A stretch of 64,000 nucleotides of DNA. It comes from Eledone cirrhosa. Taxonomy: Eukaryota. Made by a program: the position numbers and the translations under genes. Positions 1 to 64,000 of this stretch are shown here, piece by piece (position 1 is the first letter of the stretch; each line of letters starts with the position of its first letter). Below the pieces are notes generated by a model. The model did not search any database, had not been told where the DNA came from, and was given only the letters and a program-made list of their open reading frames with translations. The stretch spans positions 312,852,001-312,916,000 of the forward strand of contig OZ024742.1 in the NCBI GenBank assembly GCA_964016885.1. Reading direction: 5' to 3'.

Positions 1-240
1 GGGGGTAGTCCCACTTGAGGCAAGAGTGATTGTCTTGCTCGCATAGGACTGTCTGGCAGGTTTTCTACAGTTGGATGCCCTTCCTAACACCAACCACATT
101 TACAGTGTGGGTCTGGGAGGTTTTTACCGTGTTGCCTACACGGCCACATTACAGCGTGGACTGTGTGTTTTTTTGTCGTGACACCTACACAATCTCATTT
201 GTTTCGGCCTGGATGGCGCGGCACCAACATAACTTTACAT
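1..240 (-). mobile_element. Partial SINE family A body (RTE-tailed SINE), truncated by the window edge
   Basis: Contains the core TTTCTACAG(C/T)TGGATGCCCTTCCTAACACCAACC found in many copies; reverse complement of 28370-28620. Confidence 0.75.
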
Positions 241-357
241 AGAACGGGGTGGTGTGGATGGGGTGGGGGTGGTGGTGGTGGGACATGGTGTATTTTGTTA
301 GAGATGCCTACTGGCTGTAGTAGGTTTTACTATGTATTTAGTATATATATATAAATA

Positions 358-1273
<916 letters not shown>

Positions 1274-1502
1274 TATATATATATATAAGTATATATAAAC
1301 CCGTAGAGCAAATATTTATTATTAGTACAGATTAAAATTTATATATAATCATCATTATTACCATTTAACATCTAGTTTCTATGCTTGCATCGGTTAGATA
1401 GCTGTCTTGTGCTGAGACCAGACCAGTCAGGTGACTAGGTCCTGCTTTTAGCTTAAGTTCTATGGCTGGATGCCCTTCCTTACAGCATTTTATCATGACT
1501 AC

Positions 1503-1547
<45 letters not shown>

Positions 1548-2022
1548 ATGTGCACAAGAATGACTGTGAGGTTAAGAACTTTGATTGACAACAACATGGT
1601 TCTTTCTTCCACAAAAGCCATTCCAGGCATGGTGGTATGTAAGCTTCACATGCATACAAGCATGGAAAAATGAATGTAAAATAGTAAAAACATCATTGCA
1701 CTTTATGAATACATGAAACCTTATCATCATCATCATCATCACCGTTTTACGTCCGTTCTTCCACGCTAGCATGGGTTAGACGGGTTGTCCTGTTGTGGGC
1801 AGTGTCTGGTCGGCTGACCATGCCTTGCTCCTACAGGAACTGATCTGGCTTGATTTCTACAGCTGGATGCCCTTCCTAACACCAACCTCATTTACAGTGA
1901 GTGCTGGGTGCTTTTTCGTGGCGCCTACACGTCCACTTTACAGTGTGGGCTGGGTGCTTTTTTGCCGTGGCACCTCCACGACCACCTTGCGGTGGGGGGG
2001 GGGGGCATATTGTTTATATGCT

Positions 2023-5000
2023 TCAGCATGTACCCATGGGAGGTCGGGTACCCTGTATTACTGCGTGACGCCAGAAGTCACGGTCGTGTGTCATTGACTT
2101 TGAGAGGTGTAGTTGGGTAAGGTCGGCTTTTATCACCTCATCCCAAGTCATCTTGGGTCTCCCCACTCCGCGGTTTCCATCAACTTCTAGTGCTCTGCAC
2201 CTTTTTATGCAGCTGTCATCCTTCATACGCATCACATGTCCATACCAGCGTAACCGCCTCTCCTGCACGCAGCATTTGATTCCTCTTATGCTCAGTCTCT
2301 CTCTCAATTCATTTATGCTTTGTCGTTCACGTATATTACTGTTACACATCCATCGGAGCATGCAGGCTTCGTTTCTCTCTAATCTACGTAAGTCTTCCAC
2401 CTTCAGCGCCCAGGTCTCACTACCATGCAACATCGCTGTTCGGATACACGCATCATACAGTCTGCCTTTCATTCTGAGGGAGAAGCCTTTTGCAGCTAGC
2501 AGTGGTAGTAGTTCCCTAAACTTCTTCCATCCCGTTCTTACCCTAGTTATTGTACTTTCTGAGCACCCACCTCCGTTGCTAATTCGGTCACCTAGGTAGC
2601 AGAAGCTGTCTACTGTTTCTACAGGGCCCTCCCAGAGATTGGTGGTACTTGTTTCCTGTGGCTGTTTGCTTGCTGTTTCAGCACAGCTGCTGCATGTGAA
2701 TCCTACATTCTTAATTAAGCTTCCTGAGATCCCGCTACATCTCTTGTGTACCCATTGTTTGCATTTGGGGCAAAAAATGGAGTTCCTACCTACACCTTTC
2801 CTACATACTGAGCAAGGCCATTTCCCTGAGGGGATCTGGGTTCTGTTTTCTCGTCTACTTATAAGGACCTTAGTCTTTGTCATGTTGACTTTGAGGCCCT
2901 TTCTCTCTAGTCCCTGCTTCCAGGTTTGGAATTTATTCTCTAGTTCTACCATAGATTCAGCTATGAGTGCGAGGTCATCAGCATACAGGAGTTCCCATGG
3001 GCATCCGGTCTTAAACTCCTCCGTTATTGCCTGCAGGACTATGATGAACAGGAGAGGGCTAAGAACAGAGCCCTGGTGGACCCCAACCTGTACGCTAAAT
3101 TCCTCGCTATACTCATTGCCAATCCTAACTTTGCTGACTGCTCCCCTATACATGGCTTGTACCGCTTTCACAAGCCATTCATCTACTCCTAGTTTTCTAA
3201 GAGCCCACCAGATTACTGCACGTGGAACTCTGTCAAAGGCTTTCTCAAGGTCGACAAATGCCAAGTAGAGTGGCTTACTTTTAGCTAGGTACTTTTCCTG
3301 TAATTGCCTCACAAGGAAGAGCGCATCAGTGGTGCCTTTCCCTGGAACAAACCCAAATTGCATCTCGTCTATATTCACCCGGTCCCTAATCAGCTGTGCT
3401 ATAACTCTTTCTGTTACTTTCATGACCTGGTCCATCAACTTTATACCTCTATAGTTTCCTCTATCTAGTGCATCGCCTTTACCTTTGTAGCAGTTGACAA
3501 TGATGCTACTGCACCAATCTTTTGGTATGGCCCCCTCTAGTATTACCTGGTTAACGATACGTGTGGTTATAGTGTGACCTACAGACCCAGATGCCTTCAG
3601 CATCTCGGCAGCTATACCCGATGGACCGGTTGCCTTCCCTATCTTCATATCTCTGATTGCCTTACTTACTACGCTGCCGCTGACTTGTACTGCTGGTCCC
3701 TCTATAGGGTCTACGTGGGGTAGGGTCTCTTCTTCCCATGCATTCTCCTCATTTAGTAATCTATCATAATGACTCTTCCATGCATCTTTCTTCTCAGCAC
3801 TTGTGAGGGCAAGCTCACCTTTATCATTCCGGATACACTTCTCTCCAATGACATCACAACTATCTCTGACACACTGCCTCGCAATCTTGAATACCTCCTG
3901 TTTCTGGTCCTCACGTTGTAAAACATGCTTGAATTTTCTATCCTCTGCTTCACTCCTAGCTAAGTATACTTGTCGCCTAGCTTCCCTCTTGGTCTCTATG
4001 TAATGTACCCTGCTCCCCCCGTTCTTCCATTCTTTCCATGCCTGTCTCTTGGCCTTGACTGCTTCATCTACCTTATTGTTCCACCACCAAGTCACTCTCC
4101 TCCTGCTTGAGGTCTTACTCCAGCCACAAACCTCATCCGTCGCCTCTAGTAAGTTATTTTTTAGGAACTCCCAGTTCTCTTCTACGTTAAATGTCTCTAT
4201 CTGTTCTTCTTTACTGTCGTAGGCGTTGAGTAAAATATCTTTAAATCTGTTACTGGTTGAGGGGACTTTCAGCTTCCAGATCTTTCTTCTCCAGGTTGGC
4301 CTCTGTTTCAGGGCTCGTCTAGTTCTGACCGTGAGGTCGCTGACAACTAAGCTATGTTGGGATGTACATTCCTCACTAGGGAAGGCTTTTGTGTTTACGA
4401 CCGTCCATCTGTCACGTCCTCTGATGAGGATAAAATCTAACTGACTAGAGTGCTCCCCTGATCTATAGGTGATCAGGTGGTTGTCGGGTTTTTTAAAGTT
4501 TGTGTTACATATCGACATGTCATTGGCGTCGCAGAATTCTAGAAGTCTGAATCCTTCCTTATTCCTTGTGCCAACTCCATGGCCTCCATGTACTCTATTG
4601 AAGCCGTCGCAGTGTTTACCTACGTGTCCGTTAAAATCTCCTGCAATGATTAGGAAGTCCTTGTCGTCTGTTAGAGCAGTAGTGTGTATTAGGGACTCGT
4701 AAAACCTATCCTTAAGTTCGTCTGGCAGCCCCGATTGGGGTGCGTAAGCTGATATTATTGTGGTAATTGTCTTATTCAGGACTAGTCTGAGTTTAATGAT
4801 TCTTGCATTTACCCTGTACACTGAGATTACTTTATCTACCCACTTGTCAGCTAATAGTATACCTACACCACCCATCCCATCGTCATTTCCCACCCAGAAA
4901 AATTTGTAGCACTGGCTTTTTCCTACAAGGACTCTAGCAGACCCTCCTCTCCATCTAGTCTCTTGCACACAGCATACATCAACTTCCTTTCGCTCTAGCA

Positions 5001-5031
5001 TTTCTACGATTTCTCCTGCTCTTCCTTTCAT
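2023..5031 (-). CDS. RTE LINE polyprotein: APE endonuclease + reverse transcriptase + PHD-like Cys/His finger
   Basis: 1002-aa uninterrupted ORF. APE motifs VQETRW, AYAPQ, GDFNGHVG, LDFIL, SQH; RT motifs NYRGIKL, QFGF, FVDLEKAFD, GVHQGSVLSP, YADD; finger CSVC..CPKCKQWVHKRC..CSSC; RTE C-terminus RRLRWYGHVMR..GRPKMTW. Confidence 0.95.
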   Translation of the reverse strand: MKGRAGEIVEMLERKEVDVCCVQETRWRGGSARVLVGKSQCYKFFWVGNDDGMGGVGILLADKWVDKVISVYRVNARIIKLRLVLNKTITTIISAYAPQSGLPDELKDRFYESLIHTTALTDDKDFLIIAGDFNGHVGKHCDGFNRVHGGHGVGTRNKEGFRLLEFCDANDMSICNTNFKKPDNHLITYRSGEHSSQLDFILIRGRDRWTVVNTKAFPSEECTSQHSLVVSDLTVRTRRALKQRPTWRRKIWKLKVPSTSNRFKDILLNAYDSKEEQIETFNVEENWEFLKNNLLEATDEVCGWSKTSSRRRVTWWWNNKVDEAVKAKRQAWKEWKNGGSRVHYIETKREARRQVYLARSEAEDRKFKHVLQREDQKQEVFKIARQCVRDSCDVIGEKCIRNDKGELALTSAEKKDAWKSHYDRLLNEENAWEEETLPHVDPIEGPAVQVSGSVVSKAIRDMKIGKATGPSGIAAEMLKASGSVGHTITTRIVNQVILEGAIPKDWCSSIIVNCYKGKGDALDRGNYRGIKLMDQVMKVTERVIAQLIRDRVNIDEMQFGFVPGKGTTDALFLVRQLQEKYLAKSKPLYLAFVDLEKAFDRVPRAVIWWALRKLGVDEWLVKAVQAMYRGAVSKVRIGNEYSEEFSVQVGVHQGSVLSPLLFIIVLQAITEEFKTGCPWELLYADDLALIAESMVELENKFQTWKQGLERKGLKVNMTKTKVLISRRENRTQIPSGKWPCSVCRKGVGRNSIFCPKCKQWVHKRCSGISGSLIKNVGFTCSSCAETASKQPQETSTTNLWEGPVETVDSFCYLGDRISNGGGCSESTITRVRTGWKKFRELLPLLAAKGFSLRMKGRLYDACIRTAMLHGSETWALKVEDLRRLERNEACMLRWMCNSNIRERQSINELRERLSIRGIKCCVQERRLRWYGHVMRMKDDSCIKRCRALEVDGNRGVGRPKMTWDEVIKADLTQLHLSKSMTHDRDFWRHAVIQGTRPPMGTC

Positions 5032-5458
5032 TGAGCCTACATTGATGGTACCAACTCGGAGTTTTGGGCATTTGTCGACACTCGTAGGGGAGGGTCTCTG
5101 GGTTGGCGCTTCACGTGGGTGCTTGGTAGCTCGCAGATTCCTATTTCATCTATTGATTCAGAGTTGCTCGTGTATTCCCAGCTCATCCATCCCTAACGGT
5201 GGGAAAATTGAGGGCTAGAAGGACAGTGGTGGTGGGGTAATGGCAGGGTGTGTTGGGATGCGCCAGAGGAGGAGAGAGTTAGTTAGGCAGGTAGTAGCAG
5301 CAGCAGCAGTGGAAATGGCATGCTAGGTTTGATTGGTCGAATAGACTATGGTGGTGTGTGGGGGTGGGGGGGGAGGGAAATTGTGAGGTAGGAACTGAGG
5401 GTCGCATGGTAAATATCCAAGTTAATACTACATCAGTAAAATTAACAATAATAACGTC

Positions 5459-5851
5459 ATGAAAAAAGCTACTAAGAGAAACCCTCGAAAATTTATCGCT
5501 AATACAGCAGGGAAAATTTAACGCTAATACAGCAGGGAACATCATAATATTAACGACATGAAAAAGCTACTAAGAGAAACCCTCGAAAATTTATCGCTAA
5601 TACAGCAGGGAAAATTTAACGCTAATACAGCAGGGAACATCATAATATTAACGACATGAAAAAGCTACTAAGAGAAACCCTCGAAAATTTATCGCTAATA
5701 CAGCAGGGAAAATTTAACGCTAATACAGCAGGGAACATCATAATATTAACGACATGAAAAAGCTACTAAGAGAAACCCTCGAAAATTTATCGCTAATACA
5801 GCAGGGAAAATTTAACGCTAATACAGCAGGGAACATCATAATATTAACGAC
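5459..5851. repeat. 4 x 98-bp tandem repeat in the 5' region of the RTE LINE
   Basis: Unit ATGAAAAAGCTACTAAGAGAAACCCTCG...CATAATATTAACGAC starts at 5459, 5558, 5656 and 5754; copies essentially identical. Confidence 0.95.
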
Positions 5852-6649
5852 AATATGTAGGCTAAAATACCTTCGTAGATTAGGTGGATGGCTGGCTGGG
5901 AAAATTTGAATCAGCTCTAGTGGTACATTTTAGCAGAGAAGAATGGCAAAGTGTCTTATCTCTTCAATATTTTCAGATTGAATGAATTAGGTTAAAGACA
6001 GGGTAGTAAGCCTTAAATATATATATTATATATATATATATATAATATCTCACACATATCTTTGAGTAGTGCTTTACTTCTAAACTATGAATATTCATAG
6101 AAATTTTAGTTCATTTGTACCCTTAATATAACATAAAAGACAAATTCCTTTTTTAACATATTCATAATTGTATATTGTTATCAACATAAAAAAGTATTGT
6201 TTTCTTGGATAGATATAACCATAAACTAGCAAATAGTTTTAAGTTATGAATTTAAAGATATAATACAAAAGGTTTTATGTGTGATTAACGTGAAATTGTA
6301 AAGCTGCTATTGAGGCTAACACTGGTGTGAAATTATTCTGAAAAAGTTGTAAATATCTACATTGTTAATGTGTAAAATAGTGTAAGATAGTGATGAAATA
6401 AACCAGATTTACTCTGCTTTTTAAATTGTCACACATCATTGAGAAAAGGCAGGAAGTAAAATGCATACAGAAGTAATTTGTTCTGGATGAATGATGTGCA
6501 ATTTATATTGAAGTACTCTTAACATAATTCCAACAAATTTATACAGTCTGCACTTTTGAGAGAGATTTGTTGTTGCCATACACTTAACCGACACTGATTT
6601 AGGCCACTGAAACACATAAATAAATATACCAAACAACAACAACAAGCAT

Positions 6650-7510
6650 TTTAAGACTATTTTCCACTGTTAAACAGGTGCTAACCTTGTGGGTCCATGA
6701 CAAGCTTCTCTATTTTGTTTTATCCTCTGCACCCCAATTACCAAACCCCTTTCTTTCATTTTCCCCTCCACCTTTAACATTGTCTTTCTTGGCCTCCCCT
6801 TTCTTCTATTTCCTTCCACATTAATTTCCATCACTCATCTCACCCAGTCACTTTCATTCTTACTTAACCCGTTAGCATTCACATTATTATATTAAAGTAC
6901 CAGTAATAAACTGGGTTATTGCTGGCCTTGTACCAAAAGTAGAAACAATTATTATATATATACTATTGTATTTTCATGGTAAAGACTTTACTTCACATAA
7001 TTATCTCACATAATATCGAATCTATGAAATTTTGATATTATCTATTTTGAGAACAATACCTTAACATCAGTATGAGTGGCTGGTTACAGCCAGTTTGAAC
7101 AGAAAGAGGTGAGAGAATTCTGGCAGATATGGCCGGTTTAAATGCTAAAGGGTTAACACATGACCCAACCATTTCATTCCATTTCTCTTTACAACACTCA
7201 TCACTGGTTCTATTCCCACCATCCTTTGTAATTCACTGTTTGCCTTCTTTTTGAGTGATACACCTCTCATTCACTAGACTATCCTCATTTCAATTTTTTC
7301 CAGCCTTATTTACTGCTCCACATTCATTGTCCATGTTTCACTTCCACAAATATTGGCATTTTTCACACATGCAGCATTCCCTACAGTTTCAGTGACAATA
7401 TTCTCCACCAGAGCACATCATTTAGTTCCTGGAACTTCTTCAATGCACATTTCCCTAAAACCAGAGTTGATGAGTCCAACCTACCTACTCTATTTACCAT
7501 GTCTCTGACA
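6650..7510 (-). pseudogene. Decayed RTE 3' fragment interrupted by a TTAA MITE
   Basis: Minus-strand translation across the MITE gives MKWLGHV..ESDWV..MEINVEGNRRKGRPRK, the RTE C-terminal motifs. Confidence 0.65.
6868..7152. mobile_element. piggyBac-like MITE, family 1
   Basis: TTAA at both flanks; TIR CCCGTTAGCATT / AATGCTAAAGGG; homologous copies at 34935-35154 and 39510-39727. Confidence 0.85.
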
Positions 7511-7909
7511 TATCGTTTATATATAAAATTTTAAGCTGCTATTTATTGTTTCACTCTGTGTGACAATTTGTTTTCCATGCTTGAACTTCCTATTGTATTT
7601 TCATAATTGTTGTCATATTTTTATATTTAGTAATCAGATAAGGAGGAGCAGTACTGGGTGACCTTTACAGAGCATCCCAGGTTGATGATATTGATGTGAT
7701 GAATGTTCAGTTTCAATTTTTGTAGGTGAAGACTTACAAATAAAACATGATCCAGGAGTGATTCTCTCAGTAGAAATGTATCCTTATAGCAGGTTCATAA
7801 TAGCTTCTATTTCAGATGTAGTATATCTATGACTACATTATTTAATGTGTCATTTTTCTTAAGACATTAGAGTGTGACTTGAACGATATTAACATCTGTT
7901 TCTATGCAA

Positions 7910-7998
7910 GGGGACTATGTTGAAAAAATAAACCTCATTTGGTCACATTCTATGAGTGTGTCTTGATCAGCTTATGAACTTTTCAGCTGATCCTCGTA
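7910..7998. mobile_element. Right-half fragment of the mariner-type MITE seen intact at 56060-56257
   Basis: GGGACTATGTTGAAAAA..TCAGCTTATGAACTTTTCAGC matches 56175-56257. Confidence 0.7.
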
Positions 7999-8013
7999 TA
8001 TACTAGAATTGAT

Positions 8014-8350
8014 TCATCATCATCATCATCATCACCGTTTTACATCCATTCTTCCACACAAGCATGGGTTAGACGGGTTGTCCTGTTGTAGGCAATGCCA
8101 GGTCAGGTGACCTTGTCTTGCTCATATGGGAACTGATTTTGGCTTGATTTCTACAGCTGGATGCCTTTCCTAACACCAACCTCATTTACAGTGAGTACTG
8201 GGTGCTTTTTGCTGTGGCGCCTACACGACCACTTTACAGTGTGGGCTGGGTGATTTTTTGTCATGACACCTCCACAACCACTTTACAGTGGGAGGGGGTG
8301 GGGTCATATTGTCTAGATGCTTCAGCTTCGGCTTGTACCCATGGGGGGTC
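8014..8350 (-). mobile_element. 5'-truncated copy of the RTE 3' end (3' UTR plus last ORF codons)
   Basis: Colinear with 1723-2045, including the G-run, CATATTG and TGTACCCATGGG. Confidence 0.85.
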
Positions 8351-8394
8351 ATATATACCTTTCAATAAATCTGTGGCTTCATTCCAAAGAGGAG

Positions 8395-9565
8395 TATCAT
8401 CATTGTCACCATTTTCCTTTTTATCATGGTCATCATCATCATCATTGTCATTCTAATTATCATCATGATTGTCATCATGCTTATCATTATAGTCATCATC
8501 ATCATTGTCATCATAATTATCATCATGATTGTCATTATCATCATCATCATCATCATTGTCATCATGATTGTCATTATCATCATCATTATCATAGTCATCA
8601 TTGTCATCATCATTGTCATCATGATCATCATCATGATTATCATTATCATAGTCATCATCATCATCATTGTCATCAAGATTGTCATCATAATTATCATCAT
8701 CATTGTTATCATAGTCATCATCATTATGATTGTCATTTCATCATCATCATTGCCATCATCATCATTGTCATCATCATCATCATTATAGTCATCACCATTG
8801 TCATTGTCATCATTACTCTCTCTGGCATCATGATCAATGTTATCATCATCATTATCATCATCATTGTCCTTATCATTATTGTCACTGCCACCACCACTGC
8901 CACCACCACTACTACCACCACCACCACCACCACCACTATCACCACCACCACCACCACCATGTCACCTCCACAATCAACACAATCACCACCTCCACCACCA
9001 CTACCACTATCACCACCACCACCAACACCACCACCACCACCACCACCACTATCACCACCACCACCACCACCACTATCACCACCACCACCACCACCACCAC
9101 CACCACCACCACCACCACTATCACCACCACCACCACCACCATGTCACTTCCACAATCAACACAATCACCACCACCACCACCACCACCACCACCACCACCA
9201 CCACTATCACCACCACCACTACCAACACCACCAACACCACCACCACCACTACCACTATCACCACCACCACCACCATGTCACCTCCACAATCAACACAATC
9301 ACCACCTCCACCACCACCACCACTATCACCACCACCACCTCCACCACCACCACCACCACTATCACCACCACCACCACCACCACCACCACCACCACCACCA
9401 CCACCACCACCACCACCGCCACCACCACCATCACCACCACCACCACTATCACCACCACCACTACCAACACCACCAACACCACCACCACCACTATCACCAC
9501 CACCACCACCACCACCACCGCCACCACCACCGCCACCACCACCACCACTATCACCACCACCATCA
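8395..9565. repeat. Compound (CAT)n then (CAC)n trinucleotide microsatellite
   Basis: Direct reading; includes an internal repeated block CATGTCAC(C/T)TCCACAATCAACACAATCACC at ~8958, 9140 and 9274. Confidence 0.95.
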
Positions 9566-9832
9566 TGCTTAATATTATCAATATTATGAATCACCAACCA
9601 ATTTCTGAAGTTATTATTACTATTATTATAGCTGCTGTTGTTATTAATATTAATAATAATGTTGTTGTTGTTATTATTGCAATATCATCTAAAATACATT
9701 AGTGAATTAGAGTGACATATTGTATACTGTTTAGATGCATCAATAAATCATGAAAGTTCCGGGAGAAATTTATTCCACAAAATGGTATGTCAGACCTTGA
9801 TCTCAACCAAGATAAAGTAGTGTTGTTGCTGG

Positions 9833-9964
9833 GAGAGAGAGATAGAGAAAGAGAGAGAGAGAGTAGAGGGAGAGAGAGGTAGGAGATAGGTAGATAGATA
9901 AAGAGAGAGAGAGAGAGAGAGTAAGATATATATATAGAGAGAGTAGAGAGAAAGAGAGAGAGTA

Positions 9965-10008
<44 letters not shown>

Positions 10009-10158
10009 ATAGGAGAGAGAGCGATAGGAGATAGATAGATAGAGATAAGAGAGAGATAGATAGATAGATAGATAGATAGAGAGAGATAGAGAGTAGAGAT
10101 AGGAGAGAGAGAGATAGGAGATAGATAGATAGAGATAAGATAGAGATAGAGAGAGATA

Positions 10159-10190
<32 letters not shown>

Positions 10191-10215
10191 TAGAAATAGA
10201 GAAATAGAGAGAGAA

Positions 10216-10276
<61 letters not shown>
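9833..10276. repeat. (GA)n/(GATA)n purine-rich microsatellite
   Basis: Direct reading. Confidence 0.95.
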
Positions 10277-10279
<3 letters not shown>

Positions 10280-10642
10280 AATTTAGTTTGCTGTAATCTA
10301 AAAAGTCATCAAAATCTAAAAGTATTGTTTCATTATAAAACCAGAACCATTCCAATGTGAACTGTGACAGCTTTCCACTTGAAATTAGTTTCGCAGTAAT
10401 TTTTCTGTTTTTTATTTATTTATTTATTGGCATTTTGGCAGCAAACCAGAGGAAGGAGACTTATGGTGAGATGAACAAGAAATAGCCTAGGCTAAATCAA
10501 AGTAATTTTAACAAGTGGAAATAAGCATTTTGAAGAAGATAGCATGGAATGTAAGAACATGATGTGGTTCACCCCACTACCTGTCTGGTCTTAGACCATG
10601 TCAACCTATCCAACCCATGTCTACATGGAAAGTGAATGTAAA

Positions 10643-11097
10643 AATGATGATGATGGTGGTGATGATGGTGGTGGTGGTGGCAGTGGTGATAATGATAATG
10701 GTGATGATAATGATGATGATGATGGTGGTGGTGGCGATGGTGGTGGTGATGATGGTGGTGGTGATGATGATGATGGTGGTGGTGGTGATGATGGTGGTGG
10801 TGGTGGTGGGGGTGATGATGGTGGTGATGATGATGATGGTGGTGGTGATGACGGTGGTGGTGGTGGTGATGATGGTGGTGGTGATGATGATGATGGTGGG
10901 TGTCGTGCTGATAATGATGATGAATCATGATGGTGATGATGGTGATGATGTTGATGATGATCATGATGGTGGTGATGATGATTATGGTGGTGATGATGAT
11001 GATGATTATGGTGATGATGGTGGGGGATCAGGATAATACTGATGATGATGGTGATGATCATGATGATAATGATGAAGAGGAGGATGGTGATGATGAT
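10643..11097. repeat. (GAT/GGT)n microsatellite expanded from a SINE/RTE tail
   Basis: Follows ...ACATGGAAAGTGAATGTAAAATGATGATG, a tail-like sequence. Confidence 0.9.
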
Positions 11098-11177
11098 ACT
11101 GTGTGCTTAAAAATTCAGAGATGATGTGTAGCTCCTCACCTTTCATATATAGCAGGCAAACTAAGAGGTAGGGAAAC

Positions 11178-11392
11178 TATGTATGCAGTAGATGTATGCA
11201 GTAGATGTATGCAGTAGATGTATGCAGTAGATCTATGCAGTAGATGTATGCAGTAGATGTATGCAGTAGATGTATGCAGTTGATGTATGCAGTAGATGTA
11301 TGCAGTAGATGTATGCAGTAGATGTATGCAGTAGATGTATGCAGTAGATGCATGCAGTAGATGTATGCAGTAGATGTATGCAGTAGATGTAC
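11178..11392. repeat. 13-bp minisatellite (ATGTATGCAGTAG) x ~16
   Basis: Direct reading. Confidence 0.95.
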
Positions 11393-11602
11393 ATGAAATT
11401 CCAGTAGAAGGAAGACACAGTAGAGGAAGACCACGAAAAACATGGGCGGAGGTGGTGAGAGCAGACCTCAGATCGCTGAAGCTCATGAAGGAGATGACGA
11501 AGGACCGTGACAAGTGGAGAGATGCTGTGCTGAATAGGACCCATCCCACCCCTGTAAGCAGGGAAAATTGGACGTAAAATGATGATGATGATGATGATGA
11601 TG
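11393..11602 (+). mobile_element. RTE 3'-terminal fragment with short tail
   Basis: EIPVEGRHSRGRPRKTWAEVVRADL..DRDKWRDAV, then GGACGTAAAA(TGA)n. Confidence 0.85.
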
Positions 11603-12041
11603 ATATATATATATATATTTATTTGTATGCTTGTTTTTGTTTGTGTGTGTGTGTGTGTGTGTGTGTGCATGCGTAAGCATGAGTGTGTGTGTGTGTGTGT
11701 GCATGCAGGCATGGCTGAGTGATTAAGAACTTCAGTCTGCAATCATAATGTCTTGTGTTTGTTTTCACTGCATGGAACCTTGGGTCAACCCAAGCCTTGT
11801 GAGTAAAATTGGGCAGACAGTAACAATGTGGAAGCCCATCAGATGAATTGTACCTGTAATTCAAAGTCTGGCCTTGTCACACACTGTATCATGCTAATCA
11901 TGTTACAGGTACTCATGTCTATGATGTAATTAACCATTTACAAGAATTAGACATTCAATTTGTCAAACACTAGGGTGCTCATCATGGAAACCAATGGAGA
12001 ATCCCTCGTGTGTATATGTGTGAATATTTATGTGTGTGTAT

Positions 12042-12111
<70 letters not shown>

Positions 12112-12435
12112 AAGAGAGAAAGCAAGAGGGATGGCAATCTTTTTTCTTCTTTATTGTAGAACAATGTGCAGGGTACAGCACAAGTGGTAAGTTCTTGGTA
12201 ACTTAAGTCTGTGACCCAGTTTTGATTTTTCATTGGAACTATTTCCCTTTCTCTGCTAACCCCTTTCACTATCATATTTATAATGAAAGACACTGCCAAT
12301 AATTTTCAATATACTTTGAAGAATATTCCAATTAATATAACTACAAATGGCATAAATGAGCGGAAAAAGAGGGGAAGGGCAAAGACTACTAAACAAAGAA
12401 AGAGAGTGGGCTGGGGAGAGGGTGACAGACTATAC

Positions 12436-12960
12436 CTAGGTCAGAGCAGTGGTTCGGCCTTGCCCCACAGACAAAATGGCAAAGGCATTTCTGTGGACAA
12501 TGGCTAGCGACACCTGCTGCAACAGCCACCCCACATCACAGGGCTCCTTCTTCAGACAGGCTGCTATCGATCTGATTTTATGGAGGAGGTCAGCTGTCCG
12601 GGGTCCAAGGAAGCTTGAGGTCTCGCCAGTGACTGGTGCAAAAAGACAGTGGCCGGACAAGCTCTGGTATTTGCTTGTCTTCCTGTTTTCTGCATTGTGA
12701 GCTGCGGTACTGGGGTTTGTGGCTGAAGCAATTAAATTGGAGGTGGAGAACATGTTACAGTATGTCACGTCCCAGATGAAGGATTTACCACCTTCAAAAG
12801 GTAATTGGGTAATTCCATTGGGGTGCTTGTCATCATCATGGTCAAGGCCTACTAACTTCAGTTGTGATGGGAAGCCGGCTGCATCGAGGCTCCTTCTCAT
12901 TATGTCATTGAGAGTGGCATGTTGAGGGAACTGGCCTGTGCTCTGGTGCCATGATAATGG
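12436..12960 (-). pseudogene. Decayed C-terminal restriction-like endonuclease of a CRE-like non-LTR retrotransposon
   Basis: RRSLDAAGFPSQL..GLD..DDKHPNG (cf. DGKRPDG), IWDVT, AENRKTSKY, FAPVTGETS, LLQQVSLAIVHRNA (cf. QRLSLAIQRGNA). Confidence 0.75.
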
Positions 12961-13149
12961 GTGCAGGCCAAACTCATTGATGACAGCTCCACAACAGCAT
13001 TTATGTGGCTTACATAAGGATCAGGATCTGTGCAGTAAGGTAAGAGGAAGGTGAGATGTGTAGAATGAGTGAGCATGAGTAGAGATGCTAAATCATAATT
13101 TCTGTACAAGGTGTGCATATATCGAGTATATATCGGGCAATGGCATTAG

Positions 13150-13505
13150 TTGGAATGAATTCCATACAGGGTGGACCACATAAAGGTTGCCGTTTCTCAT
13201 GGCCTTGTCCAGGATGCTGCATCTAAACCAGTTGTCTTTGACCTTCCCAGAAAGCAACAGGTGTCCCTTAATTGGATCTGCACTACACATGCCAGGACAG
13301 TCCATCATCACCATCGATGGGAAATGAAAGACAGCCCAGCATGTGATTATGGGGACCCTTACCAGACAGTACTGTATGTTGTTCGGGATTGCCCTTCAGA
13401 TGTTTTCCTGGTGGCCTGGAGGCTATCTATAATGCTGCAAATGATACCTTGGTCTGACTCACCGGTCTCAATCTGCCTCTTTAGCTACTATGTATGTGTC
13501 ATACG
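13150..13505 (+). pseudogene. Decayed 3' end of an Ingi/Vingi-like LINE
   Basis: FDLPRKQQVSLNWICTTHAR..HRWEMKDSPACDYG..QTV.YVVRDCP resembles the GFDLPR..LNRxRTGH..CxCG..H...C C-terminus. Confidence 0.6.
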
Positions 13506-14074
13506 ATAAGAAGATAATTTCTGTTGTGTAACCCTTTCACTACTTTATTTCTAATGAAATACACTGTATTTGTATTAATCAGTGAAGAATTTAGTGGGAT
13601 TTACTAAAATTATTTTGGTTATTTTAACTAACAAAAAGGTAACACAAATTTAAATAATTTAGAAAACCATACAATGCACTAGAAAGAAAATCAAGGTTGC
13701 TAACATAACAAAATAATCTTACCTTAGCAAATTTGATCATCTCAAATATTTTCGGGTTTAAAAACCCATTATCAAGGGAGTATCCCTATGAGAGACTTAA
13801 AAGATCAATCAGAGTTGACTTGAAAAAGGTTGAATCAGTGATGCACAATCTTTCTCAGAAGAGGTGGTAGCTTTGTGAAAGCATACTTTCGTTGATTCAA
13901 TCTGATGATCAGCTTATTTCTCTATAGTTGCACTACCTGCTTGAAATAAGATTCAAATCACCCTCAAATGACACTCTATCATCTTAATAAAGAAGTCTGA
14001 AAGAAAGCGAGATGGTCTCAGCTTAAATGTCTTTCATTATATGTCTGCTCAATCAGGGATAACCTTGGTCTGAA

Positions 14075-14740
14075 AACCAATAATACCAAGAACACCACCA
14101 ATAACAACAACAACATCAACATAAAAAATAACAGCAGCCCCAAGAACAACAACACAACACAACCAACACCAAGAACTCAAACAACAACAACACCAAGAAC
14201 AACAACAATACCAACAGCATCAACATCAACACCAACAGCACCAACAATAACAACAACACCAAGAACAACAACAACAACAGCAACAACAGCAACAATAACA
14301 ATGACAACAACAATACCAACACTACCAACACCAACACCAACAGCACCAACAACAACAACACCAAGAACAACAACAACAGCAACAACAGCAACAATAACAA
14401 TGACAACAACAATACCAACACCATCAACATCAACATCAACAGCACCACCACCAACAACAACAACACCAAGAACAACAACAACAACAGCAACAACAGCAAC
14501 AATAACAATGACAACAACAATACCAACACTACCAACATCAACACCAAGAACAACACAACCAACACCAAGAGCATCATCAACAACAACATCAGCAATGACA
14601 ACAATGACACCACCACCACCACCACGCCACCAACAACAACAACAACACCAACATCAACCAAGAGCACCAACATCAACCACAACCACAACAACCAACAACA
14701 GGTTTACCAAGAGCATCAGCAACATCATCAACAACACCAA
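14075..14740. repeat. (CAA/CAC)n low-complexity repeat with internal block duplications
   Basis: Direct reading. Confidence 0.9.
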
Positions 14741-15213
14741 TACTCACTCTCACCTTACAATTATATATAAATATTGAAAAGGAAATGAAAAGAGACTGAT
14801 GGCCATATTGGAACAAGACATAAGGAGAGAAAGGCTAAATAAACAAACTGAAGCAAAGGACAAATAGATGGGGGAGTATGTGAAGATGGTGGAGTAGCTT
14901 TAGTAAGAGTAGCTTGGTGAATAAGAGGAGTAAATGTAGAGGGAGGGAGTGTGTTAGAAATAAGAGTTGTAGATGAGAGTGATGAGAGAAAAACAAGAAG
15001 TAAATGGAGAGAGTGTGTTAAAAATAATAGTTGTAGATAAGAGAAAGGAGAGACACAAGATTAGATGAAGGCAGGTTGTCTGAAAAGATTAATAGATATA
15101 TAGAGAGATATAGAGAAGAGAGATGTGAATGTGTGTGTGCGTATGTATGTTTATGTATATCTGTGTATGTATGTATATATGTATGAATACACAGACATGC
15201 ATGTGTGTGCATA

Positions 15214-15247
<34 letters not shown>

Positions 15248-15715
15248 AGATGGTTAAATAAATACATAGAAAGAGAAGAGAGGGATTATATGAAGAAAAG
15301 TATAGTTGAAGAGAGAAATGAAATATTTAGAAGAAGCAAAAGTACACACACACATACATGCACACACATACACACATACACACATACAGCAAACCGGAAA
15401 AAAAATGAGATGAATGAGATCAATTTGCATAATGAGAATCACTAAGGAAATGCAAATTAGAAGAAAAAAGAAAAAGAAAGAAGAAAGAAGAAAGAAGAAA
15501 GAAGAAAGAAGAAAGAAGAAGAAAGATGAAGAAAGAAAGGAAGACGAAGAAAGAAGAAAGAAAGAAGAAAGAAAGAAGAAGAAGAAGAAGAAGAACAACA
15601 ACAACAACAACAACAACAACAAGTTTCTACATTTTCTATAAGTGTACTGAATTAAAAGATATCACAACAAACAACAAAAACAAAGAATGAGAGTAAAATA
15701 ATATAGAAATATGAA

Positions 15716-18700
15716 TACCACTATATAGATATAGAGCCACTATATAGATATAGAGCCACTATATAGATATAGAGCCACTATATAGATATAGAACCACTAT
15801 ATAGATATAGAGCCACTATATAGATATAGAGCCTCTATATAGATATAGAGCCACTATATAGATATAGAGCCACTATATAGATATAGAGCCTCTATATAGA
15901 TATAGAGCCACTATATAGATATAGAGCCACTATATAGATATAGAGCCTCTATATAGATATAAAGCCACTATATAGATATAGAGCCACTATATAGATATAA
16001 AGCCACTATATAGATATAAGCCACTATATAGATATAGAGCCACTATATAGGTATAAAACCACTATATAGATATAGAGCCACTATATAGATATAGAGCCAC
16101 TATATAGATATAAAGCCACTATATAGATATAAAGCCACTATATAGATATAAAGCCACTATATAGATATAAAGCCACTATATAGATATAGAGCCACTATAT
16201 AGATATAAAGCCACTATATAGATATAGAGCCACTATATAGATATAGAGCCACTATATAGGTATAAAACCACTATATAGATATAGAGCCACTATATAGATA
16301 TAAAGCCACTATATAGATATAAAGCCACTATATAGATATAAGCCACTATATAGATATAAAGCCTCTATATAGATATAGAGCCTCTATATAGATATAGAGC
16401 CACTATATAGATATAGAGCCACTATATAGATATAAAGCCACTATATAGATATAAAGCCACTATACAGATATAAGCCACCATATAGATATAAAGCCACTAT
16501 ATAGATATAAAGCCACTATACAGATATAGAGCCACTATATAGATATAGAGCCACTATATAGATATAAAGCCTCTATATAGATATAGAGCCACTATATAGA
16601 TATAAGCCACTATATAGATATAAAGCCTCTATATAGATATAGAGCCACTATATAGATATAAAGCCACTATATAGATATAAAGCCACCATATAGATATAAA
16701 GCCACTATATAGATATAGAGCCACTATATAGATATAGAGCCAATATATAGATATAAAGCCACTATATAGATATAGAGCCACTATATAGATATAGAGCCAC
16801 TATATAGATATAAAGCCACTATATAGATATAGAGCCACTATATAGATATAAAGCCACTATATAGATATAGAGCCACTATATAGATATAAAGCCACTATAT
16901 AGATATAGAGCCACTATATAGATATAAAGCCACTATATAGATATAAAGCCACTATATAGATATAGAGCCACTATACAGATATAAAGCCACCATATATAGA
17001 TATAAGCCACTATATAGATATAGAGCCACTATATAGATATAGAGCCACTATATAGATATAGAGCCACCATATAGATATAAAGCCACTATATAGATATAGA
17101 GCCACTATATAGATATAAAGCCACTATATAGATATAGAGCCACTATATAGATATAAAGCCACTATATAGATATAGAGCCACTATATAGATATAAAGCCAC
17201 TATATAGATATAGAGCCACTATATAGATATAAAGCCACTATATAGATATAGAGCCACTATATAGATATAGAGCCACTATATAGATATAGAGCCACTATAT
17301 AGATATAAAGCCACTATATAGATATAAAGCCACTATATAGATATAGAGCCACTATATAGATATAGAGCCACTATATAGATATAAAGCCACTATATAGATA
17401 TAGAGCCACTATATAGATATAGAGCCACTATATAGATATAGAGCCACTATATAGATATAAAGCCACTATATAGATATAGAGCCACTATATAGATATAGAG
17501 CCACTATATAGATATAAAGCCACTATATAGATATAGAGCCACTATATAGATATAGAGCCACTATATAGATATAAAGCCACTATATAGATATAGAGCCACT
17601 ATATAGATATAGAGCCACTATATAGATATAAAGCCACTATATAGATATAAAGCCACTATATAGATATAGAGCCACTATACAGATATAAAGCCACCATATA
17701 TAGATATAAGCCACTATATAGATATAGAGCCACTATATAGATATAGAGCCACTATATAGATATAGAGCCACTATATAGATATAGAGCCACTATATAGATA
17801 TAAAGCCACTATATAGATATAAAGCCACTATATAGATATAGAGCCACCATATAGATATAAAGCCACTATATAGATATAGAGCCACTATATAGATATAAAG
17901 CCACTATATAGATATAAAGCCACTATATAGATATAGAGCCACTATATAGATATAGAGCCACTATATAGATATAGAGCCACTATATAGATATAAAGCCACT
18001 ATATAGATATAAAGCCACTATATAGATATAAGCCTCTATATAGATATAGAGCCACCATATAGATATAAAGCCTCTATATAGATATAGAGCCTCTATATAG
18101 ATATAAAGCCACCATATAGATATAGAGCCACCATATAGATATAAAGCCACTATATAGATATAAAGCCACTATATAGATATAAAGCCACTATATAGATATA
18201 AAGCCACTATATAGATATAAAGCCACCATATAGATATAGAGCCACTATATAGATATAAAGCCACTATATAGATATAGAGCCACCATATAGATATAGAGCC
18301 ACTATATAGATATAAAGCCACTATATAGATATAGAGCCACTATATAGATATAGAGCCACTATATAGATATAGAGCCACTATATAGATATAGAGCCACTAT
18401 ATAGATATAAAGCCACTATATAGATATAGAGCCACTATATAGATATAGAGCCACTATATAGATATAGAGCCACTATATAGATATAGAGCCATTATATAGG
18501 TATAGAGCCACTATATAGATATAGAGCCACTATATAGATATAAAGCCACTATATAGATATAGAGCCACTATATAGATATAGAGCCACTATATAGATATAA
18601 AGCCACTATATAGATATAGAGCCACTATATAGATATAGAGCCACTATATAGATATAAAGCCACTATATAAAGCCACTATATAGATATACAGCCACTAAGT

Positions 18701-18745
18701 ACTGTTAAAGCCACTATATAGATATACAGCCACTAAGTACTGTTG
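15716..18745. repeat. 19-bp minisatellite CCACTATATAGATATA(G/A)AG, ~155-160 copies, ~3 kb
   Basis: Direct reading; period 19; two dominant variants; internal palindrome CTATATAG. Confidence 0.97.
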
Positions 18746-18947
18746 GTTGACTTCATCAAAAGCTTTGGAATAACCTAAGGGGACGAGAATCAAATGAAAG
18801 TCAGGTTCGTTACTAACCCTCTCTACATTGTACTACATGAAGTCAGGATTATCATGCATGGATCTGACAAGAATAGCATATCTCTGTGTTCCCAAACACT
18901 GACAAAGTGTACCAACCTCTTCATGAGCACCTTGATGATAATCTTAA

Positions 18948-19502
18948 TCCTTTGATTACCATATTTATAATGAAAACCACTGCCTATGATTTTCAAATCA
19001 CTTTGAAAATAAACTAGAATTTAGAGGGATTTAGTAATATCACTCTGATCAATTGACAAGATCCCAGACATCATTTGCTTGCCAAGTAGGGTGGGCCTTG
19101 TCAAATTGGACCAAGGAAACAATGTTTCCATAGGTCTTTCCATTACTGATATTATCTATTGGTCGCAACTCCTGGCAGAAGGAGCAACGTGAAATAAAGG
19201 GTCTTGTTCAAGGACACAATGCATCACCTGGTCCAAGAATTGAACTCACAATTGCGAATCCAACTCTCTAACCACTAACCCGCGCACCTTCATATAATAT
19301 AACTAATATAACTAATATAATTAACTAATATAACTAACTAATACAACTAATTTTCTCATTATTAAACTGGTGTTTGGAACATAACAAATGCTCTTATATA
19401 AAATTATAATAAAAGGGTTTTACATAAATATAAATGCTTTAAAACAAACAGTTTTGTATTATAGAACAAAGGGTGGTTTCAGGTGGTTTGATATTGAAAG
19501 GG
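18948..19502. mobile_element. piggyBac-like MITE, family 2, carrying a nested SINE head fragment (~19180-19290, - strand)
   Basis: TTAA at both flanks; imperfect TIR TCCTTTGATTACC / GATATTGAAAGGG; related left ends at ~12258 and ~13530. Confidence 0.6.
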
Positions 19503-19506
19503 TTAA

Positions 19507-19680
19507 ACTCTGCATTTGGGAGAGTTTGAGGCCAGTAATGATGTTTTTGTTTGCACCCTTCTTTATCAGCATCACCACTCCCTGGCTGACACTGCTGTTT
19601 CTGAATGTCTCCAGTTTGTTGTCAGTTGTGATAGATGTCTCTCAAGAGAAGGGAAAATAAGTCTGACATGTCCATTAAGC
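19507..19680 (-). pseudogene. Short decayed Tx1/L1 RT fragment
   Basis: VSQGVVMLIKK resembles VSRGAVALLRK of the Tx1 ORF2 in this window. Confidence 0.4.
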
Positions 19681-20739
19681 TTTCTAGAGTAAACCCTACA
19701 AACCAGATGATTTAGCCCCTCACAGAACCGCTTACCATCAACTGTATCTCAATTACCAATATCAGTATTTTTGCAATACTTAAGGGCAAGAATTGACAGA
19801 ATTATTAGAACACTGGACATAGTTAAGGCCCTTTACAATCTGAGTTCAAATTCTGCCTTTCATTCTTCCTCCAAATCACTGGCTCTGTGCCTATACTAGA
19901 AAGGCTTTTGCACTTAAGTATCACCTAGCAGATATTCCAACACAATCCCAACATGTGTCCAAGAGACCATTCCAATATCCCAAGTGCACTGTTGAGCAGA
20001 CAGTACCTAGGTACTTGAATATGTATACTGATCAGCTGCAGTCAGAACATAACCAGCCACTACTTTAAAGGAATGTTCACATTCATTTAAGTCCAAGAAG
20101 ATAGTAGGTCAATACCCTGAGATCCAGACATTTCCAAAACATCAAGTGTCCTTAGTGTGAAATAGAGAGTCCTTCAATGATGAGGAGACTGGAGATCTAA
20201 TTAAAGATTTCTATCACTCCTATTAAATTTGTAAGTTTAGAAGACATTCACTGTGACCATGACTACGTTTTAAGATGTGAAAAATACAAACTGAAATTTG
20301 TATGAAAGTTCATACATAGTTGTCAAAGTGATAAATAAGTAAAGTTTAGTAACAAGGTTTGTGAAAAATAATAGTCTGTCAACTCTGTAGGCCAGGAGCA
20401 AGTTGGTCAAGGCGGAATAGGCCTAGAACCTTTTAACTCTATGTTATACTAATATTTATGAAAAACTCTTTTGAATAATTTTTCGAATTTATGATACAAA
20501 GTATGCCAGCATATTTTCACTTTTTCAAAAATACGCTGTGAATAAAAATGTTTGGGAACCACTGCACAACTAGGTACTCTGTTGTTAGATTAATAAAATA
20601 AAAAATAAAAATAAAAATAAAAGAGATTGTCAAGAATATATTTTTGACAATCTCTTTTATTTTAATTTTTATTTTAAGTGAAATTCTGGATCAGGAAAAT
20701 ATTGAAGAAAATGATGGACAATAAAAAAGTTAATAACTA

Positions 20740-21073
20740 TCCTCTGACAGATGTGAAGCATGGAGAAGCTGAGAGAAAAGCTGGGTAGAGAGAAATCAGA
20801 AGTAGTATGCTGAAGGAAAGATTGCACTGGTATGGACATGTGATGTTTATGGATGGAAATTGTTGGGTGAAGTACCAAGAAATCCCAGTGGAAGTAAGCT
20901 GCAGTAGAGGGAGACCAAGAAAGACCTTGGTAGAGGTTATGAGAGCTGATTCCAAATTGCTGAAGCTTGGAGATGATGAAGGATTGCAATGAGCGAAGGG
21001 ATGCTGTGCTAGAGAAGACTCATCTAACCCTTGTAAGCATAGAAAAGCAGATGTAAAATGGTGATGATGATGA
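20740..21073 (+). mobile_element. Decayed RTE 3' fragment with short tail
   Basis: ERLHWYGHVM..RGRPRKTLVEVMRAD, then GTAAAATGGTGATGATG. Confidence 0.8.
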
Positions 21074-21324
21074 TTGCTGGTTTAAAAGATAGGACTGAAA
21101 ACGATGATATAATAAAATGGTGGTTTAGAAAATGAATAGACGTGTGGAGTAGAAAAGAAGGAAACACTATAACAACAGAGTCAAAGTCAAAAGAAAAATA
21201 TAATTATTGATTGAATATAATTCCAAAAGAGAAGAAAAAACATCCTGCCAGTGTTAACTGGAATTATGTGAATCAATAGAGGGAGATAACTCAAGAAAAT
21301 GTTGAACTAGATATGTAAGATCCT

Positions 21325-21885
21325 GTAAGAACATGTAGTTTTACTGTTGTGAAGCAACATGTAGTGTTATTTCTGTGTAGCAACATGTAGTTTTACAGCT
21401 GAAGTAGTATCAAGTAGCATTTCTCACTGCTAAGTAAGAATTTGTAGTTTTACTTACTGGTGTTTAAAAACATGTAGTGATACTGCTATGTAAGAACATG
21501 TAATATTACTCATTGGCATATAACATGTAGTTTTACTCACTGCTGTTTAAGAACATGCAGTTTTATTGTGGAAGTAGGAGCATGTCATTTTACTGTTGAA
21601 GTAGGAACATGTAGTTTTATTGTTCAAGTAAAAACATGCAGAGTTACTCACTACTGTGGTGGAACATGTAGTATTACTCACTACTGTGTAAGAATATGTA
21701 GTGTTACTGCTGTGTAAGAACATGCAGTTTAACTGTTGAAGTAGGAACATATAGTTTCACTCAATGCTGTGTAAGAACATGTAGTGTTACTCATTACTGT
21801 GTAAGAACATTTAGTATTGCACACTGGTGTGTAAAAACATGTAGTTTTACTGAGCCCCAACATGTAGTTTTACTCAATGTTAAGT
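21325..21885. repeat. Degenerate ~26-31-bp tandem repeat (AAGAACATGTAGTTTTACT..TGTGT)
   Basis: Recurrent AACATGTAG core. Confidence 0.8.
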
Positions 21886-22722
21886 AAGTAAAAGAAGTAA
21901 TAGATGCCAGGCATAAAAATATAAAAAGTGTGAAGAATCAAGATGTATACAAATGTATATGCTATACTAATTAAAAAACTATATCTACAAGATGGGTGAT
22001 TACTTCTTTAAAATATTTATTAAGTTCTTAATAATAATGAAATTATTGTGCACAGTTCTCACATAATTCAAGCCAATCACTAATAAAATGGCAAGAGAGT
22101 TTAGAGAGTTCCAAGGATATATAAATATGTACATCTTGTAATGATTTAGCAGAAAATATCTAAAAACAGGTTTATTAATTCAAATGTTTATAGTATATTT
22201 ATTATGTGCCAGATTGTTGAGAAAATACTCGAATGTTAGTAGTCTTCAATTTTTTTTAATATGATGCAGCAAGTCACATTCTTCGTTTATACTTTTCAAG
22301 ACTGTCTTACTTGGGCAGTTTCGAGTTAAGTATGCAAGTGATTTAGTATGTACATATATGTAGTTTCATGTGCAGATATACTTTTACTTATGTTAAGGGT
22401 GTACATATCTCTTTCGTACACAAGTCTATGTGAACAATTACGAATGCATGTAAGGACATACATATTTATGTATGTATAAGCTATCATTATTAACAACAAG
22501 ATTATGGGTCTTACCATTCTGAGTTCAAATCCCGCCGAGGTTAACTTTGCCTTTCATCCTTACGGGGTCGATAAAATAAAATACCAGCAATGCACTGGGT
22601 AATTGCTGGCCTTGTGCCAAAAGTAGAAACAATTATTAACAACAAAATTATATCCTCCAGTTATTATTATTATTGTTGTATCCTCCAGTTATTATTATTA
22701 TTATTATTATTATTGTTGCAAA

Positions 22723-22921
22723 GGGCGGTGGATTGGCAGTATCGGTACAGAGTCGGACACCATGCTTTGAAGCATAGAGTTACGTCCCTTTATGATCTGA
22801 GTTCAAATTCCGCCGAGGTTAACTTTGCCTTTCATCCTCACGGGGTCGATAAAATAAAGTAACAGTAATGTACTGGGTAATTGCTGGCCTTGTGCCTAAA
22901 ATAGAAACAATTATTATTATT
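22723..22921 (+). mobile_element. SINE family B (tRNA-like head, Deu/Nin-like core, (ATT)n tail)
   Basis: GGCGGTGGATTGGCAGTATCGG..GAGTTCAAAT(B box)..GCCTTTCATCC..GGGGTCGATAAAATAAAGTA..CCTTGTGCC..AGAAAC(ATT)n. Further copies at ~22510-22640, 31116-31330(-), 32170-32380(-), 33797-33978, 42120-42302(-), 57895-58080(-), 58771-59180. Confidence 0.85.
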
Positions 22922-25900
22922 GTTGTTTTTTAATAATACCTGGCAGCTTATGAGCTGCTATTCGGTAGCTATGTATTTAATGACAGTATAACATTCTGCA
23001 GGGTTGATGTCCTTATGCTTCTCATTTGACAATGTTATCTAACTTGATTTAAACTGATACCCTTATGAGGCTTATTATATAATAAAATCTTCGTCTTACA
23101 AGTTTACATTCTCCTGTTCCTTATCTGATCCAATTATCATTCTGTTTCCTTGTAAGCTGATATTGTTTCGCTTCTCTTATGCTTATTCTTTTTTATTCGT
23201 TATTTGCTTATATTGGTTTCTAATATAGATGCAAGGCTTCATATTTATAGGAAATAATCAGTGTGAACATGTGACATTCATATCTTTCTCAAAAGCATAA
23301 ATAGCATAAGTGAAAGGAGATGGCTTGAACTGAGAGAAAAATATTGGACTATGGACTTGTCTTGTTAGAAGCTTATAATGTACATTTCTTTCAGGACTCT
23401 TCTTCAGATAAATTGATGTTGAAATCTGTGGGCGATGGGTACAACAACACTTCAAAAACACATCAAGCATTTTAAGGCCCTTTTCTTTGATAAAGCAGAG
23501 TTTATCCATGCAGATTTTATAAAGGCTTTATACTCCTGATGGGGTCGTTTTTCTGGTAATGTATGTATGTAACTATGTTTGTATGAACCCATAACTCCTC
23601 ATGGAGTTGTAGGAGTGTTGTAGTGTCATAGAGCATCTCTTGGCCATTTTTTTAAGCCAGACAGAACCCCCCCCCCTCCAGGTCTGAGCACAGCTGATTT
23701 CTTCCAGAGAAGGAGTGAAAAAGAGAAGTGAGGAAGAAATGACCCCAGTATTGGACAGGTACTTTTTTTTATTGACCTCAAAAGGATGAAAGGCAAAGTC
23801 GACCTCAGTAGGATTTGAAAGTAGAGAGTTGGAACAAATGTCACACAGAATACTATCTGATGTTTTAATGACTCTGCCAATTTACTGCCTGATTTTTTCT
23901 GGTACTAACCCTTTTAATTGCCTTGTACAATACACATGGCATGTGGGTGTTAGGTATAACATCTTATATTTACAGGGAGGATGGAGGGATGTTATGATGC
24001 TCATTCCTTTTTCAAGAACTTTGGAAATGTCAGAATTGGTAGATTTGTGAGAGTGTCAGATTAAATGCCTTGATATTTGTTTTGGTTCTCTGCATACTGA
24101 GTTCAAATGCCACTCAGCTCAACTTAGTCTTTTATCCTTTTGGGGTTAATAAAGCACCAATTCAGGAGCAGTGGATTGGCAGAATTGTTAAAGTGTCATA
24201 CAGGGTGCTTTGCAGTATCTAATCTAGCTTTGTGCATTCTGAGTTCAAATCCCACCTCATTCTGTCAGGAATTGTGACCATCAGATAGTATCAGTAATTG
24301 AAAGACCAATGGAAATATAATTTTCTTGGTCTGATTTGACAATCAGCTCATTTCTTTTCCTTTCCTAGATATGTTAAGGGAGTTAAATAATTTCAGCTTA
24401 ATATTAAAACCAAAATTCATTTTTTATTGGTTTTGTTCCACACTGTAAAGTGTTAGGAAGGGCATCCAGCTGTAAAATCCCTCACCAAATTCACAATCCT
24501 TGTTAATTCTGGCCAGATTTGTCTCTTGGTGTGGACGACCTGTCTAACCCATGCAAGCATGGAAAAATGGACGCTAAATGGTGATGATGATGATGGTCTG
24601 GAGGAGTGTCATTGTAGGCCCCTTGAGGCCAAAGGGGTTAAAAAACTTGCAAGAAGCTTTCTTTTTTGTTTGTTTTTTCCCTGTACAACACTTGCCATAT
24701 GTGTAGCTATTAATTAGACTGAACATGAGCTGATATCACAACTATACTCAGGTACTACCAGGCACCTTATCTATCAATTTATATCACTGAGTTGTTTTGT
24801 GTGTTGACAACAGAGAGTAAATAATGTAAATAATGGTTAAATTTTACAGTGAAGACAACCATAGCCAAATAAGAACTTCTCATGTAAATGTAAAAACCTC
24901 AAGAAATCAATAATGTTGAAAAAGAATTAATGTTGGAACTAGTTTGAAATATTGATTTTTGTTATTTACTTGGGAAAATGAAATAAGAAAAATATTTTAC
25001 TTGGGAGTTCAAGGAAAATAGTATAATTTGAGCAAATATTTTGACAGGAACAAACCTTCTGACTCATCATTGATGGAACATTTTCCCTGTCTGTTCACCA
25101 ACTTCCTCACAGAGTAAATATTTAACAGTGATGCTAACACTGGTGTTTGTGCTACTTTATAATCAAACTTTGAAACAAGATATGAAAATAATTTGGAAAA
25201 TGAACCAATGAGGAATTTTCTTATCTATTAGAATCAGAAAAAAGAAGAGATACAAAATTCACAGAAATATGTCCTTTCCTGTTATAATTTTGCTTGATCT
25301 TTGTTTTGTTTTTTATTTGTCTGCAGAGACACAATTTCTACATACCCACATTGAGTTCTCTCCCTACAGTGGCAGACTAAGATTATTTTATTTATTATTC
25401 CCAAAGAAAGACATATATTGCTTATATGTTCTATATTTTGGCATGGTTTCTATGGCTGGATGTCCTTCCTAATGCCAACATATTTACAGAGTATATTGGA
25501 TGTATTTTATCATGGCACCATCACTAGAGAGGTTGTCATATACTCAGGAAGACTGAAAAGTTCTCTCTACTCTATATTGCTTCCATTTGATCAACAACCA
25601 CTAGACAGAGTGTACTGGGTGTATTTTATTGTAGCACTGCACTACCATTTTACAAAGTGTAATGGGTGCATTTTATCATGGCACCAGAACTACCACTTCA
25701 CAGAGTGTTCTGGGTGTATTTTATCATGGCACCAGAACTACAACTTCACAGAGTGTTCTGGGTGCATGTTATCATGGCACCAGCACTAGAGAGGTTGTCA
25801 TGTGCTCAGTCAGACAGAAGAGTCCTCTTTACCCTGTATTGCCTATATTCAACTGTCAGCCATTTTACAGAGTGTAGTAGGTGCATTTTATTGAGGCACC

Positions 25901-26076
25901 AACACAAGAGAGGCTGGAAAGTGTTGGTGTCATGTTAAAATGCACCTAGTACATTCGATAAAATAGTTGGCAATGAAACGGACAATATGTATTGGCTCAA
26001 TTTTGGGGTTTACATGAGGTTTCATCTTTTAATGTTCTGTTGTTGATTAAAACTATGGCCATGTATACATCTTTAA

Positions 26077-26294
26077 CTCTTAACATCCTGTACTGCATGA
26101 AACTACATTAGCAAAACATTTGATAAAATACAAAACAGCATTATGACTACATCACATTAACAATTGAAGTTTTTTCATTAATACTTCAAATTTTCACAAC
26201 AATCTGTCTACCCATAAAAATATTATAAACATTTGAATTAACACACCCATTTTGTCTAGATATTTTCTGCTAAATTATTATAGGATGTTAAGAG
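26077..26294. mobile_element. piggyBac-like MITE, family 3
   Basis: TTAA at both flanks; TIR CTCTTAACATCCTGTA / TATAGGATGTTAAGAG. Confidence 0.8.
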
Positions 26295-27495
26295 TTAAGT
26301 ACTCACCACCTATACTGATTAGAATATGTCAAATGAATGGAAAATATTGAAATGTCAAAGGAAGTTGTAGAAAAGGAACAGGCCTGGCATCTGTCACACA
26401 TGAATATGGTTCAACAATTCTCTACTTAAAAGCCATTCTGAAGTGTTTTCTTCTCTGTTATGACATATCTACTGACCTCAGAAATGAATTTGTCACACAT
26501 AAACCAACCTGAAGATTTCCATAAGATACTATATAAAGACAGTTATACAAAACAGGCTACATAATCATTAAAGCCATTACTATCTACAAGAAGGCAAACA
26601 ATTGGTATTCATTAGAATGTCGGATAGAATGCTTTGTGGTATTTATTTTGGCTCGTCTGCACTCGCTGAGTTCAAATTCTGAAATCAGGATAAGCAATGA
26701 TCTGAGGAACCACAAGGTTTAAGACAAATTTTAACTTTTTTTATGGTATAAGAACCATAAAACTTTTGGTCAGCTGAATAACATTATTGACTGATTTACC
26801 AGCTGGAACCTTTTGGGAAACACTGTAGATTTTGTTTTTTATTCCTTCTTAAACTTTTAGAAAAATAATGAGCTCTTATATTCAAGTTGTCATGGTTTGA
26901 CAAGTGATTTGTTTTGAGACTGAGATGAAACTGAAGAAAATTACATTGTGGAAGAGCCATTTTAGTCATTAAAAAATACATAAGCACTGTTACTTTCCTT
27001 TTTTATTTATTTGGTTTATAACAGGTACACTGCATACCTGCATGTCGTAAAAAGTGACTGAAAAGGTTGGTGCCAGAAAGGGCATTTGGCCATAAAACAT
27101 TGCCTCAAAAATAAGCCCTTGATGAGAACGAGGCTTATTATGGAGGTCTGCTTAAAATACTTTGTGTTGTATCAGATGTCAAAATCTTTAGAGAAGAGAG
27201 AAGAGATTTAGTAAGTTTTGATGCTTATCACTTTCCTAAGATCATATAAGTACAAGAACCTGACAACAGCCTACCTACATATGAAAATGATTAATTAACT
27301 TGACTTACTGAGTTTTGAGGTAATTAATTACATTTATTTTGACTAGGCACAAAATCTGAACTAATCCCATCAGAATACACTCACATACATAATAACTAAG
27401 ACACACATACCCACATATACACAAGTACACACTTAATCCTTGAGATTCAAAACCACACACACACATGCACACACATATATATGAAAATATGTATG

Positions 27496-27526
<31 letters not shown>

Positions 27527-27781
27527 TCAAAATAGAGGGCACACAGGACAAAGACAAGAGAAAAACAACAAAAAGATGGAGAGATATCTCCTCAGTCAAC
27601 CTCTGGAAATCACTATAGGTTTGGTTGTGTAAGGTCGATACCACCATTCCAGTACACATTAGGACATAACAAAACAGGTAATGACAAGTTATGCCTTTAG
27701 GCAAATTACACAAATATAGAGAGTGCAAGGGTTTAGGCAAAGGAGAAAAATATAGGAAGGAATTAAATAGTAAAACAGAAG

Positions 27782-27812
<31 letters not shown>

Positions 27813-28039
27813 CACAGACATACACACTCACACACATACATACATACATATTTATATCACCTACCACACCCAGATATTTACTAAGCCTCTCCCAATGAAT
27901 AGGGTTCACTTACAATGTTTCAAAACTAGTACACATCCATTTTTGTCTTGATAAACTATTTTACAAGCTCTATGAGGTGCATATAATTTACACATAAACA
28001 TACCTTGTATGTATACACATGCATGTACACACACACACT

Positions 28040-28081
<42 letters not shown>

Positions 28082-28181
28082 CCATAACCTTATGTATGTT
28101 TGCCTATATATATGTGTATATATTTATGAATATATAAATCATATATGTGAGCATGTATGTACACATACAAATATATATACG

Positions 28182-28217
<36 letters not shown>

Positions 28218-28253
28218 CACACACATATATATACATATACACACATATATGTA

Positions 28254-28289
<36 letters not shown>

Positions 28290-28768
28290 TTTATGTACGT
28301 TTTTCCCTGCTTGCAAGGGTTGGACATATATATACATATATATATATATATATGTACCCTCTCTCTGTAAAGTTGGTACCACAACATCCAGTCCAAATAT
28401 ATGAGATCGAGATCGTGTAGGTGTCACGACAAAAAAAGACACAGTCCACGCTGTAATGTGGCCGTGTAGGTAACACGGTAAAAACCTCCCAGTTCCACAC
28501 TGTAAATGTGGTTGGTGTTAGGAAGGGCATCCAGCTGTAGAAAACCTGCCAGATAGTCCTATATGAGCGAACACGGTCACCCGACCAACCTTGCCTCAAG
28601 TGGGACAACTCCCGTCTAACCCATGCTAGCGTGGAAGATGGACGTTCAACGAAGATGATGATGATGTATATACATATATTATATACATACATATATACAT
28701 ATATATATATTTATATACAAGCACACATACACACACACACACAAATGTATGTATGTGTGTATATATAA

Positions 28769-28867
<99 letters not shown>

Positions 28868-28952
28868 TAAGTTATTCCGGGTTGAATCGGAGGTAACCAC
28901 AGTAAGTAAGGTACTCAATACATAGCAGAGTATAAAAGTTTTAATATAGATG

Positions 28953-29039
28953 AGATTCTACAGGACTAGAACTGTTTCATTCTTTAGAAATCATCTGATG
29001 ATTTCTAAAGAATGAAACAGTTCTAGTCCTGTAGAATCT
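28953..29039. repeat. Perfect palindrome (43-bp arms, 1-nt loop) containing a hammerhead core; Penelope pLTR-like remnant
   Basis: Arms are exact reverse complements; CTGATGA-TTTCTAAAGAAT-GAAACAGTTC at 28995-29023. Confidence 0.8.
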
Positions 29040-29052
29040 TATATATATATAT

Positions 29053-29410
29053 GGAGGCATATGGCTTAGTGGTTAGAGCATCGGCCTTGCAATCGAAAGG
29101 TTGTGAGTTCAATTCTCAGACTGGGTGATGTGTTGTTCCTTGAGCAATACACTTTATTTCACATTGCTCCGGTTTACTCAGCTGTAGAAATGAGATGATA
29201 GGGACTTGGGTCCCTATCATTCCACTGCAAAGTGCTCGTCGAGGTGCCATGGCAAAAAAGCACCCAGCACTCACTGTAAATGAGGTTGGTGTTAGGAAGG
29301 GCATCCAGCTGTAGAAATCAAGCCAAAATCAATTCCCGTCCCACCCTTGCAAGCAGGGAAAAGCGGACGTAAAATGATGATGATGATGATGATAATGATG
29401 ATGATTATGA
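29053..29410 (+). mobile_element. Full SINE family A (tRNA-derived head, RTE-type short tail, (GAT)n)
   Basis: A box TGGCTTAGTGG, B box GAGTTCAATTC, core CCTTGAGCAA.ACACTT, tail CCCACCCTTGCAAGCAGGGAAAAGCGGACGTAAAA(TGA)n; similar copy at 58425-58760. Confidence 0.88.
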
Positions 29411-29890
29411 TATATATATATATACACACAAACACACATACAAGGATACCTATACGTACATGTTAGCTTAACAAAGTATTTAAAATCACTTTTTCTTTGC
29501 CCTCATTTCAGTGGGGAAGATTATCACACATCCCAGACTGACAAGTAAACATCCATATGAATGGGAAGAACCTCTATAGAGAGATTTCAATAAAATTTAC
29601 TTGTATTATTTGATCTTTGATCATAGTTGTGGTTTATGTGTTTCTTTAGATTTGTTTTCTTCCTTTTCGGTACATCATTAACTGTATTCATACCAAACAT
29701 ACAATCATATGCATCAAATTACACTATTTTCTGCATATATAAAGTGTGCACATAAATTCATAGTTAAACAAATATAGATTTAGAAAAGAGAGTTGTTTAA
29801 AAAAATAATCCAATAACAGTTGTATATGTTTATAGATATTTGTGATTCTGCATATATATGTGTATGATATGTATGCATATCTCCCCCCCC

Positions 29891-29933
<43 letters not shown>

Positions 29934-30099
29934 ATACACACACATATACATATATAGTACATATTCGTATGTGCAAATATACAATATATATATATATATA
30001 TGATATATACATTTTATATATTTACACATACGAATATGTACTATATATGTATAAATGTGTGTACAATATCTTTATTCATATGCTATATACATGTGTGCG

Positions 30100-30130
<31 letters not shown>

Positions 30131-30179
30131 TCATCATCATCATCGTTTAACGTCTATCTTCCATACTAGCATGGGTTTC

Positions 30180-30222
<43 letters not shown>

Positions 30223-30699
30223 TAATGAATATATGATAAACACTAATACAAGTATATAAGTGTTTGTATTGCAAATGACCAAGTTAGCTATATATATATA
30301 GTTTACTCAGCTGTAGAAATGAGATGATAGGGAGTGGGGTCCCTATCATTCCACTGCAAAGTGGTCGTGGAGGTGCCACGGCAAAAAAGCACCCAGCACT
30401 CACTGTAAATGTGGTTGGTGTTAGGAAGGGCATCCAGCTGTAGAAATCAAGCCAGAATCAGTTCCATGTCCCACCCTTGCAAGCAGGGAAAAGCAGACGT
30501 AAAATGAAATGAATGAAATGAATATGCTATATCATCATCCTCCTCATCATCATCATTTTACTTCTATATTTCCATGCTGGTATAGAATGGTTGGGTTGCT
30601 ACAGACTGTGTCAGTGCTTCATATGAGTTAGTCTTCTAGATCAGTCAGGGATTCTTATTTTACTCAATATGTTCTTTCTTTGACAAGATTTCTACAGCT

Positions 30700-30985
30700 G
30701 GGTGCCCTTCCTAACACATCAACCCCTTTACAGAGTGTACTGGGTGCTCTTCCTAACATCAACCACTTTACAGAGTGTACTGGGTGCCTTTCCTAACATC
30801 AACCACTTTACAGAGTGTACTGGGTGCCTTTCCTAACATCAACCACTTTACAGAGTGTACTGGGTACTCTTCCTAACATCAACCACTTTACAGAGTGTAC
30901 TGGGTGCCTTTCCTAACACCAACCACTTTACAGAGTGTACTGGTTGCTCTTCCTAACATCAACCACTTTACAGAGTGTATTGAGT
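30700..30985. repeat. ~7 x 40-bp tandem repeat amplified from the SINE A core
   Basis: Unit TCCTAACATCAACCACTTTACAGAGTGTACTGGGTGCCTT. Confidence 0.9.
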
Positions 30986-33233
30986 ACATATTATCATGTC
31001 ACCATGACTAGGGAGGTTGTCATGCTCTTAGCCTGACTGACAAATCTTCCTTACCATATGTTCTTACTATTCAAATGCCAACTCCCTTACAGAGTATACT
31101 CAGTGCATTTTATAACTGTTTCTACTTTAGGCACAAGGCCTGCAATTTGAAAGGGAAGGCAAAGTTGATTAAATCGACCCCAGTGCGTTACTGGTGCTTT
31201 ATTTTATCAACAATGTAAAGATGAAAGGCAAAGCTATCCTCGGCAGGATTTAAACTCAGAATGTAAAGGGCTGTTACTATGCCGCAAAACATGGTGTCTG
31301 ATGTTTTACCTAATTTATAATGACACAATCACTGGCAAGGCTATATTGTTCCCAGACAAACCTGATTGGAAGTGAAAATAGTATAGTAGTGGTTATGGGG
31401 GGAACAGAGATGTATGGTAAGTATGGGGGGGGGGGGTGAGATATATATATATATAGAAGGGAGTAATGGAGAGAGTGAGTGGTGACTGTATGACTGGTTG
31501 TTGGTAGGAGACTGAATAAAGAACAGCAATAGGAGAGTAAAAGGAGAAAACAAGAGAGGTGCATGATATGGCAAAAGGTTGATGTCAATGAAAAGCCATA
31601 TGACAGCAAGAGGTATTCTCGGGGCTCAAATAATAGGGGGGAGGGGGTAAGGGGGGCTCGAATAAGCAGGGGGGTTGGAATATATGGGGATGGGTAGAAC
31701 ATCGGTAATTTTTCTAGGTTGTCTCCGTTGATTTTTTCTTTAAAAACGAGAATTAGTCATTTAGTTTACATATTGAGACTCCCAACCCATCCTATTAATT
31801 GTATAAAATATGAGATTTCTTGTAATGTTCTTTTTTTGTCATATATAATGCTTTTTAATGTATAAAGAAAATTGATTTTGCTGGAAATAGATTAACAAAA
31901 TTTAATAAGTAGGGTTGGAAAAAATTAAAAACATTAATAAGCGGTGGAGGGAGATGATTATTCGAGAGTAGATGTCAATGGTTAGTCATATGGAATAGAG
32001 AACTTGATGGTCAGAGGTAGATAACAGGATAGAGAAGGAGAGAGAGTGAGAGCTATCATTAACAGTGGAGTATGATTGTCAGGGTCCCAAATGTGGGTTG
32101 TCATGGGGGAGGGGTAGATAGGTAAAATGCTATATGTGTGGTTGTAGAAAAGATACAGAACTAATAGCAATTGTTTCTACTTTAGGTGCAAGACCAACAA
32201 TTTAAAGGGGAAGGGAAAGTCGATTATATCAACCCCAGTGCATTACTGGTACTTTATTTTATTGACTCCATACGGATGAAAGCAAAGCTAACCTCAGCAG
32301 GATATGAAATCAGAATATAAAGGGCCATAATTCTATGCCGCAAAGTATTTGGTCCGATACTCTACCAATTCTCCCAATCCTATGAATAATAATGGAGAGA
32401 TTGAGAATAGACAGGCTAAGTTCCACACTTCAGTAGATGGTTGTGGGGCAGAGGATACAATAGAGGGCAACAGATTTTCATCCGCCACCCTCTATTCCAT
32501 AAAATTACACTATGTTAGGCACATACAAAGTGTGCATATAAATGCATACAAATTCATAGTGAAACAAATACAGATTTAGAAAAGTGTAGTGTTTAAAAAC
32601 ATGCAACAACAGCTGTATATGTTCATAGATATTTGTGATAACACTACAATTCTATATATTCTATATAGAATGCTACACAAAACAAGGTGAATAATTATGG
32701 AAACTTTATTAATATCAGAATATAAAGCAAAAATTAACTCATAGATACAGTATAATCATCATCATCATCATTTAATGTCCATTTTTCCATGTTTGCATGA
32801 GTTAGACAGGCTGTCAAATTATGAGACAAGTCAGGTCCGGAGATCATGTCATGCTCATATGGATTTGTATTTTGGCTTGGTTTCTACAGCTGGAAGTCCT
32901 TCCTAATGGTAATGTAAAACCAATTATGATAACTGCTATGCTTCAACCATTTAGACATTTAAAATCAGGTGTCTGTGATTACCTAACTACTCTTATGATC
33001 CTTAATGACCATTCTTAGGCATGTGATCAATACATCATTAGTACAGCCATTCTGACTCTGGAGATGGAACCATGAAGTCTTCAAAACATAGATTTAGGAA
33101 CTCTACTGTTCCTGACTAAATATAAAGGACTAGTAAAAATTACAACTCCTTAATAAAAATGATCAAACAGGAGCACAGTCATGAATTTAAATATGCAGAT
33201 ATTCAATGTGTATGTGTGTGTGTGTGCATAATA

Positions 33234-33266
<33 letters not shown>

Positions 33267-33601
33267 ATAACATGTGCGTGCGTGCACATCTGTGTCTATG
33301 CATGTATACATAGAAACAGCTTTTCTTTAACAAGTTTTGTTGGATATGAAGCAGTTTATATGGTAATGATGCAAGTTATATACATTGGATTTATTTCAGA
33401 CAAAAATACCCAAATTCACAAAAATATCATTTCCAGAAAGATTCTGATGAGATAAAGAACAAAATCTTGAAACATTTAAATATAAGAAGCTCTGACTGAG
33501 AAAATTCTCGCTTAAAAAGGACATTCTTAAAACTTCAGACTGATGTAATTCCACACACCACCCCTATGAAAAGGTGAGAGCAGAAAGGGAATCAAGGACT
33601 G

Positions 33602-33640
<39 letters not shown>

Positions 33641-33685
33641 GTGATGAAACATAAGTCAATTGCATGAACTCATAATCCTTTATTT

Positions 33686-33741
33686 ACTGCTATATATATT
33701 TCGATGATAGCCATTGAATGGCTATGTCCTCATCAGGCAGT
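33686..33741 (-). ncRNA. Minimal type-I hammerhead ribozyme
   Basis: Minus strand: ACTGC-CTGATGA-GGAC[ATAGCCATT-C-AATGGCTAT]CATC-GAAA-TATATAT-A-GCAGT. Stem I ACTGC/GCAGT, hairpin stem II, palindromic stem III, AUA cleavage triplet. Confidence 0.75.
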
Positions 33742-34129
33742 TAGTCAGTTCTTAGATATGCCAGCTCTGTGTAACTGACTAACTGCCTGATAACTCATTG
33801 GCAGTATCGGTAGAGGGTCGGACGCCATGCTTTCCAGCATAGTTACGTCCCTTTACGATCTGAGTTCAAATCCTGCCGAGGTTGACTTTGCCTTTCATCC
33901 TTACGGGGTCGATAAAATAAAGTACCAGTAATGCACTGGGTAATTGCTGGCCTTGTGCCTAAAGTAGAAACAATTATAACTCCAGAACTTATATCTTCGT
34001 TGAGTGCTCCCTATCCGCATACTGAAGTACTGGATTTTACCAACACTTTCTTGCTTATATATATATATTTACATCTTTTTTTATTTTTTTATATATATAT
34101 ATGTATGTATATGTGTTTGTGTGTATATG

Positions 34130-34168
<39 letters not shown>

Positions 34169-34170
34169 AC

Positions 34171-34219
<49 letters not shown>

Positions 34220-34687
34220 CCATGTGCATGTATGTAGTTAGTCATGCAGTAAAGTAGCACAAAATAGATTAAATCCCACAGTGTATATACAGTTACTCTG
34301 CCACGCTATCACTCTCTCTGTATCTTTGTCATTCTTTCCTTCTCTCTACCTTAGAACAAACACACATTCATATAAAGGTATGCTTTAAGACACTATCAGA
34401 TATTAAACTACTCTCTTAGTTAATAATAGAATGTGTAATATTTATCACTTGCATCTACCAATTCAAACTCTTTGCTATTGGCAGCTTATACCATTAAATA
34501 TATATAATTAATTAATTAAATTAGTTTATTCTTTTTCTGGTTTCAGTCATTAGACTTTGGTCATGCTGGGGCACCACCTTTAAAAGAATCATATTGACCT
34601 AGTACTTGTTTTTTCAAGTCTAGTACATGTATTATTGATCTCTTTTCACTGAACCATTAAGTCATGGACCACAAACAAATGGAAACA

Positions 34688-34726
<39 letters not shown>

Positions 34727-34934
34727 CATGGGCTTCTCCACAGTTTCCATCAACCAAATTTCACTCAAGTTATTGATCAATGAAAGGTTATACTAGCTTA
34801 TACTTGTCCAAGTTGACATGTAGCAGGATTGAACTCAAAGCCATCTGGTTTCTGGTTGCAAAGTACAAGTAAACTCCTTAACCACCCAACATGATTATAT
34901 TTATTATTCAATTGGTGTTCAAAAGCTTGTTTAA

Positions 34935-35154
34935 TCCTTTAGCATTTCAACCAGCCATATCCGACCAAGGTTCTCTCACTTCTTTTGGTTAAACTGGACA
35001 TGACTGGCTGCTCATACTGATGTTAAGGTATTGTTCTGAAAATAAATAATATCAAAATCTCATAGATTTGATATTATGTGTGATAATTATGCGAGATAAA
35101 GCCTTTACCATGAAAATACAATAGAAAATATAAAGTAATGCAAATGCTAAAGGG
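34935..35154. mobile_element. piggyBac-like MITE, family 1 (opposite orientation)
   Basis: TTAA flanks; TCCTTTAGCATTT / AAATGCTAAAGGG. Confidence 0.8.
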
Positions 35155-38100
35155 TTAAAAGAATCAGTAAACATGTTTTAAACAAACACACAAACAACAT
35201 ACACAGGAATGCATACATACAGGTATACATACATACATATATATATATATATATTATTCAATTGATGAAAGTTGGTTGATCATATAATCTGCTGACTTTT
35301 TTGTAAACAGATGCAAAGCACTCTATGATTTGTATTCTTTAGGATTTTCTTGTTAAGGTATCAATCAGAGTTTCGAATAAAGGAAGATGTACGATATATA
35401 TATCAGCATCATATTTAAACTTAATTTTACCATGTTTTCATGGGTTAGATGGGTTGACACATTATGAGACAAATCAGGACAAATGACCATGTTCTGCTCA
35501 TACAGATCTGTATTTTAGCTTGGTTTCCATGGTTGGATGCCCTTCCTAACACCAACCATGTTACAGTGTGGACTGAGTGCTTTTTCATCATGTCACCAGC
35601 TTGACCACCATACAAGGTGACTGTGTTCTTTTTTCTTATGACACCATATATATATATATATATATATATCCCATCCAAACCCATGCAAGCGTGGAACATG
35701 GACGTTAAACGATGATGATGATGATGATGATGATGATATATATATACACACACACACACATGCATGCACATACATAGACATATACACTTGTTCATGTAAA
35801 TGCCCCACATATACATATATATACTTTAACCATATCTTCATATATGTCTTGCCATTTACATTCACACACATATGCACACAATGTGTAACTTAGGTTTCAA
35901 CATTTGAACTCTCATAGATGATGATGCTGTGTGTTCTATATTCTTATGACTACCCAGGAAAAAACAAAATGACTAGCCAGGAAAAAACAAAATGACTACC
36001 CAGGAAAAAACCAAAAAATGGGTATTTTTGTCATTGACTATGCTCTTAAAAGTGATAGTCTATAATGATAACTTATTAGTAAAGTAGCAAACATCGTCTT
36101 CCAGCTTATTCATATCGGAAAACTGAAACTTCCCTTTAGACCTAGCATGCGACATGTGCATCCAATTTAGAATAAATACACTGTATCCTTGCATGTTGTA
36201 AGAGGAAAGGCATCCAATACTAAATCATTGCCTCAAAAAGGACCTCATAATCAGTATGAAACCTGTCATAAAGTATGCAAGGCTAACTCTAACTTTAGCA
36301 GGGAAAATGGTTTTTAAATGTTTGTTGTTGCTTTAGGTTTGTAAGAAAATATGCATGTATATCATCATCATCATCATTTAATATCCACTTTCCACGCTAG
36401 CATGGGTTAGACGGGTTGTCCCTTTTGATGTAAGTTGGATCAGGTGACTGTGTCTTGCTCATATGGAACTGTTTCTGGCTAGATTTCTACAGCTGGATAC
36501 CCTTCCTAATACCAACCACATTTACAGTGTGTGCTGGGTTCTTTTTGTTATTACACCTACATGACCACCTTGCAAGAGATTTCATGGAATTTCATGGTCA
36601 GGTATACTGAAAGGTGATAACTTATTAATATTGAAGCAAACCAGCAAATCAAATGTAGTATTCAGCTTGTTCCAGTACGAAGACTGAAAGATGCCATTAA
36701 AACCAGACATGCAGTCTAGATTTGATTGTATATAAACCAAAGTTACTTCAATCATACCACTCCAGCAAGTCAAAAAGAAGTATTTACTTAGGTATGTTTG
36801 CAAGTAAATTTAATCAAAAGGTTAATATCCATTACATGTACTTCAGATACATTGACAAGCAGACTTTCATGTTACTGGCTGACCATGTTTAGAAATTGAA
36901 AAAGCTCAAAAGGTTTACAGTTTTAAAGAGAGAATGTTTGCAACATGTAGATAATATACCAATGTGGCCAGGAAATGCCAACCTTAATTAGTAGAGCTGA
37001 TGCACACATTGAGCAAGTTAAAATATTTCAGATCACCTTAAAAAGTTCATGTTAGCCAATTGGAAAAACCCTCCTATACCAGACCAACACTCACTATAGC
37101 ATGCATTTCACACCCTCTAATCTAAAACATTGATATTACACAACTCTATATCAACGAGGAGTATGTTAGAACATTTGACACCTGAAAAACCTTTTTTAGA
37201 TAGACCATAAAAAACTTCCCATCTCATTCCATATGCATCATATTAGATAAATTATCATTTTACACAATTATGCAAACAAGATATTATCTTAAGCATACCT
37301 AAGTACAAAAATACTTTGAGATAGACTTCCACATACTTTTCTTATACACATAAATACATTTATTATACAAAATAATGTAACTTTAATATAGGACAGCAAA
37401 TTACATTTGACAAAAGGTCACATTTGTGTAACTAATAACATATTTTAACCCTTTTCTAACTATTTTATTTCTCCTTAAAAATTTATGCATTCTTACTTTT
37501 AAATATACTAGTGCAACACCCATTCCATGTAACTGCATTGCTAATTCTTCTATAGGAAAGCATTTCAAATTATTTTATTATAGAAATGCATTAAAAATCT
37601 TGTGTCTTTTCCATCAGTCCTCACCACACTAAATGATTATAGCTTTAGCCCACTATATATTTATTTGTTAAATGCAAATAAAATATAGGTTGCATGACTT
37701 CATTTCCTCACAATTTTCATAATAAGTGTATTTTACAGAGATACACTTTCAAATCTGTAGATTAAGATTATCAGTTATATAGTCAACAAGATGGCAAATT
37801 TATTGAGTTATTGGAATACCAGATAGAATGCTTTGCAGTTTTCATTTCAGCTTTCTGTAGTCTGTGCTCAAATCCCACTGATTTGAACTTTGCCTTTTAT
37901 TCTTTCAAGGACCTTAAACATTTCCAGTCCAGGACTAGGGGCGGTTTCTTTCTCACTTACTCTCTATCATTCTCTCTCCTTCGTTAGAAGAAATCGGCTG
38001 TGTTCATACCTAGAGAGGGATGGGCTCTGCCAGGTTTTAAATACCCCCTGTATACCACTACAGTGTTCCTGTGACTCAATCACGTTATATGTTCATACAT

Positions 38101-39509
38101 ACAAACAATAGAGAGAGCTACACAGTGGGGTGTAGGCTTAAAAAAGTAATCTAAGCATTGCTTGTCCTCTAAAAATTATTCACTTCCAAATCAATATATA
38201 TTTTTTCTTTAATATATTATTTAACATTCTGTATATAACATTCTGTATGTTTTTTTGTCTCAGTAGTTTTGTCTCAGTAGTCTATTGTAGTAGAAGTCAA
38301 CTCTTGAAATATTAAAAGTATACTACACACAGATTTTTAAAATGTCCAAACACATACATGTTTCTTCAGATAAAACCAAATGCATGAACTGAAATCCACA
38401 CATAACATAGACACTCATCCAATGATATTACCACTATCCATAAGAAAACCAACTCTAGTGCTTACCATGTTATTGATTCAGAAACAAAAGAAACAGCTAC
38501 CAGTTTAAAAATAGATGACAGACTATAAAAATTAGTGTTAGGTGAACCATACATTACACTTAAGGATCATAAAGATAATTTTCTCACCAATTATCAAATA
38601 TGAGAAAAATGGAAATAGGTAAGGTAATTAAAATTGTTTCAAATTTCATCATTTTAAATATTATAGGCTACTTCTGATATGGAATAATAGTTTATCAGTT
38701 ATCAAGTGGTTTGATAACAGATAATAATCACCATTGCATATTTCTGCAGTTAGATATAGTAGAATTCCATCAGTCTATAACTATATCCTTTCTTGAAAAG
38801 GTTTAGAATTTGGTAAAAGTTTTATTTCAATTAGTGATTCTGACATTCATATTATTGTGTATGCTAGGAAATCTTTGCCATTGCATGCTAATTCATTTTG
38901 TTAAATGTAATGGCTAGGAATTGTTTGATGTAGTTATGGGATTGTACAATGAAGCCGAGGCTTAGGAATTGATAGGATTTTACACTTTAAACTAAACTTC
39001 ATTTTCTCTCTCCCGATTTATCATTAAAATGAATCCATATCTCACAGTAGGAGTCTATTTAACTTTTATTGATTGTCCCGTCATATCTTTGTAAACTACT
39101 GATTGACTTTAATTAAATTTCTTAATTATTTATTTTTTCAGCTACTCTCTTCTGATGATAAAGTTTTCATTGACAGCTTTTAACTCCCTTTAAAGGGAAC
39201 TAATTTATACTCAAGCATTCTTTTTTTATTATCTTCAAACAGTTTTCCATTTTATTTTTCATTCTTTTGATGGTGAAGTGTGTCGTCATTTGTGTGTCTG
39301 AGTTTAATAAACATCATCACATAATTGATAATCTTCCATAGATCACAGATCTTTTCTACCATTTAAAAAGATCCATGATAACACATTTTTTTTTTATTGT
39401 TTTGCTTTTGTTGAAGGGGTGGGCGCATATAAACAAGAGTTAATTTGACAAAATGAGGGAACACTAGACTGATGTAAATATTCAACACTGCTCCATTAAT
39501 GAGTGTTAA

Positions 39510-39727
39510 CGCTTTAGCATTTATATTACTCTATATTGACTATTGTATTTTCACAGAAAAGGCTTTATCTCACATAATTATCTCACATAATATTGAAAAT
39601 ATGAGATTTTGATATTTATTTTGAGAACAATACCTTAATGTCGGCATGAGCAGCTGATTACGACTGGTTTGAATAGAAAGAGATGAGAGAATTCTAGTGA
39701 GATATGGCTGCTTTAAATGCTAAAGGG
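39510..39727. mobile_element. piggyBac-like MITE, family 1
   Basis: TTAA flanks; CGCTTTAGCATTT / AAATGCTAAAGGG; colinear with 6868-7152. Confidence 0.8.
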
Positions 39728-40479
39728 TTAATATAGATCCAGTTCCTCTCGTACATCAAGTGTGGTACTTCTAGTGTCATGTATTTTAAAAATAAAATAA
39801 TCTTTTCATGAAATATTTCACTTTGAATACATTTTGATTATCTTTGCACATCATTCCCCTAGCTTGTAATATATTTGTTATCATCACTGCTGTTACATTC
39901 ACCATTCACTAATTAACCTCGTCAGTGCCATAGACGAGATAACTCATCCTAACATGTTTGAACTCTTTTCCAACAGTTTATAACTTCAAAGCTAGATGGG
40001 GTTACTAGTTTATTGATGGAATCATTCAGATATGTGTTGCCAATAAATGTTTGTTTAAAAAAATAGTCATTTTACTGAAAAAAAGACCCAGCACAGCAAC
40101 TGTAGCTGTGTAAAATATACACGGCAGTCAACAGGTTAATTATAGTGGATGGTCAGCTTAACTGTGATATAACATAATAACAGTAGGAGCTTTATCTGTA
40201 TGACATGTAGTATCAATGTTGATAAATGTATGTCTATTCCAGGAGAATGTCCACATGGTGTTATTTGAACATTGTTTGCAATTTTGAGAATAAAGTTACA
40301 ACCATCTTCCTTCATTCAACAAATGTTTGGTGACATAATTGTTTTGTTGTAAAAGAATTTAACTGTGGGTGCAGTTCAACCTAGTGTTCTAGTATTCTAT
40401 TCATATACACAACAGAAAGATTTGATTTTATCATTTTATAGCAATAAATAACTAAAAACAAATTGTTGATGAATGTGCA

Positions 40480-42110
40480 AAATGAGTAGGAGAAAGAGAG
40501 ACTACTGTAGGTGACTCATTGGAGAGACCAGTTATCAAAATTGACTGTTATAGAGTCAAAGAAGCAATCATGGAGTTAAAAAAATGGTAAAACTCTTGGT
40601 CCCACAGAGATTGTCATAGAGATACTAAAATCTGCGGAAGCAGAAGACAAACTAGTCCTCCATGTAATCAATCAGGAAATATGTGATGGGGGTCACATAT
40701 TAGTATACTCATTATTTACAAAGGAAAAGGTGATGTATCTAGAGAGGAGCAGCTACAAGGGTATAAAACTGATGGATCAAGTAATCAAAGTAACAGAAAG
40801 AGTTTTAGCATAACTAATTACAGAAAGTATCAAATTAAATGAGAAGCAATTTGGTTTTCTGCCTGAGAGGAGCCCTACAGATGCTCTCTTCTTAATGAGA
40901 CAACTCTCGGAGAAGTTCTTAGCTACATCTACACCACTATCTTTAGCTTTTGTTGATCTGGAGAAGGCCTTTCACAGAGTACCATGACCTGTCATATGGT
41001 GGTCCTTAAGGAAACTAGGCATAGAGGAATGACTTGTGAAAGAAGTGCAAGCCATGTACAAAGAAGCTCTCAGTAAAGTGAGATTACGTAATGAGTTTAG
41101 TGAGGAATTCAATGTGCAGACAAATCAGGGCTCAGTACTCAGCTCACTGCTGTTTATTATTGCTCTCCAGGCGGTGGATTGGCAGTATCGGTAGAGGGTC
41201 GGACGCCATGCTTTCCAGCATAGTTACGTCCCTTTACGATCTGAGTTCAAATCCCGCCGAGGTTGACTTTGCCTTTCATCCTTATGGGGTCGATAAAATA
41301 AAGTACCAGTAATGCACTGGGTAATTGCTGGCCTTGTGCCTAAAGTAGAAACAATTATTGCTCTCCAGGCCACAATAAAGAATTTCAAGACTAGCTGTTC
41401 ATGGGAACTTCTGTGTGCTGACAGAAAAGGTAGACTTTGTATGTAGCAGATATAGAGGGATAGTTGATCGTAAGAGCATCAGTGAAATAAACTTTGTTCA
41501 ATCCCAAGAAGGATTCATAAAAGTGATTGAGAGCTTCTGTTGCCTCGGTGATCTAATTAGCAGTGAACAGTGGAGAAACTTGCATAGTAGCTAGAATAAG
41601 AACATGATGGAAAAAGTTGAAGTAGCTACTATCTCTGCTGACAACAAAAGTTTTCTCTTTATAAATGAAATGCCAGTTCTATGATGTTTGTGTGCAATGT
41701 TGCATCATAATGAGATAGGGACAGTGTAGAGGATTTATGAAGGCTGGAGAGAAATGAAGTAAGCTTGCTTTGATGGGTGTACAATGCTAGCATGTATGAA
41801 AAACAAATCATGGATGAGCTGAAAGAAAAGCTAGATATAAGAGGAATCAGATGTAGGATGCAGGAGAGAAGATTGTGCTGGTATGGTTATGTGATGCATA
41901 ATAATGATGATCGATGGATGAAGAAATGCTGCCAGGGGAGCTACAGTAGAGAGAGGGAGAGGCCAAAGAAAACTTGTGTAGAGGTAGTGAGAGCTGATCT
42001 AAAATCATTGAAGTTCACAGACGAGATGACAAAAGACCAAAATGTGTGGAGAGATGCTGTGCAGGAAAGGACTTGTCCAACCAATGTAAGCATGAACAAA
42101 TGACGATGGT
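40480..42110 (+). pseudogene. Decayed, internally deleted RTE LINE
   Basis: YKGKGD..YKGIKLMDQVIKVTERV, QFGF, LAFVDLEKAF and ERRLCWYGYVM motifs with many stops and frameshifts. Confidence 0.85.
41170..41359 (+). mobile_element. SINE family B insertion with a ~17-bp TSD inside the decayed RTE
   Basis: ATTATTGCTCTCCAGGC at 41156-41172 and 41354-41370. Confidence 0.9.
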
Positions 42111-42600
42111 ATAGATAATTAATAATTGTTTCTACTTTAGGCACAAGGCCAGCAATTACCCAGTGCATTACTGGTACTTTATTTTATCGACCCCGTAAGG
42201 ATGAAAGGCAAAGTCAACCTTGGCGGGATTTGAACTCAGATCGTAAAGGGACGTAACTATGCTGGAAAGCATGGCGTCCGACCCTCTACCGATACTGCCA
42301 ATAATAATAATTAATAATAAGTATGGATGAGGTGTCAAATTTTCATTTTTTCAGGTATGATGTGTGATTCACGATTGATGAGCTCAAGATTTGATCCCTG
42401 CTGATTGGGCCTGTGAAATGTGCATCACATCTGAATAAACTTAATTAAATTTGACATCTTGTCCATACTTATTATTGATATTACACTCTGCTTAGTACAA
42501 CCTCAAAGCACAAACTGGAGACTACACATTAAGTGCTCACTTTTGTGAACCAACAGTAACTTGACATTACAATCCCTAAACTATATATATGTATATATAT

Positions 42601-42783
42601 AAATTTAAATAATTTTTAAAACCAAACAATGCGTTAGGAAGAACTTTAAATCTCCAAGATAACAAAAGAATCTTACCTTGGCAAATTTAATGATTTAAAT
42701 TTGCTAAGGTAAGATTTTTTGTTATCTTGGTGATTTAATATTCTTCCTAACAGATTGTTTGGTTTTCAAAATTATTTAAATTT
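42601..42783. repeat. ~180-bp imperfect palindrome (foldback element)
   Basis: AAATTTAAATAATTTT..CTTACCTTGGCAAATTTAA / TTAAATTTGCTAAGGTAAG..AAAATTATTTAAATTT; a single related arm lies at ~13645-13740. Confidence 0.8.
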
Positions 42784-43014
42784 GTGTTTCCTATTCGACA
42801 ATGCTTAAAGCAAGCTACAAAACTCCGTTATATATATATATATATGCAAGCATGGAAAAGAGCATAAAAACGATGAGGATGATGATGATATACATAAACA
42901 AAAGAGATGGTGACTTGAATTAGACGTATTTTTTCTCTAAGAAATTTTGTTCTCATTTCTGCCACACTGCCCACACTCCTCTATCTTTCTATTTGTTCTT
43001 TAATTTCTGATTCT

Positions 43015-43053
43015 AGTTTCTGATGAAGGAGTAGCGTCCGAAACGTTAAGACT
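43015..43053 (+). ncRNA. Minimal type-I hammerhead ribozyme (CUGAUGAA variant)
   Basis: AGTTT-CTGATGA-A-GGA(GTAGCG)TCC-GAAA-CGTT-A-AGACT. Stem I AGTTT/AGACT, palindromic AACGTT stem III; homologous copy at 63114-63152 (-). Confidence 0.7.
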
Positions 43054-43139
43054 CTTTTCTTACTATATCAAGCTTAAAACTAATAATATATTTCTTCCTT
43101 GTACTGTCTCTTTTACTTTGTTATTTCTGTTTGCCTTTT

Positions 43140-43189
<50 letters not shown>

Positions 43190-43434
43190 CCACACACACA
43201 CACACACACACCCACACACACCCACACATATAAATACACACACATGCATGTGAGTGTATGTGTGTATGTATGTATGAATGTATGTATTTATGAAATGAAG
43301 CACCAGTGAACAGAAAAACAATCAGTAGGGCTAAAATTCCTGACTAAATTAAAATCTCTAAAGTTATTTGATAGGGAATTATTTGTTAAGGTGAATAAGA
43401 AAAAAAGATGATACTATTGATGATGATGATGATG

Positions 43435-43464
<30 letters not shown>

Positions 43465-43466
<2 letters not shown>

Positions 43467-45702
43467 GACAGTACAGAGGGAGATCGGTGAGCAGGCACAG
43501 CAACAGACTGATTTGAGTATCACAGTTGAAACTCTTAAGGGGCAAGCCAAAAAACTAACCAACTGGAAATCACCAGGCCCAGATGGTGTGCAGGGGTATT
43601 GGATTAAACATTTAACATCCCTCCACCCGAAGCTGACGGCCATGTTCAATGACTGCTTGGTGTCGGGTGAGGTGCCAGAGTGGTTGACAAAAGGTACCAC
43701 AGTTCTGATAATGAAAGACCGAATCAAGGGTAATGATGCTACCAACTATAGACCTATCACATGTCTGCCCGTAATGTGGAAACTGTTGACGAGCATTGTG
43801 TCTGAGGAAATCTACCATCACCTCCACACAAACAACTTGTTACCGGACGAACAGAAAGGATGCCGAAAGAAGTCACGTGGTACAAAGGACCAGTTGCTTA
43901 TTGATAAGATGGTAATGGGGAATTGCAGGAGGAGACACACTGATCTTGCCATGGGATGGATAGACTACAGAAAGGCATTTGACATGGTGCCTCATTCCTG
44001 GATCACCAAAAGCCTGGAGATCTTCAGGGTGGCAGATAACATCAGACAGTTGCTAGGCAGGAGTATGGGGTCCTGGGAGACAGAGTTGACATCAACTGGA
44101 GTATCCTTGGGAAGCGTGAAGATCAAGAGAGGTATCTTCCAGGGAGATAGCCTGTCCCCTCTGTTGTTTGTCCTTGCCCTGATGCCCTTGACCATTATGC
44201 TGCGAAAAGTGAGAGCAGGATACAAGTTGGGAAGGGGAGAGCTTACCATCAATCACCTCCTCTTCATGGACGATCTTAAGCTCTTCGGGAAAAGTGAGAA
44301 GGAGTTGGATGTGCTTGTTGACACTGTCCGTATTTTCAGCAGTGATATATGTATGCAGTTTGGTATTGGTAAATGTGGAGTCATTGTGATGAAGAGCGGT
44401 AGGTTGAGCAGAAGTAACGGGATCCAGATACCAACAGGTGAGATGATAAAGGAAATTGACTCTGAGGAAGGATACAAGTATTTGGGCGTTCTGGAGGCTG
44501 ATGGCATAAAGAACAAAAAAATGAAGGAATTGTTAAGAACTGAATACATTCGGAGAGTAAGGAGCGTATTGAAGTCACATCTGAACAGCAGAAATGCCAT
44601 AAGCGCAGTAAATTCCCGAGCTGTGTCTATTATTAGGTACAGTGCGGGAATTCTGAGATGGAATGTTGCTGAACAAAAAGAAATGGATAGGAAGACTAGG
44701 AAGCTATTGACTATCTACAACATGTTCCACAAGAGGAGTGATGTCGATAGACTCTACCTAAGGAGATCTGAGGGTGGAAGAGGTCTTATCAGCATAGAGG
44801 ACTGTGTTCAGATGGAGAAAAACAACCTATACAAATACGTGACCTATAGTAAGGAGCCAATGCTCAGAACTGTACTGAAGGAGGGGACAGTAGGCCAGGG
44901 GATGTCCAGGGAGGAAATAACATCAAGGAGGAAGAGCAGCCTTAAGGGAAAATCCCTTCATAGTACCTTCTTTGAGAAAACTGAATTTAGAGATCCACAG
45001 ACATGGAACTGGTTGAGAAGAGGAGACCTCAAAAAGGCTACAGAAGGAATGCTAATGGCTGCGCAGGAGCAGGCCCTCAAAACGAAGTGGTTGAAGCACC
45101 ATATCTACAAGGAGGAGGCTAGCCCACTGTGCAGGATCTGTGGAGAGAGAGAGGAGACTGTGGCTCACATTGTGTCCGAGTGTAAACACCTAGCCCAGAC
45201 CCACTATAAGGGCTGGAGACACGATGTGATGGGCAGGGTGATCCACTGGCACCTGTGCAAAGTAAACAATCTACCACATTCTGAGAAATGGTATGAGCAT
45301 AGGCCAGAGGCGGTGATGGAGAACAATCAGGTGAAGGTGCTGTGGGATTTTAGGATACAGACGGACAAAAAACTGAAACACAATAGACCTGACCTGGTGG
45401 TTGTGGACAAAGAAAAAAGATCGTGCCTGATTGTGGATGTGGCCTGCCCGTTCGACACGAGAGTGCAAGAGAAGGAGAGGGAGAAAATTAACCGATACCA
45501 GGACCTAAAGTGGGGGGTGAAAAGGATTTGGAACTGCCATGAAGTCAAAGTGATCCCGATTGTCATAGGCGCACTGGGGACTATCTCCAAAAGTTTCCAG
45601 GGATGGTTAAAGAAAATCGGCCCCTTCACGCTTTTTGGAACGCTTCAAAAGGCATGCTTGCTTGGAACAGCAAGAACCCTCCGATACGTCCTGAATATCT
45701 GA
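43465..45702 (+). CDS. RT - CCHC zinc knuckle - restriction-like endonuclease (uninterrupted, N-terminally truncated)
   Basis: [53 protein letters not shown]...C, RHD, RPDLVV, DVACP, KINRY. The N-terminal M/I run of the called ORF is only microsatellite. Confidence 0.88.
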
Positions 45703-45777
45703 GGCTGCAGGTAGTGGCTTGATATTCAATCCAACCGACTTTCCAGTTAACCAACATCAATGACTGAGATTCAAGGA
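43465..45777 (+). mobile_element. 5'-truncated R4/Dong-like RLE non-LTR retrotransposon in (TAA)n
   Basis: (TAA)n on both sides; RT + CCHC + RLE coding region; short 3' UTR. Confidence 0.88.
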
Positions 45778-45788
45778 ATAACAATAAC

Positions 45789-45820
<32 letters not shown>

Positions 45821-46038
45821 TTTCTTTATTAACCACAAGAGTTTACATAAAGTAGACATACAAATGGGCATTTCTGCGTGTAAAGAACAAAAACAGAGGA
45901 TGTAACAAAAAATAACAATGAAAAATTCCCCAATAGGGGGGAGACTTCGGAGGGACATTTGTGGAGAAAGCCCAGTAAAAGGCCACAGTGACCCTGACCA
46001 CCAAGGCAAGTGCCCTCTCCCAGTTTTCCACCTTCAGT

Positions 46039-49000
46039 TTACAGGCATATACTCAGAGTAGGCCCATTCACTCGGGCCATATTTGCTTCTCTCACCCATC
46101 TTTCAACAAAATGCTGGGAAGAGAGCACCTCCCTCTCTACCCTGATTTTCCTTTTCAAATGAAATTTGAAAAAGTTAATCAGGGCATCACCGAAGAGGTA
46201 AGTGCTCGTTTTCAGCCCTTTCAAACGTGTCCACCACACTATCTCTTTCGCCATGGCCACCAGACAGATAAAAACTGCCTGTCCTTCCCGGCTAAAAGAA
46301 GAGGGCGGGGCAATCCTCACGATGGACTCAGATGATAGCCGGATCCGTCCTACACGCGACAGCAGGTGTTCGACATAAACCCACAAGTCAGCAATTTTCG
46401 GACACTGAACGAGTGCGTGCAGGACGGTTTCGTCGCCCTGCGCGCATCTCGGACATGCCCGGCTGACGGCACCTCCATGCCTGTAGAGTTTATCCCGAAC
46501 TGGCAAGGCTCCTCGGTAGCACTGCCAGGCCAGAGATTTCTGGAAGTTGTCCATAGGTCCCGGCCCGAAAGTTCTCCCGAAGAGATTGGCTAGTTGATTT
46601 TCGTCGACGCCTAGAGTTTCCCCAAGTACGTCGTCGCGCTTCCCCTCCACTAATCCTCTATAGAACGCCGAGGTGGAGTTTCCACCGATCACATTGCCCG
46701 ATTGGTCGAGGGCTGTGAGCGCCTGAAAACATTCCAGTCTCCAGGCGCTCCCTCTCGGTCTTCGCTTGACCCAGGACTGCAGCTCCGTCAAGGAAACGAG
46801 CTGGGGAAATACGTGTCTAGCAAACGGCGACCACACCTGATCACCGTCGAGGAAGAGGTGGAGATGTCGTAGCCTGAGCGCGTGTCTGCGCATCATCAGC
46901 CACGGCATTCCCAGCCCTCCACGTAGCGGGTGTTGACAGCAGATGGACCGCCTGACCATCGGAGCGCGTCCCTTCCACAAAAAGCGAAAGAGCAAACGCT
47001 CCAGCGCAGTCAGGCGAGGCTTAGGACAAGGTACGACGGTCAGGCGGTAGCAGATGACAGACGCGATGTACGCGTTAGCCACCTCCGCTCGACCTTTCAG
47101 GGATAGCTTCCTCTCCGCCCATTTCTGGGTGAGAGAAGCCACCCTGCTCGTCACCTCGTCCCAGTTTTTGTCCGTCTGGAGGTCCGGACGGAACCAGACC
47201 CCTAGCAATTTAACCGGTCCGTCCGTCCAGCGTCCGACGACGCTGTTGGACGGCATGGACCTGCCTCTCCAGGTGCCGAGCTGCAGGCCCACTGACTTTT
47301 CCTGGTTGATCATTGCTCCTGTCACCGCTTCGTATTCTCTTAGTGTAGTGCCGATTGCCTCGATGTGTTTGGCGTTCGACACCACTACGGTGACATCGTC
47401 CGCATATGCTGACACGGATCTTCCGCATCCTAGTTCGCGCGGGACGCCCCTCAACGTCTCCAGTTTGTGCAGTAATGGCTCGAGAGTCAATACGTACAAG
47501 AGGGACGAGAGGGGACATCCTTGGCGGACCGAGCGCATGATGTTGAACGGTTCCGACAGGTGACCGTTCACTCTCACCACAGAGCAGATGTCGCTGTGCA
47601 TGGCAGCGATCCAGCCTCTGAAGACGGGCCCAAAACCAGCCGCCCTCAGGACTGCCGCTAGGTAACGATGGTCGACTCTATCGAAAGCTTTCGACTGATT
47701 TAAATTGATCAAGGACCCACCCGTGCCAGGTTCCATAGCTACCCTCTCTACGATGTATCGCATGAGGTGGAGGTTGTCGTGGATGGATCTGTCGGGAATG
47801 GCGCATGTCTGCGCCTCTCCCACCAGACCACCAACGACAAGCGCCAACCTCTTTGCTAGCACCTTGGCCAAAATCTTGAACTCTGTGTTTAGCAGAGTTA
47901 TGGGCCGGAAATTATCTATGTTATCCCCCTTGTTCGGATCCTTTCTCAGCAGTGCCACCGCTCCTCGGCTCACAGAACTGGGAATTCTCCCGTTCTGTTG
48001 CCAGTTGCAGTAGACGTCCGCCAAGAGGCCTCCGAACAAGTCTGGCATCTGTACGTAAAGTTCATAGGGCAGACCATCCAAACCAGGCGATTTACCCCTT
48101 GTGCAGCCAGTCATTGCCTCCCTTACTTCAGCGGCTGTTATCGGCTTTTCGCAACACTCCGCCTCAGTGGCCGAGAGCCGCGGCAGTCCGTCGAGGTAGA
48201 CACTAAAGTCCATCCCTCGACCCGGCCCACCGCTGCCCCCGAACAGCTGAGCGAAGTGTCGCTGAAAAGCTTCACACATTTTCCCGGGATCGAGTAGCAT
48301 GCGCCCGTCGTGGTCCACCAAAGACCGGATCGTGTCTTTGTTGCCACGACGCGCCTCCGCCACTCGGGCCCATTGAACGGCTTTCGTCCCCTCGTGTCTG
48401 AGAGCACGCACCCTTGCTCTGACAACGCAGCCTTCGTGCTTTGCATTGAAGAATTGGTCAAGGGCCAATTTCGCCGCAAGCACGTCGGTCGCAATGCCTT
48501 TGCTAAGCGCCTCGTCTAATTTTCTAACTAGTTCTCCCTCTGCTCTATTTTTCTCTATTGCTAAAGCCTTACTAAACCTAATGGATTCTATTCTAATCGC
48601 TCTTTTCAGAGCAAACCACCACTTGTTGTTGACGATGGCCCCCGTCAACGCCCGCTTAACTAGTTCGCTAATCCGGTCTCTGTAGGCCTTGCGCGCTGGT
48701 AAGGACGCGTTTAGCTTCCAGTAGCCGGGTCCTCGTCTATGAAGCCTATCTAAGTCAAGCACACAGATCACGAATTTGTGGTCCGTGTAGCTGACTATCT
48801 TGAATTGTGGACAGCCTATGCTAGACCTATCTATTTCCCTACAAAATACTCTATCTAGATATGATCTGGATGACCCTATGCGATTTGTCCAAGTCCACAT
48901 TGGCACATTCGGGAAATCCAATCGGTACCTGTCAGACAGTTCAAAACGCCTGAGCAGGTTGGTGAGGCTCTTGCACCCTCCACCCCTATCCGCTAATCCC

Positions 49001-49458
49001 ACACAGTCCCAGCGTGCATCTAAGATCCCGTTCCAGTCGCCCACTAACACTAAAGAGCGGGACGTTCCAAGAAAGGTCTCCAGACGCCGGAAGAAATCAG
49101 GCCGCCCTGCTCCTGTCGGGGCATAGACGGCCACTAGCCTGAAAGCTTGCCCGTCTCCGCTGGTCACGTCCAGCACCACCAACTTACCCTCTGGGTCCAG
49201 GAAGATGGCCCGTATGGCGAGATCCAAACCTCTCCGAAAAAGCACAGCAACTCCTCCCCCCGATCCAGGACGGCTGGGAGATGCGTACACATCGTAGCCG
49301 CCGAAGATCGGTGCGAAGGCCCGTGCTTCGGAGAATCTGGTCTCGCTGATGGCCACTACATCTATGTTTAGTGACCTGAGGTCGTTGAGCAGGTGACCCT
49401 GCTTCCACGACGACCCCAAGCCACGCGCATTTATGCTGCCTATTCTGAGTGAGGCCAT
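46039..49458 (-). CDS. Tx1/L1 ORF2: APE endonuclease, RT, C-terminal CCHC (zf-RVT)
   Basis: 1139 aa. SINARGL, ISET, VYAP, GDWN, YLDRV, TDH, YWKLN, KSPGLDG, FRPITLLN, KAFDRV, VRQGCPLS, YADD, GGLG, CPRC..H...C. Confidence 0.95.
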   Translation of the reverse strand: MASLRIGSINARGLGSSWKQGHLLNDLRSLNIDVVAISETRFSEARAFAPIFGGYDVYASPSRPGSGGGVAVLFRRGLDLAIRAIFLDPEGKLVVLDVTSGDGQAFRLVAVYAPTGAGRPDFFRRLETFLGTSRSLVLVGDWNGILDARWDCVGLADRGGGCKSLTNLLRRFELSDRYRLDFPNVPMWTWTNRIGSSRSYLDRVFCREIDRSSIGCPQFKIVSYTDHKFVICVLDLDRLHRRGPGYWKLNASLPARKAYRDRISELVKRALTGAIVNNKWWFALKRAIRIESIRFSKALAIEKNRAEGELVRKLDEALSKGIATDVLAAKLALDQFFNAKHEGCVVRARVRALRHEGTKAVQWARVAEARRGNKDTIRSLVDHDGRMLLDPGKMCEAFQRHFAQLFGGSGGPGRGMDFSVYLDGLPRLSATEAECCEKPITAAEVREAMTGCTRGKSPGLDGLPYELYVQMPDLFGGLLADVYCNWQQNGRIPSSVSRGAVALLRKDPNKGDNIDNFRPITLLNTEFKILAKVLAKRLALVVGGLVGEAQTCAIPDRSIHDNLHLMRYIVERVAMEPGTGGSLINLNQSKAFDRVDHRYLAAVLRAAGFGPVFRGWIAAMHSDICSVVRVNGHLSEPFNIMRSVRQGCPLSSLLYVLTLEPLLHKLETLRGVPRELGCGRSVSAYADDVTVVVSNAKHIEAIGTTLREYEAVTGAMINQEKSVGLQLGTWRGRSMPSNSVVGRWTDGPVKLLGVWFRPDLQTDKNWDEVTSRVASLTQKWAERKLSLKGRAEVANAYIASVICYRLTVVPCPKPRLTALERLLFRFLWKGRAPMVRRSICCQHPLRGGLGMPWLMMRRHALRLRHLHLFLDGDQVWSPFARHVFPQLVSLTELQSWVKRRPRGSAWRLECFQALTALDQSGNVIGGNSTSAFYRGLVEGKRDDVLGETLGVDENQLANLFGRTFGPGPMDNFQKSLAWQCYRGALPVRDKLYRHGGAVSRACPRCAQGDETVLHALVQCPKIADLWVYVEHLLSRVGRIRLSSESIVRIAPPSSFSREGQAVFICLVAMAKEIVWWTRLKGLKTSTYLFGDALINFFKFHLKRKIRVEREVLSSQHFVERWVREANMARVNGPTLSICL

Positions 49459-49493
49459 GTTTAAAATAGAGTGGAAAAGATGGGAAAGACCAC

Positions 49494-51543
49494 TTACCGT
49501 ACTTTTCGTAGAGGAGGGATGGTTTTTCCATCCCTTTTCACTTGATCGTCTGGTGAAGGGACCGTTGAATCGTCCCTTCGGCTGGTCGTCGGCTCTTCTA
49601 TGAGTATGTCCGAATATACTCTTCGGTTGAGTGTCCCTCCTAGGTCTCTGAAATCACCAACTGCGTTGGGGAATTTCGTTTTCATGTTTGTGTATTGTTT
49701 CTGTGCTATTTTTAGCAGTCTTATGTTAGTTGGCGTTTTGATTGGTGCTGGTATTATGTAGACGTGTTGTGAAATGTCTGTGTGTTCAATTATGTAAGTC
49801 ATTAGTTTCTTGTGTGTATTTATTGCCGTGCATTTGTTTTTCTGGGGGTGGGGTGTGGTTCTGCTATTTTCTTGTCGTTGTTGCTGGGTGAGTGTGTTTT
49901 GTTGTTGTGTTTGCGATGTTGGTGCTTGTGGTGGTGGTGTTGAAGGTGTTGTTGGCGGTGGGGTTGTCGCCGGTGGTGATGGTGGTGCTAGTGTGGGTGG
50001 TGATGATGTTGGTGGTGTTGCTGTGAGTCTCTTTGCAGTAGCCTTTACCCTTTTTTCATTTCTTTCCTCCCTTTTCAAAGGCGACGATGCGCTGCTTCTG
50101 CGTTTGTGCCTTCTTACGACCTTTTGCCACCCCTCTCCCACCTCACACTCCATGTCTGATTATGTGAGGTCGGGGAGGGGTACCAGCTCCACTCTTTCAC
50201 TTGTTGATGATGTTTGCACTGGAGTCTCTGTTGCAGCTGCATTTGGTATTGCTGTTGTTGTTGTTAATACTTCCACTGTTGCTGCTGTTTTTGATTTCCG
50301 TGGCGTGGGTATGGGTGCCGCGGACCTATCGTTCCTGGTTGCCGCTTGTCCTGTTGCTGGTAGCCGTGGAGCCGGTTTCGGAAGGAGGGGGGTTTTCTCC
50401 TTTCTCAGGGTCTTCTCGTTGCAGAAGGCCCTGAGGTGAGTCTTCGATCCACAGCGAAAGCATTTCGGGCGTTTGCCCTCAACACTTATGGGCAGTTGAG
50501 TGCCGTTATCGAAGTCTGTCACATCCGGGATAGCTTCGATACACTCCTGGTTGGTTTGGATTAACATCTCAATGGAGATGCCGACCCAATCTTCTCTTAC
50601 TTTTTTCTGTACTTGCAGTACAGTTGTTTTGTCCTCGATTCCGACGAGGACAGACACGGCCAGCCAAGAAGGGGCCATCCGGGGGGGGGGGGTCTGTTTG
50701 ACCCTCACAATTTTTTGCCCGCAGTAGGAGGGCACCAACACCATTTCCTCGCTCCTTAGGGTCACTAAGGATTGAGCCTTTGCCTCTGGGGTGTAGCAAA
50801 AAGTACGTCTACGGTGGCATATTTCTTGCCTCGGGTGATGTGCGTTTTCCGCTGCCACACAGACCCCAAGGCTTTTTGTATTTGAGCTTCTGTGGCTCTT
50901 TCAACCCTACGGGATTTTGTACTTACTGTACGGTACGTGACCGTACAGTGCTGTTGGGTTTCGAAAAAATTTTCCGCTCCCTTGCAGATTGCTCGGTGTC
51001 CAGTTTTTGTCACCATCTTCTTCGCTTCCTCTAATTCCTCATTTGTTATGAGGATGGTTTCCAGGTTCTTTGCGATACCTGCAAACGAGATTGGTTTTTC
51101 TTTGCTGCTGTTGTTGTTGTTGTTGTCATCAGAGCTGCTGTTACTTTTGTTGTTGCTGCAGGTACTACGACTACTGCCGCCGCCAATGCTGTTGTTGTTT
51201 ATGCTGCTGCTGATGCTGTTGCGGCTGCTACTGTTGTTTTCCTTGTCAGTGTTGCTGTTGTTATTACGGCTGCTACTGCTATTATTTCTGACGTCAGACG
51301 AATGAAATGGGTTTTCGTATTTCCCGCACACCTGTTTCGTCGTTGTCGTCGTCGTGGTGGAGAAATCTTGCTCGCTTTGCACGTGATTTGCTTTTCTGGC
51401 GTCGCTTGCGAAAGAGAAGGGAGGGAGAGAGACACATTTAGAGAAGGGAGGGAGAGAGACAATCTTCTCTCTGCTGTAGTGACGATTGAGGAAGAAGACG
51501 GAATGAGTGGGAGTGACCTATGAAAATTCTTTTTCGTAGCCAT
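49494..51543 (-). pseudogene. Tx1 ORF1 (gag-like, CCHC knuckle), disrupted
   Basis: Pieces 51382-50765, 50858-50160 (CFRCGSKTHLRAFC) and 50153-49494. Frameshift near 50790; in-frame TAA at 50160-50162; start position uncertain. Confidence 0.75.
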
Positions 51544-51800
51544 GTTGTTTTTTTGTTTAAAATAAATATTGGGCACAAAACCCCTATAGGCGGTTATTTA
51601 ACCCCGAAGGGCCAAATAACGGGCAGAAAGACCCCTCTCACGAGGAGGAGGGTGTTTTTGTCTACAAGTTGGTTAAAGTTTTAAACAATTTACAATTGTT
51701 ATAGCGGTCAAAATTTACAATACCTTACAGAGCCGAGCCTCCGTCAACCATAGCATTCAATAATAATAATAATAATAGTAATAATAATAATAATAATAAT

Positions 51801-53899
51801 GTCAGGTGAGGTACCAGAGTGGTTGACAAAAGGTACCACAGTTCTGATAATGAAAGACCGAATCAAGAGTAATGATGTTACCAACTATAGACCTATCACA
51901 TGTCTGTCCGTAATGTGGAAACTGTTGACAAGCATTATGTCTGAGGAAATCTACCATCACCTCCACACAAACAACTTGTTACCGGACGAACAGAAAGGAT
52001 GCCGAAAGAAGTCCCGTGGTACAAAGGACCAGTTACTTATTGATAAGATGGTAATGAGGAATTGCAAGAGGAGACACACTGGTCTTGCCATGGGATGGAT
52101 AGACTACAAAAAGGCATTTGACATGGTGCCTCATTCTTGGATCACCAAAAGCCTAGAGATCTTCAAGGTGGCAGATAACATCAGACAGTTGTTGGGCAAA
52201 AGTATGAAGTCCTGGGAAACAGAGTTAACATCAGCTGGAGAATCCTTGGGAGGCGTGAAGATCAAGAGAGGTATCTTCCAGGGAGATAGTCTGTCCCCTC
52301 TGTTGTTTGTCCTTGCCCTGATGCCCCTGACCATTATACTGTGAAAAGTGAGAGCAGGATACAAGTTGGGAAAGGGAGAGCTTACCATCAATCACCTCCT
52401 CTTCATGGACGATCTTAAGCTCTTCGGGAAGAGTGAGAAGGAGTTGGATGTGCTTGTTGACACTGTCCATATTTTCAGCAATGATATATGTAGGCAATTT
52501 GGTATTAGTAAGTGTGGAGTCCTTGTGATGAAGAGGGGTTTAATGAGCAGAAGTAACGGAATCCAGGTACCAACAGGTGAGATGATAAAGGAAATTGACA
52601 CTGAAGAAGGATACAAGTATTTGGGTGTTCTGGAGGCTGATGACATCAAGAACAAAAAAATGAAGGAATTGATAAGAACTGAATACATTCGGACAGTAAG
52701 GAGCATATTAAAGTCACATCTGAACAGTAGGAATGCCATAAGTGCAGTAAATTCCCGAGCTGTGTCTATTATTAGGTACAGTGCGGGAATTCTGAGATGG
52801 AATGTTGCTGAACAAAAAGAAATGGATAGGAAGACTAGGAAGCTATTGACTATCTACAACATGTTCCACAAGAGGAGTGATGTCGACAGACTCTACTTAA
52901 GGAGATCTGAAGGTGGAAGAGGTCTTATCAGCATAGAGGACTGTGTTCAGATGGAGAAAAACAACCTACACAAATACGTGAGCCAATGCTCAGAACTGTA
53001 CTGAAGGAGAGGACAATAGACCAGGGGAATGTCCAAGGAGGAAATAAAAAGGAGAAAGAGCAGCCTTCAGGAAAAATCCCTTCATAGTACCTTCTTTGAG
53101 AAAACTGAATTCAGAGATCCACAGACATGGAACTGGTTGAAAAGAGGAGACCTTAAAAAGGCTACAGAAGGAATGTTAATGGCTGCGCAAGAGCAGGCCC
53201 TCAAAACAAAGTGGTTGAAGCACCATATTTACAAGGAGGAGGCTAGCCCACTGTGCAGGATCTGTGGAGAGAGAGAGGAGACTGTGGCTCACATTGTATC
53301 TGAGTGTAAACACCTAGCCCAGACTCACTATAAGGGCTGGAGACATGATGTGATGGGCAGGGTGATCCACTGGCACCTATGCAAAGTAAACAATTTACCA
53401 CATTCTGAGAAGTGGTATGAGCATAAGCAGAGTCGGTGATAGAAAACGATCAGGTGAAGGTGCTGTGGGATTTTAGGATACAGACGGACAAGAAACTGGA
53501 ACACAATAGACCTGACCTGGTGGTTGTGGACAAAGAAAAAAGATTGTGCCTGATTGTGGATGTGGCCTGCCCATTCGACACGAGAGTGCAAGAGAAGGAG
53601 AGGGAGAAAATTAACCGATACCAGGACTTAAAGTGGGCGGTAAAAAGGATTTGGAACTGCCATGAAGTCAAAGTGGTCCCGATTGTCATAGGCGCACTAG
53701 GTACTATCTCAAAAAGTTTCCAGGGATGGTTAAAGAAAATTGGCCCCGCCACGCTTTTTGGAACGCTTCAAAAGGCATGCTTGCTGGGAACAGCAAGAAC
53801 CCTCCGATACGTCCTGAATATCTGAGGCTGCAGGTAGTGGCTTGATATTCATTTCAACAAACTTTCCAGTTAACTAACATCAATGACTGAGACTCAAAG
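51801..53899 (+). mobile_element. Second, disrupted R4/Dong-like element in (TAA)n
   Basis: Colinear with 43663-45777; CGA>TGA at 52342, ~13-bp deletion near 52981, frameshift near 53426; (TAA)n flanks. Confidence 0.9.
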
Positions 53900-54160
53900 A
53901 ATAATAATAATAATAATAATAATACAAATTTATCTCCTTGGGGCCAAGATGTGTACAATGTTAGGACAAAAAATTATAATAATGATTTCTTTATATAAGG
54001 CAAAAAAGAGCAAAGCAAAGAAAAAAAAAATATTAATAATAACGATAATAATTTAACTAACATCAATGACTGAGACTCAAAGAGTAATAACAATAAAATA
54101 ATATATATATATATATCATCATTTCATCATCATCATTTTACAGCCGCTTTTCCCTGCTTG

Positions 54161-54206
<46 letters not shown>

Positions 54207-54804
54207 AATGATGAATAAGGCAAAAAAGGAAAGGGAATATAAAAAAAAACTAGGAAGAAAGGAATGAAGAAGAAGAAAAAGCAAAAAAAGAAATCAAGAA
54301 ATATATATAAAAATATAACAAAAAAGTGAATGAACAACAAAATATCTTCACAACATACAGAATAGAAAACAGGTCAGAATTTCACTAGCAACTAAAATAA
54401 ACATATATCTAAATAAAATATATATAAAAACAATAACAAGCAACAAGAAAATGGGGTCAGTTACTCATCTGTCAGACAAAGCTTGGTGTGTTTTGACACA
54501 CCTGATCCATTCTTTTCTTATAAATATTATTTTCTCAATTGACAAGATAAATAATATAGAAAATAGACAGACAGACAGAAAGAAAGAAAAGTGAACACAT
54601 AGGATAGTGATGATGATGATGATGATGATGTTGTAGTTACTGAAACTGCTGATGATGATAGTTGCTATATTTTGTTTACATGGGCAAAAAAAAACCCCAA
54701 AACAAATGAAATAAAATAAAATTAAAATAAAGAATAAAGATAAAGATTGCAAAACAAAAAAAAAACAAAAATATAAAGATGGCAAGAAATATGATGTATA
54801 TAAT

Positions 54805-55920
54805 ATTGATTTCTACTTAAGGCACAAGGTCTTTTGAGGGGTAGGGTAGAATCGATTAAATCTGCCCCAATTGTTGATTGATAATGTAGTTTATTGAACA
54901 TGAAAAGATGAAAGTCAAAGTTGATCATGGCACGGTTTGAACTCAGAATGTAAAGAGCCAACAAAATACTACTATGTTGGTTGTCTGACACTTTAATTCT
55001 GATAATTAATGATGATGATGGCAACAATAATAATGGTTTGGAATTTAGGCACAAGGCCAACAATTTTGGGGAAGAGAAAGTTGATTAAATCAACTCCAGT
55101 GCATAACTGGTATTTTATTTTATCAACCATGTAAAGATGAAAAGCAAAGTTGACCTCAGTGGGATTTGAACTCAGAACGTAAAGGGCCATATCTATATGT
55201 TGCCTAGCATGGTGTCTGATGCTCTACTGATACTACCAATCCACCAATAATAATTGTTTCTACTTCTTGTACAAGGCCAGCAATTACTCAGTGCATTACT
55301 GGTACTTTATTTTATCGACCCTGTAAGGATGAAAGGCAAAGATAACCTCGGCGGGATTTGAACTCAGAATAGCAAGGGCCGTAACTCTATGTGTCAAAGC
55401 ATGGCATCCGACCCTCTCCCGATACTGCCAATCCACCAATAATAATAAGGGTTTCTTATTTAGGCACAAAGCCAGCAATTTGGAGGGGGGTCAAGTCGAT
55501 GAAACTGACTCCAATGCATTACTGGTATTTTATTTTATCGAGTCTGTAAGGATGAAAAGCAAAGCTAACCTTGGCAGGATTTGAACTCAGAACATAAAGG
55601 ACCATAACTCTGTGCTGCAAAGCATGGTATCTGATGCTCTAGCAATACTGCTAAACCATATCAATAATAATAATAATTGTTTCTACTTTTGGCACAAGGC
55701 CAGCAATTACCCAGTGCATTACTGGTACTTTATTTTATCGACCCTGTAAGGATGAAAGGCAAAGTTAACCTCAGCGGAATTTGAACTCAGACCATAAAGG
55801 GACGTAACTATGCTGGAAAGCATGGCGTCCGACCCTCTACCGATACTGCCAATCCCCAAACCATAGCAATAATAATAATAATTGTTTCTACTTTAGGCAC
55901 AAGGCCAGCAATTACCCAGT
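54805..55920 (-). mobile_element. Head-to-tail array of ~5.5 SINE B copies of differing divergence
   Basis: Repeated (AAT)n-TGTTTCTACTT..GCACAAGGCC..GATGAAAGGCAAAG..TTTGAACTCAGA..GCCAATCCACC units. Confidence 0.88.
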
Positions 55921-56059
55921 AATAATGATTTCATTTATTTGCCACAAGGACACTAGAAGAAAGGGACATTACAAGGACAGATAACAGGGTATAGAGGTTT
56001 ACATAGAGTATTAAATGATTGATTAATGATTTGAAAAAAAAAGGGGGTTATGTAACATA

Positions 56060-56257
56060 TGAGGGTGGGCTGAAAAGTTCATAGGCTGATTATGAAAGTG
56101 CAATGCTAGAGCTGCACAATCTTGCATATATTAATTTCAACTTTTCTTGTTAATAATTGCATTGTTTCTTTCCAGGGACTATGTTGAAAAAGAAACCTCA
56201 TTTGGTCATTCCATGAGAGCATCTTGGTCAGCCTATGAACTTTTCAGCCAACCCTCA
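56060..56257. mobile_element. Mariner-type MITE, 198 bp
   Basis: TA flanks; 30-bp TIR TGAGGGTGGGCTGAAAAGTTCATAGGCTGA with 1 mismatch; resembles the TIR of 358-1273. Confidence 0.88.
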
Positions 56258-56574
56258 TACATATATATGTGCAGTATATATAGTACATATAATAAAGCAG
56301 TCCGCCTTATACAGATGAACGTTAAAAAAGGAATGAGTGAGGAACCCCACTAGTCCACGGTTACCATGACTACAAAGGGCAAGTGTTCTCTTCACGAAAA
56401 GGGACTCCTTTTCAAATTTACAAGCTTGTACTGAGAGTAGAACTGTTCTCGCACACACACACACAGACCATATATTAAGAAGAGCACTAACCGAAATGTA
56501 CGATAAAGTTATATTTGTATACAAACAGAGTGTGGAACCGAGACTGCACTAATGTGTATATATATATATATATA

Positions 56575-57300
56575 TAAATATAAAGGTTTACATATACATA
56601 AAGTCATAGATATATATGTTGCAACCGGTCACGTTGTGGCTCAATGAAGAATTAATAAATTATATAATCAGAACAATATATCATAAATCATGTCCTTAGA
56701 ATTATTAGATAAAATATATACCATTTCCTCTCCCAATTAGCATAATTAACCATATAAAAAATCATTTAGACCAGGCTATAAGAATAATGGCTCCTCTGAA
56801 GAAATTTCCGACAAATAACCGAAACCGGCCTCTTCGCGGTGGCCCCAATAGAGTATTTATCCAACATTTTAACAGCATGTAGAAACTGACTAAATATACC
56901 GTCAACCATACACAATTAGGTGTAAATTCAAACTTAGAAGAAATGTGTACATACCGTAATTATATCTCTACCATGGTTTCGTCCGTATTTTTAGACATCC
57001 AATTATCAGGATATATCCGGAGTAACAGACTCATCAGGAGAAAACTCAAAATTAGACATTTAATTTTCCAAAGTGATCGCGCCAAAAATAGATTCAAAAA
57101 TGGCTAAGAATCGTGACGTGGCAGTGATCAAGTCAGAAAGAATGTGATTAGTTGCTTACGGTGGGTAGGCTTGTTGCTAGAAAGCGCAGCCCAATATCGC
57201 CCAATTGTATCTCAACCTAACGGGAGATTATTAAATATAAAGATTTACATATACATAAAGTCATAGATATATATGTTGCAACCGGCCACGTTGTGGCTCA

Positions 57301-57302
<2 letters not shown>
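56575..57302. mobile_element. Non-coding hammerhead-bearing element with 71-bp terminal direct repeats (retrozyme/Penelope-pLTR-like), in (TA)n
   Basis: Direct repeats 56575-56645 and 57232-57302 (2 mismatches, period 657); internal hammerhead; no ORF. Confidence 0.65.
56965..57041 (-). ncRNA. Type-I hammerhead ribozyme with an enlarged stem II
   Basis: Minus strand: TCTC-CTGATGA-GTCTGT-(~38 nt)-ACGGAC-GAAA-CCATGGT-A-GAGA. G10.1-C11.1 pair present, palindromic ACCATGGT stem III, GUA triplet. Confidence 0.8.
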
Positions 57303-57335
<33 letters not shown>

Positions 57336-57802
57336 TATTGAAGATGTAGGCATGTAAACTTGGCAGAAAATACAAATTTCCCTGTAAATTGAGAAAATGA
57401 TTTAATCGATTTTTAAACCTAGTTGGGACCTCATCAGAAGACGTGTACATCAAAACAACCACAAGGAAACATGTATTTGATGAGATTATATACCCATTCA
57501 CTCTTAGTATTATTCTAAAATAGACATTCTAATTTGCACTAATTTACACTCATTTTGATAATTAATTAAGATACATAACGTCTGTCTTCCACATTATGTG
57601 GCTATTAATGTCTGGTTGCATAAGCTTAATTTGGGAAATAGGCAGTCTGCATATAATTTGACAAATTTGAAGGGTGACTATGGTTTGTTTGGCAGGAGTC
57701 ATGGCTACAGATTGTCATTCCGTATTTGCTGTGTGAGGGTGGGTAGGTTGATTGGAGCAATAATGGTCTTATTTATGAGTGTGTGTGTATATATATATAT
57801 AC

Positions 57803-58391
57803 ACAGTCTCATAAACACCATGTGTTTAGATGACCATGGTTCTTATGAGGTTGTTTGCTTACAAACATAGTGAAAATTTATAATAATATAATATAATTGT
57901 TTCTACTTTAGGCACAAGGCCAGCAAATACCCAGTGCATTACTGGTACTTTATTTTATCGACCCTGTAAGGATGAAAGGCAAAGTCAACCTCGGCGGGAT
58001 TTGAACTCAGATTGTAAAGGGACGTAACTATGCTGGAAAGCATGGCATCCGACCCTCTATTGATACTGCCAATCCACCATAATATAATGTTATATATATT
58101 GTGTTACACACAAACAACGGTCAGCAGAGGCCACGTACCGTTCCTCTCCGACAGATAACTTTCTCCCCCGGAAAACCCCCCAGTTGATGGATGCGATATA
58201 TATATATATATATTCCAAACCCATGCTAGCGTGGAAGATGGACGTTAAACGATGATGATGAGATATATATATATATAACATATATATATATATAGCATTA
58301 TATTATATTATTATAAATTTTCACTATGTTTGTAAGCAAACAGCCTCATAAGAAACATGGTCATCTAAACACATGGTGTTTATGAGACTGT
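57803..58391. repeat. ~90-bp inverted repeat pair separated by SINE B and other insertions
   Basis: 57803-57892 versus 58298-58391 are near-exact reverse complements. Confidence 0.8.
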
Positions 58392-59251
58392 TTGCTTGCA
58401 AACAGACCAAATATTAATAATATCATGGCTTAGAGCATTGGCCTTGCAATCGAAAGGTTGTGAGTTCAATTCTCAGACCGAGTGATGTATTGTTTCCTTG
58501 AGCAAGACACTTTATTTCACATTGCTCCAGTTTACTCACCTGTAGAAATGAGATGATAGGGACTGGGGTCCCTATCATTCCACTGCAAAGTGGTTGTGGA
58601 GGTGCCACAACAAAAAAAGCACCCAGCACTCACTGTAAATGAGGTTGGTGTTAGGAAGGGCATCCAGCTGTAGAAATCAAGCCAGAATCAGTTCCTGTCC
58701 CACCCTTGCAAGCAGGGAAAAAGCGGACGTAAAATGAAATGATGATAATGATGATGATGATTCACTCATGAGGGCGGTGGATTGGCAGTATCGGTAGAGA
58801 GCTGAACACCATGCTTCACAGCATAGAGTTACAGTCCTTTACAGTCTGAGTTCAAATCCCGCCGAGGTTAACTTTACCTTTCATTCTTACAGAGTCGATA
58901 AAATAAAGCACCAGTAATGTACTGGGTTTGATTTAATTGATTTTCCCCTCCCCAAAATTACTGGCCTTGTGCTTACACTAGAAATCATCATTATTGGATT
59001 GGCAGTATCGTTAGAGGGTCGGACGCCATGCTTTGCAGTACAGTTACGTCCCTTTACGGTCTGAGTTCAAATCCCGCCGAGGTTAACTTTGCCTTTCATC
59101 CTTACGGGGTCGATAAAATAAAGTACCAGTAATACACTGGGATAATTGCTGGCCTTGTGCCAAAAGTAGAAACAATTATTATTTACTCAAGTATATATAT
59201 ACAATGATATTAAATAAATGGAAACTATATTTATAAAACCATATTTATTCT

Positions 59252-59310
59252 ATTATATATACTGTATTTCAAGGGTACCAAAACTTTGGTATGCTCTCAT
59301 CAGATAAAAT
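59252..59310 (-). ncRNA. Degenerate hammerhead candidate
   Basis: CTGATGA-GAGC[ATACCAAAGTTTTGGTAC]CCTT-GAAA-TACAGTAT-A; stem I poor. Confidence 0.45.
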
Positions 59311-60979
59311 ACAAAGTTTGTTTTATAAATATTGACATATCCAGGAAGGAGATCTTAACGGTTCAAGTTTTTTCTGGATTTAATATCATTGAATATTATA
59401 CTCCAGAAAACTTGTCGAGTGCTTCGAATCAGTTATAAACATAAATATTTGTTGAATTACCAACACATTAAATATCCCTTTTGCTTATATATATATATAT
59501 ATGGTCATGTAGGCATCATGACAAAAAGTGCCCAGCCCACACTGTAAAGTATTCATGTAAGTGTCATGACAAAAAGCATCTGGCACACACTGTAAATGTG
59601 GTTGGTGTCTGAAAAGGGCGTCCAGCCATAGAAACCAAGCCAAAACTAGTTCTGTATGGGCAAGACATGGTCATCTGACTTGGCTTGTCTTACAATGGGG
59701 CAACTTGGTTAACCCATGCTAATATTGAAAAATGGACGTTAAACAGTGATTATCTATGTATGTATGTATATATGTATGGACCCATAACCTCTTATGGAGT
59801 TGTAAGGACCCCGTTATGACATATGGTGTATCTTGAGCATTATCTCCAAGTCTGAAAACAGCTGATTTATTTCAAAATGAGAGAAAGAGAGAGTACAATT
59901 TTTTATTGACCTCAAAAGGATGAAAGGAAAAGTTGACCTTGGTGAGATTTGAACTCAGAGAGCTGAGAGCTGGACCGAATGCCACCAAATCTACTTTGGG
60001 TTTTCTTTATTTACTAAAACAGACAAGTAAATGCTTCAAAATATCTAAACCACTTTGAGCCCTTTTATTTGTATTCAAAAATAGTCTTTCGAATTTAATG
60101 CTTTGTACATCAGAGATTTCATTTGTGCAGAAGGAAAAAAAAAAATTCTTTCCACCCTCTTTCACTGACAACATATTTAACATTTCAACTGGCCATTGTC
60201 CACAGGAATGTTTTTGTGGTCTTGTCTGCAGGGCACATCCCCACCCTAAGCCTAGAGCCTGCCACCCTCCCCACCCATCCCATTCTTCTGTGACCCTAGA
60301 GCCCTTATCTTTCCCTCCCTTTTCCATTTTCGTGACCACAAAAGACATTTGCATTTTTACAATAAAACCTTTTTCAACATTTGTATTGGCTATATGAAGT
60401 GGTTAAAAACCACTGGGACAAAGCTTTATCCCAAAACCACGTACTTCCCTACTGAATATCTTCAAACACAGACACTATTTTGGACCAGAAAATGTTGCTG
60501 CTGTAACAAATAGCAATTGTTATTCTATCTCATAAAGCTGCCATAGGTGAGAGCATTAGTAGCAATGTAAACAAACTGTTATCATCATCTTCCTCATCGT
60601 CATTATCATCTCCTTCTCTATTTAAGTATTATTTGCTTTCTCTCATTATCTACATGACAAGTTTCTCTCTTTGGTGTTCTCAAATTTTCTATCTTTCTCT
60701 ATTCCACTTTCTCTCTTGTATATTGTTTTTACATACTATCTGTTTCTCTTTTTCATTGTCTCTCTTTCCCTAGAGAGCAGAGAAAATGGTCAAATATTCT
60801 TTTTCATAAGAATACTGAAATATAAAAAAATTCAATTCATAAACCTTACTGCTTTACATATCAAAATAAATGCTACTGGAACCTTCCCTGTGAGGTGACA
60901 AGTAATAATATATGTAGTTTTATGGGTGTTCCTTTGATAGTTTTTGAATAAAATGTGGACACCCACACAGATAACTTAC

Positions 60980-61073
<94 letters not shown>

Positions 61074-61577
61074 ATGTGTGTGTGTATGTGTGTGCATGTG
61101 TATACACACATACAAACGCATACACACATATTCACATGAATGATGAAACATGCAACCACATATGTATACAAAATGCTATCACAAATACCAAAGCTTGTAA
61201 AATGATCTTTTTGAGCAAAAGCTACTGGAGCATAACATTTTGTTAGAGGAGAGCAGAATAAAATACAGTCACTTGAGTATACAAACATACATAGGCACAC
61301 ACACACATTCATCTTGTCAAGATTGTACAGGACAAAAGCATATTTACGACTATATACAGAAATGTATAGACAAGCATACATAAGATCTTCACACAGACAC
61401 ACTAACATAATTTTCTTAGTTGTTTTATAGTACAGACAATTAAACATAGTGTGCCACAAACTCTTAAACTGTTTAGAAAGTGTTCGATGACCATAAGACA
61501 TAGTTTGAAATCTAAAGTAATTTATAGAGATAATCTTTAATTAAATAATGTTTCCAGCATATATATATATATATATG

Positions 61578-62060
61578 TGAAGGCAGATGGCTTAGGGGTT
61601 AGAGCATTGGGCTTGCAATCGAAATGTTGTGAGTTCAATTCTCAAACCGGGTGATGTGTTGTTTCCTTGAGCAATACACATTATTTCACATTGTTCCAGT
61701 TTACTCAGCTGTAGAAATGAGATGATAGGACTGGGGTCCCTATCATTCCACTGCAAAGTAGTCGTGGAGGTGCCACGGCAAAAAAGCACCCAGCACTCAC
61801 TGTAAAGTGGACATGTAGGCATCACGGGAAAAAAAGCACCCAGCACTCACTGTAAAGTGGACATGTAGGCGTCACGGGAAAAAAGCACCCAGCACTCACT
61901 GTAAATGAGGTTGGTGTTAGGAAGGGCATTCAGCTGTAGAAATCAAGCCAGAATCAGCTCCCGTATGAGCAAGACAAGGTCAGCCGATCGGACACAACAG
62001 GACTACCCGTCTAGCCCATGCTAGTGTGGAAGAACAGACATAAAATGGTGATGATGATGA
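61578..62060 (+). mobile_element. Full SINE family A with long RTE-type tail and internal ~50-bp duplications
   Basis: tRNA-like head; AAAAAAGCACCCAGCACTCACTGTAAA x3; tail matches the reverse complement of 1723-1990. Confidence 0.88.
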
Positions 62061-62156
62061 TATATATATATTTATATACATATATATCTATTTGTAACCT
62101 AATATATACCTTTCATATACTGTACCAATGGTGTTGTTATTTCTGTTTACCTTTTA

Positions 62157-62187
<31 letters not shown>

Positions 62188-62280
62188 ATATATATATATA
62201 TATATGTCTAATGGGAGCTAAGATGCTTCCATAGGCAGTATGCTGGTTGAGCACTCTATGCTCCTATGGAGCAGAGTATG

Positions 62281-62600
62281 ATAGAATGGAAAACGAAAAA
62301 TGAGTGATGTATCGGAACTCAATTTATTGTGTGTTACAATTGTTTCCCCGGCGGACAGCTCGAGTTGCGATCTATGTGTGGATCGACCTGACTCTGGACT
62401 CGCAGGTTCCTCGAACACGTCTATTGATTTCGGAGGATATGCTCCCAAATCAATAGACGTGTCTCCGGGGAACCTGCGAGTCCAGAGTCAGGTCGAGCCA
62501 CACACACAGATCGCACTTTGAGCTGTTCACTGGGGAAACAATTGTAACACACAATAAATTGAGTTCCGATACATCACTCATTTTTCGTTTTCCATTCTAT
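62281..62600. repeat. ~320-bp hairpin element with degenerate hammerhead motifs on both arms
   Basis: ATAGAATGGAAAACG.. / ..CGTTTTCCATTCTAT; GAAACAATTGTA stem-III-like motif; core altered (TCGAGGA / CCGGGGA). Confidence 0.8.
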
Positions 62601-62688
62601 ATATATATAAATATATAATTGGTGTAGGATGCTTAAAGTGTCCGTAAGCAGTAGGCCATTTAAGCACTCGATGCTCTTACAGAGTATG

Positions 62689-62950
62689 ATATCACATAAG
62701 AAACGAAGAATCAGTGTTGTGATGAATAAAATTTATTAGACATATTACAATCGTTTCTCTGGCGATCAGCTCGAGGCACGATCGATGTAATGATCGAACC
62801 TGACTCTGAAATCGCAAGGTCCTCAGATACGTCTCGATTCTACAAAGCAGAGTTTCAAAAAAACTCTGCTTCGTAGCTGATCGCCAGAGAAACGATTGTA
62901 ATATGTCTAATAAATTTTATTCATCGCAACACTGATTCTCCGTTTCTTAT

Positions 62951-62957
<7 letters not shown>
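62689..62957. repeat. Second, related hairpin element (83-bp arms)
   Basis: 62689-62771 versus 62875-62957; homologous to 62281-62600. Confidence 0.8.
62738..62834 (-). ncRNA. Type-I hammerhead with long branched stem II
   Basis: Minus strand: AGACGTAT-CTGAGGA-CCTTGCGAT..ATCGCCAGA-GAAA-CGATTGT-A-ATATGTCT. 8-bp stem I, GUA triplet; base of stem II is mismatched. Confidence 0.62.
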
Positions 62958-63013
<56 letters not shown>

Positions 63014-63014
63014 C

Positions 63015-63280
63015 AACATATTTGTAGGTAAAAGTGATAACAAAAATATCAAAACAAATGTCACAGTACATGGAAGAAATATATTAGCTTAACGCTTGAA
63101 TTAACAAGAAGAGAGTCTTAACATTTCGGACACTAGTCTTTCATCAGAAGATAGAGTTAGAAATAGACGATACATATAAAGTAAAGTATGATGAGAGGAA
63201 GGAATGGAAAAAATGAGAACAAAATTGGGGAGAAAAAAACACATGTGTGTATTCAGTCGGCCATCTTATTTCATTTTTGT
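63015..63280 (-). mobile_element. Hammerhead-bearing short repeat homologous to ~42890-43140
   Basis: Reverse complement shares AGATGG..ACT(T)GAAT, AATTTTGTTCTCATTT and CTGATGAA.GA..TCCGAAA.GTTAAGACTC. Confidence 0.6.
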
Positions 63281-64000
63281 ATTTGTTTTGCATTGATGTG
63301 AAATCATGTGTTGAAACAAATTTTGTTATACTATGAGAGGGTCATGCTTCCCATAAAAACATATACACCAGTTGAATTTCACTTCAGTTTATCATTAATT
63401 GAGTAACTAATCCATTCCTTGGTTAATTTAGTAACTCTATGATTGTTTAATTGAAAACTCTTTTGTTACACATCCTGTGACCTCCTCAACAAATATTCTT
63501 GTTTCTCTGTGTCTCACACATTTGATTGTATATCTGTCAATTTGAGTAGATGCTCCCTCTGTTTGGTCTGTTTGGGATATTTCCTCTGTTTCTTACCTAT
63601 TCTTCCCATTCAGCAACCTCTTGTAGTAACATTTCCATAATTCTTTCTTCTTAGTACCGATGAGAAGAAGTGTGCTATTAATATTACACACACACACACA
63701 CTTCACTAATGACTCTCTTATTCACACTCACATACTACTTTAAACTCCACAACATCTCACACCTCTCATCACAGAACATTGACAAACCTCTTACTTTGTG
63801 CTTCTCTCCTAGCAACTTGAAATTATTCCTTGGTTTTCTCTTTTCTTCCATTATTTCCAGGACAATATCTTAACTCCTATGGTTCTATATACTTTATCCT
63901 TCCACAAACATGTTCTGTTCTATTTAAGTGGAACCTTCCTCCATTTGCAGGTCTACTGAGTGGCTTCCAGCAAGTTATCTAATGAAACATTCCAATTATC

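Follow-up and report, generated by a model that had tools for sequence, protein, structure and literature searches.

The window analyzed here, a 64,000-nucleotide stretch of contig OZ024742.1 from Eledone cirrhosa, contains at positions 56575..57302 a 728-bp element that carries a hammerhead ribozyme motif and sits in a (TA)n tract, which raises the question of how such an element moves. The original prediction described a retrozyme-like element of possibly viroid-like character and did not note the Penelope-type anatomy of the insertion, the chief pointer to how the element moves. The explanation that we favor, with moderate confidence, is that 56575..57302 is a non-autonomous passenger of Penelope-like elements (PLEs) whose template was a monomer RNA processed by the ribozyme and probably circular.

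The insertion arm at 56575..57302 (minus strand, the putative RNA sense) comprises a non-coding 657-bp repeat unit (56575..57231) and 71 bp of a second lap (57232..57302). Unit coordinates (q) used below are window positions minus 56574. The predicted 71-bp direct repeats with a period of 657 are present (56575-56645 versus 57232-57302, 69/71 identical), and (TA)n is seen on both sides, at 56557..56574 and 57303..57325 (no strand assigned), with no distinct target-site duplication readable. The repeats are the overlap created by one partial second lap and are not LTRs; this second lap, a pseudo-LTR (pLTR), has a variable, 5'-truncated end with an AT overlap into the (TA)n. The reported lack of an ORF was confirmed, the longest stop-free frame being 74 aa with the unit junction included. 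The copy starts at a site in (TA)n that we call site A, runs one lap through the ribozyme cut site, and stops 71 nt into the second lap; its length of 1.1 laps of 657 bp supports the earlier view of a cDNA-type copy of slightly more than one lap, and the non-coding unit with its conserved minus-strand hammerhead supports the classification as a non-autonomous hammerhead retroelement. As it carries one hammerhead, this copy could yield a short RNA only and could not release a full monomer. One contig joint from 56518 to 57357 skips the whole insertion (with 26 letters on its shorter side, in two runs from a single sample), and this joint was not recovered at 99% likeness; we therefore do not claim an empty allele and regard the joint as a hint at most.

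The canonical minus-strand hammerhead of the original prediction was found to be sound. It is of type I (56965..57041) and consists of a 4-bp stem I (57041-57038 with 56968-56965), the core CUGAUGA (57037-57031), an extended stem II (57030-56981), GAAA (56980-56977), and stem III (56977-56970), which is palindromic (ACCAUGGU). The stem II domain spans 50 nt, in agreement with the enlarged stem II noted earlier. Self-cleavage is predicted after GUA, between 56969 and 56968 (q395/q394), and the ends of other copies pile up at 56968 (q394), as described later. An Rfam scan of 56500-57400 left the hammerhead undetected, even at E<=10, and its folding energy alone is ordinary (z -0.93). It is accepted here because it is conserved and covarying: among 20 aligned hammerheads, 91% of cells are paired, compared with 24-47% in slid controls, and 6 of 19 pairs have changed on both sides, four of these in basal stem II, in an alignment in which several rows were chosen for changes near the cut and with a covariation shuffle that ignores relatedness. 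Stem II is closed by G-C in 74 of 129 distinct hammerhead regions, by U-A in 24, by A-U in 15, and by another combination in 16, and the commonest forms of stem III plus cut site end in GUA (89) or GUC (21). The cut triplet swaps GUA for GUC, and the NUH rule allows both. When the hammerhead was searched with a short stem II instead, six matches were obtained, all of them family copies with deletions. A 29-mer from stem II of the 56575..57302 copy matched only itself, since this copy has its own variant there.

The window has further hammerhead-like motifs that belong to other families, at 33736 (-), 59303 (-), and 43020 (+), and TA-rich or simple-repeat DNA follows each of them within about 150 nt; the regions at 59303 and 43020 recur at other loci. 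Small hammerhead elements in TA tracts seem to be numerous in this genome. Four long frames are present, at 2023-5145 (-; 1040 aa), 43399-45702 (+; 767 aa), 46039-49653 (-; 1204 aa), and 51754-53004 (+; split, 196+219 aa), which we take to resemble LINE reverse transcriptases. Tandem repeats occur at 15718-18735 (a 19-bp unit x159, 93% match) and 5447-5852 (a 98-bp unit, four times). Inverted repeats that resemble the ends of small DNA transposons were seen at 57803-57897 / 58297-58391 (95 nt, 98%) and 56058-56089 / 56228-56259 (32 nt, 97%), and a SINE-like repeat of roughly 200 bp, very common among the loci examined, has clustered copies at 55022-55927, 57893-58078, and 58776-58997.

The element is not single-copy. 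A 28-mer near one of the two start sites described below (site B; q107-134) has 935 exact matches in the 3.0-Gb genome and a 28-mer from the hammerhead has 196, with no matches for reversed-pattern controls of either, and a genome search with the unit gave 40 scored copies at 93-97% identity from 4981 candidates. The 657-bp family comprises about a thousand dispersed insertions with 90-97% identity. Sister families at about 85% and 75% identity have the same plan; a 690-bp sister family (L260-L268, L361, and others), about 75% identical, is cut at GUC instead of GUA according to its sequence and has a different stem II base together with a tail that measures about 125 nt. Contigs from three or four public sequencing runs of one study contain the family. 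An 85%-identical subfamily forms a 30-kb array of about 46 units (G000:C1:92,985,600-93,016,050; L364-L367), in which neighboring units diverge by 5%, the same as distant ones. A DNA search with a 2.3-lap copy detected nothing above about 3 laps; the same search missed this array and is therefore no evidence against arrays, including arrays of the subfamily to which 56575..57302 belongs. We found no description of the 657-bp family in a literature search that covered mainly papers outside subscription journals.

The ends of the insertions were read in a position-ordered sample that included all loci in the first 100 matches of the q107-134 28-mer (contig C1; 70 loci, 122 arms). Arms begin at q1-4 in 46 cases (site A), at q99-104 in 61 (site B), and elsewhere in 15, so the circularly permuted endpoints that had been anticipated were not found: 107/122 arms start at one of two fixed sites. 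Site A (56575..56582, minus strand), which the 56575..57302 copy uses, shares an ATATA overlap with the (TA)n target and is the putative reverse-transcription start; site B (56676..56682, minus strand; q102) has an ATATAT overlap. The 101 nt that separate the two sites (56575..56675, minus strand) form a “tail,” and inverted insertions have it on one arm only. Far ends are spread across the unit; 33 of the 107 fixed-start arms reach the second lap, and arms extend up to three laps. When fixed-start arms only are considered, the 70 loci comprise 35 inverted pairs, 34 single-arm insertions, and one three-arm insertion, and wherever both arms of an inverted pair come from fixed sites, the combination is A+B (35/35). 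In a wider set of 248 loci, a TA run lies just upstream of 274/290 fixed starts. Read along the minus strand, both fixed ends come 3' of the hammerhead, which points to this strand as the template.

If the ribozyme cuts this template, the cut RNA has its 5' end at q394, and cDNA arms would be expected to stop there. We searched for q375-394 followed by a non-family base and read every one of the 73 matches: 20 are true ends at q394, and 53 continue (mostly the GUC sister family, with some point changes). The family base follows q394 in 1055 matches, array units included, so that about 1128 matches reach q394. At the local rate of 0.0023 ends per nt, about 2.6 ends would be expected; the 20 observed are a floor, since ends followed by T escape the pattern. 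The position-ordered sample has 3/49 arms ending at q394, one of them ambiguous. The case for cleavage is weakened by a control position 3 nt away, which gave 33 matches, of which 30 were viewed and 13 were ends, these being counts that carry no denominator. Control ends run straight into TA in 10 cases and not in three, whereas 18/20 of the q394 ends do not. Inverted insertions account for 13 of the q394 ends, and in 9/13 the other arm stops at q370-390, though 5/35 inverted pairs have near-symmetric ends away from the cut as well. About 98% of arms cross the cut site with an intact junction. We read the pile-up at q394 as a genomic trace of cleavage, and on this basis the ribozyme is likely to have cut in vivo. 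A literature search that covered mainly papers outside subscription journals brought up no case in which genomic ends accumulate where a PLE or retrozyme is cut. At one locus (L036), an inverted arm begins at q395, which corresponds to the 3' end of the upstream cleavage product, right after (TA)n; this is a single case, and TA overlap also explains it.

Two fixed starts, variable ends, and inverted arms of the A+B type together are the pLTR-plus-tail signature of PLEs. The PLE literature describes partial tandems, an inverted 5'-truncated arm, a tail at one end, and microsatellite targets (PMC8557442, PMC3846280), as well as two adjacent internal starts for the reverse transcriptase (RT), which extends both strands of the target (PMC11167929). 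The genome itself contains such elements. A GIY-YIG scan produced 10596 candidates, and the loci that were read fall in several PLE families; the locus L257 carries an intact endonuclease-bearing PLE with a 905-aa RT plus GIY-YIG frame, and there are several more frames of 900-905 aa. Two autonomous PLE families of the genome have a hammerhead-like motif, ends about 45 nt apart, and (TA)n targets. One autonomous family (L257:1110-3824, L255, and L258), which has the 900-905-aa frames and a hammerhead-like motif, is apparently young; its tandem units measure 3127 bp, and 44 nt separate its two ends. Site A resembles the end of one PLE family over 7 nt, a stretch that we consider too short to carry weight. 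The 657-bp unit has no frame for RT and GIY-YIG such as defines an autonomous PLE. Two points weigh against the PLE link: none of the 50 GIY-YIG loci compared showed significant DNA similarity to the unit, nearby family copies aside, and the 101-nt tail is longer than published ones (30-40 bp) and than those of the two local PLE families (roughly 45 nt). The 657-bp family is, very probably, non-autonomous and mobilized by PLEs.

How multi-lap arms arise can be addressed by comparing laps within insertions, a comparison that retains one tandem pair that is two separate insertions. At subfamily sites, tandem laps differ in 48/629 cases and inverted arms in 25/540, compared with 43% for different insertions; rare variants are common to tandem laps in 10% of cases, to inverted arms in 17%, and to different insertions in 1.2%. 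Rare variants are shared in over half of the tandem pairs (37/70), and 23 of these variants are found no more than three times across the family. In 24 three-way comparisons (1431 sites, a small test), the second lap was the odd one 14 times, compared with 26 and 26 for the others, which is contrary to a linear copy of an aged tandem. The homogeneity of laps within insertions fits one monomer that would have been read repeatedly, and from these patterns we lean slightly toward a circular template for the multi-lap arms.

The same PLE passenger could also have spread without circles, its multi-lap copies coming from uncut linear read-through of tandem loci or arrays and its ribozyme trimming some 5' ends only. 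Several observations give this reading real weight, although we consider it rather unlikely. The array of roughly 46 units, which has PLE-type ends, makes linear multimeric transcripts possible; at one locus (L023), successive laps carry two different subfamily haplotypes, and at another (L020), the same core change (G8 to A) is found in both arms, which fits an uncut template or later gene conversion. A candidate internal promoter (57070..57215, minus strand) is suggested by motifs that we take to be E2F-like and CCAAT-like and by a weak, post hoc cluster of nine first-lap ends at 57072-57088 (q498-514), which may reflect a transcription start and uncut linear transcripts. In vitro work on a lizard PLE describes uncut RNA as the main substrate of the purified protein and priming without homology (PMC11167929). 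Against linear read-through, array neighbors differ by 5%, yet laps in dispersed insertions differ by 4.0% and inverted arms by 3.4%, so that laps show no excess, and laps share private variants over many haplotypes. With lap divergence this low and private variants shared, the linear model needs frequent steps from monomer to multimer.

It is highly improbable that the copies are the 5'-truncated 3' ends of an unseen autonomous PLE, with the unit as its long pLTR. The insertion anatomy would be identical, 12/143 arms that reach the unit end do not continue into the next unit, and the search for an autonomous partner compared 50 of the 10596 GIY-YIG loci; within those 50, neither blastn nor a DNA profile gave significant DNA similarity to the unit, nearby family copies aside, and the best match outside family copies had an E of about 0.06. 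Against this reading, arms that reach the unit end continue into the next unit in 131/143 cases, up to three laps, and no coding continuation is common to 95 free flanks. Five PLE proteins gave no match to the unit or to these flanks.

Spread at the DNA level, as a satellite or DNA transposon in which the hammerhead is passive, is scarcely credible. The higher-order repeats of 5-6 units within the long array do indicate DNA-level expansion, but even this array is bounded by site B within (TA)n on one side and by an inverted arm from site A on the other, and it is apparently a satellite born from one insertion; one-sided truncation and ends at the RNA cut site point to reverse transcription.

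The original prediction also included a degenerate second hammerhead at 56790..56856 (+), which we reject. Its letters are present, yet both halves come from changes almost private to the 56575..57302 copy: the base at 56796 that completes CTGAAGA occurs in 2/35 aligned units, and the base at 56825 that completes GAAACC in 1/35, this one unit being the 56575..57302 copy itself. DNA contigs from a public run have another base at both positions in almost all of their depth, stems I and II of the motif are unable to form, and the motif is absent from the 690-bp sister family. The apparent ribozyme on the plus polarity is thus the chance product of two substitutions, and the viroid-like reading falls with the plus-strand motif. 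The probability of an endogenized viroid-like RNA, with ribozymes in both polarities and RNA-to-RNA replication, is practically nil: the minus-strand circle does fold better than 40 shuffles (z -3.6), but the plus strand folds no better than its shuffles (z +0.6), 33/35 units lack the motif at one site and 34/35 at the other, and the fixed starts indicate a single template polarity, so that at the sequence level this reading is refuted.

For the PLE passenger with a probably circular template, the following sequence of events can be proposed. The minus strand would be transcribed and the ribozyme would cleave at GUA; loci with at least two hammerheads would release the 657-nt monomer, which a host ligase could close. 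A PLE protein (GIY-YIG plus RT) would nick one or both strands of (TA)n, and cDNA synthesis would be primed inside the RNA at site A or B, aided by the TA overlap of 5-6 nt. Cut linear RNAs would give arms of up to 293 or 394 nt, circles would give multi-lap arms, and the cDNA ends would be joined to the target or to each other. The full version, in which a PLE protein begins cDNA at two fixed points inside a 657-nt circle produced by the ribozyme and runs several laps from both target strands, with cut but unclosed RNAs leaving the 293- and 394-nt copies that end at the scissile bond, is put forward tentatively, as a proposal that we would not yet back at even odds.

If this proposal is true, it joins the circular-RNA and PLE models and means that the hammerheads of PLEs are active in vivo; rolling-circle reverse transcription may then be the general origin of PLE tandems and pLTRs. 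The literature names two linked open questions: the enzyme and mechanism by which animal retrozymes move, and the in vivo cleavage of PLE hammerheads together with the reason for tandem and inverted PLE copies. Both the retrozyme class and the suggestion of a link to PLEs have been published, and the main value of the family is as a mechanistic record: the twin starts on a non-coding unit, the ends at the scissile bond, and the shared private variants are insertion-level evidence on retrozyme mobility and PLE cleavage. The unit is also a short template with defined starts for a circular-versus-linear test using purified PLE protein.

Among known systems, plant LTR retrozymes and Avsunviroidae, as generally described, are similar to the family in monomer size, possession of a hammerhead, and a proposed circular intermediate. 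The family differs from them in having a type I rather than a type III hammerhead, no LTR, PBS, or PPT, and no opposite-strand ribozyme; a plant LTR retrozyme has type III hammerheads in its two LTRs, whereas 56575..57302 has one type I hammerhead outside its repeats.

Animal non-LTR retrozymes have been described as circRNA-forming repeats with type I hammerheads, with PLEs proposed as their mover (PMC7229834; Cervera and de la Pena 2020). In a 2026 preprint, Li, Clavereau and Pollet (10.64898/2026.07.22.740005) make the case that they derive from PLEs and are non-autonomous, with the mechanism left as an open question. The preprint gives consensus lengths of 51-972 bp and a mean of 650 bp for retrozymes of ray-finned fish, so the size of the present element, greater than that of most animal retrozymes according to the original prediction, is not exceptional; of the retrozyme dimers tested there, 1/9 cleaved. 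Short palindromic stems III and dimer activity were known before (PMC4209133), and the main text of an octopus repeat annotation makes no mention of ribozymes. The 657-bp family shares with animal non-LTR retrozymes a non-coding low-GC unit, a type I hammerhead, a short palindromic stem III, a range from monomers to multimers, and co-occurrence with PLEs. Tandem copies with at least two hammerheads, by which these retrozymes are defined, are represented by dimers, 3-lap copies, and the roughly 46-unit array. They are further defined by the lack of an LTR and by a target-site duplication that, if present, exceeds 4 bp; here, the repeat is a partial lap, and a duplication is unreadable inside (TA)n. 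Unlike animal retrozymes that form plain arrays, the family consists mostly of dispersed insertions of 0.1-3 laps with fixed PLE-type starts and a 50-nt stem II domain. Homology to PLE termini is reported in the preprint for 24/57 Xenopus retrozyme families, whereas none was found for the 657-bp family in the 50 loci compared.

Non-autonomous Chlamys elements such as MRC1 resemble the family in being PLE passengers with pLTRs and head-to-tail insertions (PMC8557442). In the same account, unlike the 657-bp family, Chlamys elements generally resemble the 3' end of their autonomous partner, and their clade is described as one without canonical hammerheads. The family also differs from PLEs as they appear in print in having no coding frame, a tail of 101 nt rather than 30-40, and starts with a TA overlap of 5-6 nt to the target. 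In the 657-bp family, genomic ends accumulate at the predicted cut, whereas the lizard study, as reported in PMC11167929, had no RNA reads beginning or ending there. With endonuclease-bearing PLEs as described by Frangieh 2024 (PMC11167929), Craig 2021 (PMC8557442), and Arkhipova 2013 (PMC3846280), the family shares twin internal RT starts preceded upstream by a hammerhead, a tail at one end, 5' truncation, partial tandems, an inverted 5'-truncated arm, and AT-rich or (TA)n targets.
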